Assembly (NCBI GenBank): GCA_039714795.1
Contig: JBDLIP010000002.1
Coordinates: 1 to 47,061 of the forward strand
Length of the DNA: 47,061 nucleotides
Source of the DNA: Pseudomonadota bacterium
GTDB lineage: Bacteria > Pseudomonadota > Alphaproteobacteria > JAGOMX01
Reading direction: 5' to 3'
Each line of letters begins with the position of its first letter. Within the stretch, counting starts at the first letter, position 1. Under the pieces are notes generated by a model, which searched no databases, was not told the origin of the DNA, and was given only the letters and a program-made list of their open reading frames with translations. This document shows positions 1-47,061 of this stretch, one piece after another. Both the position numbers and the translations under genes were made by a program.

Positions 1-1
1 A

Positions 2-274
2 TTAAAAATGAGTGCATTCTGTCAGAAAATCTGATACCAAGAAGGTAGGACTTGATCGATGAGATTGGGCCTTTGTAGTATCTAAGAAACGAAGGTCATT
101 TGTCCGATTCCCGCTGAACCAACACAGTTTCATCCCTCCGGTTTCTTGCATTATTTTAAAGGACAGTTGGGTATTTAAAAGGAGTTGCGCAAGCCAAGGT
201 TCCCAAGTGAGAATTTGGGTAAAATCAAATTGTGTTACGACTGGGTTACCGTCTTCATTGAACTTTATTATCAA
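2..274 (-). CDS. hypothetical protein (90 aa)
   Basis: Complete ORF (ATG at 274, TAA at 2-4). No recognisable motif. Kept only because nothing else occupies this space. Confidence 0.25.
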   Translation of the reverse strand: MIIKFNEDGNPVVTQFDFTQILTWEPWLAQLLLNTQLSFKIMQETGGMKLCWFSGNRTNDLRFLDTTKAQSHRSSPTFLVSDFLTECTHF

Positions 275-450
275 AGTTTCATTGTTTAGTTTTTCTAAAT
301 TCTTGTTGACTATATTTATTTGAAATGCGGTTATTTTACTACTGAGATTTTCGCTTTCTTCGGACTTAGCCTTGTTAGCAAACCTGAAAGTAACTCAGCA
401 TCACGCATACACGTGCCGCAGATATCAAAAACTAACTGCAATCGTGACTC

Positions 451-473
451 AAAAACCCTTATTTTTCAAGGGG
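451..473 (-). terminator. candidate rho-independent terminator downstream of the 538..894 gene
   Basis: The minus strand reads CCCTT-GAAAAAT-AAGGG followed by TTTTT. A longer imperfect hairpin at about 481-527 (CTTGAAAAA.../...TTTTTCAAG) precedes it. Confidence 0.35.
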
Positions 474-537
474 TGCAGCGCATTCTACCTTGAAAAACGC
501 GGATAGCAAGCGTGTTTTTTCAAGCTGGACTAAACCT

Positions 538-894
538 TTAAGATTGCTTTTTCATTTCAAGATCACGTAGATCTTCATATTTTTTGCGCAACTCTGCCAT
601 GGGATCTACGAGACTTTTAAAATCACTGATAACTGTATGTAATAAATCAAGCTTTTCTTTGGCGCACTGCTTCTTTGCATCAGCCACTGCATCTCGTAAT
701 TTTTTGGCGGCTATTTCTTCAGGTGTTGGTGGTTTAGTAGGTGGGGTAATTACTTGCTGTATTTTTTTAGTTATTATATCTGTTGCAGTAACTTCAGTAC
801 TAGCTTGAGGTTGGGCCACTTCTCTTGCAACAGCAGAATCGACCATAGCAATCCATAAATATGCACAGGTTAAAAACACAGCTGCTTTAAACAT
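538..894 (-). CDS. small secreted protein (118 aa), paralog of 1024..1272
   Basis: N-terminal signal peptide MFKAAVFLTCAYLWIAMVDSAVA. GGGAGA Shine-Dalgarno upstream of the ATG. C-terminal K/E-rich helix with a single Cys (KKQCAKEK). Confidence 0.55.
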   Translation of the reverse strand: MFKAAVFLTCAYLWIAMVDSAVAREVAQPQASTEVTATDIITKKIQQVITPPTKPPTPEEIAAKKLRDAVADAKKQCAKEKLDLLHTVISDFKSLVDPMAELRKKYEDLRDLEMKKQS

Positions 895-1023
895 ACCAAT
901 TGTCTCCCTTTGTGTCTTTCTATTTGTGTCTTTCTAAAGGTGCTTTTCTGCTGCCTTTACCTTATACAAGAAAGGTAAATGAATTGTTCACAACCTGCAA
1001 GTATGTTCTAAATGATCAAAAAT

Positions 1024-1272
1024 TTAGGATAAATCATCAAGAGATTTCTCAACCTTACTGAGCATTTTTCTGAGGTCTTCGCGTACAGCTCTTAAAATTT
1101 TGCGTTTTTCAGCTTGACACTTGGTGTCACCTTTCTTGGTTTTGGTGCCAGTCCCACCTAAAAACCCTCGCAGAAATCTTTCTGCCTGTGATGGATCTTT
1201 TTGGGGATCAGCACTGAGGGGAGTAACCGCTGATATACTGAGTATAATCCCTAATATAAAATAGTTTGTCAT
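1024..1272 (-). CDS. small secreted protein (82 aa from the internal ATG), paralog of 538..894
   Basis: The ATG at 1272 is preceded by AAGGA. Signal peptide MTNYFILGIILSISAVTPLSA. The C-terminal motif TKCQAEKRKILRAVREDLRKM aligns with KQCAKEKLDLLHTVISDFKSL of the neighbouring gene. Confidence 0.5.
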   Translation of the reverse strand: MTNYFILGIILSISAVTPLSADPQKDPSQAERFLRGFLGGTGTKTKKGDTKCQAEKRKILRAVREDLRKMLSKVEKSLDDLS

Positions 1273-1332
1273 GTTATTTTTCCTTTTGCGATGAGTTAAT
1301 GCAAGAATAGCAAACAAGGATTAAAAATTTAT

Positions 1333-2781
1333 CTACTCTTGCTCAAATAAAATAGTAGCAGCTTGCTCAGACTGAGACACTAGAGGCTCAGGAAACAGGA
1401 AATAAAATAAATTTAAGCCTGCACTTACAGCAATCACCAGGGCTGTTTCCCGGGCCAAGGGTCGATCATATGGGAGAGTTGCATCCCCGCCTACGGGCCC
1501 ATCAAAATACATTACCTTTATAATCCGCAAGTAGTAAGTTGCTCCTATGACCGTTGTCAACACACCAAGGATTGCCAGTGGGTATAGTCCTGCATCAACA
1601 GCCGCCAGAAAAACCGTAAACTTTGCAAAAAAACCGGCAAGTGGGGGAATTCCTGCCAGAGAAAACATCAAAATTGCCAGCGCTAAAGCCATGTGTGGAT
1701 TTAGCTTTGAAAGCCCTTTTAGATCATTGATATGCACCGGTGTTTCTCCATGACGGCGCAAATGCATGAGACATGAAAATGCCCCTAAGGCCATCAGCGC
1801 ATACAATACGATATAGATGAGCACACTATGGACTCCCTCTAAGCTAGCACAAGAAACACCAATGAGGGCATAACCAACGTGAGCAATAGCACTGTAGGCT
1901 AGCAAACGTTTGAGGTTGGTTTGAAACAGAGCCGCAAAGACTCCCAACAGCATCGAAAGAATAGCCAAACCTTGAACCAGAGGTTGCCAGATATCTACGT
2001 AGTCAGCAAAGGGTCCAAACAAAAATCGGATCATAAAGACCATTGCTGCAACCTTTGGGGCTGTTGCAATGAAGAGTGTGACAGGTGTTGGTGCTCCTTC
2101 ATAGACATCAGGTGTCCACATATGAAACGGCACGGCCGAAATCTTGAAGGCCATGCCTGCAAGAATCAGCACCAATGCCCATACAACTGAATAAGGAATC
2201 TGAGGCTCGCTTTCTAAAGCAGCTTTGATTCCATAAAATTCTGTTGTGCCAGTATAACCGTAGATAAAGCTTGCTCCATAAAGGATTAAAATAGTTGCTA
2301 AACCCCCTAGAATAAAATATTTCACTGCTGCTTCAATGGTAACCGATTTGTTGCGCAACATTGCCACCAGAATATAGACAGGAAGACTTTGTAGTTCGAG
2401 CCCCACAAAAAAGAGCAAAAGATCATTGGCGGCAATGAGCATAATCATTCCCAAGGCGGAAATCATAATAAGAATTGGATACTCAAAACGCCCCACTTTC
2501 TCTCGAATCAGATAGCGATAGGAAGAGAGCAAGCCCCCAAAAGTCAATAGCAAAACCACCGCTTGGGCAAAGCGAATATACCCGTCACTGATCAAAAGCG
2601 ATCGGTTTTCAATTCCCATGGTGATGTTATCAGGCTCCAGGAAGGTCACTAGCAATGCACCCAACAAGGCACCGCCAGTTCCTCCAACCACAAGTGGGAG
2701 GCTTTTATCACCTTTGAATACACCAATCAGTAACAGAGCGCAGGTTGAAATCGCAAGGACCAACTCCGGCATAACTGTCAT
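1333..2781 (-). CDS. nuoN: NADH-quinone oxidoreductase subunit N
   Basis: Polytopic membrane protein with the NuoN signature AVPFHMWTPDVYEGAPTPVT. Follows nuoM. The start is uncertain: ATG at 2781 (MTVMPELVL) was chosen over GTG at 2829, which overlaps nuoM by 35 nt. Confidence 0.93.
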   Translation of the reverse strand: MTVMPELVLAISTCALLLIGVFKGDKSLPLVVGGTGGALLGALLVTFLEPDNITMGIENRSLLISDGYIRFAQAVVLLLTFGGLLSSYRYLIREKVGRFEYPILIMISALGMIMLIAANDLLLFFVGLELQSLPVYILVAMLRNKSVTIEAAVKYFILGGLATILILYGASFIYGYTGTTEFYGIKAALESEPQIPYSVVWALVLILAGMAFKISAVPFHMWTPDVYEGAPTPVTLFIATAPKVAAMVFMIRFLFGPFADYVDIWQPLVQGLAILSMLLGVFAALFQTNLKRLLAYSAIAHVGYALIGVSCASLEGVHSVLIYIVLYALMALGAFSCLMHLRRHGETPVHINDLKGLSKLNPHMALALAILMFSLAGIPPLAGFFAKFTVFLAAVDAGLYPLAILGVLTTVIGATYYLRIIKVMYFDGPVGGDATLPYDRPLARETALVIAVSAGLNLFYFLFPEPLVSQSEQAATILFEQE

Positions 2782-2794
2782 TAAAACATCTAGG

Positions 2795-4315
2795 TTATCC
2801 ACTGATTTCTCCCTGTTCTGGCTTATCACCTTCTTCTGGTGGTTGATAAACAGTTACAATTTTTTTAACTGAAGAGGAGGTAAGGTTTAGTGCAGGCATC
2901 GGATAAATCCCCAAAGCAAGGGTTAACACCACAAGTGGTGCAAAAACTAAGCATTCTCGAATACTCAAGTCCTTTAAGGTCTGTAGAGATTCTTTTTCAA
3001 GGGGCCCTAACATCACACGGCGGTACAACCACAACATGTAGGTGACTGTTAATATCATTCCTGTTGCTGCACAGGCTGCCCACCACCACTCTATTTGAAA
3101 AACAGCCAAGATCACAAAAATCTCACCGATGAAGCCACTAGTACCTGGCAGAGCAAGAGCAGCTAGTGAAAAAATCATATAGCCTACAGCAAAAATAGGC
3201 ATACGATTTACAACCCCGCCATAGTCTTCAATCAACCTTGAGTGTTTTCGGTCATACAAGACCCCAACGCACAAAAATAAGGCAGCAGAGACAAGGCCGT
3301 GACTAAACATCTGAAACAAAGCCCCTTGTAAGCCTATTTCTGAGAAACTAAAGACACCAAATGTTACAAAGCCCATATGGGCAACAGAGGAATAGGCAAC
3401 CAATTTTTTCATATCTTTTTGCACCAATGCTACCAAGGAAGTGTAGATGATGGCTGTAATGCTCAGCACATAGACAAAATTTGCAAAATATTGACTGGCC
3501 TCAGGAAACATGGGAAGAGAAAAACGCACAAAGCCATAACCGCCCATTTTCAGTAAAATTCCAGCTAAAATCACAGAACCTGCGGTTGGTGCTTCTACAT
3601 GTGCATCCGGTAACCAAGTATGTACGGGCCACATCGGTAACTTGACGGCAAAGGAAGCAAAGAAGGCGAGCCACAACCATTTTTGTAAATCAGAATCAAA
3701 GCAATACTGCATAGCTTCAGGAATTCCCATGGATCCAACTTTTAAGTATATTGCTAAAATTGCGACCAACATTAAAACTGATCCCAGCAGAGTAAACAAA
3801 AAGAACTTATAAGCTGCATAAACTCGGCGTTCACCTCCCCAAATGCCAATGATCAAAAACATCGGGATTAAAACGCCCTCAAAGAAAAAGTAGAACACAA
3901 TAAAATCAAGCGAACAAAACATACCCAGTAGCATGGTTTCCAGAACCAGAAAAACTATCATATATTCCTTAACGCGGAATTGAATAGCTTGCCAGCTGGA
4001 TAGCAAGGCAATCGGCATCAATATAGTTGTTAAAAGGATAAACAGCATCGAAATGCCATCGATCCCCACATGGTAAAAAATATTAAAGGAGGCGATCCAC
4101 GACACTTTTTCCTGTAACTGAAATTCAGGGTTATTGAAGTCTACCTGCAATGCAACTACAACAGCAACAACTAAAGTTGCCAGACTCGCCAAAAGGGCTA
4201 CTCCTCGAGCATTTGCAGCTTGTGCTTCACCTTGGCCGTGGATCATAAGAATAAACAGACAGCCGATCAAGGGCAGAAAAATCAGTAAAGAGACAAAAGG
4301 CAAGTCGTAGGTCAT
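2795..4315 (-). CDS. nuoM: NADH-quinone oxidoreductase subunit M
   Basis: Motif WPVHTWLPDAHVEAPTAGSVILAGILLKMGGYG. Start taken at ATG 4315 (MTYDLPFVSLL), just after the nuoL stop at 4327. Confidence 0.95.
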   Translation of the reverse strand: MTYDLPFVSLLIFLPLIGCLFILMIHGQGEAQAANARGVALLASLATLVVAVVVALQVDFNNPEFQLQEKVSWIASFNIFYHVGIDGISMLFILLTTILMPIALLSSWQAIQFRVKEYMIVFLVLETMLLGMFCSLDFIVFYFFFEGVLIPMFLIIGIWGGERRVYAAYKFFLFTLLGSVLMLVAILAIYLKVGSMGIPEAMQYCFDSDLQKWLWLAFFASFAVKLPMWPVHTWLPDAHVEAPTAGSVILAGILLKMGGYGFVRFSLPMFPEASQYFANFVYVLSITAIIYTSLVALVQKDMKKLVAYSSVAHMGFVTFGVFSFSEIGLQGALFQMFSHGLVSAALFLCVGVLYDRKHSRLIEDYGGVVNRMPIFAVGYMIFSLAALALPGTSGFIGEIFVILAVFQIEWWWAACAATGMILTVTYMLWLYRRVMLGPLEKESLQTLKDLSIRECLVFAPLVVLTLALGIYPMPALNLTSSSVKKIVTVYQPPEEGDKPEQGEISG

Positions 4316-4326
4316 TATTCTCGCTT

Positions 4327-6237
4327 TTAAGTTAACATCAAAAAATACCAAATAACGAAGGTCGCAACTCCAAACATCATTCCAAAAGCATAATGGTATA
4401 CATAACCTGTTTGAATTTGGCTGGTACGATTGGCCACTTGCAATGCGAGCTGGGATAGCCCATCAGGCCCAAATCCATCGATGATTTTACGATCACCCGT
4501 CTGCCAAAACGTTATACCTAAAAGTAATCCAGGTCGTACAAACAACAAGTCATATAATTCGTCGAAATACCATTTGTGTAGAAGAAACTGATAGCCCCAG
4601 CGGATCCGGGCTGCCAGCTGACGAGGAATTTCAGACCATAGACCATAGAATAGAATCGCGATACCAATTCCGCTAACAGCTAATGCTTCAGATAAAATAT
4701 GAGCCCATTGCGGGCCAGTGTGGCCGTCTACAATGGGTACACTGCCGGCCCAAAAATCTTGTGCATGGGTGGTAAACCATCCCCAGGTGTTACACAGAGT
4801 ACCTGAAAAAATGGCACCCAGCGCAAGTATAAACATTGCAATCGTCATACTGGTGGGCGCTTCGTGCAAATAGCCCATAACTTGCTCGCTAGCTCGTGGA
4901 GTGCCGTGAAAGGTCAACCATAGAAGGCGCCAAGAATAAAAAGCCGTGAGAAATACGGTTACAATGGCTAAACTAAATGCAATAAAGGTTAAATCTGTCG
5001 GGTGCGCCCAAGTTGCATCCAATATCAGGGATTTCGAGTAAAATCCAGCAAAGAACGGAATACCGGCAAGGGCCAAGTTGCCAATCCACATCATGGTATA
5101 GGTCAAGGGGATTCGTTTCCAAACTCCACCCATTTTCTGCATATCATGTTCATCAGAAAGCGCATGGATTACTGAGCCTGCTCCTAAAAACAACAAAGCC
5201 TTAAAGAAAGCATGCGTCGTTAAATGAAACATTGCGGCAGAATAAGCCGAAAGACCGATAGCAAAAAACATATACCCCAATTGACTGCATGTTGAATACG
5301 CAATTACCCGTTTGATATCATTTTGCGTTAAGGCAACAGTTCCTGCAAAAAAAGCTGTCATAGCGCCGACTATCATCACGATATCTCGAGTCACTGGAGC
5401 AAGCTCATAAAGGGGAGACATTCTCACCAGCAGAAAAACCCCCGCAGTCACCATCGTTGCTGCATGAATCAGAGCTGACACTGGCGTTGGGCCCTCCATG
5501 GCATCAGGCAGCCATGTGTGCAGTCCTAATTGTGCTGATTTTCCCATAGCACCAACAAATAGTAAAACTGCAATGAGCTCGAGTGTAGGAACAGAGTGTC
5601 CCCACACGATCAATGTTCCCTCATGTGCAGAGGGCAAAGCAGTGAGAACTTCAGGAATGCTTAAGGTGTTGAAGGTCATAAATAGTGCAGCAAGTCCTAA
5701 GACCAAGCCAAAATCACCCACGCGATTGACAAGGAAGGCTTTGATCGCTGCAGCATTTGCCGCAGGCTTTTTGTACCAATATCCAATCAAAAGATATGAA
5801 GTGAGCCCCACGCCCTCCCAGCCAAAGAAGAGTTGCACAAGATTTTCAGCTGTGACCAGCATCAACATCATAAAGGTAAACAGGCTTAAGTAGGCCATAA
5901 AGCGGGGAATTGACTGATCTTTGGCCATGTAGCCTACAGAATAGATGTGCACCACAAATGAAACTGTTGTAACGACCGCAAGCATCAAGCTGCTGAGGCT
6001 ATCAAAAACCAAACTCCATTGCACACTTAATGTCCCCACTTCAAACCATGTAAATATGGGCAGAGTCACTGGATGATGTAACAAATTGACATCAAAAAAG
6101 ATAGTCCAGGACGCAAGAGATGAAAAAGCTAACAACGTACATGTAATAAATTGGCTAAAACGGTCGCCCATTCTGGGACCTAAAATTCCTGACAGCAAAA
6201 AACCGAGCAGGGGGGCAAAGACAGCGAAATAATACAT
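4327..6237 (-). CDS. nuoL: NADH-quinone oxidoreductase subunit L
   Basis: 636 aa antiporter-like subunit. Motif LHTWLPDAMEGPTPVSALIHAATMVTAGVFL. Confidence 0.96.
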   Translation of the reverse strand: MYYFAVFAPLLGFLLSGILGPRMGDRFSQFITCTLLAFSSLASWTIFFDVNLLHHPVTLPIFTWFEVGTLSVQWSLVFDSLSSLMLAVVTTVSFVVHIYSVGYMAKDQSIPRFMAYLSLFTFMMLMLVTAENLVQLFFGWEGVGLTSYLLIGYWYKKPAANAAAIKAFLVNRVGDFGLVLGLAALFMTFNTLSIPEVLTALPSAHEGTLIVWGHSVPTLELIAVLLFVGAMGKSAQLGLHTWLPDAMEGPTPVSALIHAATMVTAGVFLLVRMSPLYELAPVTRDIVMIVGAMTAFFAGTVALTQNDIKRVIAYSTCSQLGYMFFAIGLSAYSAAMFHLTTHAFFKALLFLGAGSVIHALSDEHDMQKMGGVWKRIPLTYTMMWIGNLALAGIPFFAGFYSKSLILDATWAHPTDLTFIAFSLAIVTVFLTAFYSWRLLWLTFHGTPRASEQVMGYLHEAPTSMTIAMFILALGAIFSGTLCNTWGWFTTHAQDFWAGSVPIVDGHTGPQWAHILSEALAVSGIGIAILFYGLWSEIPRQLAARIRWGYQFLLHKWYFDELYDLLFVRPGLLLGITFWQTGDRKIIDGFGPDGLSQLALQVANRTSQIQTGYVYHYAFGMMFGVATFVIWYFLMLT

Positions 6238-6245
6238 CCTTGAAT

Positions 6246-6557
6246 CTATCCCTTCATCACACTTAGATCTTGTAGATCAACTGTTGCCCGATTTCTAAAG
6301 TACAGCATGACAATGGCAAGACCAATGGCGACTTCAGCAGCTGCCACAGTTAAAATAAAAAGCACAAAAACCTGGCCGACCAAATCTCCCAGATGAGATG
6401 AAAACGCCACAAAATTGATATTAATTGCCAGCAACATCAACTCAAAGGACATTAAAATGGTAATCACATTTTTGCGCGCCAAAATCACACCGGCCAAACC
6501 AATGGTAAACAAGCAAGCTGCAAGAGTTAGGTAGTGGCTTAAACCGATTGTTAACAT
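6246..6557 (-). CDS. nuoK: NADH-quinone oxidoreductase subunit K
   Basis: 103 aa with 3 TM helices. Motif [16 protein letters not shown]. Overlaps the nuoJ stop by 7 nt. Confidence 0.95.
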
Positions 6558-7444
6558 GCTTTTCCAATCATCGAATCAATTCCTTGGCCAGATTCAACGG
6601 TTTTAATCTCTACAGCTTCTTTTGGGCTACGATAAATCTGTGTTCGCACATCCTGGCGCTTGACGTCCGGGCGCCGCCTGAGCGTCAAGACAATGGCTCC
6701 GATCATTGCCACCAAAAGGACAAGTCCTACGGTTTGAAAGACATAAACATAATCGGTGTAGATAAGCTGTCCTAGTGCATGGGTATTCGATAAAACGGTA
6801 TCGGGAGGGGTGGGTGCCATTAAAACTTCTTCGGACCCTGCCCCGCGCAACCATACTCTGGTAACTACCAAGGCTTCCGCCAATAACAAGCTCAACACCA
6901 AAACTCCCATTGGCATTTTCCGACAAAAGGCATCAAAAATTTTTCTCCATGATCTATGGCACACTCGGGTGAAGAAAAGTTCAGTTAGTACTCCACCCAA
7001 TACGAGCGAGCAAAAGACAATGACAGCTGTGATGGAGTCTGGACGGGAAAAGTCAAATTTTTGAGCGGTTAATTGTTGGGTCAAAAGAGTAATTAGTACC
7101 ACAGTTGCAGCAATGAAGATGGCTGCAACAAGCACATAGGCTAAAAACCAGGAAAAGGAAAGAGCAAAGGCCCGCATTTTTGGAATCAGCGGTTTTCTTG
7201 TCGTTGGTTGTTTGATCTCCAGCATCATTACCACAAAAAGAAATAAAACGGCAATGGCTCCTACATAAACCACCACAAGCATCATGGCCAGAAATTCTGC
7301 CCGCATCAAAACAAAAAGGCCAGCAGCATTGAAAAAAGCTAGAATGAGAAAGAAAACAGAGTGTACGGGATTACGGGCGGTGATCACCATCACTGCCGAG
7401 CCCAAGATGACAGCTGAAAACAGATAAAAGGCAAGTGCGTCCAT
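6551..7444 (-). CDS. nuoJ: NADH-quinone oxidoreductase subunit J, unusually long (297 aa) with an internal insertion
   Basis: Conserved N-terminus [75 protein letters not shown]. Conserved C-terminal block [40 protein letters not shown]. Start placed at ATG 7444. The upstream 43 codons of the ORF have no NuoJ similarity. Confidence 0.9.
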
Positions 7445-7692
7445 CAACACTCTTTCGTGTTTTGAAATTTGACTCAGTATAGCAACGTTTTTACTCGGTG
7501 CAAATGGGGAATTAAGAGATTCAGCCACTCCAGCTGTATGGTTGGAGCAATTCGCCACAGTTATACACTTCATGGACTCAATCAGACAAACATAAAATTA
7601 AGGTGTGACGAAGCACTAGTTACATTTCTCAAGAGTCGAGGATTTTATGGAATTTTGTCAGCAATGCCTTCCATCTTCTTTTCCAAACCTGC

Positions 7693-7923
7693 TATACTGA
7701 AGTGGAATTAAAACCTCTGTTTCCTGATACGCTCGAAGTGCTCATTTACCCAAGTAAACTGCGCGCTTCTCGCTATCATTAAACTAGAGGTTTTGAGTTC
7801 ACGATATACCCGTGCTGAATCAAAATGTTGAATTTTATGGCAGTGAAAAGCGCGCAGTTTACTTGGGTAAATGAGCACTTTGAGTGCACCAGAAAATCAA
7901 CAGTTTGATTCAGCTTCAGTATA
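7693..7923. repeat. composite of two head-to-head MITE/RPE-like palindromic elements (unit A 7693-7809, unit B 7806-7923)
   Basis: A perfect 30-nt inverted repeat joins the two cores: GTGCTCATTTACCCAAGTAAACTGCGCGCT at 7738-7767 and its reverse complement at 7849-7878. Unit B is nearly identical (reverse complement) to the copy at 27463-27581. The termini are TATAC...GTATA. Confidence 0.9.
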
Positions 7924-7963
7924 GTATAGAATTAAAATAATAAAAGCAAAATAGGGAGCAGAT

Positions 7964-8485
7964 ATGGTAAAGCAGATATTAATTTTTCTGTGGTTTGCAA
8001 TTGTGTCACTGGTAACTGCACCGATAATGGCTAACTCGACTAAACAAGAGAAGATTGAGAAAAAAGAAGAGAAAAAAGGTGGTCAAGCAGACCCAGAAAA
8101 AAATGAAGAGAAGGGTCAAACTGAAGTTGAGGAGAAAGCTGGAGAAAAACCAGAATCAACAGCAGAATTGACGTATCGCAGTCTGCATTTGCCGCAATTT
8201 GTTGAAATGCCCGAGGAACCTCCCGAGTCAAATCCGGCACAGTTGGGGAAATTGCGTGAAGAAAAAGAGCAACTTGAGATTCTGATTAAGGATGATTTAC
8301 AAAATCTTCAGGCAATCAAGCAGGGATTTGAAGATCAGCAATCGGCTTTGCCTCAGCATGAATGGAAAGAAGCGCTTGTTACCAGCAAAGATAAAGAAAC
8401 TGAGATTCAGCAAAGGATTTCACGAAATATGGAGGCCCTTGAGAAAGTAAAAAATGAGCTGACGTATCTAACGGGGATTTTATGA
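7964..8485 (+). CDS. secreted acidic coiled-coil protein (173 aa), hypothetical
   Basis: Signal peptide MVKQILIFLWFAIVSLVTAPIMA. GGGAGCA Shine-Dalgarno-like sequence upstream. E/K-rich low-complexity region followed by heptad-like sequence. Confidence 0.6.
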   Translation: MVKQILIFLWFAIVSLVTAPIMANSTKQEKIEKKEEKKGGQADPEKNEEKGQTEVEEKAGEKPESTAELTYRSLHLPQFVEMPEEPPESNPAQLGKLREEKEQLEILIKDDLQNLQAIKQGFEDQQSALPQHEWKEALVTSKDKETEIQQRISRNMEALEKVKNELTYLTGIL

Positions 8486-9154
8486 ATCTTTCATTTCAGC
8501 CAAAACTTCCCGCACCAATGGGATCGTAATTTTGCGCTGTTTTGCCAGGGCAAGTTCATTCATTTTCTGCACCACATGTTTAACGCTTGCAAAAGAGCGG
8601 TCGATGCGGGGCAGGATATAATCCACCACGTTGGTTGAGATCATAATTTGCTGGTCGGCAAACAGTTTAATCATGATGGCTTTGAGCAGTGCATCATCGG
8701 GTTGGCAAATGGCAACTGCGGGTGTTGCGTTAAGACGTGAGCTAAGATCAGCAAGTGTGAGCTCCCACATTTTAGGATGAGTTTCAGTGTTGATCAGCAA
8801 AAATTGCTGCTGTTCTTTGGCAAGATTATATAGATGCAGCAGGGCTTTTTGATTTACCGGTTGGTTAATCTGATCTAGAGCAATTGAGCAGGGTTTTTCA
8901 TGCCAGCGGCCTAAATCAAAATCGTCCCACTGTTGACCAGACAACAGTTGTGCTCCTGATTTTTCAGCCCAGATGTGAGCTAGATGGGTTTTACCGCAGC
9001 CTAAGGGGCCGTAGAGAGTCAGAGCGTGTGCAGGCCACTGCGGCCATTGGTTAATCCACTGCCAGGCTGCTTCATTGCTGCTTGATGCGACAAAGTCACC
9101 GGCATGGTAGGTAGGGGCCAGATGTAAATTTAGGGCTGATTGTACCACGGACAT
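8480..9154 (-). CDS. hdaA: DnaA-related regulatory protein HdaA
   Basis: 224 aa. P-loop LYGPLGCGKTHLAHIWA. N-terminal FVASSSNEAAWQWINQWPQWP is typical of the Hda/HdaA family. Confidence 0.8.
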   Translation of the reverse strand: MSVVQSALNLHLAPTYHAGDFVASSSNEAAWQWINQWPQWPAHALTLYGPLGCGKTHLAHIWAEKSGAQLLSGQQWDDFDLGRWHEKPCSIALDQINQPVNQKALLHLYNLAKEQQQFLLINTETHPKMWELTLADLSSRLNATPAVAICQPDDALLKAIMIKLFADQQIMISTNVVDYILPRIDRSFASVKHVVQKMNELALAKQRKITIPLVREVLAEMKDS

Positions 9155-9159
9155 GACAC

Positions 9160-9765
9160 CTATGATGTAGACGGCTGGGAATTGCTTGGCTCAGCCAAAT
9201 GATTCAACCCGATGAAGACGTAGGCACCACCGGAGTAGATGGTTGTGAGTGCAACAGAGTACAGCATAGTTAGGTTGATCCAGGGGATCGTGATACCAAA
9301 AGCAGCATCTCCTAAAATCCACGCGACAAAAACAATTTGTAAAAAAGTATTGAGCTTGCTGCTCATGATGGGGCGTACAGGAAACGTTTTTCCAAGAACC
9401 GTTAACAGCAATACGCCACCCAAAATAAAAAGGTCCCGGAAAACAATAAGAATTACTAACCAGACCGGAATCATTGTCTTATAACCAAGGGTAAGATAGA
9501 GCCCTATCAACAGCACTTTGTCGGCTAAAGGATCTAAGTAGGCCCCAACGGTTGTCGATGCCTTGAGCGCGCGCGCCATAAATCCATCGACGATATCGGA
9601 GAGCCCTGCAATGGTTGCAGTGATGAATGCGGCCTGCATATAATTCATCAGGATTAGCCAGACTAATAATGGCACCGACAGCAGCCGCATAAGGCTCACT
9701 AAATTAGGCCAGCTTGAAATTACCAGGCGGAGGTGTTTGGATTTGTTCCCGTGGAGAGGATCCAT
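9160..9765 (-). CDS. pgsA: CDP-diacylglycerol--glycerol-3-phosphate 3-phosphatidyltransferase
   Basis: CDP-alcohol phosphatidyltransferase motif DGFMARALKASTTVGAYLDPLADKVL. N-terminal PNLVSLMRLLSVPLLV. The start at 9765 overlaps the upstream gene by 46 nt, and no later in-frame start preserves the conserved N-terminus. Confidence 0.85.
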   Translation of the reverse strand: MDPLHGNKSKHLRLVISSWPNLVSLMRLLSVPLLVWLILMNYMQAAFITATIAGLSDIVDGFMARALKASTTVGAYLDPLADKVLLIGLYLTLGYKTMIPVWLVILIVFRDLFILGGVLLLTVLGKTFPVRPIMSSKLNTFLQIVFVAWILGDAAFGITIPWINLTMLYSVALTTIYSGGAYVFIGLNHLAEPSNSQPSTS

Positions 9766-10856
9766 CTGTTATCGGCTCCTTGACTAAGTTGCAATCCACG
9801 AGCACCCAATGCTGACTCCAACGCTGGGAGAGATCCTGAATATTTCATTTGGATATTAGCTGTTTTACTAGACATAGATTTTAGCTGCACTTTGTTGACT
9901 GGTGCTACATCTTGGAGCACTCGTTGGACATGCATCCATGTGTTTAAGTTGGCAAGAGGGATGGTGATGCTAAGGGGCTGTTGCTGGGTATCTTTTACAG
10001 GAGAAGCTTCTGTGGTTGTTTGGCCTTCCCCAACCATAGCACGGCTAGATCCAGATTGTCCCGTGTGATCTAGTGCTTTCAGCGCCGAGATGGTTTGTGC
10101 AACTGCCTGGGACCATGGAGTAGATTCTTTTAGCGAAATTGTTTGGCTCTGTAATGTGCCGTCCAGGGTCGTCAAAGTGATAGCGATGGTGATATTGCCA
10201 TTTTTTTGTTGATGGGCAATGGCTAATAGAGCGCCACCAGCTCCATATCGGCGCGCCAGTTGGTGCAGGGCATTGATGTCTTGTGAGACCGCTTGCTCGG
10301 GGCTGACTTCTGAAATATCTGTCAAATCTCCCATCGGGATAATGATCGGGTGAGCTGTGCGAAAATGATTTTCCCGCAACCAGGATGTAAACCATGGATT
10401 ATCTCGTTCCCAAAGTTTGCGTTGTGTCGCCGTTTCCAAGACAGGTATGACAACCAGAGAGTCTTTTCGTCCTCCTTGGACTTTCACATTCGTTTGCTGC
10501 ATAAATTTTTTGACAGCGGCTTCATCAAAACGAAAATCGAGGGTGGCCACATAGCGGATAGCGGAATTCTTCTGCTTTTTGACTTCATAGTCTAATACCA
10601 AGTCCTCAAGTTTTTCTGGGGTAAGTCCTTCAAAATCAGGTGTTCCATCGTATCCTTGCAAGCGAGAAATAAGAATTTGAAAAGCCTTCATCCGACCATC
10701 TGCAAGAGCTTGCTCTTGTGCAGCCACAGCTGAGTCAGCTGTGGCATGGACTTGAATGTTACGCACAACGTATGTATCTACAAACGCATGCACAGGTGAC
10801 AAAACGGTGAAGCTAAGCCCTAAAAGCAAAATTAGAAGGCTTCGTACCAGCATCAA
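9720..10856 (-). CDS. secreted DUF2066-like protein
   Basis: Signal peptide MMLVRSLLILLLGLSFTVLSPVHA. The layout resembles DUF2066: N-terminal YVVRNIQVHATADSAVAAQEQALADGRMKAFQILISRL, a middle block SLVVIPVLE, and a C-terminal ferredoxin-like block. Family assignment is from memory of the family pattern only. Confidence 0.6.
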   Translation of the reverse strand: MMLVRSLLILLLGLSFTVLSPVHAFVDTYVVRNIQVHATADSAVAAQEQALADGRMKAFQILISRLQGYDGTPDFEGLTPEKLEDLVLDYEVKKQKNSAIRYVATLDFRFDEAAVKKFMQQTNVKVQGGRKDSLVVIPVLETATQRKLWERDNPWFTSWLRENHFRTAHPIIIPMGDLTDISEVSPEQAVSQDINALHQLARRYGAGGALLAIAHQQKNGNITIAITLTTLDGTLQSQTISLKESTPWSQAVAQTISALKALDHTGQSGSSRAMVGEGQTTTEASPVKDTQQQPLSITIPLANLNTWMHVQRVLQDVAPVNKVQLKSMSSKTANIQMKYSGSLPALESALGARGLQLSQGADNRWILSTGTNPNTSAW

Positions 10857-10858
10857 TA

Positions 10859-11281
10859 TTATCCTACAAGCTCGGTTGTGCTAAAGAAAAAGGGAATCTC
10901 AAAGCCAGCAGTTTCAGGTGAGTCGGATCCGTGTACAGAATTACGCTCGATGGATTCACCAAAGTCTTTACGGATGGTCCCTTCATCTGCATTTTCAGGA
11001 TTGGTTGCCCCCATGATGTCTCTATTTTTTTGAATGGCATCTTCACCTTCAAGGACTTGAACCACAACTGGTCCTGAAATCATGAAGGTGCACAGCTCAT
11101 CAAAAAAGGGACGTTCTGAGTGTACAGCATAGAATTGTTCAGCTTGAATCCGGGTCATCCACAAGCGCCTTTGCGCGATAATTTTAAGACCCGACTTTTC
11201 AAAGCGCGCGTTAATAGCGCCTGTAAGGTTCCTTTTGGTTGCATCCGGTTTAATAATCGATAACGTACGTTCTGTAGCCAT
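10859..11281 (-). CDS. ndk: nucleoside diphosphate kinase
   Basis: 140 aa. [11 protein letters not shown] at the N-terminus and active-site NSVHGSDS. Confidence 0.97.
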
Positions 11282-11308
11282 GCGTTGCTCCTTAGTGTTA
11301 CAAATATT

Positions 11309-11761
11309 TTAAAGTGATTTGGCTTCCCACTTACCTGCGGGCGTCTGACACCAATAGCTTAATGTATGGCCTTTTTGGACATATTTTTCAATACGTGATT
11401 GCGCTTTTTGCAAAGCAATCTCGTTATTTCCATCAAATATATCTAAACAACGCTCGAAGGATTCAAGGTCGCTTGACTCCATACCATCGGTCAGCACAAG
11501 GATAGAGGCCTGATTAGGGTTTTCCCATTCAGATGTTAGCCAGATTTCTTGTTCTTCAGGAAATCCATCTTTTTTTGTGCCATGTGGCAGAAAAGTATTA
11601 CTGGAATAGGTCCACAAGACATGGTTAAGTTCTTCCACGCGATCTGTCGATGCAGCAAGAACCACTGCACGTTTTCCGGTATCCACCACTCGCTCCATCA
11701 GTTTGGGGAGCGTTTTTTCTAAAGGTGTTGCGGTTAAATGATAAATACTTACGTCAGTCAT
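11309..11761 (-). CDS. holC: DNA polymerase III subunit chi
   Basis: Chi-family pattern VSIYHLTATPLEKTLPKLMERVVDTGKRAVVLAASTDRVEELNHVLWTYSSNTFLPHG. Lies next to pepA as in many proteobacteria. Start taken at ATG 11761. The ORF extension to 11827 is encoded by a repeat element. Confidence 0.85.
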   Translation of the reverse strand: MTDVSIYHLTATPLEKTLPKLMERVVDTGKRAVVLAASTDRVEELNHVLWTYSSNTFLPHGTKKDGFPEEQEIWLTSEWENPNQASILVLTDGMESSDLESFERCLDIFDGNNEIALQKAQSRIEKYVQKGHTLSYWCQTPAGKWEAKSL

Positions 11762-11780
11762 AACACACTTTCTTAAGATT

Positions 11781-11873
11781 GCAGCTGAATCAAACTGTTG
11801 GTTTTCTGGTATACTCAAGGTGCTCATTTGTCTTCAAATATAAAATTGAACATTTTGATTCAGCACAAGTACA
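11781..11873 (-). repeat. MITE/RPE-like element, short copy with a deleted core
   Basis: GCAGCTGAATCAAACTGTTGGTTTTCTGGTATACTCAAGGTGCTCATTTG...AACATTTTGATTCAGCACAAGTACA matches both ends of the 27463-27581 copy. Confidence 0.85.
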
Positions 11874-11876
11874 GCT

Positions 11877-13379
11877 TCAAGACTCGTAATTATCCTTGAT
11901 CATACGATCCAACAAACGAACCCCAAAAGCAGTAGCACCTTTTTTCACGATAGGCAAATCTTTATCGGCCCAAGCAACTCCGGCAATATCCAAGTGTGCC
12001 CAAGGGGTGTCGTCTTCAACAAACCGTTGCAGGAATTGCGCAGCTGTAATACTCCCAGCTCCTCTCTTGCTCGTGATGTTTTGCACATCTGCTGACGGTG
12101 AGTCGAGAAGCCTATCGTAGTTTTTGTGTAAGGGGAACCGCCAAAGTTTCTCACCTACCTTGGCTCCAGCTTGTTCCAAACGCGTGGAGAGCTGATCATC
12201 ATTAGAAAACAATCCGGCATACTCATCACCCAAACTGACCACAATTGCGCCAGTAAGAGTTGCAAGATCAACAATGAACTGAGGCTTGAACTCTTTTTGT
12301 GCATAGTACAGTGCATCAGCGAGCACCAAGCGTCCTTCAGCATCAGTATTGATGACCTCAATAGTTTGGCCTGACATTGAGGTGACAATGTCTCCGGGTC
12401 TTTGTGCTCCACCACCGGGCATATTTTCCACAAGTCCTACAACCCCCACAGCATTGACTTTGGCTTTGCGACTGGCTAGCGCTTGCATGAGGCCAACAAC
12501 CACACCAGCACCGCCCATATCGTATTTCATTTCCTCCATCCCCGCAGATGGTTTGATGCTGATTCCACCTGTGTCAAAGGTGACACCCTTGCCAACAAAG
12601 GCCAACGGCGGCGTGGATTTATCTGTGCCATTCCACTGGATGACAGCAAGGTAGGATGGCTGGGTACTTCCCTGGCCAACGCCTAGCAGTGCGCCCATTC
12701 CAAGGGACTTCATTTTCTTTTCATTGAGGGTGTCAATTTTAAGCCCCGACGACTTTAAAGATTTAATGCGCTCAGCAAATGAGTCAGGATGGAGGACATT
12801 AGGGGGCTCAGATACCAATTCTCGGGTTAGGTAAATACCTGATAAAACATGCTTTTCGTATTCAAAAGCCCGTCTGGCAGCTTTTGGATTGGGCGTAATA
12901 AAAGTTATTTGTTGTAGCTTGGGTTTTTCATCTTCTTTTTTTTGGGTGTGATACTTATCAAAGCTCCACGAACGCAGGCAAGCACCCAATCCGACCAGTG
13001 TTGAGATTTTTTCTGAAGAAAATACAGGAAGGTCTAAATCACCAAGGCGAACTTCGGCAACCCGGTCTGGAGTTTGGGCGATCGATGCATAGATTCGCCC
13101 TCCCAAATCGGTGAGTTGGCATTCATCAATCTCGTCTTTTTCGCCCAATCCCACAGCAATAATCCGATCGAGATTTAGGCCATGAGGTGCGTTGAGGACA
13201 AGTATATCCTGTACATTTCCCTTAAAACGGCTTGCATCAAGAGCTTGCTGAAGACGTCCATGAATTTGCATATCTACATCTTTAGCGACTTTGGTCAAGG
13301 TATTGTTACTAAAAACGCCAACTACAAGGGCGTTTGTGTGCGACGCTGGTTGTGATGTAAACAGAATATCCATTAGCAT
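11877..13379 (-). CDS. pepA: leucyl aminopeptidase (M17)
   Basis: 500 aa. M17 signature NTDAEGRLVLADAL and metal-ligand context VGKGVTFDTGG. Confidence 0.96.
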   Translation of the reverse strand: MLMDILFTSQPASHTNALVVGVFSNNTLTKVAKDVDMQIHGRLQQALDASRFKGNVQDILVLNAPHGLNLDRIIAVGLGEKDEIDECQLTDLGGRIYASIAQTPDRVAEVRLGDLDLPVFSSEKISTLVGLGACLRSWSFDKYHTQKKEDEKPKLQQITFITPNPKAARRAFEYEKHVLSGIYLTRELVSEPPNVLHPDSFAERIKSLKSSGLKIDTLNEKKMKSLGMGALLGVGQGSTQPSYLAVIQWNGTDKSTPPLAFVGKGVTFDTGGISIKPSAGMEEMKYDMGGAGVVVGLMQALASRKAKVNAVGVVGLVENMPGGGAQRPGDIVTSMSGQTIEVINTDAEGRLVLADALYYAQKEFKPQFIVDLATLTGAIVVSLGDEYAGLFSNDDQLSTRLEQAGAKVGEKLWRFPLHKNYDRLLDSPSADVQNITSKRGAGSITAAQFLQRFVEDDTPWAHLDIAGVAWADKDLPIVKKGATAFGVRLLDRMIKDNYES

Positions 13380-13443
13380 TTCCTTTTTTAGTTACGCAAA
13401 ATTTCCCCCATTGTTGCACGACTGCTAACTAATTCCAAGGAGT

Positions 13444-13573
13444 TATACCCGTGCCGAATCAAAATGTTGAATTTTATGGCAATTAAAAGCGTGCAATTTA
13501 CATGGGTAAATGAGCACTTCGAGTTCCCTATGATCGTGTCAGGAAACAGAGGTTTTGATTTCACTTCGATATA
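13444..13573 (+). repeat. MITE/RPE-like element, chimeric copy
   Basis: The left end TATACCCGTGCCGAATCAAAATGTTGAATTTTATGGC is type 1 (as in 7806-7923). The right end CAGGAAACAGAGGTTTTGATTTCACTTCGATATA is type 2 (as in 7693-7809). The core is GGGTAAATGAGCAC. Confidence 0.85.
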
Positions 13574-13654
13574 TGAACGGAATTTTAAGATTTCCTGTGG
13601 GATAATATACTCATTCAACCTACTTCAAATCCCTGAGCTTAAAAAGGAGCCCAA

Positions 13655-14452
13655 ATGAAATCCGCAATGACTATTGCTATATTAGGGCTCATGCTGAACA
13701 CACCAGCTCTTAGCCTAACGCCTCTTAGCCTAACGCCTCATCGGGCCTATTACCGTGTGAAGTTGTTTTCAGTCAAGCAAGACAGTGATATTGCCGATGC
13801 TCAAGGGTTAATGGTCCTTGAGATGGAAGATGTGTGTAACGGTTGGACTATCGAGCAAAATTCCATGACCCGGGTTCAATACAAATCGCGCCCTGCTGAG
13901 ATTCTAAGGGCCAACTATGCAGCCTGGGAATCAAAAACTGGAGACAAGCTGAGATTTAATGCAACGCGAACTTATAACAATCGTTTCAAAGAAGGGGTGC
14001 AGGGGCAGGCTCATTTTTCTAACAGGAACGGTCGAATAAATTTTAACCAACCTGAGCGTAAGACCCTTCCCATTCAAGGGGGGACAATGCCGCCCGTTCA
14101 GCACATCCAAAGCTTACTTGCTGCTGCCCACGAAGGTGAGACAATGGTTTCAAAGCATGTTTTCGATGGTAGCTTTTATGGTAAGCCCGTCACCATCAAT
14201 GCTGCTATCATTCCAAAGAAAAGCGTTTGTGGGGTAGCGTCCATCAAGGGAGTAGATAAAATGGCATGGCCACTCAGACTTGCTGTTTTTAGTAGTGATG
14301 GAGAAAGTAGCCTGCCCAGTTTTGAAATTCAGCAGATGATGACCGATCAGGGGATTATGTGTACTTACAGGGTTGATTTTGGTGAGTACATCCTGGAGGG
14401 AACCTTGGAGAAGGTTGAGTTTATGCCCGAAAGCGCGTGTCAAAATCCTTGA
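13655..14452 (+). CDS. periplasmic DUF1849/EipB-like envelope integrity protein
   Basis: Signal peptide, then LTPHRAYYRVKL...GLMVLEMEDVCNGWTIEQN, which resembles the N-terminal pattern of alphaproteobacterial DUF1849 proteins. About 265 aa, as expected for the family. Confidence 0.55.
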   Translation: MKSAMTIAILGLMLNTPALSLTPLSLTPHRAYYRVKLFSVKQDSDIADAQGLMVLEMEDVCNGWTIEQNSMTRVQYKSRPAEILRANYAAWESKTGDKLRFNATRTYNNRFKEGVQGQAHFSNRNGRINFNQPERKTLPIQGGTMPPVQHIQSLLAAAHEGETMVSKHVFDGSFYGKPVTINAAIIPKKSVCGVASIKGVDKMAWPLRLAVFSSDGESSLPSFEIQQMMTDQGIMCTYRVDFGEYILEGTLEKVEFMPESACQNP

Positions 14453-14518
14453 CACTTTAGGCGTTTTGTTTTAACTTTTTGTACAAGAGCGAGATTCATT
14501 GATCAGAGATTTAAGGTT

Positions 14519-14686
14519 ATGGCCAAAGCAAATTCGATTACAATCAAGTTAGTGAGTACAGAAGGTACTGGTTACTATTATGTAACCAAAAAAAATCCTC
14601 GCACCATGACTGAGAAAATGCAGTTGCGTAAATACGACCCCAAATTGCGCAAGCATGTGATGTTTAAAGAAGCTAAAATTAAGTAG
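14519..14686 (+). CDS. rpmG: 50S ribosomal protein L33
   Basis: 55-aa ORF, too short for the ORF track. Translation: [55 protein letters not shown]. Confidence 0.93.
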
Positions 14687-14713
14687 GGGTTTTCATTACG
14701 ATCACAAGTGCGT

Positions 14714-15790
14714 TCAAATATTGGCGAGCTCTGGAATAGCCTCTCTAAGATTTGACACAAACCATTCAGGCAAAGGTTTGTGACGTCCATCTGCAACCAG
14801 TAACCCACGTGCAATTTCTGGATCCACCTTTACTAGATCAAGAAATATCTTTTTGCCTTGGCGAATAATTTGTGAATGTGATTCCATAATACCCATTTCA
14901 TTATCGGGTAATTCCTGTACTAAAAACTCACGGAACGTATGTGCCAAATAAATGAGCAAACCTCTGTCTTTATCCTTGTTTGGCCACTGGGCTTCACCCG
15001 CCATGATTGCAGCTATAGTGGGTTGATCGATGGCTTGCTCTAGTACTTCTACCTTAAACTGCCTGGCGTGTGGTAAAGACAAACAACCATAAGCAAGGGC
15101 TTCAACTTTAACCCTGTTTGCCTCACTCCCCATACGCTTTAACGCATTACTTAAAATGTGCCATGCACGGGGGGTCGAATAAGGTGTCTGGTCTTTTGTT
15201 GGTTCTTCCCATAACTGCTCCGGGTGCTCTCTAATATATTGGAGGATCAAAAAATGCAAATTGTTAGCTTCAGCCCATTCCATCCATTCATCAACTCGGG
15301 TTTCCATGTGCACATGGACAAGACGGTTAATCAAAGCTGAAGAGAGAGGGCGTGTAATAGAAACATCCTTGGGTCGGTTACCTGCACAAATAATGGCAGA
15401 ACCCGCAGGTAGTGTATAATCAGCAATACGTCTATCGTGAATAATACTGTAGAACGATTTTTGTACATCGGGCGAGCAAACATTGAACTCATCCAAAAAC
15501 AAGCAATAGGCGTTGTCTCTGGCGATAATTTTTGGCGGACAGAACTGCGAACGACCATCTGAAATTTGGGGAATACCCATCACATCTTCAGGCGCGAGTT
15601 GACTTCCCAAAAGTGAGACACATTCCAGTCCCATCTGCTCAGCAACACTTTCCACAATCGCTGATTTACCAATGCCTGGAGGTCCCCAAATAAAAACAGG
15701 GGAAGTTAACGTTACATCAAGAAGAAATTCTCTTAATTCTAGTGGTTTTAAAACAGGAAAGTCCTGATTTTCATAAAGTTCTTGAGCCAT
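14714..15790 (-). CDS. MoxR-like AAA+ ATPase (AAA_5-type), orphan
   Basis: Walker A WGPPGIGKS, Walker B CLFLDEFN, sensor-1 region IICAGNRP. Start taken at ATG 15790 (MAQELYENQ). Confidence 0.8.
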   Translation of the reverse strand: MAQELYENQDFPVLKPLELREFLLDVTLTSPVFIWGPPGIGKSAIVESVAEQMGLECVSLLGSQLAPEDVMGIPQISDGRSQFCPPKIIARDNAYCLFLDEFNVCSPDVQKSFYSIIHDRRIADYTLPAGSAIICAGNRPKDVSITRPLSSALINRLVHVHMETRVDEWMEWAEANNLHFLILQYIREHPEQLWEEPTKDQTPYSTPRAWHILSNALKRMGSEANRVKVEALAYGCLSLPHARQFKVEVLEQAIDQPTIAAIMAGEAQWPNKDKDRGLLIYLAHTFREFLVQELPDNEMGIMESHSQIIRQGKKIFLDLVKVDPEIARGLLVADGRHKPLPEWFVSNLREAIPELANI

Positions 15791-16072
15791 TGCGTATCCT
15801 CTTCGGAAAAATTCGTCCCTAAACAACAATGTACGCAAAGAGTGTGAAAAAAATATTAAATAAAAAAAGACACTCCCACGAATACATGAGAGTGGCAAGA
15901 ATTTTCTGCTTAAGTTAGTGCCATTGAACTACAAATCGACTTTTGACCTGGAATCCGCACAAATATTAAGTTGTTAAACCTTTTTCAGGGTTGTTTTAAG
16001 AAAATATTCGGATCTCTAATTGTATAATTCATGAAAATCAAATATCGTAAACATATTATACAGGAGAAACTA

Positions 16073-16603
16073 ATGAAAAATAAAAAAATTATTGTTATTG
16101 TAGCCACAATGGTTGCTTTAACTATATTTGGAAACGGATATGCAAAGTTTGAAAAAACTCCTTTCCCAAACATGCCACCAGAAATACAAAGCAATTTGTA
16201 CTATTTCTTGAGTGTTGTAGAGTATAAAGTAGAGCAAGTCAACCCAACTCAAAAAAATGATGAGAAAAAAGCAAAGATCACTGTGAAATTAACTGGAAAC
16301 CAAGCTAGTGTCATGACAGATCGCCCTTATCGAAAAACTGTGTCTACAACTGTTGAAAACTTCATTCATTACATTCAACGGCAAGAGAAAAAAGATCTCA
16401 ATCTCACACTGATGATCCACGGGAAGGACGATACTTACACTCCCATGTCTTTTGAACAAAATGGTGTCACCTACAATGCTCAGGATAAAACCATGACCTT
16501 TCAAGCAACACTTGTAGATTCAACAGCAACACAACAATGGATCAAGCACCCGGAAATGACAACAATCCAGGGGCGGTATACAACCTTAATGGCAGAGGGA
16601 TAA
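16073..16603 (+). CDS. secreted hypothetical protein (176 aa)
   Basis: The ATG at 16073 is preceded by AGGAGA. Signal peptide MKNKKIIVIVATMVALTIFGNGYA. No recognisable domain. The surrounding sequence is visibly A+T-rich. Confidence 0.55.
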   Translation: MKNKKIIVIVATMVALTIFGNGYAKFEKTPFPNMPPEIQSNLYYFLSVVEYKVEQVNPTQKNDEKKAKITVKLTGNQASVMTDRPYRKTVSTTVENFIHYIQRQEKKDLNLTLMIHGKDDTYTPMSFEQNGVTYNAQDKTMTFQATLVDSTATQQWIKHPEMTTIQGRYTTLMAEG

Positions 16604-16937
16604 GCCGTATACCATATAACTGAAGTGAAATCGTAACCATTCAGCTCCTGCCGGCCGGCATCCAATTTTTTAAGGCCAGAACAAAGGAATAATTGGATAC
16701 CGGATAGCTGGATTTTGCATGCCAGATTGGCAATGCGCCAATTCTAATTGTCGCCGAACATCCGCATCTGTGATAAAAATCATGAAAATAGGCTAATGTC
16801 TGAAATTTCTCGGCTCTAAAAGCCGCATAAAATAAGGATTTTGTTTTTTCATAAATTTGCCAAAAAGGAAACTTTTTACAGATGCGACAGAACCACGTTA
16901 CTTGATCATTTTGGTGCGTTTGCCCTGAGTACTTTCC

Positions 16938-18359
16938 TCATTTCAAACTCATCACATCCGATTCTTGAAAAAATCGATATTGTGCCTTGCCGCTGCGTTT
17001 GGCCTTATACATCGCCAAATCTGCATAGCGCAAACAAGACATTGAATCTACAGCTAGGTCTGGGCAAATAATGATGCCAACACTAACCCCTATTGATAAT
17101 GTCCTTCCATCATAGGTAAACCCTTGAGAGAAAATACGGATAATTCTTCGTGCCACTTCCTCAACATCCTTTTTCGAATCAAAACTGGGCAATAAAATGG
17201 CAAATTCATCGCCTCCAATTCGAGCGACTGTATCACCATCTCTGAGAACTTGCTGCAAATGCTGTGCAGTTACTTTTAACAGTACATCTCCAAAATCATG
17301 CCCCCACCGATCGTTCACCTGTTTAAATTCATCCAAATCCAAATACAGTACCGCAAATTGGCGTTTGTTACGTGGATATGTAGAGAAAATAGCTTCGAGC
17401 TTAGCCTCAAAGAGAGCTCTATTGACAAGGCCCGTTAGAGGATCGTGCCACGCCATGTACTCAAGATGTTGCTCCGCATTCTTATTGGACGTAACATCTT
17501 TATGTAAAGTCACGATCCCGCCATCAGCTGTGGCATTATTGATAACTTCAATCCAACGACCATCCCGAAAACGTTCAACGTAAGATTTAGACTTATTATA
17601 TTGATGCAGCCTTAAATCTATCCAACGCGTCAATCCATTTGAATTCTCCATCAAGCTCTGTTCGTTCTTACGCCGAGTAGAATTTTGCACACACTTTTCG
17701 TAATTCGAATACAGGAATGAATTGAGAGTCAAACCTTGTCCATCGACATTTTCGTCTAGCTCATATAAAGCTCTAAATTTTGAATTAGAGAACAACAATT
17801 CATGATTAGAGTCAAAAAGTGCAAATCCGGGTTCAAGACCTTCAATGGCTAATTTAAAGTATCTACGTGTTTCGCTTAATGCAGACAAAAGCTCATGCTC
17901 ATAAGCCACGTATCTTGTGCTCCTCATATAAAGTTGCAATCGTTTTTTAAGACATTCTTTGTGGAATGGTGGAGCAATATAATCCAAAACCAACTCCTGA
18001 AAAGAAGCAAGAGTTGCCGGATGAGTTTCTGAATCAATGACAAGAACAATCGGACTGATATGATCCTGGATTGTTTGAATTACTGACAACCCCTGCGATA
18101 TCCTTCCTCTTATATCGAGAAACAAAAGATCTAAAGGATTTTCTTGAACCATATGCAGTAGAGCATCCACATTATTTGTAAAATCTACCGCACAATTTTG
18201 TGTCTGCAAACAGTTCAATAAATCTACGTTATTGTTTCCACCTAGCTCAAGTATTGCAGACCTACATGTGTCCAAATCTAAGATTGGGGGAAGGTTTACA
18301 GGGAGAATTGTAGACCGAAAGGATTGTTTTTCATCGCCATGACACTTCATTGAATTCAC
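16938..18359 (-). CDS. diguanylate cyclase with degenerate receiver-like N-terminus and PAS domain
   Basis: Intact GGDEF A-site (ARIGGDEFAILL) with an RxxD I-site five residues upstream (RDGD). PAS-like segment FALFDSNHELLFSNSKFRALYEL. REC-like segment DLLFLDIRGRISQGLSVIQ. Confidence 0.88.
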   Translation of the reverse strand: MNSMKCHGDEKQSFRSTILPVNLPPILDLDTCRSAILELGGNNNVDLLNCLQTQNCAVDFTNNVDALLHMVQENPLDLLFLDIRGRISQGLSVIQTIQDHISPIVLVIDSETHPATLASFQELVLDYIAPPFHKECLKKRLQLYMRSTRYVAYEHELLSALSETRRYFKLAIEGLEPGFALFDSNHELLFSNSKFRALYELDENVDGQGLTLNSFLYSNYEKCVQNSTRRKNEQSLMENSNGLTRWIDLRLHQYNKSKSYVERFRDGRWIEVINNATADGGIVTLHKDVTSNKNAEQHLEYMAWHDPLTGLVNRALFEAKLEAIFSTYPRNKRQFAVLYLDLDEFKQVNDRWGHDFGDVLLKVTAQHLQQVLRDGDTVARIGGDEFAILLPSFDSKKDVEEVARRIIRIFSQGFTYDGRTLSIGVSVGIIICPDLAVDSMSCLRYADLAMYKAKRSGKAQYRFFQESDVMSLK

Positions 18360-18534
18360 ACAAATTCTGCTGTTTATCTATCAATATTTGCATAACCACT
18401 ATGCAAGTATTGGTATTGTTTTTCCCAAAATTTTATATTAGAAAATAAAAATCAAAAAACAAAAGAGGAACACAAACAATGCAAAGATCTCATTCTAAGA
18501 ATATTCTAAAGTATGGATCATTAAAGGACCTTTA

Positions 18535-20250
18535 ATGAACACCTACCACACGCAAAACCTTACACCAGATTTTGATTTTATTCAGACCCTCGTTGATGAG
18601 TGTCTGATTTCAAAGGCACAACTTGCCATTGCAAAAAAGGAGCACCGTGCCACTGGCAACACGATTGAATCGTGCCTGTTAAAACTTGGCTTCATCACCG
18701 AGCATGCGCTTGCAACTTACATTGCTAAACACTCTGGGCATGAGAAAATCTCGCTAGAGAACATTGTCCTAGACCCTGACCTAGTTGCAAAGATCCCAAA
18801 GAATATTGCTCAACAGCACCAAGTAGTTCCTGTGGCCTTAAATGAAAACCGCCTAACCCTTGCAATGGCTGATGTTTACGACGTGGTTGCCATGGATGCG
18901 GTACGCAATCATTTCTACCAGAGCATCAAAATACACCCCCTCGTTGCCAACCAAGGCGAGATGAAGATAACTCTAAATGCATACTACAACCACGATATGA
19001 ATCTTGAGCAGATCTTCCAGGAGCTTGAAAAACAAAGGGACGATTCTCTTTCTCGAGATACAAGCCTGAAAAACCCAATCACTCGTATGGTCAATATCAT
19101 CCTGCTTGAGGCGGTTAGCAAAAATGCATCTGATATTCATTTTCAACCCTCCAAATCATTTGTCTGCCTTAAGTTTCGGATCGATGGTGTCTTAGAACAA
19201 AGAACCGTCTTTCATAGCGATTACTGGCCTAAAATCTGTGTCCGACTCAAAATCATGGCCAAGATGAACATCGCTGAGTCACGTAAGCCGCAAAATGGAA
19301 GATTTACGTATAACGCAGGACTTCGAGCAGTTGATTTTCGAGTTTCCGTTCATCCCACACTGCAAGGAGAAAATATTGTCCTGCGTGTTCTTGATAAAGA
19401 AAACTCACTGTTACCCCTCAACCAACTCGGATTTTCAACCGCAAATATGGATCGCCTGAAAAATCTAGCCAATCAACCCCAAGGACTCGTTATCTTGACA
19501 GGACCTACGGGCACGGGCAAGACAACCACATTATATTCTATCCTCGCGTACCTAAACACAGCTCGCCGCAACATTATGACACTGGAAGATCCTATCGAAT
19601 ATCAAATCCCCTCAATTCGCCAATCAGCTATTAACCAAATGGGTGGAACAACCTTTGCTCAAGGAGTCCGCTCACTCTTAAGGCAAGATCCGGATATCAT
19701 TTTCGTTGGGGAAATACGCGATGAGGACACGGCAACCATGGCGCTGAGAGCAGTAATGACCGGCCACCAAGTCCTGACCACACTCCACACCCAAGACTCT
19801 TTTGGTGTTATCCCTCGTCTGGCTGATTTAGGAATTTCCCCGAAAAACTTGGCTGGCTATCTAACAGGTGTTGTCTCTCAGCGCCTGATACGATTGCTGT
19901 GCCAGACTTGCAAATCCCAACGTGCCATAACCAGATCTGAACAAAAAATATTAAAGCTTCATCTTGAGCAAAAGCTTTTTGCGGCCCAGGGGTGCGATGA
20001 GTGCAGGCACACTGGATTTAAAGGACGGACTGCAATTACAGAAGTCCTCCACTTTACAGAAGAGCTCAATGAGCTCCTCATTAACAATGCTCCTCTACCC
20101 AAATTGCGCAAAAAAGCCAAGCTGACTGGATTTAAAAACTTAAAACAACAGGGATTACAAAAAATCTTGGAAGGGAAAACAACCCTAAACGAATTAAAAC
20201 GTGTCATCAGCATTATTGAACCAAGTGAGGCAGACAATGCCAAGGTTTAA
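18535..20250 (+). CDS. GspE/PilB-family secretion ATPase
   Basis: 571 aa. N-terminal T2SSE_N-like domain, Walker A GPTGTGKTT, Asp box IMTLEDPIEY, Walker B DPDIIFVGEIRD, His box GHQVLTTLHT, and tetracysteine CQTC...CDEC. Confidence 0.93.
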   Translation: MNTYHTQNLTPDFDFIQTLVDECLISKAQLAIAKKEHRATGNTIESCLLKLGFITEHALATYIAKHSGHEKISLENIVLDPDLVAKIPKNIAQQHQVVPVALNENRLTLAMADVYDVVAMDAVRNHFYQSIKIHPLVANQGEMKITLNAYYNHDMNLEQIFQELEKQRDDSLSRDTSLKNPITRMVNIILLEAVSKNASDIHFQPSKSFVCLKFRIDGVLEQRTVFHSDYWPKICVRLKIMAKMNIAESRKPQNGRFTYNAGLRAVDFRVSVHPTLQGENIVLRVLDKENSLLPLNQLGFSTANMDRLKNLANQPQGLVILTGPTGTGKTTTLYSILAYLNTARRNIMTLEDPIEYQIPSIRQSAINQMGGTTFAQGVRSLLRQDPDIIFVGEIRDEDTATMALRAVMTGHQVLTTLHTQDSFGVIPRLADLGISPKNLAGYLTGVVSQRLIRLLCQTCKSQRAITRSEQKILKLHLEQKLFAAQGCDECRHTGFKGRTAITEVLHFTEELNELLINNAPLPKLRKKAKLTGFKNLKQQGLQKILEGKTTLNELKRVISIIEPSEADNAKV

Positions 20251-21448
20251 ATTCCGTTTTGTTACGACCTCTGGGGCCATTGATAATGCAATCCTTGAGG
20301 CAGCCTCTTATCAAGATCTCTTGGTATCACTACAACGTGAAAATGTACAACTAATTTATGCCAGGCGCCTTGTCTTGGATGTGTCTCCCTTCTGGCACAA
20401 ATATTGGACTGACTTCAAACCCGAGCTTATTGATTTTTGTCAATTTGCCGCAGCTATGGATAGAGCTGGTGTTGCCTTGCTGGATATCCTAAGTGATGCG
20501 CGCCATGTGGTCCAAAACAAAAGACTTGCTCAAGTCCTGCTTGAAATTCGCGCTCGTATCCAGGAAGGAGCTGCGTTATCGCAAGCGCTTGCACTTTTCC
20601 CCTACATCTTTGACTCCCCCTTCATTCAAATGATTCGCATCAGCGAACAAACCGGGCAATTGCACCAGGCTTTTGAGCATCTTGTTGAACATCTTGAGTG
20701 GGAAGTCAGTATAAAATCCAATCTGCATGCAACCCTTCGGTACCCTCTGCTTGTCATGCTAACGCTCGGAGTCACTTTTGTAGCATTATCCAATTTTCTC
20801 CTGCCAGAGTTGCAAGCTTTTCTCATTGCTACCCAAATCCAAACAGCATGGCACACTCAGCTTCTTTTCTATATTTTTGAACACACCGCAGATTTATTGC
20901 TTGTACTCTTTGCACCCTTGATTCTCACAACAATTCTGTGCGCCTTCCTGAGATACACATCTCAGCAATTTAGCTTATTTTCCGACCGACTGGTCCTTCG
21001 TATCCCCTTCCTGGGCGCATATCTCACCCACATTGCCCTGGCCCGTTTCTTCCACTATTTTTTCAGTACATTTGCTGCTGGAATTGATGTTTTGCAATGC
21101 CTAGAAGTTGCAATACATTTTCTCTCGAATCACTTTTTAGCCCATGAATTGAGTAGAGTTCGCCTTGCAATCGAATCAGGTGGCTCACTTGCTGAATCAT
21201 TTGCAAAAAGCTCCATCTGTTGTATCAGTACACAACGCTTACTCTATGCTGGAGAAACAACTGGTCAGTTGCAAGTATTTCTTGCCCGCATTCGAAACCT
21301 GCATGAAGCACAGTCCAAACGAAAGGTAAAATTTCTGATCTACAGTCTTGGACCCTGCTTACTGTTATTATCCGGTACTTTTCTGATGTGGATCGTCATG
21401 GCTATTTTTCAGCCCCTTTATACCTCATTCATTCTTCTGGAGCCTTAA
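20237..21448 (+). CDS. GspF/PilC-family inner-membrane platform protein
   Basis: About 403 aa with a duplicated T2SSF-like architecture and three or more hydrophobic segments. N-terminus FKFRFVTTSGAIDNAILEAAS is typical of the family. The ATG at 20237 overlaps the ATPase gene by 14 nt. Confidence 0.85.
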   Translation: MPRFKFRFVTTSGAIDNAILEAASYQDLLVSLQRENVQLIYARRLVLDVSPFWHKYWTDFKPELIDFCQFAAAMDRAGVALLDILSDARHVVQNKRLAQVLLEIRARIQEGAALSQALALFPYIFDSPFIQMIRISEQTGQLHQAFEHLVEHLEWEVSIKSNLHATLRYPLLVMLTLGVTFVALSNFLLPELQAFLIATQIQTAWHTQLLFYIFEHTADLLLVLFAPLILTTILCAFLRYTSQQFSLFSDRLVLRIPFLGAYLTHIALARFFHYFFSTFAAGIDVLQCLEVAIHFLSNHFLAHELSRVRLAIESGGSLAESFAKSSICCISTQRLLYAGETTGQLQVFLARIRNLHEAQSKRKVKFLIYSLGPCLLLLSGTFLMWIVMAIFQPLYTSFILLEP

Positions 21449-21451
21449 AAA

Positions 21452-22708
21452 ATGTTGCGTCCTAAATCAGGAATCATTCTCATTCTTCGTGAATACAATT
21501 GCACGATGCTACAATTTTCTCCCAATAATCCAGTTCACATTCGGCATGCAAATGAGCCTGAGTCTCTCTCAGATTATCTCAACCAACATCCCAATCTACC
21601 TCTCTATGTGCTGTTGGATCCTGTATATCAATCAATCGAACATTTTCCCTTGCCACCTCTAAAACCCTGGGATCGATACCTCTATTTACGTCAACTGCTT
21701 ACAAATCGTCAAACAGCAAACCAGTTGTGTGGCAATTTACCTGTTTGCAAACCCTACACAACAGCAGGATTCGTCACGTGTGAGAGGACTCAAGCGCTTA
21801 CAGCATGGCTAAAGTTGTTGGAAAAAACCTTGCACCCAATTATCGGTATCTCTTTCAAATGCATTGAAGCTCTCCATTGGCTCAAACGCGTTATACCCAC
21901 GTGGAATCAAAATTGGCATATCTTAATCTGTCCAGAGTATAGTCAGGGCCTTACACAACTTGCGTTTTATCAAGGGCAACTATGGGTAGTACGTCAAACA
22001 AGCAACCACGACGCCCAAGAAGAACTACAAGCGACACTCAACTATATTCGAAAACTCAAGCATACTTCAGCGCAACGAATCTCAGTCCACATCATGGACC
22101 AGGCAACGGCTGCTACTTCACTTTCTAAAATCTTAGGCCCACAAACAACGTGCGACTATATAGATTGCCCAAAATACCTTGAAAGCGATATAGGTAATTT
22201 ACCAGAGCAAAAATTCATACTAGATACAGCTATTAGCACCAGTCTGTGGCATGCTAGAGGTCCAAATACCCACGTAAAAGTTACTGAACTTGCAAGCAAA
22301 AAACGACTTTATACGCTACCACGATATATGCTGTCGATGGGATCCAGCCTGATGATATTATTTTTACTCGGCCTTGGTTGGATGCAACAAAGTCAAGAAA
22401 TAGTAACACCAACAGCTTCCTCACATGTATCAATTTCTGCTACCTGCAGGAAGTTTAATCTGAGTCAAATTACGCCTATGCGACAACTCAAGGCAATTGC
22501 ACCCGTTTTGAACTCCACGGGCTTGATAAAAATTCAGTGGGAAAATACCGCAGGTGGCAGCCACATTAAATTGCTGATGGATGTAAGCGATAAAAACACC
22601 CTGCGCAATTTGAAGAAAATCCAAAAACAGCTTGACCAAAAAGTACCAGAAGCGACGTTACAACTAAGACCAGTAAAAAATCTTAAGCTTATGGATACAC
22701 AAATCTGA
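21452..22708 (+). CDS. hypothetical bitopic protein, PilM-PilN fusion-like or GspL-like
   Basis: About 290 aa cytoplasmic region, one TM helix at about residues 293-311 (MLSMGSSLMILFLLGLGWM), and about 105 aa periplasmic. The cytoplasmic part shows actin-fold-like strand patterns (GIILILRE, LYVLLDP, IIGISFKCIEAL, WHILICPEYSQGLTQLAFYQGQLWVVRQ). Starts 3 nt after the platform gene stop. Confidence 0.6.
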   Translation: MLRPKSGIILILREYNCTMLQFSPNNPVHIRHANEPESLSDYLNQHPNLPLYVLLDPVYQSIEHFPLPPLKPWDRYLYLRQLLTNRQTANQLCGNLPVCKPYTTAGFVTCERTQALTAWLKLLEKTLHPIIGISFKCIEALHWLKRVIPTWNQNWHILICPEYSQGLTQLAFYQGQLWVVRQTSNHDAQEELQATLNYIRKLKHTSAQRISVHIMDQATAATSLSKILGPQTTCDYIDCPKYLESDIGNLPEQKFILDTAISTSLWHARGPNTHVKVTELASKKRLYTLPRYMLSMGSSLMILFLLGLGWMQQSQEIVTPTASSHVSISATCRKFNLSQITPMRQLKAIAPVLNSTGLIKIQWENTAGGSHIKLLMDVSDKNTLRNLKKIQKQLDQKVPEATLQLRPVKNLKLMDTQI

Positions 22709-23157
22709 TGTGGAGACAATATTGGTTAGCCTGCCTCATATGCTTTGGCGCCCTGCCCACAGCCGGTTACTACTTCTGCTTGATCGCATGGGGTAGTCAG
22801 CACAAAAAGGAAGTTCTAAACACATTGCCTGAGACTCCAAATTCCCAACTCATCGTTGAAACACTGAAATCAATGCTGAAAGATTTTGAACTCACAGAAA
22901 AATCTATCCATGTCGACACTATACCAAAATATCAATTGACAGTTTTTAAGATTGATATCTCTTTTACTGCAATCTATGACAATGATGTCTATAGATTTCT
23001 CCACCAACTTTTTGGGCGGTTTCCCGAAACAGTTACCGCTAAAACCCTCAAACTCAAACGCACTTCACTTGGAAAACAAATTGAAAAGGCACCATTGTCT
23101 GATCACGTTGCTGGTTATCTCCAGTTGTATTGGATACAGCCACCACTTGTTCAATGA
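22708..23157 (+). CDS. hypothetical bitopic protein, PilO/GspM-like by size and topology
   Basis: 149 aa with an N-terminal TM helix (YWLACLICFGALPTAGYYFCLIAW). The start overlaps the upstream stop as TGATG. Confidence 0.5.
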   Translation: MWRQYWLACLICFGALPTAGYYFCLIAWGSQHKKEVLNTLPETPNSQLIVETLKSMLKDFELTEKSIHVDTIPKYQLTVFKIDISFTAIYDNDVYRFLHQLFGRFPETVTAKTLKLKRTSLGKQIEKAPLSDHVAGYLQLYWIQPPLVQ

Positions 23158-23588
23158 AGTTTTCAATGAAGTTAACGCAGCAACTCGTTGTGCTTATCTT
23201 AGCCACTCTTTCCTCATTTCCCACTGAAGCAACTGTCTTCTTAGGAAAAGCCCTTGATTTTACTGATAAAGATGATTTTTCTCTCCTGTTTACCCCGGAA
23301 GAGCAATACCAAATCAAAAGTACAAACCGCAGGGCACACATTCGTGCAAAAACACCAATTCACCAAGCCAAACAGCTGCACCTCAATGCTGTTTTATATG
23401 TGGATGAAAACAACTGGACCATTTGGATCAATGGACATAAAATCACTCCCAATTCTCCAAATGTTCACCTGATCATTCACAAAGTATCATCCGAACACAT
23501 CCTGTGTACTTGGAAGCATACAACACAAAATTACGAGGTAGAGTTACGAACAAACCAAATGTTTAAGGTTAATGCAGTACATCAGTGA
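23154..23588 (+). CDS. secreted hypothetical protein, PilP/GspC-HR-like
   Basis: The start overlaps the upstream stop as ATGA. Signal peptide MKFSMKLTQQLVVLILATLSSFPTEA. The C-terminal beta-rich block LHLNAVLYVDENNWTIWINGHKITPNSPNVHLIIHKVSSEHILCTW resembles the secretin-contacting PilP/GspC HR fold pattern. Confidence 0.5.
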   Translation: MKFSMKLTQQLVVLILATLSSFPTEATVFLGKALDFTDKDDFSLLFTPEEQYQIKSTNRRAHIRAKTPIHQAKQLHLNAVLYVDENNWTIWINGHKITPNSPNVHLIIHKVSSEHILCTWKHTTQNYEVELRTNQMFKVNAVHQ

Positions 23589-23623
23589 TGGTCAGATCTA
23601 TCCCCATTCTTAATCCCACTTGA

Positions 23624-23920
23624 AACGTCGAAGAGCTAAAAATATTCGGTGTTTCTCGATCTCTGACATATCGTTGGATACGTGACGAGGCTGAAGTCTC
23701 TGGTGATATTACCGAAGTAGAATTTGATGAGATGTGGCGTTTTGTTGGTTCAAAAAAAAACAAAAAATGGATTATCAAAGCGGTAGATAGTGGCACAGGG
23801 CGAACTTTGGCCTGGGTTGTCGGGCAGCCTTGATGCTGCAACTTTCAGGCGACCCTACAACAAAGTGAAGCATTCAGAAAACTGCACTTTTTGGGATAGT
23901 TCAAACGCCATGCCGAGGCT
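23624..23920 (+). pseudogene. IS1-family transposase remnant (frameshifted and truncated)
   Basis: Frame 1 reads ELKIFGVSRSLTYRWIRDEAEVSGDITEVEFDEMWRFVGSKKNKKWIIKAVDSGTGRTLAWVVGQP then stops. After a frameshift it reads DAATFRRPYNKVKHSENCTFWDSSNAMPRL. This gives an HTH plus the DEMW.FVGSKK..W first-Asp region typical of IS1-type transposases. The rest is missing, and the fragment abuts the folC stop. Confidence 0.7.
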
Positions 23921-25143
23921 TAAGCTGAATGATGGAACCCTTCCTGCAGCACCCGAAGGGCCTGTCCCACAAGCATCAATGAACCACAGATCAAAATAGT
24001 TTGTGTGTTTGACTTGGTGTTCTGCGCTTGTGTAAGTGCAGCTTGGAAATCACCAAACACATGAGCCTTCAGTCCGATTTTCTTTGCTATATCCCTTATT
24101 TTGTGCGGTGGCCACGTGGGTTGGAAAGTGTTTAAAGGCACACAGTAGATATACCGAATCACATCTTTGAGTGCCAACAAAAATTCTTTTGGATCTTTTG
24201 TTTGGGTCATTGCAAGAATCAGAGTAAGGTTATCAATACCCGAATTTTTAAAATGTTTTGTGATAGCTTTAGCAGCTCCTACATTATGGGCTCCATCGAG
24301 CCAGAGTTTATCTGTAATTTTTTGCAGACGGCCTGGCCATTGTGCATGTTTGAGGCCATGAGCTTGCATCTCAGGGGTAAGCGTCACCTGGGGGATATTT
24401 TCAAGAACATGGACGGCCAGTGCGGCATTTTCTCGTTGAAACTGGCCTTTAAGGCCAATGAGTGCGCCTTTATTCAATGGTGGGGCAACAGATAAAAGTC
24501 CTCCAGATTCTCGCTGCAGAATATTCATTATGTTCTTTCGTTGGGGATAGGTAAAAGCAGGTGTGTTATTTCGGAAAATACCTGCTTTTTCTTGGGCGAT
24601 TTTGGTAAGCGTATCGCCCAATATGTGGGTATGGTCATAATCAACTTGTGTAATAACAGAAGCGACTGTATGTTTAATGATATTGGTAGGATCACACCGT
24701 CCTCCAAGGCCAACTTCAGCCAAGCAAAAATCCGCTGGGGTGTTTGCAAAAGCGACAAATGCAGCAGCTGTTATAACTTCAAAAAAGGTATAGGGCTGAT
24801 CTGGATTTACTTTGAGAATCTCTGCAAGAATGTTGCATAACTCTTGGGTGTTGATGGGACCATCCGGCATAGCAATACGTTCGTTGATATCGATTAAATG
24901 CGGAGAGGTATAGCTGTGCACGCGGTAATTGCTGGCCTCAAGCATGGCTCTCATAAACGCAACGACTGATCCTTTTCCGTTGGTTCCAGCCACATGAATG
25001 ACTGGTGGGACGTGGTTTTGAGGATTACCAAGCTGATTTAAAAGAGCTCTCATGCGGACGAGATCTTTGGACTGTTTTAAAGCAGCGCAATGCCGTTCAA
25101 GTATTTTTCCAACGAGAGACTGCAAATCTGAAGAATCGTTCAC
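23920..25143 (-). CDS. folC: bifunctional folylpolyglutamate synthase/dihydrofolate synthase
   Basis: 407 aa. P-loop HVAGTNGKGS. Lies downstream of accD, the conserved accD-folC pair. Confidence 0.93.
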   Translation of the reverse strand: MNDSSDLQSLVGKILERHCAALKQSKDLVRMRALLNQLGNPQNHVPPVIHVAGTNGKGSVVAFMRAMLEASNYRVHSYTSPHLIDINERIAMPDGPINTQELCNILAEILKVNPDQPYTFFEVITAAAFVAFANTPADFCLAEVGLGGRCDPTNIIKHTVASVITQVDYDHTHILGDTLTKIAQEKAGIFRNNTPAFTYPQRKNIMNILQRESGGLLSVAPPLNKGALIGLKGQFQRENAALAVHVLENIPQVTLTPEMQAHGLKHAQWPGRLQKITDKLWLDGAHNVGAAKAITKHFKNSGIDNLTLILAMTQTKDPKEFLLALKDVIRYIYCVPLNTFQPTWPPHKIRDIAKKIGLKAHVFGDFQAALTQAQNTKSNTQTILICGSLMLVGQALRVLQEGFHHSA

Positions 25144-25146
25144 AAC

Positions 25147-25998
25147 TTACGATTGGCGCAAAAGTTTTAAGAGCACACCAAGGGTGTTTTTAAGGTCCGC
25201 GCGAGCGACCACGCGGTCAACCATGCCATGTTCAAGCAAATACTCTGCCGTTTGAAAGTTGGGTGGTAGTTGGGTGCCGATGGTTTCTTTGATGACACGG
25301 GGACCTGCAAAGCCAATCATTGCTCCCGGTTCGGCAAGTGTTATATCTCCAAGCATAGCAAAGGAAGCAGCCACTCCACCACTGGTGGGGTCAGCAAGCA
25401 CTGTGATATAGGGCAGCCCTTTTTCTTTGACCTGAGAGATAGCAATGGTTGTTCTGGCCATTTGCATCAAAGAAAGGATCCCTTCGTGCATACGAGCACC
25501 GCCTGATGCGGGGATGACCACTAGGGCAGCTTTGCTGGCTTGTGCTGCTTCAGCAGCAGTGACAATAGCTTCACCGACAGCCGTGCCCATAGAGCCTCCT
25601 ATAAAAGCAAAGTTGAAAGCAGCAATGATGACCTTTTGACCACTTATTTTACCACGCCCTACTTGGATGGCATCTTTGGTATTTGTTTTGTTTTTGGCTT
25701 GCTTGAGTCTATCTGAATATTTCTTTTGATCCTTGAAATGTAAAGGATCAGTAATTACAGCTGGTAGTTTGAGGACTGTGTACTGGCTATCATCAAACAA
25801 GCTTTGTAAGCGGTCTTTGCTATCCATTCGAAAATGATGGTTACAAAGTTTACAAACTTGCAGATTATCATTGAGCTCTCTGTGGAACAGCATCTGCTCG
25901 CATCCAGAACAACGAGTCCAAAGATTGTCAGGGATGTCTGCTTTAACTAGGGCCCTTAACTTTGGGCGCACAATATTGGTCAGCCAACTCATATCCAA
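25147..25998 (-). CDS. accD: acetyl-CoA carboxylase carboxyltransferase subunit beta
   Basis: N-terminal zinc ribbon CSGCEQ...CKLCNHH and the carboxyltransferase block GGSMG...GGARMHEG. Confidence 0.96.
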   Translation of the reverse strand: MDMSWLTNIVRPKLRALVKADIPDNLWTRCSGCEQMLFHRELNDNLQVCKLCNHHFRMDSKDRLQSLFDDSQYTVLKLPAVITDPLHFKDQKKYSDRLKQAKNKTNTKDAIQVGRGKISGQKVIIAAFNFAFIGGSMGTAVGEAIVTAAEAAQASKAALVVIPASGGARMHEGILSLMQMARTTIAISQVKEKGLPYITVLADPTSGGVAASFAMLGDITLAEPGAMIGFAGPRVIKETIGTQLPPNFQTAEYLLEHGMVDRVVARADLKNTLGVLLKLLRQS

Positions 25999-26127
25999 AA
26001 CCTACTTAAAATACTGGTGAATACGTCACTCTACCAACATACCTATTGGTGATCAAGCGAACAGCTATACATCACAGGGCTGATGCATCAAAATTCAACC
26101 CCGACTGCCGTCAGCCCGTACGTTAGC

Positions 26128-26162
26128 TTTGAAACTCAACATTTTGATTCAGCACGGGTATA
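26128..26162 (-). repeat. MITE/RPE-like element, terminal fragment only
   Basis: AAACTCAACATTTTGATTCAGCACGGGTATA is identical to the right end of the copy at 27463-27581. Confidence 0.75.
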
Positions 26163-26220
26163 TGGCTTTCACTGCACCTGTAGCCAGCATTTGCGGTCAA
26201 CCCTGCAGATGCGGTTTTTT

Positions 26221-27432
26221 TTAACCAGTCAAAACCTCACTGCTCTTTTGCAGTGGGGAGCGGCGCTCGGTAAGATAATATAGTGTGACACAAATGGCAG
26301 TAATACTTGTTAGAAAAAGTGCTATCGGCCACAAAGTAGCATTATAGACCTGACTTCCCAAAGAAATACATCCTGCAATGATCAGTCCCCTCATAAAGCT
26401 AATGGCTGAGGATACCGTTCCGGCTTTGTGCCGGAAAAGCTCTATAGATTGTGCTGTCATGGTGTTAAATGTAAGTCCAAGACCAGCTGCATAGAGAGAA
26501 ACAGTAATAATTATGGCTATGGTTTGCTCAGGAATCCAGAGTGTTGCGCTTAAAAATGAGAGGCTACCAATGCTGAAAAGGGTTACCCCCAAAAGAGTTG
26601 ATTTATTCAGACCAAACCGCTGAATTAGGTGTGCAGAAAGGTAACTGGCCATGGTATTGCAAAGCATGATAATACCCTGGAACGTTCCATAAAGTGCAGT
26701 TGGAACTCCCAGTTCATTGATAAAATAGAAAGCGCCAGTTGCCATAAAGACCACGATGCCGCCGATCAGCAGCGATGGAATCGTTGCCATAACCATAAAA
26801 CGCAGGTGCGACATCATTGACCAGTAAGAACCTAGTGTTTTGCAAATTGAAAAGGGAGCTGATTGCTGGAGAGTTTCAGGAAAACTCCGGTACAAAATCA
26901 GGCTTGAAAGAGCCGCCAAAGTTGTAAGAAATACAAAAGCTGCTTGCCAGGGCAAGTAGGCAGCAAATGCCCCACCAAAGAGAGGAGCTACAACCAACGA
27001 AAGGGTGATTGTTGTGGTAAGGTAGGAAAGATAAATAGCAGCTCGAGTGCCTTGATAGAGATCAGTAACGGTCGCAAAACTAACTGCAAAAGCAGCCGCT
27101 CCACCAATTCCCTGGAGAAAGCGACAGAAAATAAACGTCTCAATATTAATGGCAAAGATGGTGGCCAGACACCCAAGCATGTAAAGTATTTGTGAATACA
27201 GCAAAATTTTTCGGCGACCAATAGCATCGGAAAGGGGACCGATGATAGGTGTGGCAATACTTGTGCCAATCATGCCAGCACTAATACTAAATTGCATCAT
27301 TTCTTGTGAGCTGCCAAAGGCTTCAGCCATCATGGGCATGCTGGGAATGTAGATATCAACCGAAAAGACACAAGCGACAATGGCCAACATCAACGGAAGC
27401 GGGCTAAATTTTATTGACGATTGGGTAGACAT
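26221..27432 (-). CDS. MFS transporter, Bcr/CflA-like drug-resistance subfamily
   Basis: 403 aa with 12 predicted TM helices. The motif GPLSDAIGRRKILL lies between TM2 and TM3. Confidence 0.85.
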   Translation of the reverse strand: MSTQSSIKFSPLPLMLAIVACVFSVDIYIPSMPMMAEAFGSSQEMMQFSISAGMIGTSIATPIIGPLSDAIGRRKILLYSQILYMLGCLATIFAINIETFIFCRFLQGIGGAAAFAVSFATVTDLYQGTRAAIYLSYLTTTITLSLVVAPLFGGAFAAYLPWQAAFVFLTTLAALSSLILYRSFPETLQQSAPFSICKTLGSYWSMMSHLRFMVMATIPSLLIGGIVVFMATGAFYFINELGVPTALYGTFQGIIMLCNTMASYLSAHLIQRFGLNKSTLLGVTLFSIGSLSFLSATLWIPEQTIAIIITVSLYAAGLGLTFNTMTAQSIELFRHKAGTVSSAISFMRGLIIAGCISLGSQVYNATLWPIALFLTSITAICVTLYYLTERRSPLQKSSEVLTG

Positions 27433-27462
27433 GACACAACATTTCCTTGAAAAAACAATAGC

Positions 27463-27581
27463 TATACTGAAGCTGAATCAAACTGTTGGTTTTCTGGTGC
27501 ACTCAAAGTGCTCATTTACCCAAGTAAACTGCGCGCTTTTCACTGCCATAAAACTCAACATTTTGATTCAGCACGGGTATA
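27463..27581 (-). repeat. MITE/RPE-like element, full-length reference copy (119 bp)
   Basis: TATACTGAAGCTGAATCAAACTGTTG...GTGCTCATTTACCCAAGTAAACTGCGCGC...CAACATTTTGATTCAGCACGGGTATA. The terminal inverted repeats are about 25 nt, and the core contains the hairpin TTTAC-CCAA-GTAAA. Confidence 0.9.
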
Positions 27582-27643
27582 ACTAATACCTATTGAACAG
27601 ATAGCAACTAAGCAACAGGATTGCTACTTTCATTGTCCATTTG

Positions 27644-28450
27644 TTATCCGGTGGTATATACCCAAGCCAATAGCCCAACACCCAATAAAACGCGGTAGAC
27701 AACGAAAATACCGTAGCTGGCTCGTTTGACCCACATCATCATGAAACCAATACTGCCCAGGCTGATTACGAATGAAATCCCGGCAGCAATCATAGCCTCT
27801 TTGTACATGTGGTGATTGCCATTTTTTGCAAGTTTATAAAGAGTTTCGCAAGCAGCGGCAATAATAAGGGGTATTGACATTAGGCAAGCAAAATGTGCAG
27901 CCTCAACGCGGTTAAATCCTAACATGCGAGCAGCCATAATGGTTGATCCTGAACGGCTGGTACCAGGAATAAACGCTAATACTTGTATCAGGCCAATGAT
28001 AAATGAGCGTGTGAAATTCATGTGTTTGAGGGAAAATTTAGTTGGGGCAAATCGATCAAACAGATAAAGAATGATCCCAAAACCAATACTAGCCCAGGCA
28101 ATGACCGTAACATTTCGCAGAAATGAGTCGGTATAATAACTGATAATTGCGCCAACAACGACCGCTGGGATTGTGGCAACAACCAGCTTCATAAATAACT
28201 CACCGCCAGGTGTCACTTTGCCGCGCAGTAGATTGAGGCTGCCGGTGGTCATCGACCAACAATCGCGCCAAAAATAAACCATAACGGCTCCAAGGGTTCC
28301 GAAATGTACAGCCACATCCAGAACTAGTCCTTGATCTTGCCAGCCAAAAACTTTGGGAAAAAAGATCAGATGAGCAGAGCTGCTGATCGGTAGAAATTCA
28401 GTAATACCCTGGATTAGAGAGAGAATGATGATTTGGTAGAGAGGAACCAC
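27644..28450 (-). CDS. uppP: undecaprenyl-diphosphate phosphatase
   Basis: Signature LIQGITEFLPISSSAHL. Start placed at GTG 28450, giving 268 aa (typical size). The longest ORF runs to 28543 and would overlap the GST gene. Confidence 0.88.
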   Translation of the reverse strand: MVPLYQIIILSLIQGITEFLPISSSAHLIFFPKVFGWQDQGLVLDVAVHFGTLGAVMVYFWRDCWSMTTGSLNLLRGKVTPGGELFMKLVVATIPAVVVGAIISYYTDSFLRNVTVIAWASIGFGIILYLFDRFAPTKFSLKHMNFTRSFIIGLIQVLAFIPGTSRSGSTIMAARMLGFNRVEAAHFACLMSIPLIIAAACETLYKLAKNGNHHMYKEAMIAAGISFVISLGSIGFMMMWVKRASYGIFVVYRVLLGVGLLAWVYTTG

Positions 28451-28522
28451 GAGATACCTTAGGCTTTGCCATTTGCTAATGAATTGCTTAGAGTACAGTA
28501 AATTGCACAACGAGAGAAGACC

Positions 28523-29194
28523 ATGCGTACTCTTTTTCACCACCCGCTTTCGCCGACATGCCGCAAAGTGCGGATTTTGTTGGGAGAGAAAAAACTGGAC
28601 TTTAATCTTGAGCTCGAGCGTATTTGGAAAAAGCGCCCCGAATTTCTAGAGCTCAACCCTTCAGGTGACATTCCTGTGTTACGAGATTTAAACAGCACAG
28701 TCATCTGTGAAAGCTATCCGATTTGTGAATACTTGGAAGAGGCCTACCCCAACCAACCTGCTTTTATTGGTGATAATTTGCTGGAAAAGGCAGAAATTCG
28801 CCGGCTAGTCGTGTGGTTTGACCACAAGTTCGAGCAAGAAGTAACCCGCAAAATTGTCTTTGAAAAAGTATTTAGAAGTCACTTTGACCTTGGCCATCCC
28901 GATGGACGTGTGATTCGCGAAGGAGCAACAGCAATTGACGATCATCTAACCTATATCGAATGGCTACTTGATCACCGAGTCTGGCTTGGCGGACAACATT
29001 TTTCCTTGGCGGACATCAGTGCAGCCTCTCACCTTTCAGCCATTGATTTTTTAGGAGATGTGCCCTGGGATCAGTATCTCGAGGCCAAAGATTGGTACGC
29101 CCGTATCAAATCTAGGCCCAGTTTCCGCCCACTGTTGCAAGATCAAGTACCTGGAATAATGCCACCTAGATACTATGAAGATTTGGATTTTTGA
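28523..29194 (+). CDS. glutathione S-transferase family protein
   Basis: 223 aa. Thioredoxin-like N-terminal domain (LFHHPLSPTCRKVRILLGEKKLDF...NPSGDIPVL) followed by a helical C-terminal domain. Confidence 0.85.
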   Translation: MRTLFHHPLSPTCRKVRILLGEKKLDFNLELERIWKKRPEFLELNPSGDIPVLRDLNSTVICESYPICEYLEEAYPNQPAFIGDNLLEKAEIRRLVVWFDHKFEQEVTRKIVFEKVFRSHFDLGHPDGRVIREGATAIDDHLTYIEWLLDHRVWLGGQHFSLADISAASHLSAIDFLGDVPWDQYLEAKDWYARIKSRPSFRPLLQDQVPGIMPPRYYEDLDF

Positions 29195-29241
29195 AAAAAA
29201 CCAAATTCTTTATTAACAAAATCCATACCCATGGAGCCGTC

Positions 29242-29266
29242 TGCGGATCTGAAATCCGCAATTTTG
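29242..29266 (+). terminator. candidate rho-independent terminator after the GST gene
   Basis: TGCGGAT-CTGAA-ATCCGCA followed by ATTTT. Confidence 0.4.
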
Positions 29267-29274
29267 GTGATGAG

Positions 29275-29413
29275 GCATTTTGACACAAATGCAGAGAAAG
29301 CTGGAAGTGCGTTCTGTGTCAAGGCAGCACGAGCTTGCGAGTGCCGCGCCTGGCTCTGCCAGGTTGACTTGATTCAGAACGCACTTCCAGCTAAAAATGC
29401 ACCGCCAAAATGC
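29275..29413. repeat. 139-bp palindromic intergenic element
   Basis: Perfect 18-nt arms: AGCTGGAAGTGCGTTCTG at 29299-29316 and CAGAACGCACTTCCAGCT at 29375-29392. Imperfect outer arms extend from GCATTTT to AAAATGC. The interior is GC-rich. It lies between the convergent GST and hemA genes. Confidence 0.7.
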
Positions 29414-29572
29414 AAAATTTAAATCCTTCCGTAATTCGCTACAATAATGAACGCCTTAATTTCATGGCTCTGATGGCGTAGTGCGTCCAGAGGAAGTTCG
29501 TTTTTAGAAATTTCACAGACCTCCAACAGGTACGACAGAAGGGGTTGTAATCCCAAATTGAACCACACCCAG

Positions 29573-30784
29573 CTATGCCGCCTTTTTCAAAAACAACTCG
29601 ATCCAGATTTCTGAAAGAGCCCCGACCAAATGATCAATCATCTCAGGTGTGTGTAGTGGCGTAGGTGCCAGGCGGAGTCGCTCCGTGCCCTTTGGAACAG
29701 TTGGGTAGTTAATAGGTTGAACGTAGATCGCGTATTTCTCCATTAAAATATCACAGACCTGCTTACACAAAACCGCATCTCCAACAATGACGGGAACAAG
29801 GTGGCTGCCACCATCGTAGAAAGGGATCTGGGCCTGCTTTAATTTTACCTTGAGCAGTTGAACACGATCTTGGTGTTGTTTGCGCAGTAGATCACCTTCT
29901 TTAAGTATACGAATGCTTTCAATAACTCCTGCCACGATGACTGGTGGCATCGATGTTGTGAAAATAAATCCGGGAGAAAAGCTGCGAATAAAGTCGACCA
30001 AGGTGGCATTTGCTGCTATATACCCACCAATCAAACCAATGGCCTTCCCAAAGGTTCCCTGAATGATGGAAATGCGATCGCACAATTCTCTTTGTTGGGC
30101 AATGCCCCCGCCTTTATATCCATAAAGACCAACGCCGTGCACTTCATCTAGATAAGTCAAAGCTCCGTACTGCTCTGCAACATCGCATAATTCGGCAATT
30201 GGGGCAATGTCTCCATCCATGGAGTAGACGGACTCGAAAGCGGCGATTTTGGGCTGATTTTTATCGTACTTGGAGAGAAGATTTGCAAGATCGTTGGCGT
30301 CATTGTGTTTGAAAATGTGTTTCGTCACCCGAGCGCGTCTGATTCCCTCGATCATAGATGCATGATTTTTTTCGTCTGAAAACACAACGCAATCAGGAAG
30401 AGCTTTAGCTAGGGTGCTGAGTACAGCATCGTTGGCAACGTATCCAGACGTAAACATGAGTGCTGCTTCTTTGTCATGCAAATCTGCCAGCTCACGTTCT
30501 AGAGTAACGTGAAGAGGACTGGTACCAGAAATATTGCGGGTACCACCAGCTCCAGCTCCATATTTCGCCAGGGTTCCTTCCATTGCTTGGATGACTTTGG
30601 GATGCTGTCCCATGCCCAAATAATCGTTACTGCACCAAACAGTTGTCCCCTGCCGGCTTTGATGTCCATGGTTTGTTGCTTTTGGGAAAGCGCCTTGGCG
30701 CCGCGCAATTTGTGCAAAGACGCGATAGCTGCCCTCCTGCTTGAGATTTGCCAGCTTCGACGAAAAAAATGAGTTGTAATTCAT
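29573..30784 (-). CDS. hemA: 5-aminolevulinate synthase
   Basis: 403 aa alpha-oxoamine synthase. N-terminal [18 protein letters not shown]...[14 protein letters not shown] and PLP-lysine context TFGKAIG. Confidence 0.94.
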
Positions 30785-30850
30785 GCTTGTGATGAGAACC
30801 TAGAACCGATACAAATGCGATAGTTGATATAATCTTGCCACTGTAGAGCA

Positions 30851-32161
30851 TTGCACATGGACATGTCCAGACAACAAATATCTATTTCATCATCGAGTGA
30901 GTTAACGGTTTCACAAATTTCACAACAGCTTAAACGTCTGGTAGACCAGAATTTTTCGCATGTGCGTATTCGCGGTGAAATTTCAGGACTCAAACAGCAT
31001 ACCTCTGGACATGTCTACTTTACTCTCAAGGACTCAGGTGCTGTTCTTGATGCTGTGTGTTGGCGTGGAACATATGCGAAATTGACAAATCATCCGCAGG
31101 ACGGCATGGAGGTGGTGTGTGTCGGACGTTTAACCACCTATGCTGGCCGCTCAAAATACCAAATCGTAGTTGAGGCCATGGAATTTGCTGGAGTGGGAGC
31201 ATTGCTCAAGCTTTTGGAAGAGCGAAAACAAAAACTCCACGCAGAGGGGCTTTTTGCCCAAGAACGCAAACGACCCATCCCATTTTTACCGCAAAGCATT
31301 GGAGTGATCACGTCTCCCACGGGTGCTGTTTTGCGAGATATTCGCCATCGTCTGGAAGACCGATTTCCCCGTCCAGTTTTGCTTTGGCCGGTATTGGTGC
31401 AAGGCAATGGGGCGGCAGAGCAAATTGCTCAAGCAATTCAAGGGTTTAATTATCTGTCAACGGACGGGCCCACTTCGCGGCCTGATGTTTTGATTTTAGC
31501 GCGTGGTGGCGGCAGTGTTGAGGACCTTTGGGCCTTTAATGAAGAAATTGTTGTGCGTGCGATTGCCGCTAGCGAAATTCCCGTCATTTCTGGAGTCGGA
31601 CACGAGACCGATACCACACTTGTTGATTATGTGGCAGATCGGCGTGCACCGACCCCTACAGCAGCTGCAGAAATGGCTGTGCCAGTTTATCAAGACCTTG
31701 TTTTGTCTTTAAGGCGATATACGCAAAGGCTTGAAACGGGGGTACGACGAACACTTGAGTATAACCTTCAGCGTGTGGACGACTGGGGTGGGCGCCTGAT
31801 TCAAGCATCTAGAAAACGTCTTGAATTTCAACGTATGACTTTGGTGCATTTACAATCTCGTTTGCGTCCTTCTCGTGATGTCTTGGCAACAAGAGAGATG
31901 CGGCTGAACACTTTGCTAGCACGCCTTAATGCCGCAGCTGGCATCACTTTACAACAGAAAAAAACAAGGCTTGAGACGTTGGGGTTGTTGCTAGAGAGCT
32001 ATTCATACACAGCGGTATTAAAACGCGGATTTGCTCTTGTAAAGGACGACAAAGGTCAGGTGGTAACGCGTGCTCAAAACCTAAAGTCGGAAATGCCTAT
32101 CCAGGTTACTTTTCATGATGGAGACGTGAAGGCGAGGGTTGAGTATACCCACGAGAAATGA
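30851..32161 (+). CDS. xseA: exodeoxyribonuclease VII large subunit
   Basis: 436 aa. OB-fold N-terminus LTVSQISQQLKRLVDQNFSHVRIRGEISGLKQHTSGHVYFTLKD and catalytic block ARGGGSVEDLWAFNEE. Confidence 0.94.
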   Translation: MHMDMSRQQISISSSSELTVSQISQQLKRLVDQNFSHVRIRGEISGLKQHTSGHVYFTLKDSGAVLDAVCWRGTYAKLTNHPQDGMEVVCVGRLTTYAGRSKYQIVVEAMEFAGVGALLKLLEERKQKLHAEGLFAQERKRPIPFLPQSIGVITSPTGAVLRDIRHRLEDRFPRPVLLWPVLVQGNGAAEQIAQAIQGFNYLSTDGPTSRPDVLILARGGGSVEDLWAFNEEIVVRAIAASEIPVISGVGHETDTTLVDYVADRRAPTPTAAAEMAVPVYQDLVLSLRRYTQRLETGVRRTLEYNLQRVDDWGGRLIQASRKRLEFQRMTLVHLQSRLRPSRDVLATREMRLNTLLARLNAAAGITLQQKKTRLETLGLLLESYSYTAVLKRGFALVKDDKGQVVTRAQNLKSEMPIQVTFHDGDVKARVEYTHEK

Positions 32162-32230
32162 AAACCCCTAGTCTAATGATGGCGAAAAGCGCACCGTTTG
32201 CACTGATAAATGAGCACAGTAGGTGATTCG
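32144..32230 (+). repeat. degenerate MITE/RPE-like element copy overlapping the xseA 3' end
   Basis: TATACCCACGAGAAATGAAAAC aligns with TATACCCGTGCTGAATCAAAATG. GCGAAAAGCGCACCGTTTGCACTGATAAATGAGCAC aligns with GTGAAAAGCGCGCAGTTTACTTGGGTAAATGAGCAC. I estimate roughly 70-75 percent identity by eye. Confidence 0.5.
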
Positions 32231-32335
32231 ATAATTACTCTTCACATTACAAAACGTTTTATGCTCTAATTGCTGTAGAATCCACATTTTAAAATTTGAT
32301 GGGTATGAAAACAACAAATAATACAGGTGACTATA

Positions 32336-33466
32336 ATGTCGACTCAAGCATGGGTCACTTTTGAACGAAAGAAAAATGTATTGGAAGTTCGAGCTGGAGG
32401 TGATTGGCACACCACTGGAGTCGAAGAGTCATATCGTAAACTTGAGCAACACCAGTTGCAAGGAGAGGCGACTTATATCATTGACCTGTCAGGCATTAAA
32501 TCCATTGATACAACGGGTAGCTGGATTCTTAAGGCTTTTATTCAAAGATTGGAGGCAAGTAACATTGCTGTCTCCTTAACTGGAGTCGGAGAAACAGTCC
32601 AAAGCATTTTGCAACAGCTCGACAAGCTTAAGTTTTCCATTCCCAAGCCTCCTTCCCAACCTAGCTTATACCTTAAATGGTTGATTGTTCTTGGTATTGC
32701 GGCAATTAAGGGGGGGATAAATGCCTTTAATATGCTCTCTTTTCTAGGACAGATTGTCATCACACTGGGGCGAACGATCTGTTCCCCACACCGGTTTCGC
32801 TTGATTTCATTTGTGGCAATGCTTGAGCAAGTTGGGTTGCGTGCTATGCCTATTGTAGGGCTCATCTCGTTCTTACTCGGCATCGTTATTATCTATCAAG
32901 GACAATATCAGCTGCGTCGTTTCGGAGCCGAGATTTTTGCAGTTGACCTCTTAGCCATCTCTATGCTGCGTGAGATTGGTATTTTAATTACCGCTATTGT
33001 TATCGCTGGTCGCTCTGGAAGTGCTTTTACAGCCCAGATCGGCACTATGAAGCTGAATCAAGAAATTGATGCTCTGCAAACATTTGGCGTCGATCCCATT
33101 GAAGCCCTTGTGGTTCCTCGATTGTTGGCCTTGATGATAGCTCTGCCGCTTCTAGCATTTTATGCAAACATAATGGGCTTGCTGGGTGGTGCTCTTATGG
33201 CCAACTTGGTTATTGAGATCTCTTATAGTCAGTTTTGGATTCAGCTCAAGCAAGCAATCAAATTGTGGACTTTTGGAGTTGGTATGATAAAAGCCCCCAT
33301 GTTCGCCTTTATCATTGCCATGGTTGGTTGTTTTGAAGGCATGCAAGTGGCAGGAGGGGCCAAAAGTATTGGAACGAAAACAACAAAATCGGTTGTTGAA
33401 GGTATATTTCTAGTCATCGTTTTTAATGCAGTATTCTCCATCATCTTTACCTTGCTGGGAATATGA
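32336..33466 (+). CDS. MlaE-family ABC permease with N-terminal STAS-like domain
   Basis: The N-terminal ~100 aa resemble an anti-sigma-antagonist/STAS fold (LEVRAGGDW...YIIDLSGIKSIDTTGSWIL). The C-terminal part is an MlaE-like permease with 5-6 TM helices. Start taken at ATG 32336; an alternative GTG lies at 32327. Confidence 0.85.
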   Translation: MSTQAWVTFERKKNVLEVRAGGDWHTTGVEESYRKLEQHQLQGEATYIIDLSGIKSIDTTGSWILKAFIQRLEASNIAVSLTGVGETVQSILQQLDKLKFSIPKPPSQPSLYLKWLIVLGIAAIKGGINAFNMLSFLGQIVITLGRTICSPHRFRLISFVAMLEQVGLRAMPIVGLISFLLGIVIIYQGQYQLRRFGAEIFAVDLLAISMLREIGILITAIVIAGRSGSAFTAQIGTMKLNQEIDALQTFGVDPIEALVVPRLLALMIALPLLAFYANIMGLLGGALMANLVIEISYSQFWIQLKQAIKLWTFGVGMIKAPMFAFIIAMVGCFEGMQVAGGAKSIGTKTTKSVVEGIFLVIVFNAVFSIIFTLLGI

Positions 33467-33469
33467 ATA

Positions 33470-34225
33470 GTGGCACGAGAAATCATTCTAAGCATTAAGA
33501 ATTTGGTTAATCGATTTGGTGCTCAAGTTGTTCACGACAATCTATGTCTTGATGTATACCGCGGGGAGATATTAGGCGTCGTTGGGGGATCTGGAACCGG
33601 AAAATCTGTTTTACTCAATACTATTCTTGGGCTACACCAGCCAAATCAGGGATCCATAACGATCTTTGATGTTGAGTGTTCGGGCCTTTACCGTCCACAG
33701 CGTATTGAATCAAGGTGGGGAGTGCTGTTTCAAAGTGGAGCTTTATTTAGTTCAATGACTGTCGGAGAAAATATTGCCGTTCCTATGCGGGAAATAGCAC
33801 ATATGTCGGAAGATTTGATTGAAGAAATGATTCCCGTCAAATTAACAATGGTTGGTCTTGATCCAGAAACGGCATTCAAATTGCCAGAAGAACTTTCTGG
33901 AGGCATGGTCAAACGTGCTGCTCTTGCGCGCGCTCTTGCCATTGATGCAGAATTATTGTTTCTCGATGAGCCCACTTCTGGGCTTGATCCAATTGGGGCA
34001 ACCGCTTTTGACAAATTAATTAAAGCATTGCAACAAACTCTTAACCTAACAGTTGTTATGATTACACACGATCTGGACTCACTGCATGCCATCTGTGATC
34101 GAATAGCTATCCTGGTTGACAAAAAAATTATTGTCGACTCAACGGCAAAGATACAGACCAATCCACACCCTTGGATTCAAGAGTACTTCATGGGAGAACG
34201 TGGTCAGATCGTCTTTGGGAGATAA
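33470..34225 (+). CDS. MlaF-like ABC transporter ATP-binding protein
   Basis: Walker A GGSGTGKS, signature LSGGMVKRAALARAL, Walker B LLFLDEPTSGLD. GTG start. Confidence 0.93.
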   Translation: MAREIILSIKNLVNRFGAQVVHDNLCLDVYRGEILGVVGGSGTGKSVLLNTILGLHQPNQGSITIFDVECSGLYRPQRIESRWGVLFQSGALFSSMTVGENIAVPMREIAHMSEDLIEEMIPVKLTMVGLDPETAFKLPEELSGGMVKRAALARALAIDAELLFLDEPTSGLDPIGATAFDKLIKALQQTLNLTVVMITHDLDSLHAICDRIAILVDKKIIVDSTAKIQTNPHPWIQEYFMGERGQIVFGR

Positions 34226-34231
34226 AATTAA

Positions 34232-35068
34232 GTGGAAACACGTGCAAACTACGCTCTTGTCGGATTTTTCGTTCTCACTTTGTTGATTGGAATTCTGGGC
34301 TTTACTGTCTGGATTTCACGAGTAGACTGGACGCAGGGAAGTATTTACGAAATTAACTTTGAAGGCTCCGTTGCCGGCCTTCGAGAAAATGAAACAGTGA
34401 CCTATAATGGGGTTCCCATTGGCAGTGTCATGAGCATTGCAGTCAATCCAGAAAAAGTGAACCTGATCCGAGTGCTGGTTGAAATTGACCGACCAAGTTT
34501 GATCCGGGAAAACTCATTTGCTACCCTGCAAGGACGAGGTATCACTGGCCAAATCCAAATCAAGATTGATGGCAGTACTCCAGATAGTCCGATTCTTTTA
34601 TCCTCTGAAAGTCAAAAGCCCCCTGAAATCCCCTCCCGAACCTCTGGGTTTCAACAAGTCATCGAAGAGGCTCCCCGAATCATGGAAAAACTTATCCGAC
34701 TAGTTAACGATGTCACTCCAGTCTTCAATGAGAAAAACCGAGAGGCATTTGCCAGCACACTTGAAAATTTTGCAACCTTTTCCGAGATTCTCGCCAAAGA
34801 ATCGCAAAACATGGCCGAACTCTTGACCCAAACAAAACAGTCCTTTAAACAGTTCGAAGAGGCAATGCAAGAAATGAAAAAGATGATTGCTGAAAATCGA
34901 CCTGCGATCAAGCAATTTACCGAGGGTGGTCTGAAGGAATTTTCAAGCTTCATGCAAGAGTGGCGGGTTGCGGCCAAAAACCTTAACCGCGTGGTTGAAA
35001 AATTTGAGCGTAATCCTCTGCAATTTATTGTACACAGCGACCTTGGTGGTCAGGAATTAAGTGAGTAA
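34232..35068 (+). CDS. MlaD/MCE-domain protein
   Basis: N-terminal anchor METRANYALVGFFVLTLLIGILGFTVWI, then an MCE domain (GLRENETVTYNGVPIGSV) and a helical C-terminus. GTG start. Confidence 0.88.
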   Translation: METRANYALVGFFVLTLLIGILGFTVWISRVDWTQGSIYEINFEGSVAGLRENETVTYNGVPIGSVMSIAVNPEKVNLIRVLVEIDRPSLIRENSFATLQGRGITGQIQIKIDGSTPDSPILLSSESQKPPEIPSRTSGFQQVIEEAPRIMEKLIRLVNDVTPVFNEKNREAFASTLENFATFSEILAKESQNMAELLTQTKQSFKQFEEAMQEMKKMIAENRPAIKQFTEGGLKEFSSFMQEWRVAAKNLNRVVEKFERNPLQFIVHSDLGGQELSE

Positions 35069-35071
35069 ATC

Positions 35072-35722
35072 GTGAGAAACAGAACCTTTGTTTATGCTCT
35101 ATACCTAATGATCTTATCCCTGCTCAGTGGTTGCGTTCAGGTATTGCCAGATCCTGCACCGCCCGCGCAAATCTATAATCTCTCGGTAGATGTTACAACA
35201 AATAAAAAGTGGCCCAATCGCAACTGGCAACTAAGCGTTGCCCAACCGTCGACAAGCCTTATGCTCGATTCCCAAAGGATTGCCATTCGCTTTCAAGAAA
35301 CGCCCGACTCACCAAAAACATGGGATTACGTAAAAGAAAGAAAATGGATTGAGCGGTTGCCTAGTATGCTGCAAGAGGATTTTATAGAGCAACTGACAAA
35401 CACCCAAAAACTAAAAGGAGTTGTCAAAGATACAGTCGCGCTAAATGCAGACTACCTATTGCTAGCAACGCTGTATGAATTTCACATTGATAATCCTTTT
35501 GCAAGCCCTGCCTTTGTCTCTTTGCGCCTTCTTATGCAACTGCGCGACAATGAAACTCAAAAAATTGTGGCTTCAAAAGTATTTTGGCAAAAGCAAACTG
35601 TTCTTGAAAAGAATTTCCCAGCTTTTAAAAAGGCTTTTGATCAAGCCTATAGTCTTCTCGTTCAAGATTTTCTTGACTGGATTTTGACAGTGAATTTAAA
35701 GAGCAAAGCGCAGACTGGATGA
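35072..35722 (+). CDS. ABC-type transport auxiliary lipoprotein (PqiC/DUF330-like)
   Basis: Lipobox LLSGC. 216 aa. Sits as the fourth gene of the MCE operon, as is typical in alphaproteobacteria. Contains the IYNL...LSV pattern. Confidence 0.7.
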   Translation: MRNRTFVYALYLMILSLLSGCVQVLPDPAPPAQIYNLSVDVTTNKKWPNRNWQLSVAQPSTSLMLDSQRIAIRFQETPDSPKTWDYVKERKWIERLPSMLQEDFIEQLTNTQKLKGVVKDTVALNADYLLLATLYEFHIDNPFASPAFVSLRLLMQLRDNETQKIVASKVFWQKQTVLEKNFPAFKKAFDQAYSLLVQDFLDWILTVNLKSKAQTG

Positions 35723-35879
35723 CGGCTGGTGCATATCACTCAGGTTTTCGAGAGTGCTAAAACCACGTTGATGATATTTCGCATTTAATATGTATTTATG
35801 TTAAAATCAACCTGCTAGTATGCTATGTGGGTTGATACAGTGGCGACAACCTACTTAAGTTCAACAAAAAGGATGTGTT

Positions 35880-36767
35880 TTGGAACCAACGCTTAAGAAC
35901 CTGAAACTTGTTTATGGCACTGGAGACGATGTTTCTTTTATCATCCGGTATTTCGAAGATTTTTACCGAGAAATCATCCGTTTCAAAAATGAAGCCTTGG
36001 GTGATCAACTACCTCCAAGTAACTTAGACCAAGAAGAGGAAGGAAAAAGTGCACCAGAGACGAATGAGCCAGTAAAACCTGAAATAAAAACCGATCAGAC
36101 TCCTGAATCTCCTATTCAACCCGCATCTCATGCTTCGCTTCCTGAAGAAATCCTTTTGAGTCTGAAAAATCTGCTAAAACGACAAGCTATTGATGCAGCG
36201 CGCTTTGGTGGCGAATTTGCAGCAAAATATTACCACGAAGCCGAGTTTATCATGGTCGCACTTGCTGATGAGGTTTTTTTGCATACCGATTGGAAAGGAA
36301 AGGGGTATTGGCAAAAAAATATCCTTGAATCTCAAATATATGACACACACAGCGCTGGCGAAACATTTTTTGATAAGCTTGAAGATTTTTTAAAAGTACG
36401 TGACCCAAGTCGCGCTGATATTGCTATGGTCTATCTGCTGGCTTTGGGGCTTGGATTTAAAGGAAAATACCGTGATAATGACGCCAAAAACCGGTTGGCT
36501 CATTATCGTCGTGAACTCTTTATCTTTATCTACCATCGTGATCCCACATTGTTTCAGCTGGCAACCCAACTCATTCCCAAATCATACCAACACACCGTTG
36601 AAACCGGTAAAGTTCTATACCTTTATGATTTTAAACCTCTCATGAAACTGTTTACTGGAATCGTCTTCTTGGTATTTTTGATTTCGTACGGTGTTTGGTA
36701 TAGCACAACCCACGAAGTCAGTGTTTTGGTTGATCAAATCCTCAGCTCTGGACCCTCAACGATATGA
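35880..36767 (+). CDS. tssL: type VI secretion TssL / DotU(IcmH)-family protein
   Basis: DotU pattern EAEFIMVALADEVFL...DIAMVYLLALGLGFKGKY. Single C-terminal TM helix (LFTGIVFLVFLISYGVWY). TTG start 7 nt after AAGGA. The stop overlaps the tssM start as ATGA. Confidence 0.85.
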   Translation: MEPTLKNLKLVYGTGDDVSFIIRYFEDFYREIIRFKNEALGDQLPPSNLDQEEEGKSAPETNEPVKPEIKTDQTPESPIQPASHASLPEEILLSLKNLLKRQAIDAARFGGEFAAKYYHEAEFIMVALADEVFLHTDWKGKGYWQKNILESQIYDTHSAGETFFDKLEDFLKVRDPSRADIAMVYLLALGLGFKGKYRDNDAKNRLAHYRRELFIFIYHRDPTLFQLATQLIPKSYQHTVETGKVLYLYDFKPLMKLFTGIVFLVFLISYGVWYSTTHEVSVLVDQILSSGPSTI

Positions 36768-39700
36768 AATTTTTTGAACAATATTACGTCTACCTACCAT
36801 ACATTATCCTAGCCATTCTCTTGCTGTCTGGGGGGTTACTTCTCCGGGCTATGTATTCTTATTCTTCGGCTATCTACCGATTGCGTACCTTGGGAAGAGC
36901 AATGGGGGGACCATTTAGTTTCTTTCAACGTGCACGCGCTGTTGAAAGTGTCGCCTCCAGTTTTAAGACTCCATTTTTTAGAAGAGTCTATAACCGATTT
37001 TTGAGTTTCTTATTGTTTCTTGGAATCACAAGTGATAACGACCCCTTGTCTCTTTCTTTTTCACAAGCAATAAAGATTCTCAAGCAACAGATGGGCAAAC
37101 GCAACTACCAGTACAAATTGCCTTGGTTTTTAATGCTGGGTGCAGCGGAATCAGGCAAATCCACTATCTTGGAAAGTGCTGAATTGGACCTTCCCGTTGG
37201 TAGCCCCCGTTTTGCAACAAAGGATAAGCAACCAACTTGTAAATGGTGGTTTTTTGATCGAGGTATCGTCCTTGATCTAGTCGGAAATTACTTTTTGGAA
37301 AAAGGGGCTTTGCAAAATGATAAAAGTGGGTGGTCAAGGCTTGTCAGTCTGTTGCTATACCACCGGCCTCGCAGACCCATTGATGGCATTATTTTAACGA
37401 TCCCTAGCACCGAATTACTTGGTTCAACGAAACTCCCGCACGACGAAGTGATTGCTCGTGCGAAACACATCCATACCAAACTTTGGCACATTCAAAAATC
37501 ACTTGGCATGAAAATACCAGTGTACGTGCTTGTAACCAAAACAGATCTGGTTCCTGGTTTTAAAGGATTCACAGAAGAACTCCCCCGGGAAAGCTTATAT
37601 CAAATGCTGGGCTGGTCGAGCCCTTATTCGCTTGAAAGCGGCTATGAACCATCCTGGGTCGATCAAGTTTTTGACACAGTTCGCAAATCTCTGCATGCAG
37701 CGCGCGCTGAAATCTTTGCCGCAGGCCGCGTTAAAAACAATCGAGACGATACACTTATTTTCAAAGTAGAACTTTTGAAACTAAAGGAAAATCTTTCAAC
37801 CTTTTTGAATCAAATCTTCCAAGAAAGCGCATACCACGAATCTTTTTTCTTGCGAGGAATTTATTTTTGTGGTGACACCCGCTCGCATACAGCTGTAGGA
37901 GATTACAAGCGCGAAGAACGTTCTTGGACCACACCTGAGGCCATGGGTGCTGCTGCGCCCACACCCTTCAAACAACACGACAAATTTCATGTTTCCTTTT
38001 TAAGAGATCTGCTTGAAAAGAAAGTCTTCCTCGAATACGCTTTAGCGCGCCCAATCAAACGTGTCTTTAAATCTGCAAGTCGCCTGCTAAATCTGACAAA
38101 GGTTTTCATGGTGATTTTCTTGCTTGTCTGGGGTATTGGTTTATATCGGGCAAACAACCGACTGTCGGAAGGTAAAAGCGACTTGTTACCCCTCGTTAAC
38201 GAAGTCGCCCAAACATTACACCACATGCGTCAACGTGATTTTGATGTCAATGCGGTTCACGATGCCAAATACCTCAATGACCAAACGTTGGTCATCCTCA
38301 ATCAGATGACTGGCCTTGAAGTCGAAAATTCTTTTTCGCTGGCAATACCAACCTCCTGGTTTACAAGCTATGATGAAAGACTGAAAGCGGCATTTACAAC
38401 CACTTGGGATTCAGTAGTCTTTGTTTCACTTTACACAGGGTTAACTCAAAAAGCGCGTTCACTGTTTGTTAATCTTGTACCAGAAATTGGTGCAGTTCAA
38501 CCAAACTACTTTTTGCCCCCATTGAAAACGCCAGAATTTTTGGATTTGCTCGATTTTGTCAAGCAAACCGGACAATGGGAGTACAACGTCCTACGGTTTA
38601 ATAACCTTGAAAGCAGTCTTGATATTGAGGACATCGGCCGTCTGGTTCGTTATTTATTTAACCAAGATTTACCAGCGCAGTTTTACACAAAGGCATCTTA
38701 TTACCAGTCAGCTCTGGCCACCACTCAAGATCGTAACATTTCACTAAAAGATTACAATACATCGGCTCACAGAAAGCTTCGATTACTTTACAGTCAATTT
38801 ATTGAACGCGTGTTTGATCCCGCACGTAATTTTGGAGGCTTTACCAAACTCAGCAAAATGCTTGAAAAGCTTGAGCATAGCACAGCTCAATCGCGAATCA
38901 ATGAAGCTGAGCTTCGAAATACAGTGCAATTTCTAGCAAAGATTACCGGTTTCATTGGCGGTGAGCATTTTCAGTGGATTAAGGGCTATGAATTTGATCC
39001 AGGTCCCCTCTACAGTGATGTCCTTAATCGAATTGCCCAATCACGAATGCTGGGAACAGAGCTAGCCAATGAATTCCTGCAAGAAACACAAAAAGAATTC
39101 TCGCTTTACAAAAATGTTCTGGCAAGTCTAACTGCTCCCCTCATTGGTCCCGTCTTTACAGTTGAAAACAATAAAGTTCTTCCGAAACCATCGCCTACTT
39201 TTGATAGCCTTGTGGAACATTTTACCGCTTTTATGAAAGAACCATTTATGGCACCAATGGCGGCCCAAAGAGAGGTTACCATTGTTCCACCTGGACGCAT
39301 GCTGTTTTGGGATACTCCAACACTTAAGGGTGCTGCAAAACTGGTCACTCAATTTGAGTCCTTCCTGGCAGATACGGCTCCAAAACTTTCCCAAGATGTC
39401 CGGCATATCATGGAGTATATTGGCCGCCGCAGTGTCTTGACCCGGCTATTGGATGCAATAGCGCGCGCTGAACGATTCAAGCCTATTCCACAAAGCCTTA
39501 CTGGTTTTGACGAGCAGGAAGCACTGAGACTACAAATTCACAATCTTAAAACGGTCCATCCTCTCTTTGCGCAAATCTTGGGGGGGTACGTCATTCATGA
39601 CGTGAGCTCGCAAGCCGCTTCCTTGCGTGAATTACTCATTGAAGAAACGTACAAGATGCTTGAGGGTGTGGACCGATTGCTCATTCGTGATGATCTTTAT

Positions 39701-40987
39701 GGCATCAGCAATGCAACTTTTGAGTCGTGGAGGGGTGAAAGAATGCTTGGGCTCCAGGCATTTGGTGTTCATGATTTGGAAGATATGAAAAGCTATCTAA
39801 ACGCTCAAAGAGAACGCATCTTCTTTCTCTCCAAAGAGCTGGCAGCTCCTGTACTTTCCTTCTTGGGCCTTCCCTTTCTAAATGGCGTTCCGCGTAATAT
39901 GCCCCTTGTCAGTAAATGGACTCGTATTGTCTTACAACTGGATGCCTATGAGAAAAAAACACCTAACAACTCTTTGAGTATCCTTGAACATTTCCTATTA
40001 TACGATATCAATCAGTTTAGTCTCGATTCCTGTTTTGCGGCCATCCGTGACACAGATGCATTCGCCAAGACAGGTGATTTTTTCATAAGGCGCCGCAATG
40101 AAATCAAGGCTTCTTTATTAAAACGATGCAAGTCAGTTGCTGAAAAGCAAGGTTCAACGAGTTATCAAAAGCTAGCAAGTTTCTTTAATCAAAAGCTCGC
40201 TGGCCGGTTTCCTTTTACAGAAAAAGCAGGAGATACAGAAGAAAAAGAAGCCTCAGAAGAGGATGTCAAGGTGTTCCTGACGATGTTTGAATCTATCAAT
40301 CCTGTTGAGAAAGAAGCAATTAGCGAAAGATATCAGAGCAAGGGTAAAACCGATTCACCAGTTCAGTTTTTACGGCAGATTAGAATTGTGTCGCCCTACC
40401 TGAGGGCTGCCCTCAGCAAGGATGCTGAAAATCATGTGTCAGCATTGCTGTTTGATGTCGACTTTAGATCGGATCGCTCTCGGGAAACTGGCGGCAATAA
40501 GATCATCGACTGGTTTGTCCTGGTGAATGGACAAAAGGTGAGTTTGTTTGGCAAAAAGCATACAGGGTCGTGGGATCTCGGTGATAAAGTGCAAATATCC
40601 CTGAACTGGGCCGGGGATAGCAATACCATTCCCACCGCTGATTCGACTCAGAAAAATCTCAACGTTAAGGGTCACCAAGCAACTTTCTCTTATTCCGGAA
40701 ATTGGAGCCTGCTGCATTTGCTCAGGAATCACATCACTGATTCTTCCAGACATGCAGGTCCCTCTCCGCTCGCTCTTGAGTTCAGTGTGCCCACAATTCC
40801 TGAAAAAGTAACGGGTGATAAAAGTCCGCAACCAGACTCAATGGCCAAGGTTTTCTTGAGCTTTGCCATTTTTGCCCCGCCTGCACCGACTGATGCGCAA
40901 AAAGAGGGAGGAGAATCTGAAAAGCAAACGTTGGCTTATCCGATTTTTCCGCATAAAGCACCCGTTGTAGAGGCGGCAAAGGGCTAA
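36764..40987 (+). CDS. tssM: type VI secretion TssM / IcmF-family protein (1407 aa)
   Basis: N-terminal TM hairpin, Walker A LGAAESGKSTIL, Walker B-like IDGIILTIP, third TM helix at about residue 450 (VFMVIFLLVWGIGLY), and a periplasmic region of about 950 aa ending in an IcmF_C-like block. Confidence 0.9.
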   Translation: MKFFEQYYVYLPYIILAILLLSGGLLLRAMYSYSSAIYRLRTLGRAMGGPFSFFQRARAVESVASSFKTPFFRRVYNRFLSFLLFLGITSDNDPLSLSFSQAIKILKQQMGKRNYQYKLPWFLMLGAAESGKSTILESAELDLPVGSPRFATKDKQPTCKWWFFDRGIVLDLVGNYFLEKGALQNDKSGWSRLVSLLLYHRPRRPIDGIILTIPSTELLGSTKLPHDEVIARAKHIHTKLWHIQKSLGMKIPVYVLVTKTDLVPGFKGFTEELPRESLYQMLGWSSPYSLESGYEPSWVDQVFDTVRKSLHAARAEIFAAGRVKNNRDDTLIFKVELLKLKENLSTFLNQIFQESAYHESFFLRGIYFCGDTRSHTAVGDYKREERSWTTPEAMGAAAPTPFKQHDKFHVSFLRDLLEKKVFLEYALARPIKRVFKSASRLLNLTKVFMVIFLLVWGIGLYRANNRLSEGKSDLLPLVNEVAQTLHHMRQRDFDVNAVHDAKYLNDQTLVILNQMTGLEVENSFSLAIPTSWFTSYDERLKAAFTTTWDSVVFVSLYTGLTQKARSLFVNLVPEIGAVQPNYFLPPLKTPEFLDLLDFVKQTGQWEYNVLRFNNLESSLDIEDIGRLVRYLFNQDLPAQFYTKASYYQSALATTQDRNISLKDYNTSAHRKLRLLYSQFIERVFDPARNFGGFTKLSKMLEKLEHSTAQSRINEAELRNTVQFLAKITGFIGGEHFQWIKGYEFDPGPLYSDVLNRIAQSRMLGTELANEFLQETQKEFSLYKNVLASLTAPLIGPVFTVENNKVLPKPSPTFDSLVEHFTAFMKEPFMAPMAAQREVTIVPPGRMLFWDTPTLKGAAKLVTQFESFLADTAPKLSQDVRHIMEYIGRRSVLTRLLDAIARAERFKPIPQSLTGFDEQEALRLQIHNLKTVHPLFAQILGGYVIHDVSSQAASLRELLIEETYKMLEGVDRLLIRDDLYGISNATFESWRGERMLGLQAFGVHDLEDMKSYLNAQRERIFFLSKELAAPVLSFLGLPFLNGVPRNMPLVSKWTRIVLQLDAYEKKTPNNSLSILEHFLLYDINQFSLDSCFAAIRDTDAFAKTGDFFIRRRNEIKASLLKRCKSVAEKQGSTSYQKLASFFNQKLAGRFPFTEKAGDTEEKEASEEDVKVFLTMFESINPVEKEAISERYQSKGKTDSPVQFLRQIRIVSPYLRAALSKDAENHVSALLFDVDFRSDRSRETGGNKIIDWFVLVNGQKVSLFGKKHTGSWDLGDKVQISLNWAGDSNTIPTADSTQKNLNVKGHQATFSYSGNWSLLHLLRNHITDSSRHAGPSPLALEFSVPTIPEKVTGDKSPQPDSMAKVFLSFAIFAPPAPTDAQKEGGESEKQTLAYPIFPHKAPVVEAAKG

Positions 40988-40991
40988 AATT

Positions 40992-42107
40992 ATGGCTCGC
41001 CAGAAAACTAAATCCGCCACTTCACCTCAATATCAAGAAATAACTCAGCTGATCTGTCCGATTCCTGGTGGCAACCTAGTAGGTCCTTACATCCGCTACG
41101 GGTCTCTTTTCGATAGCATTGTCACGGCACGCACCCAAGAAGATGCAACCCTACCTCAAGGAATTTGGAAGAGAGAAATCAAACAAGCCAATTGGCCTGA
41201 AGTTGTAACTTTGTGCAAAGATTTCCTTGAGCATCATTCAAAAGACTTGCAAATAGCTGCTTGGCTTATGCAGGCTTGGTACCATACAAAAGCTCTCGAA
41301 GGTCTCACTCAAGGATTGAGCCTCTTCAACCAACTATGTACAAACTATTGGCAGCAGATCCATCCCCACAGGATGGATGCAGAAGAAAACCTGGAGGAAC
41401 GTTGTAATCTGATCTATTGGCTTAATGAAAAGCTCCCCCCTGACCTACACCAACTGCAAATGACAAAGCCTGCAAACCCTAAGGTAGCCATTTTCACTTT
41501 TGCTGACACTCTTCGCTTTGCAAGCTCTCCTAAACCAGCAATGAATAAAGCAATCGCAACGGCATTTCAACAAAGCCAAGCTGAAACTCCTGCGAGTTTT
41601 TATAATACAATCATTTCGGACACGACCACTGCCTTAGATGAGCTCAAAAATCTCGAACACACTTTAGATACCCATATCGGCGGTAATCTTTTTTCCCTCA
41701 GTCAGCTACGCCAAACACTGGAAGCTATTCAACACTTTGCAAAAGAGCAATGCAAAAAGTACGCAGAGGCAAAAAAGATGGCAAAGCAGGTCGCAAAGAA
41801 GCAACCGCCAACTCCTTTGAAACAAAAAACAATTACCAAACCAGCCGCAAAAGCTCCTGAAAAAGCGGATCCCGCTCTTGCAAAAAACAGCAGCAATGAT
41901 TGCCAGCAGATCTATAGGCAGCTTGAAGAGATCATAACAAATCTAAAGCAAATCCACCCACAAAGTCCAGCTGCCTACCTGATACAAAAAGCAATCACCT
42001 TGGATCAAAAATCTCTACAAGAATGGCTAGAAGATATCAACCAACATAACCTTGATATCCAATCTGTCCAAAAATGGCTTGGCATTTTGCCCCAAGAGAG
42101 AAAGTAG
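40992..42107 (+). CDS. tssA: TssA-family protein (ImpA_N domain)
   Basis: ImpA_N pattern PIPGGNLVGPYIRYGSLFDSIVTAR...LPQGIWKREIKQANWPEVVTLCKDFLEHHSKDLQIAAWLMQAW...GLTQGLSLFNQLCTNYWQQIHP. Conserved C-terminal helix SPAAYLIQKAITLDQKSLQEWL. Confidence 0.85.
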   Translation: MARQKTKSATSPQYQEITQLICPIPGGNLVGPYIRYGSLFDSIVTARTQEDATLPQGIWKREIKQANWPEVVTLCKDFLEHHSKDLQIAAWLMQAWYHTKALEGLTQGLSLFNQLCTNYWQQIHPHRMDAEENLEERCNLIYWLNEKLPPDLHQLQMTKPANPKVAIFTFADTLRFASSPKPAMNKAIATAFQQSQAETPASFYNTIISDTTTALDELKNLEHTLDTHIGGNLFSLSQLRQTLEAIQHFAKEQCKKYAEAKKMAKQVAKKQPPTPLKQKTITKPAAKAPEKADPALAKNSSNDCQQIYRQLEEIITNLKQIHPQSPAAYLIQKAITLDQKSLQEWLEDINQHNLDIQSVQKWLGILPQERK

Positions 42108-42416
42108 CGCACCTGAACCAATGACTTGTCAGCAGGCTCAGGCAAAGGCGAGACAGGCTCAGCAAGCTGCTACGGCAGCCCAGCGGCAGGTTTTTAACGA
42201 TCTACAAAAACAATAAATGCAAAGATTTTTCAATTTAATGTTACACGTTTTGGCATGATGGCTGAGGCTTCTATCACGCATATTTTGCATTCTGATGCGC
42301 TAGCTCTATTGGTTCCACTTTCTCCTCTTGCATAGCATTTTTGGCAACGTTATGTTAATAAAATCTTGCTATGAATTTAAGTACGTTACTTTCAACACAT
42401 ATCATTACGGATCTTC

Positions 42417-43625
42417 ATGCTGCACACAGGTCGAAAACGTCAAAAATTCTGGCAAATTCTCACCCTATTAATGCTGTTTGGCATTGCCAGCTTGGATGTT
42501 GCTTCAGCTGCCCGAAAATCCAGGACAAGAAGTAATCCAAAATATGCCTCAATAGTTATGGATGCTCGCTCAGGTAACATATTGCACGCAGCTCATGCCA
42601 ACGAATTGCGCTATCCAGCTTCACTCACTAAAATGATGACACTTTATATGGTCTTTGAAGCCCTTGAGACGGGGAGATTAAAGATTAACCAAAGACTACG
42701 TGTATCCAAACGTGCTTCACAACAAAGCCCTACAAAACTTTACCTGAAGTCAGGCAGCACCATTACCGTCCGAGACGCTATTCTTGGTCTCGTTACAAGG
42801 TCAGCAAATGATGCTGCTGTGGTGGTTGCCGAAGCTATTGGCGGCACTGAATGGAGGTTTGCTAAACAAATGACCCAAAAAGCAAGAAAGCTTGGAATGA
42901 GTCGAACTGTTTTTGGAAATGCCTCTGGTCTGCCTAAAAATCAAAGGCGGACAACTGCTAAAGATATGGCAACTCTGGCACGGGCACTATATTACCACTA
43001 TCCAAAGTACTTTCGGTATTTCAGTACTCGCAGCTTTCGCTTTCGGGGACGCCCTGTTCATAACCACAATCGCTTGTTGGGAAATGTCCCTGGTGTTGAT
43101 GGTATCAAAACTGGATTTACGAATGCCGCAGGACGCAACCTGGTGGCTTCTTGTGTACGAGGTGGGCACCGAATCTTTGCCGTGGTCATGGGGGGGCGTT
43201 CTAACCGAACCCGCGACCAACACATGATTAATTTACTTAATCGAGCTTATGCTAAAGCACCCAGATACAAACGCCCCACGCCGATTCCCTACCACAGACC
43301 TGCACAAAACCAGGCGACTCCACTCCCACCGACCATTCCGGCAGCGCTGAAAATTCACAACGTCACGCCGAGCACTAAACCTCCCAATTACTGGGCCGTA
43401 CAGGTTGGCGCCTTTCCAAGAGCAAAGACCGCCCACACAGTGGCAAACCGCGTCCGTACCGCCGTCCACTCCCTTAAAACGGCACGTGTTGCCATCAATT
43501 CTCAAGGGAATTCGAAGAAACTCTACCTAGCCCGTCTCGTAGGATTGAACAAAACTCAAGCAAAAGCCGCTTGCAAAGCTTTAAAGCTTAGGGGCCTTGA
43601 TTGCCTAGCTCTTAGGTCACGATAA
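42417..43625 (+). CDS. D-alanyl-D-alanine carboxypeptidase (S11) with C-terminal SPOR domain
   Basis: SxxK (SLTK), SxN (SAND) and KTG (KTGFT) motifs. Pro-rich linker, then a SPOR-like block YWAVQVGAFPRAKTAHTVANRVR...LYLARLVGLNKTQAKAACKALK. Confidence 0.9.
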   Translation: MLHTGRKRQKFWQILTLLMLFGIASLDVASAARKSRTRSNPKYASIVMDARSGNILHAAHANELRYPASLTKMMTLYMVFEALETGRLKINQRLRVSKRASQQSPTKLYLKSGSTITVRDAILGLVTRSANDAAVVVAEAIGGTEWRFAKQMTQKARKLGMSRTVFGNASGLPKNQRRTTAKDMATLARALYYHYPKYFRYFSTRSFRFRGRPVHNHNRLLGNVPGVDGIKTGFTNAAGRNLVASCVRGGHRIFAVVMGGRSNRTRDQHMINLLNRAYAKAPRYKRPTPIPYHRPAQNQATPLPPTIPAALKIHNVTPSTKPPNYWAVQVGAFPRAKTAHTVANRVRTAVHSLKTARVAINSQGNSKKLYLARLVGLNKTQAKAACKALKLRGLDCLALRSR

Positions 43626-43742
43626 AACTTTTATGCTTAAGTTATACTCGCCCGGGCACAGATTGCGCTTTTGGACACCCTCTGTAGCCGTTATCCTGAA
43701 CGTTGGTTTCACTGAACAGCTATGTAAGAACCGTAAAATTGC

Positions 43743-43771
43743 TTGACAATTTGTGAATGATTTTTTACCGT
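43743..43771 (+). promoter_or_regulatory. candidate sigma70-type promoter for creD
   Basis: TTGACA (43743-43748), a 17-nt spacer, then TACCGT (43766-43771), about 70 nt upstream of the creD ATG. Confidence 0.3.
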
Positions 43772-43838
43772 TACTCGCAGGTTGGTATGGCCTAGAAGTG
43801 TGTTTTATTCTTATTCATTTTGTTTAGGGTATTTTTTT

Positions 43839-45197
43839 ATGATTAAAAACTTTAATTCTTCATTCAAGACAAATTTTAGGATTAATATCACGTTTAAGGC
43901 GGCGCTGATCTTTCTTTTGACTATATTTTTGCTGATCCCGTTGTTTCTGGTTCAATCGCAGATCGAGGATCGGTCAAGACGTTATAAGGATACTGTACGT
44001 GAGATAGCACATTCGTGGGCCAATGGACAAAATCTACGCGGCCCTGTTCTTGCTGTTCCATATGAAAAAAAGGTTTCAGGTAAAAAAAATAGAGTATACA
44101 CGGTGCCTGGAACAACCTATTTTTTGCCTGATTCGTTAGAATTTGACATTAAGCTGGATCCGCAAGAGCGTTATCGAGGTATCTACAAAACCGTTGTCTA
44201 TACGAGTCATATTTCGGCAAAGGGTAAATTTTCTTTGCAGAGAGATAAATTCCCAAACTTGTTTTGGAAGCAAGCTTTTCTGGTGATTGGGGTCAGTGAT
44301 TTGCGAGGCCTTGTGCAGACTCCTAATGTAACCTGGAATGATTCTGCAATTTCTTGTTTGCCTGGCACCAAATCGAATTTGTTTGCCTCAGGACTACATG
44401 GGATGCTTCCCCTTTCTGATTTATCGAACAATAAGGTATCAATTCCTTTTTCGATGACCCTTGAGTTGAGGGGAAGTGATCAATTTGATTTATTGCCTCT
44501 GGGTGCTGATACTCGAGCAAAAATAGAATCTTCTTGGTGTCATCCAAGCTTTAATGGCAATTTCTTGCCGGTAAGTAGAACGATTTCTAATCAAGGATTT
44601 GAATCTACGTGGCAAATTCCTCATTTGGCCCGCGGATATCCTAAGTCTTTTGACAATTTTCAATTAGAAAACATCAAATCAGCAATACAGGAATCCAAAT
44701 TCGGAATTCGCATGATTCAACCCATAAATCATTATATGCTGACTATGCGTGCAGTTAAATATGGTGTGTTATTTATTCTTTTCACTTTTATCACTTTCTT
44801 CTTGTTTGAATTGAATACACGTAATTCCCTACATATCCTGCAATACGCTTTGGTGGGTGTTAGTTTGGTTACTTTTTTCTTGATTTTAATTGCTTTGAGT
44901 GAACATTTAAGTTTTGTGCTTGCTTATGTTTCTGCAAGCGTTGCGGTAATCACGCAAATTGTGCTTTATACCTACCAAACATTGAGGTCATTTAAAAGTT
45001 CCATAGCACTGGGAGGGATTCTGATAAGTCTCTATAGCTATCTTTACATGACGCTCCAGATAGAAGATTATGCTTTGTTAGTTGGTGCGATCAGCTTGTT
45101 CTTTATTTTGAGTGCAATTATGTTTTTCACCAGAAATATCCAATGGTATCATTCGGATATTTCACAAAAAAATAACACAGATAAACTGGAAGGGTGA
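43839..45197 (+). CDS. creD: cell envelope integrity inner-membrane protein CreD
   Basis: About 452 aa. One N-terminal TM helix, a large periplasmic domain (RSRRYKDTVREIAHSWANGQNLRGPVLAVPY) and a C-terminal cluster of 5 TM helices. This is the CreD family layout. Start taken at ATG 43839. Confidence 0.8.
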   Translation: MIKNFNSSFKTNFRINITFKAALIFLLTIFLLIPLFLVQSQIEDRSRRYKDTVREIAHSWANGQNLRGPVLAVPYEKKVSGKKNRVYTVPGTTYFLPDSLEFDIKLDPQERYRGIYKTVVYTSHISAKGKFSLQRDKFPNLFWKQAFLVIGVSDLRGLVQTPNVTWNDSAISCLPGTKSNLFASGLHGMLPLSDLSNNKVSIPFSMTLELRGSDQFDLLPLGADTRAKIESSWCHPSFNGNFLPVSRTISNQGFESTWQIPHLARGYPKSFDNFQLENIKSAIQESKFGIRMIQPINHYMLTMRAVKYGVLFILFTFITFFLFELNTRNSLHILQYALVGVSLVTFFLILIALSEHLSFVLAYVSASVAVITQIVLYTYQTLRSFKSSIALGGILISLYSYLYMTLQIEDYALLVGAISLFFILSAIMFFTRNIQWYHSDISQKNNTDKLEG

Positions 45198-45217
45198 GCA
45201 ATCACATAGGTTTATGT

Positions 45218-46036
45218 TCAGCGACAATTAGAATTACCGATCGTATCGCCACTAGAGCGATGAGTTCTATCTTTAAGCCTTTGATAAGCCCGATAACTAA
45301 AGGGAAATGTGCACACGTAACCCAAGCCAATCACAAACAAGGTATACCAAAACGCATTGATCAGTGCAGTAATTGTAAGGCCTACCAATAGCATTAATGG
45401 CAATAACAAATGCTGCGGGATACGAGAACCCTTGAGTGAGTAGGTAGGCAGGCGACTCACCAATAAGAGACCTGCAAAGATCAGCAAGCATCCGTGTACA
45501 ATTGGCCACTGCACTAAAAAGACTTCCGTAGCGTTTTGCAGCATCAAACCCATGAGGGCTAAAAAAGCGCCGGCTGGAATGGGAACACCTGTGAAAAATC
45601 CTTGTGTCCAATCGGGCTGAGGGATGTCCAAGGCTGTGTTAAAACGGGCTAGCCTTAGCCCTGCACAAATCACGTAAAACAAAACCAATGCCCAACCAAA
45701 ACCATTCCATTGCTGCAATGAACTAATATAGAGCAAAACTGAAGGGGCAACGCCAAAGTTAATCATATCCGAAAGAGAATCAAGTTCAGCACCAAACCGG
45801 CTAGAAGTACCAAGCAGGCGGGCTAAGCGTCCATCCATAGCATCCAAAATTGCAGCGATCAAAATTGCAATCACAGCCATTTCATACCGATCAAGCAAAG
45901 CAAAGCGAATGGCGCTCAAGCCCGTACACAAAGCAACTAGAGTCATGATATTGGGAAGCACCCGAGAGATGGGGAGCTCTTGCAGACGTTCTTTAGGAGA
46001 GGGTTTATTGCCTGGGGTTGGGGAATCTGTAGACAT
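45218..46036 (-). CDS. pssA: CDP-diacylglycerol--serine O-phosphatidyltransferase
   Basis: Motif DAMDGRLARLLGTSSRFGAELDSLSD. Lies directly downstream of psd. Start taken at ATG 46036, 4 nt after the psd stop. Confidence 0.9.
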   Translation of the reverse strand: MSTDSPTPGNKPSPKERLQELPISRVLPNIMTLVALCTGLSAIRFALLDRYEMAVIAILIAAILDAMDGRLARLLGTSSRFGAELDSLSDMINFGVAPSVLLYISSLQQWNGFGWALVLFYVICAGLRLARFNTALDIPQPDWTQGFFTGVPIPAGAFLALMGLMLQNATEVFLVQWPIVHGCLLIFAGLLLVSRLPTYSLKGSRIPQHLLLPLMLLVGLTITALINAFWYTLFVIGLGYVCTFPFSYRAYQRLKDRTHRSSGDTIGNSNCR

Positions 46037-46040
46037 TGTA

Positions 46041-46745
46041 CTATCGGATTTTACCCATGCGCGGACTTTCCTTTGATTGGAAATCAGCGATGACGGTTTC
46101 ACCAGCAATCATTTTTTGTCCCACACAAACCAGGGGGGATTTTCCTGGAGGCAAATAAACATCAACGCGGCTTCCAAACCGAATAAGTCCATAAACTTGA
46201 CCCGTTTTCACGTAATCAGTTTGATTGACATCACAACGAATGCGCCGGGCTATAAGTCCGGCAATTTGCACGCATACCACGGATGTTTTAGGAGCAACCT
46301 CAATGACAATGGTGTGTCGTTCATTATGTTCACTGGCTTTGTCGAGCGAGGCATTAAAAAACTTACCAGGGTGGTATCTTGATTGTTCAAGGGTTCCCTT
46401 AATTGGAATACGATTGACATGCACATCAAAAATGTTCAAAAAGATGCTTACTCGGGTCCAGTCTTGCCCTTTAAGGTCAAGTTCACGTGGGGGCGCTGTT
46501 TTCTCAATAATGCTTTGAACCGTGCCGTCTGCAGGGCTCACTACAAGCCCATCGCGCTTGGGAACTACTCGGGGAGGATTACGGAAAAAATAAATAACCC
46601 AAAGGCTGACCAAGAGCATAACACCCGCCAAAGGGGGCATACCAAATGCATAAAGAAGAAAGGTGATCACAGCAGAAATGAGGATAAACGGCCAACCATC
46701 GCGGTGTATTGGAACAAAAAGAGTCTCTGAGACGGTGCTGAACAT
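46041..46745 (-). CDS. psd: phosphatidylserine decarboxylase proenzyme (short type)
   Basis: 234 aa. N-terminal TM helices, then the self-cleavage region GLIRFGSRVDVYLP. Confidence 0.92.
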   Translation of the reverse strand: MFSTVSETLFVPIHRDGWPFILISAVITFLLYAFGMPPLAGVMLLVSLWVIYFFRNPPRVVPKRDGLVVSPADGTVQSIIEKTAPPRELDLKGQDWTRVSIFLNIFDVHVNRIPIKGTLEQSRYHPGKFFNASLDKASEHNERHTIVIEVAPKTSVVCVQIAGLIARRIRCDVNQTDYVKTGQVYGLIRFGSRVDVYLPPGKSPLVCVGQKMIAGETVIADFQSKESPRMGKIR

Positions 46746-46836
46746 TTTTAGAACTACCCTGGTTACGTTGACCGTTGATATACCCTACCAGTCTAAACGT
46801 GTGCAGTGCAAGCTTGAAGGGGAAAGCGTGAAAGAC

Positions 46837-46911
46837 TGGCTGGGGTGGTAGGATTCGAACCTACGCATGCCGGTACCAAAAACCGGTGCCTTACCACTTG
46901 GCTACACCCCA
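46837..46911 (-). tRNA. tRNA-Gln (anticodon UUG), with CCA encoded
   Basis: The reverse complement is TGGGGTGTAGCCAAGTGGTAAGGCACCGGTTTTTGGTACCGGCATGCGTAGGTTCGAATCCTACCACCCCAGCCA. It folds as a cloverleaf with a U1-A72 pair, discriminator G73, anticodon stem CCGGT/ACCGG, anticodon loop TTTTGGT and T-loop TTCGAAT. Confidence 0.92.
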
Positions 46912-47044
46912 ATAACATTCTTTAAATAAACCACAAATGCTTGTTAGGCGCAAGAGTTGACCAGACAGGGCTGTTCAGTAAAAGCTTGCATTTTAGGTAA
47001 AATTTAGCTTTAGTATTGTCTAACCGTAACAAATGGAGGTTAAG

Positions 47045-47061
47045 ATGTTACTAGAAATTCT
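47045..47061 (+). CDS. 5' end of an unidentified gene (partial at the window edge)
   Basis: The ATG at 47045 is preceded by GGAGG with a 6-nt spacing. Only 5 codons are visible. Confidence 0.3.

Follow-up and report, generated by a model that had tools for sequence, protein, structure and literature searches.

The systems closest to the locus reported here are the MSHA pilus, the type IVa pilus, and the T2SS. In Vibrio cholerae, the MSHA genes are arranged as mshI-J-K-L-M-N-E-G-F and mshB-Q, with MshI being GspL-like and belonging to the PilN superfamily, and MshJ being PilO-like (PMC4624765, Table 1). The MshEN domain has a c-di-GMP-binding motif, RLGxxL...Q, in which R9 is required (PMC4624772). 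The mandatory MSH set is mshA, mshE, mshG, and mshL together with mshM, usually at a single locus and without a prepilin peptidase, and the systems are described only in Gammaproteobacteria, Chrysiogenetes, and Epsilonproteobacteria, the term 'Alphaproteobacteria' being absent from the main text of that survey; type IVa pilus genes are normally distributed among a number of loci (Denise et al. 2019, PMC6668835). The latter, as in Myxococcus xanthus, Pseudomonas aeruginosa, and Thermus thermophilus, comprise pilBCD and pilMNOPQ, and code for PilM, PilN, PilO, and PilP as separate proteins, together with the PilQ secretin. The T2SS has a bitopic GspL in which the cytoplasmic domain is actin-like and the periplasmic one ferredoxin-like, and the E. 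coli T2SS locus includes gspA and gspB. We describe a five-gene operon that probably supplies a type IV pilus-like machine with its motor, platform, and alignment proteins. It belongs to an uncharacterized clade with ties to both the MSHA and the type IVa pilus, and its partners are most likely encoded elsewhere.

The five genes (E, F, X, Y, and Z; Table 1) lie in the window, a 47,061-bp stretch of DNA that is apparently a whole contig; all absences reported for it below apply to these 47 kb. The tight coupling of the genes described in an earlier note is reproduced in both coordinates and junctions, with a 14-nt overlap of E and F, a 3-nt gap between F and X, TGATG at X/Y, and ATGA at Y/Z. 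A 7-kb Logan contig of identical sequence (L001), for which genes were called independently, has the same five genes, the start of Z excepted.

Table 1. The operon and its immediate neighbors (positions in the window)
Feature	Coordinates	Strand	Product or description	Basis and remarks
E	18535-20250	+	571 aa; assembly ATPase	ORF call
F	20237-21448	+	403 aa; platform	ORF call; start 20237 matches the gene call in L001
X	21452-22708	+	418 aa	ORF call
Y	22708-23157	+	149 aa	ORF call
Z	23154-23588	+	144 aa	ORF call; Logan gene call starts Z at 23166
REC-PAS-GGDEF diguanylate cyclase	16938-18359	-	Divergent from operon	Pfam; motifs read from translation
IS1-family transposase remnant, frameshifted	23639-23990	+	Downstream edge of operon	Three-frame translation; NCBIfam

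E is a PilB/GspE/MshE-type assembly ATPase with an N-terminal MshEN-type domain (Pfam T2SSE, PF00437, 405.6 bits; MshEN, PF05157, 55.8 bits), and its best full-length PDB sequence matches are to the type IVa PilF and PilB (1e-114 to 1e-107) and then to GspE (1e-100), within an overall PilB/PilF/GspE range of 1e-97 to 1e-114. When 13 ATPases of the clade are aligned, the Walker A, Asp, Walker B, and His boxes and the tetracysteine (C456, C459, C487, and C490) do not vary, bearing out the earlier description of four intact catalytic boxes and a Zn tetracysteine. E scores below the NCBIfam cut-offs for both PilB (TIGR02538; 484.5 bits, cut-off 675.65) and GspE (TIGR02533; 477.4 bits, cut-off 630.25). 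The N-terminal domain matches MshE (PDB 5htl) with an E value of 3.3e-9 and 40 bits but is closer to Geobacter and Myxococcus PilB (57.9 to 66.7 bits); the c-di-GMP motif model NF053729 scores 32.5 bits (cut-off 38), and the residue equivalent to MshE R9 is a Phe in this E and in two close relatives. F is a GspF/PilC/MshG-type polytopic inner-membrane platform, matching Pfam T2SSF (PF00482, 132.9 bits) in two repeats, and scoring below the NCBIfam cut-offs both for GspF (TIGR02120; 168 bits compared to 424) and for PilC (129.6 bits compared to 700).

These two genes are the TFF superfamily traits, and the E- and G-like genes the sole members of the MSH mandatory set, that we find in the window; class III pilins, an A24 peptidase, and a secretin are all lacking there, in agreement with the earlier note. 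A class III signal-peptide motif is absent from all six reading frames of the 47 kb, and Pfam scans of 42 ORFs (nearly all non-overlapping ORFs of at least 110 aa, apart from an AccD-like ORF at 25147-25998) reveal neither a secretin nor an A24 peptidase. Profiles derived from relatives for the secretin, the peptidase, the ExeA-like AAA+ protein, and the TPR protein have zero matches in the window, which also has no PilT gene, and none of these genes or pilins are on the 9- to 16-kb contigs of the three closest relatives.

For X, Y, and Z, NCBIfam gives no matches even at E values of ≤1, and Pfam gives nothing near a curated cut-off, with just a few chance-level matches (E values of 0.007 to 0.24). 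The AF2 model of X (pLDDT of 85.2 and pTM of 0.73 from a 53-sequence input) has a predicted cytoplasmic actin-like domain (approximately residues 1 to 270), a long transmembrane/stalk helix (278 to 313), a second helix (322 to 337), and a periplasmic alpha-beta-beta-alpha-beta-beta domain (343 to 417). The top Foldseek matches of the model are the cytoplasmic domains of Vibrio GspL/EpsL and Klebsiella PulL (E values of 9e-10 to 5e-8; target-normalized TM-scores of 0.50 to 0.62), including 4pht_Y (9.3e-10), EpsL 1yf5 (6.8e-9), and PulL 5tkw (2.5e-8), together with PilM 2ych_A (2.1e-8). The X family profile matches M. xanthus PilN (3jc8_Na) with an E value of 0.0013, and hhalign aligns the C-terminal half with PilN of Firmicutes (88.8% probability, P of 2.5e-6) and E. 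coli HofN (64% probability, P of 6.4e-5); hhalign with E. coli GspL gives a P of 0.024, and the GspL likeness is at the level of fold only. Structure and profiles together strongly support X as a bitopic alignment protein of the GspL-like, PilM-PilN-fusion (MshI-like) type.

The other two proteins are small. Y is bitopic, with an N-terminal transmembrane segment, and its family is encoded directly downstream of X in 44 ORFs. It aligns by hhalign with the C-terminal half of X (76.5% probability, P of 2.2e-5) and with PilN (49% probability, P of 1.7e-4); one of 34 family members matches Pfam T2SSM at 0.03, and there is no significant match to PDB sequences. Y thus appears, with moderate support, to be a PilN/PilO/GspM-class protein paralogous to the C-terminal half of X, and is probably the periplasmic partner of that domain. 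Z has a signal-peptide-like N terminus and a conserved L.lnG....W.W.NG motif, and its family lies downstream of Y in 42 ORFs. Single members (1 of 28 in each case) match Pfam T2SSC (2e-5) and T2SSB (2.1e-5), Z itself has no PDZ domain, and neither PDB sequences nor hhalign lend support. Z is a secreted small protein that these matches tie weakly to GspC/GspB/PilP-type domains, and is a candidate connector of the PilP, GspC-HR, GspB, or MshK type to the secretin. The earlier proposal that the three proteins mirror PilM-N/GspL, PilO/GspM, and PilP/GspC therefore holds well for X, moderately for Y, and weakly for Z.

The same block is common in other Proteobacteria. E and F are followed by members of the X, Y, and Z families in approximately 45 of the 90 loci that we fetched, and the ATPases of these loci form one clade (100/100 NJ bootstraps) that spans Alpha-, Beta-, and Gammaproteobacteria and the Magnetococcales, within which the window belongs to an alphaproteobacterial subclade (99/100 NJ bootstraps). 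We note that the tree includes E. coli GspE but neither full-length MshE of V. cholerae nor PilB of P. aeruginosa nor the other members of the classical T2SS set; how the clade relates to the named TFF clades is consequently judged from HMM scores and accessory genes. L080, the single locus among those fetched whose genes run in an MSH-like I-J-L-M-N-E order, is outside the X-linked clade in this tree built without full-length MshE. In the beta- and gammaproteobacterial loci, genes for an AAA_22 protein (ExeA/MshM-like), a secretin, and a TPR protein are upstream of the block, the secretin being upstream of E in most of those with enough upstream sequence, and N_methyl pilins are downstream. 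The best NCBIfam model for these secretins is MshL (226.8 bits, cut-off 250.2; GspD, 150.1 bits). Within the alphaproteobacterial subclade, L017 has a TPR protein, an AAA+ protein, a peptidase, and an MshL-like secretin (MshL, 214.8 bits, again below the cut-off of 250.2; GspD, 129.3 bits) within 10 kb, in the upstream order TPR-AAA-peptidase-secretin, together with a pilin. An A24 peptidase is encoded in both L009 and L011, the former also having pilins, and further pilins are present in L036 and in many beta- and gammaproteobacterial loci. Two alphaproteobacterial loci (L007 and L012) have PilT-family ATPases (PilT/PilU) adjoining the block and scoring above the curated cut-off.

The MSHA succession of a bitopic MshI, a PilO-like MshJ, and a small MshK (PMC4624765) resembles X, Y, and Z, the window shares with MSHA a platform and an ATPase whose N-terminal domain is of the MshEN type, and the relatives share the ExeA/MshM-like AAA+ protein, an MshN-like TPR protein, and a secretin for which MshL is the best curated model. 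The order is nonetheless different, with MSHA as I-J-K-L-M-N-E-G, the window as E-G-I-J-K-like, the beta- and gammaproteobacterial loci as M-L-N-E-G-I-J-K-like, and the alphaproteobacterial loci differing further. The clade also departs from MSHA in its secretin scores, in X, Y, and Z having no Pfam or NCBIfam model, in the peptidase encoded within the locus of some relatives, and, in the window, in the PilB-leaning N-terminal domain of E with its Phe for R9 and the lack of L, M, and N genes and pilins. Type IVa features include the PilM fold and PilN-matching C-terminal half of X, the adjoining PilT-family genes of relatives, and the presumed multi-locus layout; however, E misses the PilB equivalog cut-off, X unites PilM-like and PilN-like parts in a single chain, as GspL does, the alignment genes directly follow a pilB-pilC-like pair with no adjacent secretin, and the ExeA-like and TPR accessory genes are foreign to type IVa systems. 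The idea of an unclassified subtype is partly borne out by the missed PilB and GspE cut-offs and by a fully supported clade that shares a gene order; this E-F-X-Y-Z order is found at many loci and is not unique to the window; the clade is widespread but unstudied.

Could this be a T2SS-like system rather than a pilus? E-F-X-Y-Z would then correspond to GspE-F-L-M-C, a short pseudopilus would expel folded proteins through a secretin, and the role of the ExeA-like protein would be that known from secretin assembly assisted by GspA/B, with the AAA+ protein of the relatives recalling the gspAB genes of E. coli. X is bitopic and fused in the manner of GspL, its modeled domains fit those of GspL at the fold level, and its best structural matches are GspL cytoplasmic domains; the E-F...L-M order is colinear, E scores nearly equally for GspE and PilB (477 and 484 bits), Z-family members match T2SSC and T2SSB, and the pilins of relatives have their best, though weak, scores to GspG and GspH through their N termini. 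Those pilins, however, are long (240 to 470 aa), the secretins match MshL better than GspD, and PilT/PilU-family genes adjoin the block in relatives; to our knowledge, T2SSs do not include retraction ATPases. E and F both miss their equivalog cut-offs (GspE and GspF), and there is no GspD-type secretin, no PDZ-bearing GspC, and no five-gene GspG-K pseudopilin block between F and X. Taken together, we regard the T2SS-like reading as quite unlikely.

The lack of pilin, peptidase, and secretin genes, prominent in the earlier note, is not a trait of the subtype, as relatives carry all three beside the same block; the absence from the window is therefore attributable to splitting of the locus or to loss in this lineage. 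We note that the block stands alone in every contig of the window's own rare subclade, and it is conceivable, if unlikely, that the genes for the secretin, pilins, and accessory proteins have disappeared from a lineage living with a host, leaving a core that needs no conduit through the outer membrane (it could serve as a periplasmic pseudopilus or in export or uptake at the inner membrane) or is on its way out. Consistent with this, X, Y, and Z are 418, 149, and 144 aa in the window, compared to ~520 to 570, 200 to 230, and 140 to 190 aa in most relatives, and the ATPase is on a long branch of the NJ tree, both of which could reflect reduction. An IS1 remnant abuts the operon (NCBIfam IS1 transposase E value of 7.6e-13 over model positions 64 to 155 of 199; 48.8 bits, cut-off 100), a TLC ATP/ADP translocase is encoded on the contig of a close relative, and a locus on a Rickettsiales chromosome (L029) retains just E, F, and one unrecognized ORF. 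Against this, contigs of 9 to 47 kb cannot show absence from a genome, and dispersal over several loci is the norm for type IVa genes (Denise et al. 2019, PMC6668835). Four diverged lineages have all five genes intact, with dN/dS values of 0.05 to 0.34, including 0.07 for Z, the presumed connector; this purifying selection speaks for a function that is being kept and for which Z is still required. The suggestion of a decaying remnant core is disfavored accordingly.

We therefore favor a pilus-like core within a split multi-locus system, in which the operon would be a working part of a larger machine, rather than evidence for a secretin-less one. By analogy with described systems, the hexameric ATPase E would power F, which would lift pilin subunits from the inner membrane into the growing fiber. 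The actin-like cytoplasmic domain of X would clamp the ATPase to the membrane, X would pair with the PilN/PilO-type Y in the periplasm, and Z would probably link the X-Y pair to an outer-membrane secretin. Pilins, the peptidase, an MshL-like secretin, and ExeA-like and TPR proteins are most likely encoded elsewhere in the genome, as in type IVa systems; their presence there is an assumption, and the protein contacts and a pilus rather than secretion output are likewise what we infer.

Across dozens of proteobacterial genomes, the X, Y, and Z families are encoded beside an ATPase of the PilB/GspE type, and because none has a Pfam or NCBIfam model, annotation pipelines and TFF classifiers see these loci as having no alignment subcomplex. 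A GspL/MshI-type PilM-PilN fusion (X) with a PilN/PilO-type partner (Y) would fill this gap, and marks out a coherent clade, related to MSH and distinct in gene order, that reaches Alphaproteobacteria and Rickettsiales-like MAGs.

The diguanylate cyclase (GGDEF, 156 bits; PAS_7, 59 bits; Response_reg, 30 bits) has both the GGDEF motif and an RxxD I-site in its translation. A divergent PAS-GGDEF gene is also upstream of E in L002, L003/L004, and L005/L006, making it a retained neighbor of the operon within the subclade, and it has a dN/dS of 0.14 (compared with L002). This conservation suggests c-di-GMP-linked control, although the canonical MshEN arginine is missing from E. It is very unlikely that in this rare and probably host-associated lineage the core is split from any secretin and canonical pilins and is selected for another job, as a periplasmic or inner-membrane filament device; signaling would then be rewired, for example through direct contact of the diguanylate cyclase with the ATPase or a new binding mode. 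Separately, the TLC translocase of the close relative is a hint of an intracellular, reduced genome.

The five-gene operon is the inner-membrane core of an MSH- and T4aP-related pilus system and belongs to a coherent, widespread, and uncharacterised clade; the main value of the finding lies in annotation and classification. The genes E (ATPase), F (platform), X, Y, and Z are co-directional, with junctions of, in order, a 14-nt overlap, a 3-nt gap, TGATG, and ATGA, and the same five were called independently on an identical 7-kb Logan contig of SRR27843388, differing only in a Z start 12 nt later. The operon thus stands as the earlier note described it, in both the ORFs and the independent gene call. 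The Walker A, Asp, Walker B, and His boxes of E and its four cysteines show no variation across an alignment of 13 related ATPases. A promoter and terminator scan gave sites fewer than or no more numerous than in shuffled sequence and is uninformative on the operon boundaries. There is no A24 peptidase or secretin among the genes of the 47-kb window, and a six-frame search of it found no class III signal-peptide motif, so that the reported lack of a pilin, peptidase, and secretin near the operon holds for the window, which seems to be the whole contig. The remainder is ordinary chromosome, with nuo genes, hda, pgsA, pepA, ndk, folC, an MFS gene, uppP, xseA, an Mla operon, and three T6SS genes.

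Features of the window and of homologous loci in relatives (L numbers)
Locus	Feature	Position	Strand	Remarks
Window	MoxR-like AAA+ ATPase	14714-15898	-	AAA_5
Window	Secreted protein	16031-16603	+	190 aa; no family match
Window	PAS-GGDEF diguanylate cyclase	16938-18359	-	REC-PAS-GGDEF; divergent to E
Window	E	18535-20250	+	T2SSE 405.6 bits, MshEN 55.8 bits
Window	F	20237-21448	+	T2SSF match
Window	X	21452-22708	+	ORF; no Pfam match near curated cut-off, no NCBIfam match
Window	Y	22708-23157	+	As X
Window	Z	23154-23588	+	As X
Window	Frameshifted IS1-family transposase remnant	23639-23990	+	NCBIfam IS1 E 7.6e-13, model positions 64-155 of 199
Window	Mla-type operon	32327-35722
Window	DotU/TssL	35880-36767	+	T6SS
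Window	IcmF/TssM-like	36764-40987	+	T6SS; 1407 aa
Window	ImpA/TssA	40992-42107	+	T6SS
L002	PAS-GGDEF gene	2550-3965	divergent to E	Conserved neighbour
L003	PAS-GGDEF gene	788-1732	divergent to E	Conserved neighbour
L004	PAS-GGDEF gene	771-2195	divergent to E	Conserved neighbour
L005	PAS-GGDEF gene	3447-4460	divergent to E	Conserved neighbour
L005	ATP/ADP translocase	13493-14881		TLC family
L007	ABC-2-type ATPase gene	15818-16543		DrrA/GldA-like
L009	ABC-2-type ATPase gene	16178-16915		DrrA/GldA-like
L012	ABC-2-type ATPase gene	16204-16938		DrrA/GldA-like
L013	ABC-2-type ATPase gene	16374-17099		DrrA/GldA-like
L017	ABC-2-type ATPase gene	15927-16781 and 6248-7015		DrrA/GldA-like
L032	ABC-2-type ATPase gene	18972-19739		DrrA/GldA-like
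L048	ABC-2-type ATPase gene	15048-15815		DrrA/GldA-like
L036	Large protein after Z	15546-18842		No Pfam or NCBIfam match
L021, L025, L026, L044, L045, L048, L049, L051	Large-protein equivalents after Z			400-700 aa
L029	Reduced locus	9056-14253		Rickettsiales bacterium chromosome OZ253531.1
L046	ORF matching X profile	2727-5597		E 1e-27
L046	ORF matching X profile	6751-8397		E 7e-35

X had only two relatives in a word-indexed search (62% and 48% identity) and only three when a 55-sequence profile was used, and close X sequences had no match in genome contigs; an exhaustive profile search returned 51, mostly via residues 35-215. An AlphaFold2 model from three sequences was discarded (pLDDT 39.8), and the one used, from a 53-sequence alignment, is confident (pLDDT 85.2, pTM 0.73), with a mixed alpha/beta N-terminal domain of ~270 residues, a long helix (278-313), a second helix (322-337), and a C-terminal alpha-beta-beta-alpha-beta-beta domain. 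Foldseek matched it in the PDB to cytoplasmic domains of GspL (V. vulnificus 4pht_Y, E 9.3e-10; V. cholerae EpsL 1yf5, 6.8e-9; PulL 5tkw, 2.5e-8), with PilM (T. thermophilus 2ych_A, 2.1e-8; P. aeruginosa 5eou; M. xanthus 3jc8_Ma) and FtsA also among the best matches. The N-terminal domain matches Firmicutes PilM weakly by sequence (hhalign, P 0.008), and this relation is resolved only by structure. The C-terminal half is linked to M. xanthus PilN in the PDB (profile E 0.0013), to a PilN profile of six Firmicutes proteins from fetched T4P loci, the studied S. sanguinis locus included (88.8% probability, P 2.5e-6), and to E. coli HofN (64% probability, P 6.4e-5). The structural matches to GspL and PilM and these three independent profile links to PilN identify X as a bitopic GspL-type protein, equivalent to a PilM-PilN fusion; V. 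cholerae MshI has been described in such terms, as GspL-like and of the PilN superfamily (PMC4624765, Table 1).

Profiles of Y and Z gave chance-level matches only against PDB sequences. By hhalign, the Y family matches the C-terminal half of X (76.5% probability, P 2.2e-5) and PilN (P 1.7e-4), and comparisons of Y with E. coli GspM and HofO, like those of Z with E. coli GspC, GspB, and HofP, were not significant (within P 0.02 to 0.5). Y would fit as a PilO/GspM-type partner. Z has a signal-peptide-like N-terminus and a conserved core, 'L.lnG....W.W.NG', and its sole outside link is to Pfam T2SSC and T2SSB, each matched by one of 28 family members (2e-5 and 2.1e-5, respectively); with its position and topology, these matches suggest a PilP, GspC-HR, or MshK-like protein. 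The analogy with GspL, GspM, and PilP drawn in the earlier note is thus largely upheld: X resembles GspL and PilM in fold and PilN in profile, Y is placed by profiles, and Z only by position, topology, and the two Pfam matches.

Many alphaproteobacterial MAGs, and Limimonas halophila as well, encode ATPases that are 46 to 50% identical to E, on contigs with the same five-gene order and with X, Y, and Z larger than in the window. A scan of GTDB representative genomes gave 80 loci; the X profile matches the ORF right after E-F in about 45 of 90 loci, and iterated profiles place the Y family directly downstream in 44 ORFs and the Z family in 42. Neighbour joining of 85 ATPases, with E. coli GspE as the root and no full-length MshE among them, unites all X-linked loci in one clade (bootstrap 100/100); clade members without an X call are on truncated contigs, or X is unrecognised (a few loci, e.g., L029 and L047) or below threshold (L068). 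The sole fetched locus of classical MSH-like order, L080, falls outside. There is an alphaproteobacterial subclade (99/100), inside which the window shares a long branch with L002, L003, and L005 (100/100). Clade members are found in Alphaproteobacteria (Rhodovibrionaceae, Rhodospirillaceae, Limimonas, and three 'Rickettsiales' MAGs), Betaproteobacteria (Undibacterium, Janthinobacterium, Thiobacillus, Accumulibacter, Gallionella, and others), Gammaproteobacteria (Thiomicrospira, Thiomicrorhabdus, and Thiotrichaceae), and Magnetococcales. The gene order, at first taken to be novel, recurs across all four groups and is the signature of a large clade.

The beta- and gammaproteobacterial layout is constant, with genes for an AAA_22 protein, a secretin, and a TPR protein upstream of E-F-X-Y-Z and, downstream, a large unknown protein and then at least one N_methyl pilin. 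Locus L036 has an ExeA/GspA-like AAA+ protein and an ATPase that reaches 46.2 bits with the MshE-related c-di-GMP motif model, above its cut-off of 38. Its secretin has MshL as the best model, at 226.8 bits against a cut-off of 250.2; GspD (150.1) and PilQ (94.2) score lower. In the alphaproteobacterial locus L017, the 10 kb upstream hold genes for TPR and AAA+ proteins, an A24 peptidase, and a secretin resembling MshL (214.8 bits), and the locus also has a pilin gene. A24 peptidases are also present in L009 (Limimonas), whose pilins have clear G-F-T/S-L-hydrophobic-E N-termini, and L011; L007 has AAA+, TPR, and PilT-family ATPase genes (the last 451 bits; cut-off, 319), and L012 a TPR gene and two PilT/PilU-family ATPases. 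With secretin, peptidase, pilin, PilT, AAA+, and TPR genes around the block, the X-linked clade represents a full type IV filament system whose accessory genes resemble those of MSH, and the adjoining PilT-family retraction ATPases point to a retractile pilus, not a secretion pseudopilus. Because relatives encode pilin, peptidase, and secretin beside the block, their absence from the window is not a property of the machine type; it reflects gene distribution in this lineage, or possibly a loss.

E scores below the cut-offs for PilB (484.5 versus 675.65) and GspE (477.4 versus 630.25), and F below those for GspF and PilC. T4bP or Tad membership of E was rejected, with 125 bits for BfpD and 52 to 56 bits for TadA/VirB11 against about 480 for PilB and GspE. 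By its accessory set, which comprises an AAA+ protein like ExeA, a secretin like MshL, a TPR protein, and an MshI analogue resembling GspL, the clade comes closest to MSH, but it differs in its gene order, in a prepilin peptidase inside the locus of some members, in secretins scoring below the MshL threshold, and in X, Y, and Z lacking any model match. In Denise et al. (2019), 884 systems stay 'generic' and MSH is described mainly from Gammaproteobacteria (PMC6668835); we found no description of the E-F-X-Y-Z order or the X, Y, and Z families in the open-access literature. The proposal of an unclassified subtype therefore survives as an uncharacterised coherent clade with E below the PilB and GspE cut-offs, and not in the secretin- and pilin-less layout.

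In the window's own subclade (the window, L002, L003/L004, and L005/L006), the five genes are intact in all four lineages, though ATPase identity falls to 55%. Pairwise dN/dS values against L002 and L003/L004 are 0.05 to 0.11 (E), 0.15 to 0.17 (F), 0.17 to 0.22 (X), 0.23 to 0.34 (Y), and 0.07 (Z), rough because dS is near or past saturation, yet far from neutrality. Intact genes and low ratios (0.05 to 0.34) argue against the decaying remnant core considered in the earlier note. There is a small residual chance that this reduced lineage truly runs the core without a secretin. The block is alone on all four contigs, save for a divergently transcribed PAS-GGDEF gene, and the dN/dS of Z argues that this presumed secretin link is still needed. 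Immediately behind Z, at the place taken by an ABC ATPase gene in alphaproteobacterial relatives, the IS1 remnant indicates local rearrangement at this edge of the operon; the split predates the insertion, as the closest relatives also lack downstream partners. A TLC-family translocase a few kb from the operon in L005 hints that the subclade is intracellular or host-associated.

Within the clade, the PAS-GGDEF neighbour is specific to this subclade; in the window the protein combines REC and PAS domains with an intact GGDEF and an RxxD site. Over its first 165 residues, E can be aligned with the MshEN-type domains found in PilB, PilF, and V. cholerae MshE (5htl, E 3.3e-9). At the aligned motif positions most clade ATPases have R/K-L-G plus Q; E has F-I-Q and H, and the relatives' ATPases P0004 (F-V-Q) and P0005 (F-I-Q) keep the Q, with P0006 likewise degenerate. 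E scores 32.5 on the c-di-GMP motif model (cut-off, 38). The equivalent of MshE R9 is Phe in the window and two relatives, with the motif degenerate in the fourth (P0006), and loss of the arginine coincides with the PAS-GGDEF gain: the subclade with a dedicated diguanylate cyclase neighbour lacks the canonical binding arginine.

Every alphaproteobacterial relative outside the window's subclade has an ABC-2-type ATPase gene right after Z; the window lacks one. Near beta- and gammaproteobacterial loci, similar small membrane proteins whose N-terminus is of the 'YTLLEALRNR' type occur repeatedly, and together these genes suggest that an ABC transporter goes with this pilus clade. Most beta- and gammaproteobacterial loci code for a large protein without Pfam or NCBIfam match between Z and the first pilin gene; that of L048 has a hydrophobic, pilin-like N-terminus with a 'GSALLIMLTIIGIGAAFLL' segment, and the protein may be a large minor pilin or tip protein. 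Within the window, the MoxR-like ATPase and secreted protein genes lie between housekeeping genes and the diguanylate cyclase, and the T6SS genes (35880-42107) stand together immediately beyond the Mla-type operon; with no further T6SS core genes in the window, this is a partial or split locus. L029, whose alpha-subclade ATPase ORF of 876 aa was called stop to stop and may be too long at the N-terminus, has besides it a platform gene and a single ORF of 363 aa without family match; X, Y, and Z are not recognisable, and the system may be reduced further here. The two X-matching ORFs of L046, a Magnetococcales MAG, suggest a duplication of the GspL-like gene or, alternatively, an ORF-calling artefact that fuses platform and X.

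What the first reader, a model, noticed from the sequence alone, without database searches (positions are those of the whole stretch)
35880..42107. Isolated TssL-TssM-TssA module with no other type VI secretion genes nearby
Three translationally coupled genes encode a DotU/TssL protein, a 1407-aa IcmF/TssM with an intact Walker A, and an ImpA_N TssA-family protein. The tssL stop and tssM start overlap as ATGA, and tssA starts 4 nt after tssM ends. All three ORFs look intact. Within at least 6 kb upstream and 5 kb downstream there is no TssB/C sheath, Hcp, VgrG, TssE/F/G/K baseplate, ClpV or TssJ lipoprotein. The flanks are an MCE lipid-transport operon and a DD-carboxypeptidase. Canonical T6SS loci keep the 13 core genes together. 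IcmF/DotU pairs without sheath genes are otherwise known as accessory parts of Dot/Icm type IVB systems, but those lack a TssA. A membrane-complex-plus-cap module in a putatively reduced alphaproteobacterial genome could be a split T6SS, a degenerating one, or a repurposed envelope complex.
Basis: partly seen in the sequence, partly recalled or inferred. Interest (0 to 1): 0.8.

Follow-up and report, generated by a model that had tools for sequence, protein, structure and literature searches.

The report
One piece of a scattered T6SS
The lone tssL-tssM-tssA trio is real and intact, but it is one fragment of a type VI secretion system whose genes are scattered around the chromosome, an arrangement already described for Holosporales-type protist symbionts, so it is largely ordinary.

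Summary
Window 35880-42107 encodes three intact, translationally coupled genes: tssL, a 1407-aa tssM with an intact Walker A, and tssA. No other T6SS gene lies anywhere on the 47-kb contig.

"Isolated" applies to the locus only. The sequencing run that holds the window's exact TssM (SRR27843388) also holds a tssF-tssG contig and a contig with a SPOR protein, a TssJ-like lipoprotein and tssK. The TssF and TssK proteins carry nearby NCBI accessions from one "Pseudomonadota bacterium" MAG. An 84%-identical sister organism shows the same three separate pieces with matching divergence.

All pieces are under strong purifying selection (dN/dS 0.06-0.12, like neighbouring housekeeping genes). The same TssM family sits in complete K-L-M-A-B-C-Hcp-E-F-G-ClpV clusters in Nitrospinota, Acidobacteriota and Desulfobacterota. 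In Caedibacter, Paracaedibacteraceae and Holosporales-like genomes it sits in detached J-K-L-M-A blocks.

Midha et al. [quoted passage not shown] The only local twist is that the tssK block has separated from tssL.

I could not check for sheath, tube or spike genes in this genome.

Residual interest: the roughly 950-aa TssM periplasmic domain matches no Pfam model and no solved TssM structure.

The parts
35778..35807 (+). Promoter-like site (TTCGCA-18-TAAAAT with an extended TG) in the 157-nt gap between the MCE operon and tssL
   Evidence: Consensus scan; the number of such sites in the region is no higher than in shuffles, so this is weak. The intergenic stretch 35775-35880 is conserved at about 77% nt identity with the sister contig L004.
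35880..36767 (+). tssL (DotU family, short form, no peptidoglycan-binding domain). It has a C-terminal TM anchor at residues 254-272 and a Pro/Glu-rich insert at about 40-90.
   Evidence: Pfam DotU 93.3 bits, TIGR03349 84 bits. TM prediction. 82% identical to the sister organism, dN/dS 0.058.
36764..40987 (+). tssM, 1407 aa. TM helix at 9-27, cytoplasmic P-loop NTPase domain (Walker A at 126-134), TM helix at 441-459, and a ~950-aa periplasmic domain (460-1407) that is mostly helical with a C-terminal beta-sandwich.
   Evidence: Pfam IcmF-related_N 187 bits, TIGR03348 229 bits on the N-terminal part only. Topology. AF2 models with pLDDT 83. hhalign match of the C-terminus to a canonical TssM. 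dN/dS 0.068. The family sits inside full T6SS clusters elsewhere.
40992..42107 (+). tssA (ImpA_N plus C-terminal domain), the cap/priming protein
   Evidence: Pfam ImpA_N 108.7 bits. TIGR03363 209.9 bits over its full length, above the 160.85 cutoff. dN/dS 0.115.

Best explanation
The three genes are the membrane-complex and cap sub-operon of a functional type VI secretion system. The system's core genes are dispersed over several chromosomal loci, as is typical of Holosporales-type (Caedibacter/Paracaedibacter-like) alphaproteobacteria.

Inferred mechanism, from canonical T6SS biology:
- TssL and TssM, together with a TssJ-like outer-membrane lipoprotein encoded elsewhere next to tssK, build the envelope-spanning membrane complex.
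- TssM's Walker A NTPase domain faces the cytoplasm.
- TssA docks on the complex, recruits the TssK-TssF-TssG(-TssE-VgrG) baseplate, and primes Hcp-tube and TssBC-sheath polymerisation.
- Sheath contraction fires effectors into a host (probably protist) or competitor cell.

Shown here: the three genes are intact, translationally coupled and under purifying selection. The genes for baseplate subunits TssF, TssG and TssK and for the TssJ-like lipoprotein exist on other contigs of the same organism. The same TssM family is embedded in complete T6SS clusters in other phyla.

Inferred, not shown: sheath, tube, spike and TssE genes in this particular genome, and actual firing. In this lineage the tssJ-like/tssK block, which adjoins tssL in most relatives, has moved away and left L-M-A behind an MCE operon.
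For: 1. Same organism, other loci. The window's exact TssM is on a contig of run SRR27843388. That run also has tssF-tssG next to a UDP-glucose dehydrogenase gene (L008), and SPOR-protein / lipoprotein / tssK (L090).
2. TssF is MEN8236285.1 and TssK is MEN8236383.1. Both are labelled "MAG: Pseudomonadota bacterium" and the accessions are 98 apart. The window's TssM has the same source pattern, NCBI + Logan.
3. The sister organism (TssM 84% identical, run SRR31655999) has the same three separate pieces. Divergence is congruent across them: TssF 86%, TssK 82%, TssL 82%.
4. Tetranucleotide profiles put these contigs among the 8 closest of 93 loci to the window.
5. dN/dS is 0.058 / 0.068 / 0.115 for tssL/M/A and 0.069-0.084 for tssK/F/G. 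The housekeeping genes dacA and UDPG-DH give 0.07.
6. A relative with 62% TssM identity carries tssF-tssG, three unrelated genes, then SPOR / tssJ-like / tssK / tssL / tssM on one contig.
7. Across the 80 loci from the GTDB species-representative scan plus the relatives looked up individually, this TssM family lies in K-L-M-A-B-C-Hcp-E-F-G-ClpV clusters outside the Alphaproteobacteria. In Caedibacter acanthamoebae, Caedibacter spp., Paracaedibacteraceae, Finniella and Holosporales MAGs it lies in detached (SPOR)-(J-like)-K-L-M-A blocks. L-M-A alone recurs in at least L006, L010, L047, L058 and L071.
8. Literature. [quoted passage not shown] PMC11909080 states the T6SS is conserved in almost all Holosporineae genomes.
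Against: - tssB, tssC, hcp, vgrG, tssE and clpV were not observed for this genome.
- Linking the contigs to one genome rests on shared run, neighbouring accessions, congruent divergence and composition, not on a closed assembly.
- The window's placement among Holosporales-like bacteria rests on a TssM neighbour-joining tree and on synteny style, not on rRNA or marker genes. NuoL/M are only ~56% identical to a Paracaedibacteraceae MAG.
- The TssM periplasmic domain matches no Pfam model and no solved TssM structure. Equivalence to the canonical membrane complex there rests on a marginal hhalign match (Prob 51%, E 1.6e-4) plus genomic context.
- dS is near saturation (1.0-1.8), so dN/dS values are approximate.
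Confidence: 0.85

Rival explanations
1. Decaying remnant: the T6SS is being lost, and tssL-tssM-tssA are leftover genes no longer tied to a working machine.
For: No other T6SS gene lies on the 47-kb contig. The tssK block that adjoins tssL in most relatives is missing here. Holospora spp. have lost the T6SS altogether.
Against: All three ORFs are full length with the Walker A and family-invariant residues kept. dN/dS of 0.06-0.12 equals that of housekeeping neighbours over a divergence with dS above 1. tssF, tssG, tssK and the tssJ-like gene are intact and equally constrained in the same run and in the sister organism.
Confidence: 0.05
2. Repurposed autonomous envelope module: TssL-TssM-TssA act without a contractile sheath, for example as an envelope-spanning scaffold linked to the neighbouring MCE lipid-transport or peptidoglycan genes.
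For: L-M-A without tssK recurs in several lineages (window/L004, L006/L010, L047, L058/L071). The TssM periplasmic domain is atypical and unmatched in the PDB. The immediate neighbours are envelope genes.
Against: Neighbours differ between L-M-A loci, with no conserved link to MCE or dacA outside the window/L004 pair. Baseplate genes are retained under selection in the same organism. The same TssM family is embedded in complete sheath-containing clusters. TssA's known role is sheath priming.
Confidence: 0.05
3. IcmF/IcmH (DotU) accessory pair of a Dot/Icm type IVB secretion system encoded elsewhere.
For: DotU and IcmF families are shared between T6SS and T4BSS. Weak NCBIfam hits exist to IcmH_DotU_IVB (29.7 bits) and IcmF_IVB (37.8 bits).
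Against: Both hits are far below their cutoffs (50 and 1000), while the T6SS models score much higher. A bona fide TssA follows in the operon (TIGR03363 above cutoff). Homologues sit in T6SS clusters, never next to Dot/Icm genes, in the 90+ loci examined.
Confidence: 0.01

Closest known systems
Dispersed T6SS of Holosporales families (Bodocaedibacteraceae, Paracaedibacteraceae, Caedimonadaceae), described by Midha et al. 2021, ISME J, PMC8163844
   Same: The TssM clade is the same: Caedibacter acanthamoebae, Caedibacter spp., Paracaedibacteraceae and Holosporales MAGs appear. The gene order tssL-tssM-tssA is the same. tssF-tssG form a separate pair, a TssJ-like lipoprotein is present, and the flanks are housekeeping genes.
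   Different: The published block is [tssK-tssL-tssM-tssA]. Here tssK, with the SPOR protein and the TssJ-like lipoprotein, is on another contig, and tssL follows an MCE operon. The organism is an unclassified MAG only 35-47% identical in TssM to named Holosporales.
Canonical single-locus T6SSi, e.g. the Pseudoalteromonas plasmid cluster tagH-tssJ-K-L-M-tagF-...-tssA-B-C-E-F-G (L092), and the structurally solved enteroaggregative E. coli (EAEC) TssJLM complex (recalled from the literature, not retrieved here)
   Same: TssL has a DotU fold plus a TM anchor. TssM has the same topology (TM hairpin, Walker A NTPase, third TM, large periplasmic domain). TssA has ImpA_N. The local order J-K-L-M...A is conserved in relatives. 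C-terminal TssM motifs (LAGRFPF / GxWSLLRLL) align with the canonical C-terminus.
   Different: The genes are scattered. The TssM periplasmic domain is ~200 aa longer. It is not recognised by any Pfam periplasmic-domain model, by the C-terminal two-thirds of TIGR03348, or by Foldseek against the PDB. A conserved SPOR-domain membrane protein precedes the lipoprotein. TssL lacks a peptidoglycan-binding domain.
IcmF/IcmH(DotU) of Dot/Icm T4BSS
   Same: Shared DotU and IcmF N-terminal domain families.
   Different: Scores fall far below the T4BSS-specific NCBIfam cutoffs, a TssA is present, and the family context is T6SS.

Membership tests
T6SS membrane complex / core (TssL, TssM, TssA) | TssL: DotU domain with a C-terminal transmembrane anchor | tested here: met
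   Pfam DotU 93.3 bits (cutoff 27). TM at residues 254-272. TIGR03349 scores 84.1 bits, just under its 89.95 cutoff.
T6SS membrane complex / core (TssL, TssM, TssA) | TssM: N-terminal TM segment(s), cytoplasmic Walker A NTPase (IcmF-related_N), a further TM, and a large periplasmic domain | tested here: met
   PF14331 186.9 bits. Walker A GAAESGKST at 126-134, invariant in the family. TM helices at 9-27 and 441-459. 948-aa periplasmic part.
T6SS membrane complex / core (TssL, TssM, TssA) | TssM periplasmic / C-terminal domain homologous to canonical TssM (the part that contacts TssJ) | tested here: inconclusive
   No Pfam hit. TIGR03348 aligns only positions 84-497 of 1168 and scores 229 bits, below its 388 cutoff. 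No PDB sequence hit with the family profile. Foldseek with two confident AF2 models returns no TssM. hhalign against an annotated TssM gives a collinear C-terminal match: Prob 51%, E 1.6e-4, shared GRFPF / WSLxRLL motifs.
T6SS membrane complex / core (TssL, TssM, TssA) | TssA: ImpA_N domain plus TssA C-terminal domain | tested here: met
   PF06812 108.7 bits. TIGR03363 209.9 bits over positions 2-353 of 353, cutoff 160.85.
T6SS membrane complex / core (TssL, TssM, TssA) | The family co-occurs with sheath, tube and baseplate genes | tested here: met
   Not in the window. The same TssM family is inside K-L-M-A-B-C-Hcp-E-F-G-ClpV clusters in about 20 loci from other phyla.
T6SS membrane complex / core (TssL, TssM, TssA) | Remaining core genes present in the same genome | tested here: inconclusive
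   TssF, TssG, TssK and a TssJ-like lipoprotein were found in the same run and under neighbouring MAG accessions. TssB, TssC, Hcp, VgrG, TssE and ClpV could not be searched in this genome.
Holosporales-type dispersed T6SS (PMC8163844) | [quoted passage not shown] | tested here: inconclusive
   An isolated [tssF-tssG] pair and the L-M-A order are met. tssK adjacency to tssL is not met here: tssK is on another contig. The [tssB-tssC-hcp] and [ywqK-vgrG] blocks were not testable.
Holosporales-type dispersed T6SS (PMC8163844) | The organism belongs to Holosporales / Holosporineae | not testable with these tools
   There are no rRNA or marker-gene searches left. In a neighbour-joining tree the TssM nests among Caedibacter, Holosporales UBA9215 and unclassified alphaproteobacterial MAGs. 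NCBI labels the MAG only as "Pseudomonadota bacterium".
Dot/Icm T4BSS IcmF/IcmH | Match to the T4BSS-specific IcmF and IcmH/DotU models | tested here: not met
   NF038226 IcmF_IVB 37.8 bits against a cutoff of 1000. NF038228 IcmH_DotU_IVB 29.7 bits against a cutoff of 50.

The most novel reading that the evidence does not exclude
The T6SS clade to which this trio belongs spans Holosporales-like alphaproteobacteria, Nitrospinota, Acidobacteriota, Desulfobacterota and Gemmatimonadota. It may build an architecturally non-canonical membrane complex, made of three parts. One is a TssM with a ~950-aa periplasmic domain of a fold not represented among solved TssM structures. Another is a highly divergent TssJ-like lipoprotein. 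The third is a dedicated SPOR-domain inner-membrane protein that would supply peptidoglycan anchoring in place of a TssL/TagL peptidoglycan-binding domain. In that case the L-M-A trio can be moved away from the J/K block because it is a self-contained assembly unit.
Probability: 0.3. Interest if true: 0.45.

Novelty: new member of a known kind. Interest (0 to 1): 0.25.

Why it matters
**For annotation.** An apparently orphan TssL-TssM-TssA module should not be read as a novel secretion or envelope system, or as T6SS decay, in Holosporales-like genomes. In these genomes the T6SS is routinely split into small blocks, and locus-based detectors that require co-localised core genes may miss or fragment it.

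**Modest added value.**
- The tssK block can detach from tssL, and has done so at least twice: in the window/L004 lineage and in L006/L010.
- The symbiont T6SS is tied to a TssM clade that also occurs in free-living Nitrospinota, Acidobacteriota and Desulfobacterota as compact clusters.
- That clade's TssM periplasmic domain, and the conserved SPOR protein, are structurally uncharacterised.

Tried and rejected
1. A PDB sequence search with a 30-member TssM family profile found no TssM chain at E<=1, only P-loop noise.
2. Foldseek against the PDB returned only generic helical-repeat and C2-like beta-sandwich hits and no TssM. I tried AF2 models of both the whole periplasmic domain (948 aa, pLDDT 83) and the C-terminal 308 aa (pLDDT 83.6, pTM 0.80). 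Fold-level membership therefore stays open.
I rebuilt it with 18 permitted rows.
4. Pfam found nothing for the small lipoprotein upstream of tssK at E<=1. hhalign against an annotated TssJ gave only a weak collinear match (Prob 22%, E 1e-3). I call it "TssJ-like" from its lipobox, size, position and motif pattern, in agreement with PMC8163844.
5. Direct detection of tssB/C/hcp/vgrG in the window's genome was not possible.
6. Looking 3.8 kb further upstream of tssF in the 62% relative found only housekeeping genes.
7. Rfam at gathering threshold found only one tRNA in the window, so the dispersed repeat matches no known RNA family.
8. The promoter and terminator scans were not enriched over shuffles, so I make no strong claim on transcription units.
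9. A literature search for the run and assembly accessions showed only that the 62% relative comes from a deep-sea sediment metagenome (SDBT00000000).


Full report
**1. Observation**

The window carries three same-strand ORFs: 35880-36767 (295 aa), 36764-40987 (1407 aa) and 40992-42107 (371 aa). The tssL stop and tssM start overlap as ATGA. tssA starts 4 nt after the tssM stop.

Family models identify them as follows:
- TssL: DotU, Pfam 93 bits.
- TssM: IcmF-related_N, 187 bits. TIGR03348 gives 229 bits but aligns only model positions 84-497.
- TssA: ImpA_N, 109 bits. TIGR03363 gives 209.9 bits over its full length, above its 160.85 cutoff.

TssM has TM helices at 9-27 and 441-459. It has an intact Walker A (GAAESGKST, 126-134) whose G, G and K are invariant across 30 family members. 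Its periplasmic part is 948 aa long. TssL has a C-terminal TM anchor at 254-272.

The flanks are a STAS-MlaE / MlaF / MlaD / lipoprotein operon upstream, and a DD-carboxypeptidase with a SPOR domain plus CreD downstream. The rest of the contig is housekeeping. It includes nuoJ-N, hda, ndk, holC, pepA, an EipB-like gene, a GGDEF regulator, GspE/GspF-like genes, folC, accD, uppP, xseA, pssA and psd.

I searched all six-frame ORFs of the window with TssK, B, C, Hcp, E, F, G, ClpV and two conserved accessory proteins taken from relatives. Only the three genes were hit. The window is a whole 47,061-nt contig.

**2. What the TssM family is**

A homologue search returned more than 200 proteins of about 1350-1480 aa, all with only the N-terminal Pfam domain. 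They come from alphaproteobacterial MAGs, Beggiatoa/Thiotrichaceae, Desulfonema, and Acidobacteriota (Blastocatellia, Thermoanaerobaculia).

In Desulfonema ishimotonii the gene sits in a complete cluster: two small genes, then tssK-L-M-A-B-C-hcp-x-x-tssE-F-G-clpV.

I scanned GTDB species representatives with a family alignment, which gave 80 loci with 10-kb flanks. I annotated them with HMMs built from these clusters. Three patterns emerged:
- Nitrospinota, Nitrospirales, Acidobacteriota, Desulfobacterota, Gemmatimonadota and one alphaproteobacterial MAG have the compact cluster.
- Candidatus Caedibacter acanthamoebae (complete genome CP008936.1), Caedibacter spp., Paracaedibacteraceae, Finniella, Holosporales UBA9215 and many unclassified alphaproteobacterial MAGs have only (SPOR protein)-(small lipoprotein)-tssK-tssL-tssM-tssA, amid housekeeping genes. 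These include 1.1-Mb and 1.46-Mb chromosomes.
- L-M-A without tssK, with enough upstream sequence to be sure, occurs in the window, L006, L010, L047, L058 and L071.

A neighbour-joining tree places window+L004 next to L001 (which has tssK), then L006+L010 (which lack it), inside the Caedibacter/Holosporales-like radiation. The 62% relative L005 has tssK adjacent to tssL. The tssK block therefore detached at least twice.

**3. Is the rest of the machine in this organism?**

The window's exact TssM also lies on a 14-kb contig of run SRR27843388 with identical synteny.

I used TssF from the 62% relative as a query. The best foreign hit, P0123 (66% identical), lies on a contig of the same run. That contig carries tssF-tssG followed by UDP-glucose dehydrogenase, the same neighbours as in the relative.

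I then used the relative's TssK as a query. The hit P0243 (68% identical) lies on another contig of SRR27843388, which carries SPOR protein / 163-aa lipoprotein / tssK.

Both proteins also exist at NCBI, as MEN8236285.1 and MEN8236383.1. Both are labelled "MAG... [Pseudomonadota bacterium]" and the accessions are 98 apart. The window's TssM likewise has sources NCBI + Logan.

The sister organism (TssM 84% identical, run SRR31655999) has the same three separate pieces:
- L-M-A-dacA.
- tssF-tssG between an ABC transporter and UDPG-DH.
- SPOR / lipoprotein / tssK.

Identities between the two organisms are congruent: TssM 84%, TssL 82%, TssF 86%, TssG 81%, TssK 82%, DacA 80%, UDPG-DH 83%. By tetranucleotide composition, the lineage's contigs are the 8 closest of 93 loci to the window.

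So at least eight T6SS-associated genes exist in this organism on at least three loci. They are tssJ-like, tssK, tssL, tssM, tssA, tssF, tssG and the SPOR accessory gene. I could not search this genome for tssB/C, hcp, vgrG, tssE or clpV.

**4. Selection**

Nei-Gojobori dN/dS between the two organisms:

| Gene | dN/dS |
|---|---|
| tssL | 0.058 |
| tssM | 0.068 |
| tssA | 0.115 |
| tssK | 0.069 |
| tssF | 0.079 |
| tssG | 0.084 |
| dacA (housekeeping) | 0.071 |
| UDPG-DH (housekeeping) | 0.069 |

dS is near saturation (1.0-1.8), so the ratios are approximate. Strong constraint is nevertheless clear, and this excludes a decaying remnant.

**5. Literature**

Midha et al. 2021 (PMC8163844) report for Ca. 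Bodocaedibacter vickermanii the genes tssL, tssM, tssA, tssE, tssF, tssG, tssK, vgrG, tssB and tssC, plus a tssJ-like gene and an Hcp-like gene, all transcribed. [quoted passage not shown] The finding is therefore a further example of a described arrangement. Its local variation is that tssK, with the tssJ-like and SPOR genes, is no longer next to tssL.

**6. Mechanism**

This is inferred from canonical T6SS knowledge. TssL, TssM and the TssJ-like lipoprotein form the membrane complex. TssA docks on it, recruits the TssK/F/G/E-VgrG baseplate, and coordinates tube and sheath polymerisation. Contraction then delivers effectors. The tight coupling of L, M and A fits co-ordinated production of interacting partners.

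The 157-nt region upstream of tssL is conserved with the sister organism at about 77% nt identity. It contains one promoter-like site (weak evidence). This suggests the trio has its own promoter rather than depending on the MCE operon.

**7. What remains unusual**

The 948-aa periplasmic domain of this TssM family hits no Pfam model and no PDB sequence with a family profile. Foldseek with confident AF2 models retrieves no solved TssM (pLDDT 83 for residues 460-1407; pLDDT 83.6 and pTM 0.80 for residues 1100-1407).

A profile comparison with an annotated canonical TssM from a Pseudoalteromonas plasmid cluster gives a collinear match. Periplasmic-domain residues 679-887 align to residues 950-1137 of the 1169-aa canonical protein (Prob 51%, E 1.6e-4). 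The shared motifs are LAGRFPF / IVGRYPF and GxWSLLRLL / GEWSLYRML. The C-terminal domain is thus probably homologous but very divergent.

The lipoprotein upstream of tssK has a lipobox (LALAGC) and a TssJ-like motif pattern, but only a weak hhalign match to an annotated TssJ. A SPOR-domain membrane protein is conserved in front of it.

Whether this clade's membrane complex is architecturally non-canonical is open. This is the only part with some novelty potential.

**8. Verdict**

Novelty: a new member of a known kind, with a minor rearrangement. Interest is low to moderate.

Noticed in passing
window 7691-7796, 7805-7924, 11780-11880, 13441-13573, 27461-27584, weaker 32144-32224; also L005:8850-8974, the end of L090 (2905-2933) and the end of L091: A dispersed, intergenic, palindromic repeat of ~105-125 nt with at least 6 copies in 47 kb. 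Two copies are 98% identical. It folds into one long hairpin (-49.6 kcal/mol, z = -7.75) and matches no Rfam family. A copy sits immediately downstream of tssK in this organism, in its sister and in the 62% relative. It is 91% nt identical across species whose proteins are only ~62-68% identical. The short-read contigs end inside it. It is MITE/REP-like and may have mediated the tssK/tssL separation.
   Followed up: partly
L090:385-1035 and 1019-1510; L005:6281-7457; the equivalent genes upstream of tssK in most loci L001-L089: Two conserved accessory genes precede tssK throughout this T6SS clade. One is a membrane protein with a C-terminal SPOR (peptidoglycan-binding) domain. The other is a 160-190-aa lipoprotein that no Pfam model recognises but that looks TssJ-like.
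   Followed up: partly
window 36764-40987 (TssM residues 460-1407): The periplasmic domain is ~200 aa longer than in canonical TssM. It has no Pfam, PDB-sequence or Foldseek match to solved TssM structures despite confident AF2 models.
   Followed up: yes
window 18535-23588: A GspE/PilB-type ATPase (with an MshEN domain) and a GspF-type platform protein are followed by three ORFs (418, 149 and 152 aa) with no Pfam match. This may be a compact T2SS/type IV pilus-like module. A response-regulator/PAS/GGDEF protein lies just upstream on the opposite strand (16938-18359).
   Followed up: no
window 32327-35722: The Mla/MCE-type operon has a STAS (MlaB-like) domain fused to the N-terminus of the MlaE permease. 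It is followed by MlaF, a 278-aa MlaD-family protein and an ABC_trans_aux lipoprotein, and ends 157 nt before tssL.
   Followed up: no
window 35880-36767 (TssL residues ~40-90): A Pro/Glu/Gln-rich low-complexity insert makes this TssL 295 aa long, against 260-268 aa in more distant relatives. The 84% sister has it as well (297 aa).
   Followed up: no
L018 (JBPBPI010000194.1), L021, L038, L016: Contigs carrying this Holosporales-type TssM block are binned in MAGs labelled Janthinobacterium lividum, Thiotrichales, Verrucomicrobiales and Puniceispirillum. Their TssM sequences nest among Caedibacter/Holosporales-like sequences, which suggests mis-binning or mislabelling of symbiont contigs.
   Followed up: no
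window 6551-7573: The NuoJ-like ORF (Oxidored_q3) is 340 aa as called and matches the Pfam model in two stretches. It looks longer than I would expect for NuoJ (expectation from memory, not checked here). This may be an over-extended start or a real extension.
   Followed up: no
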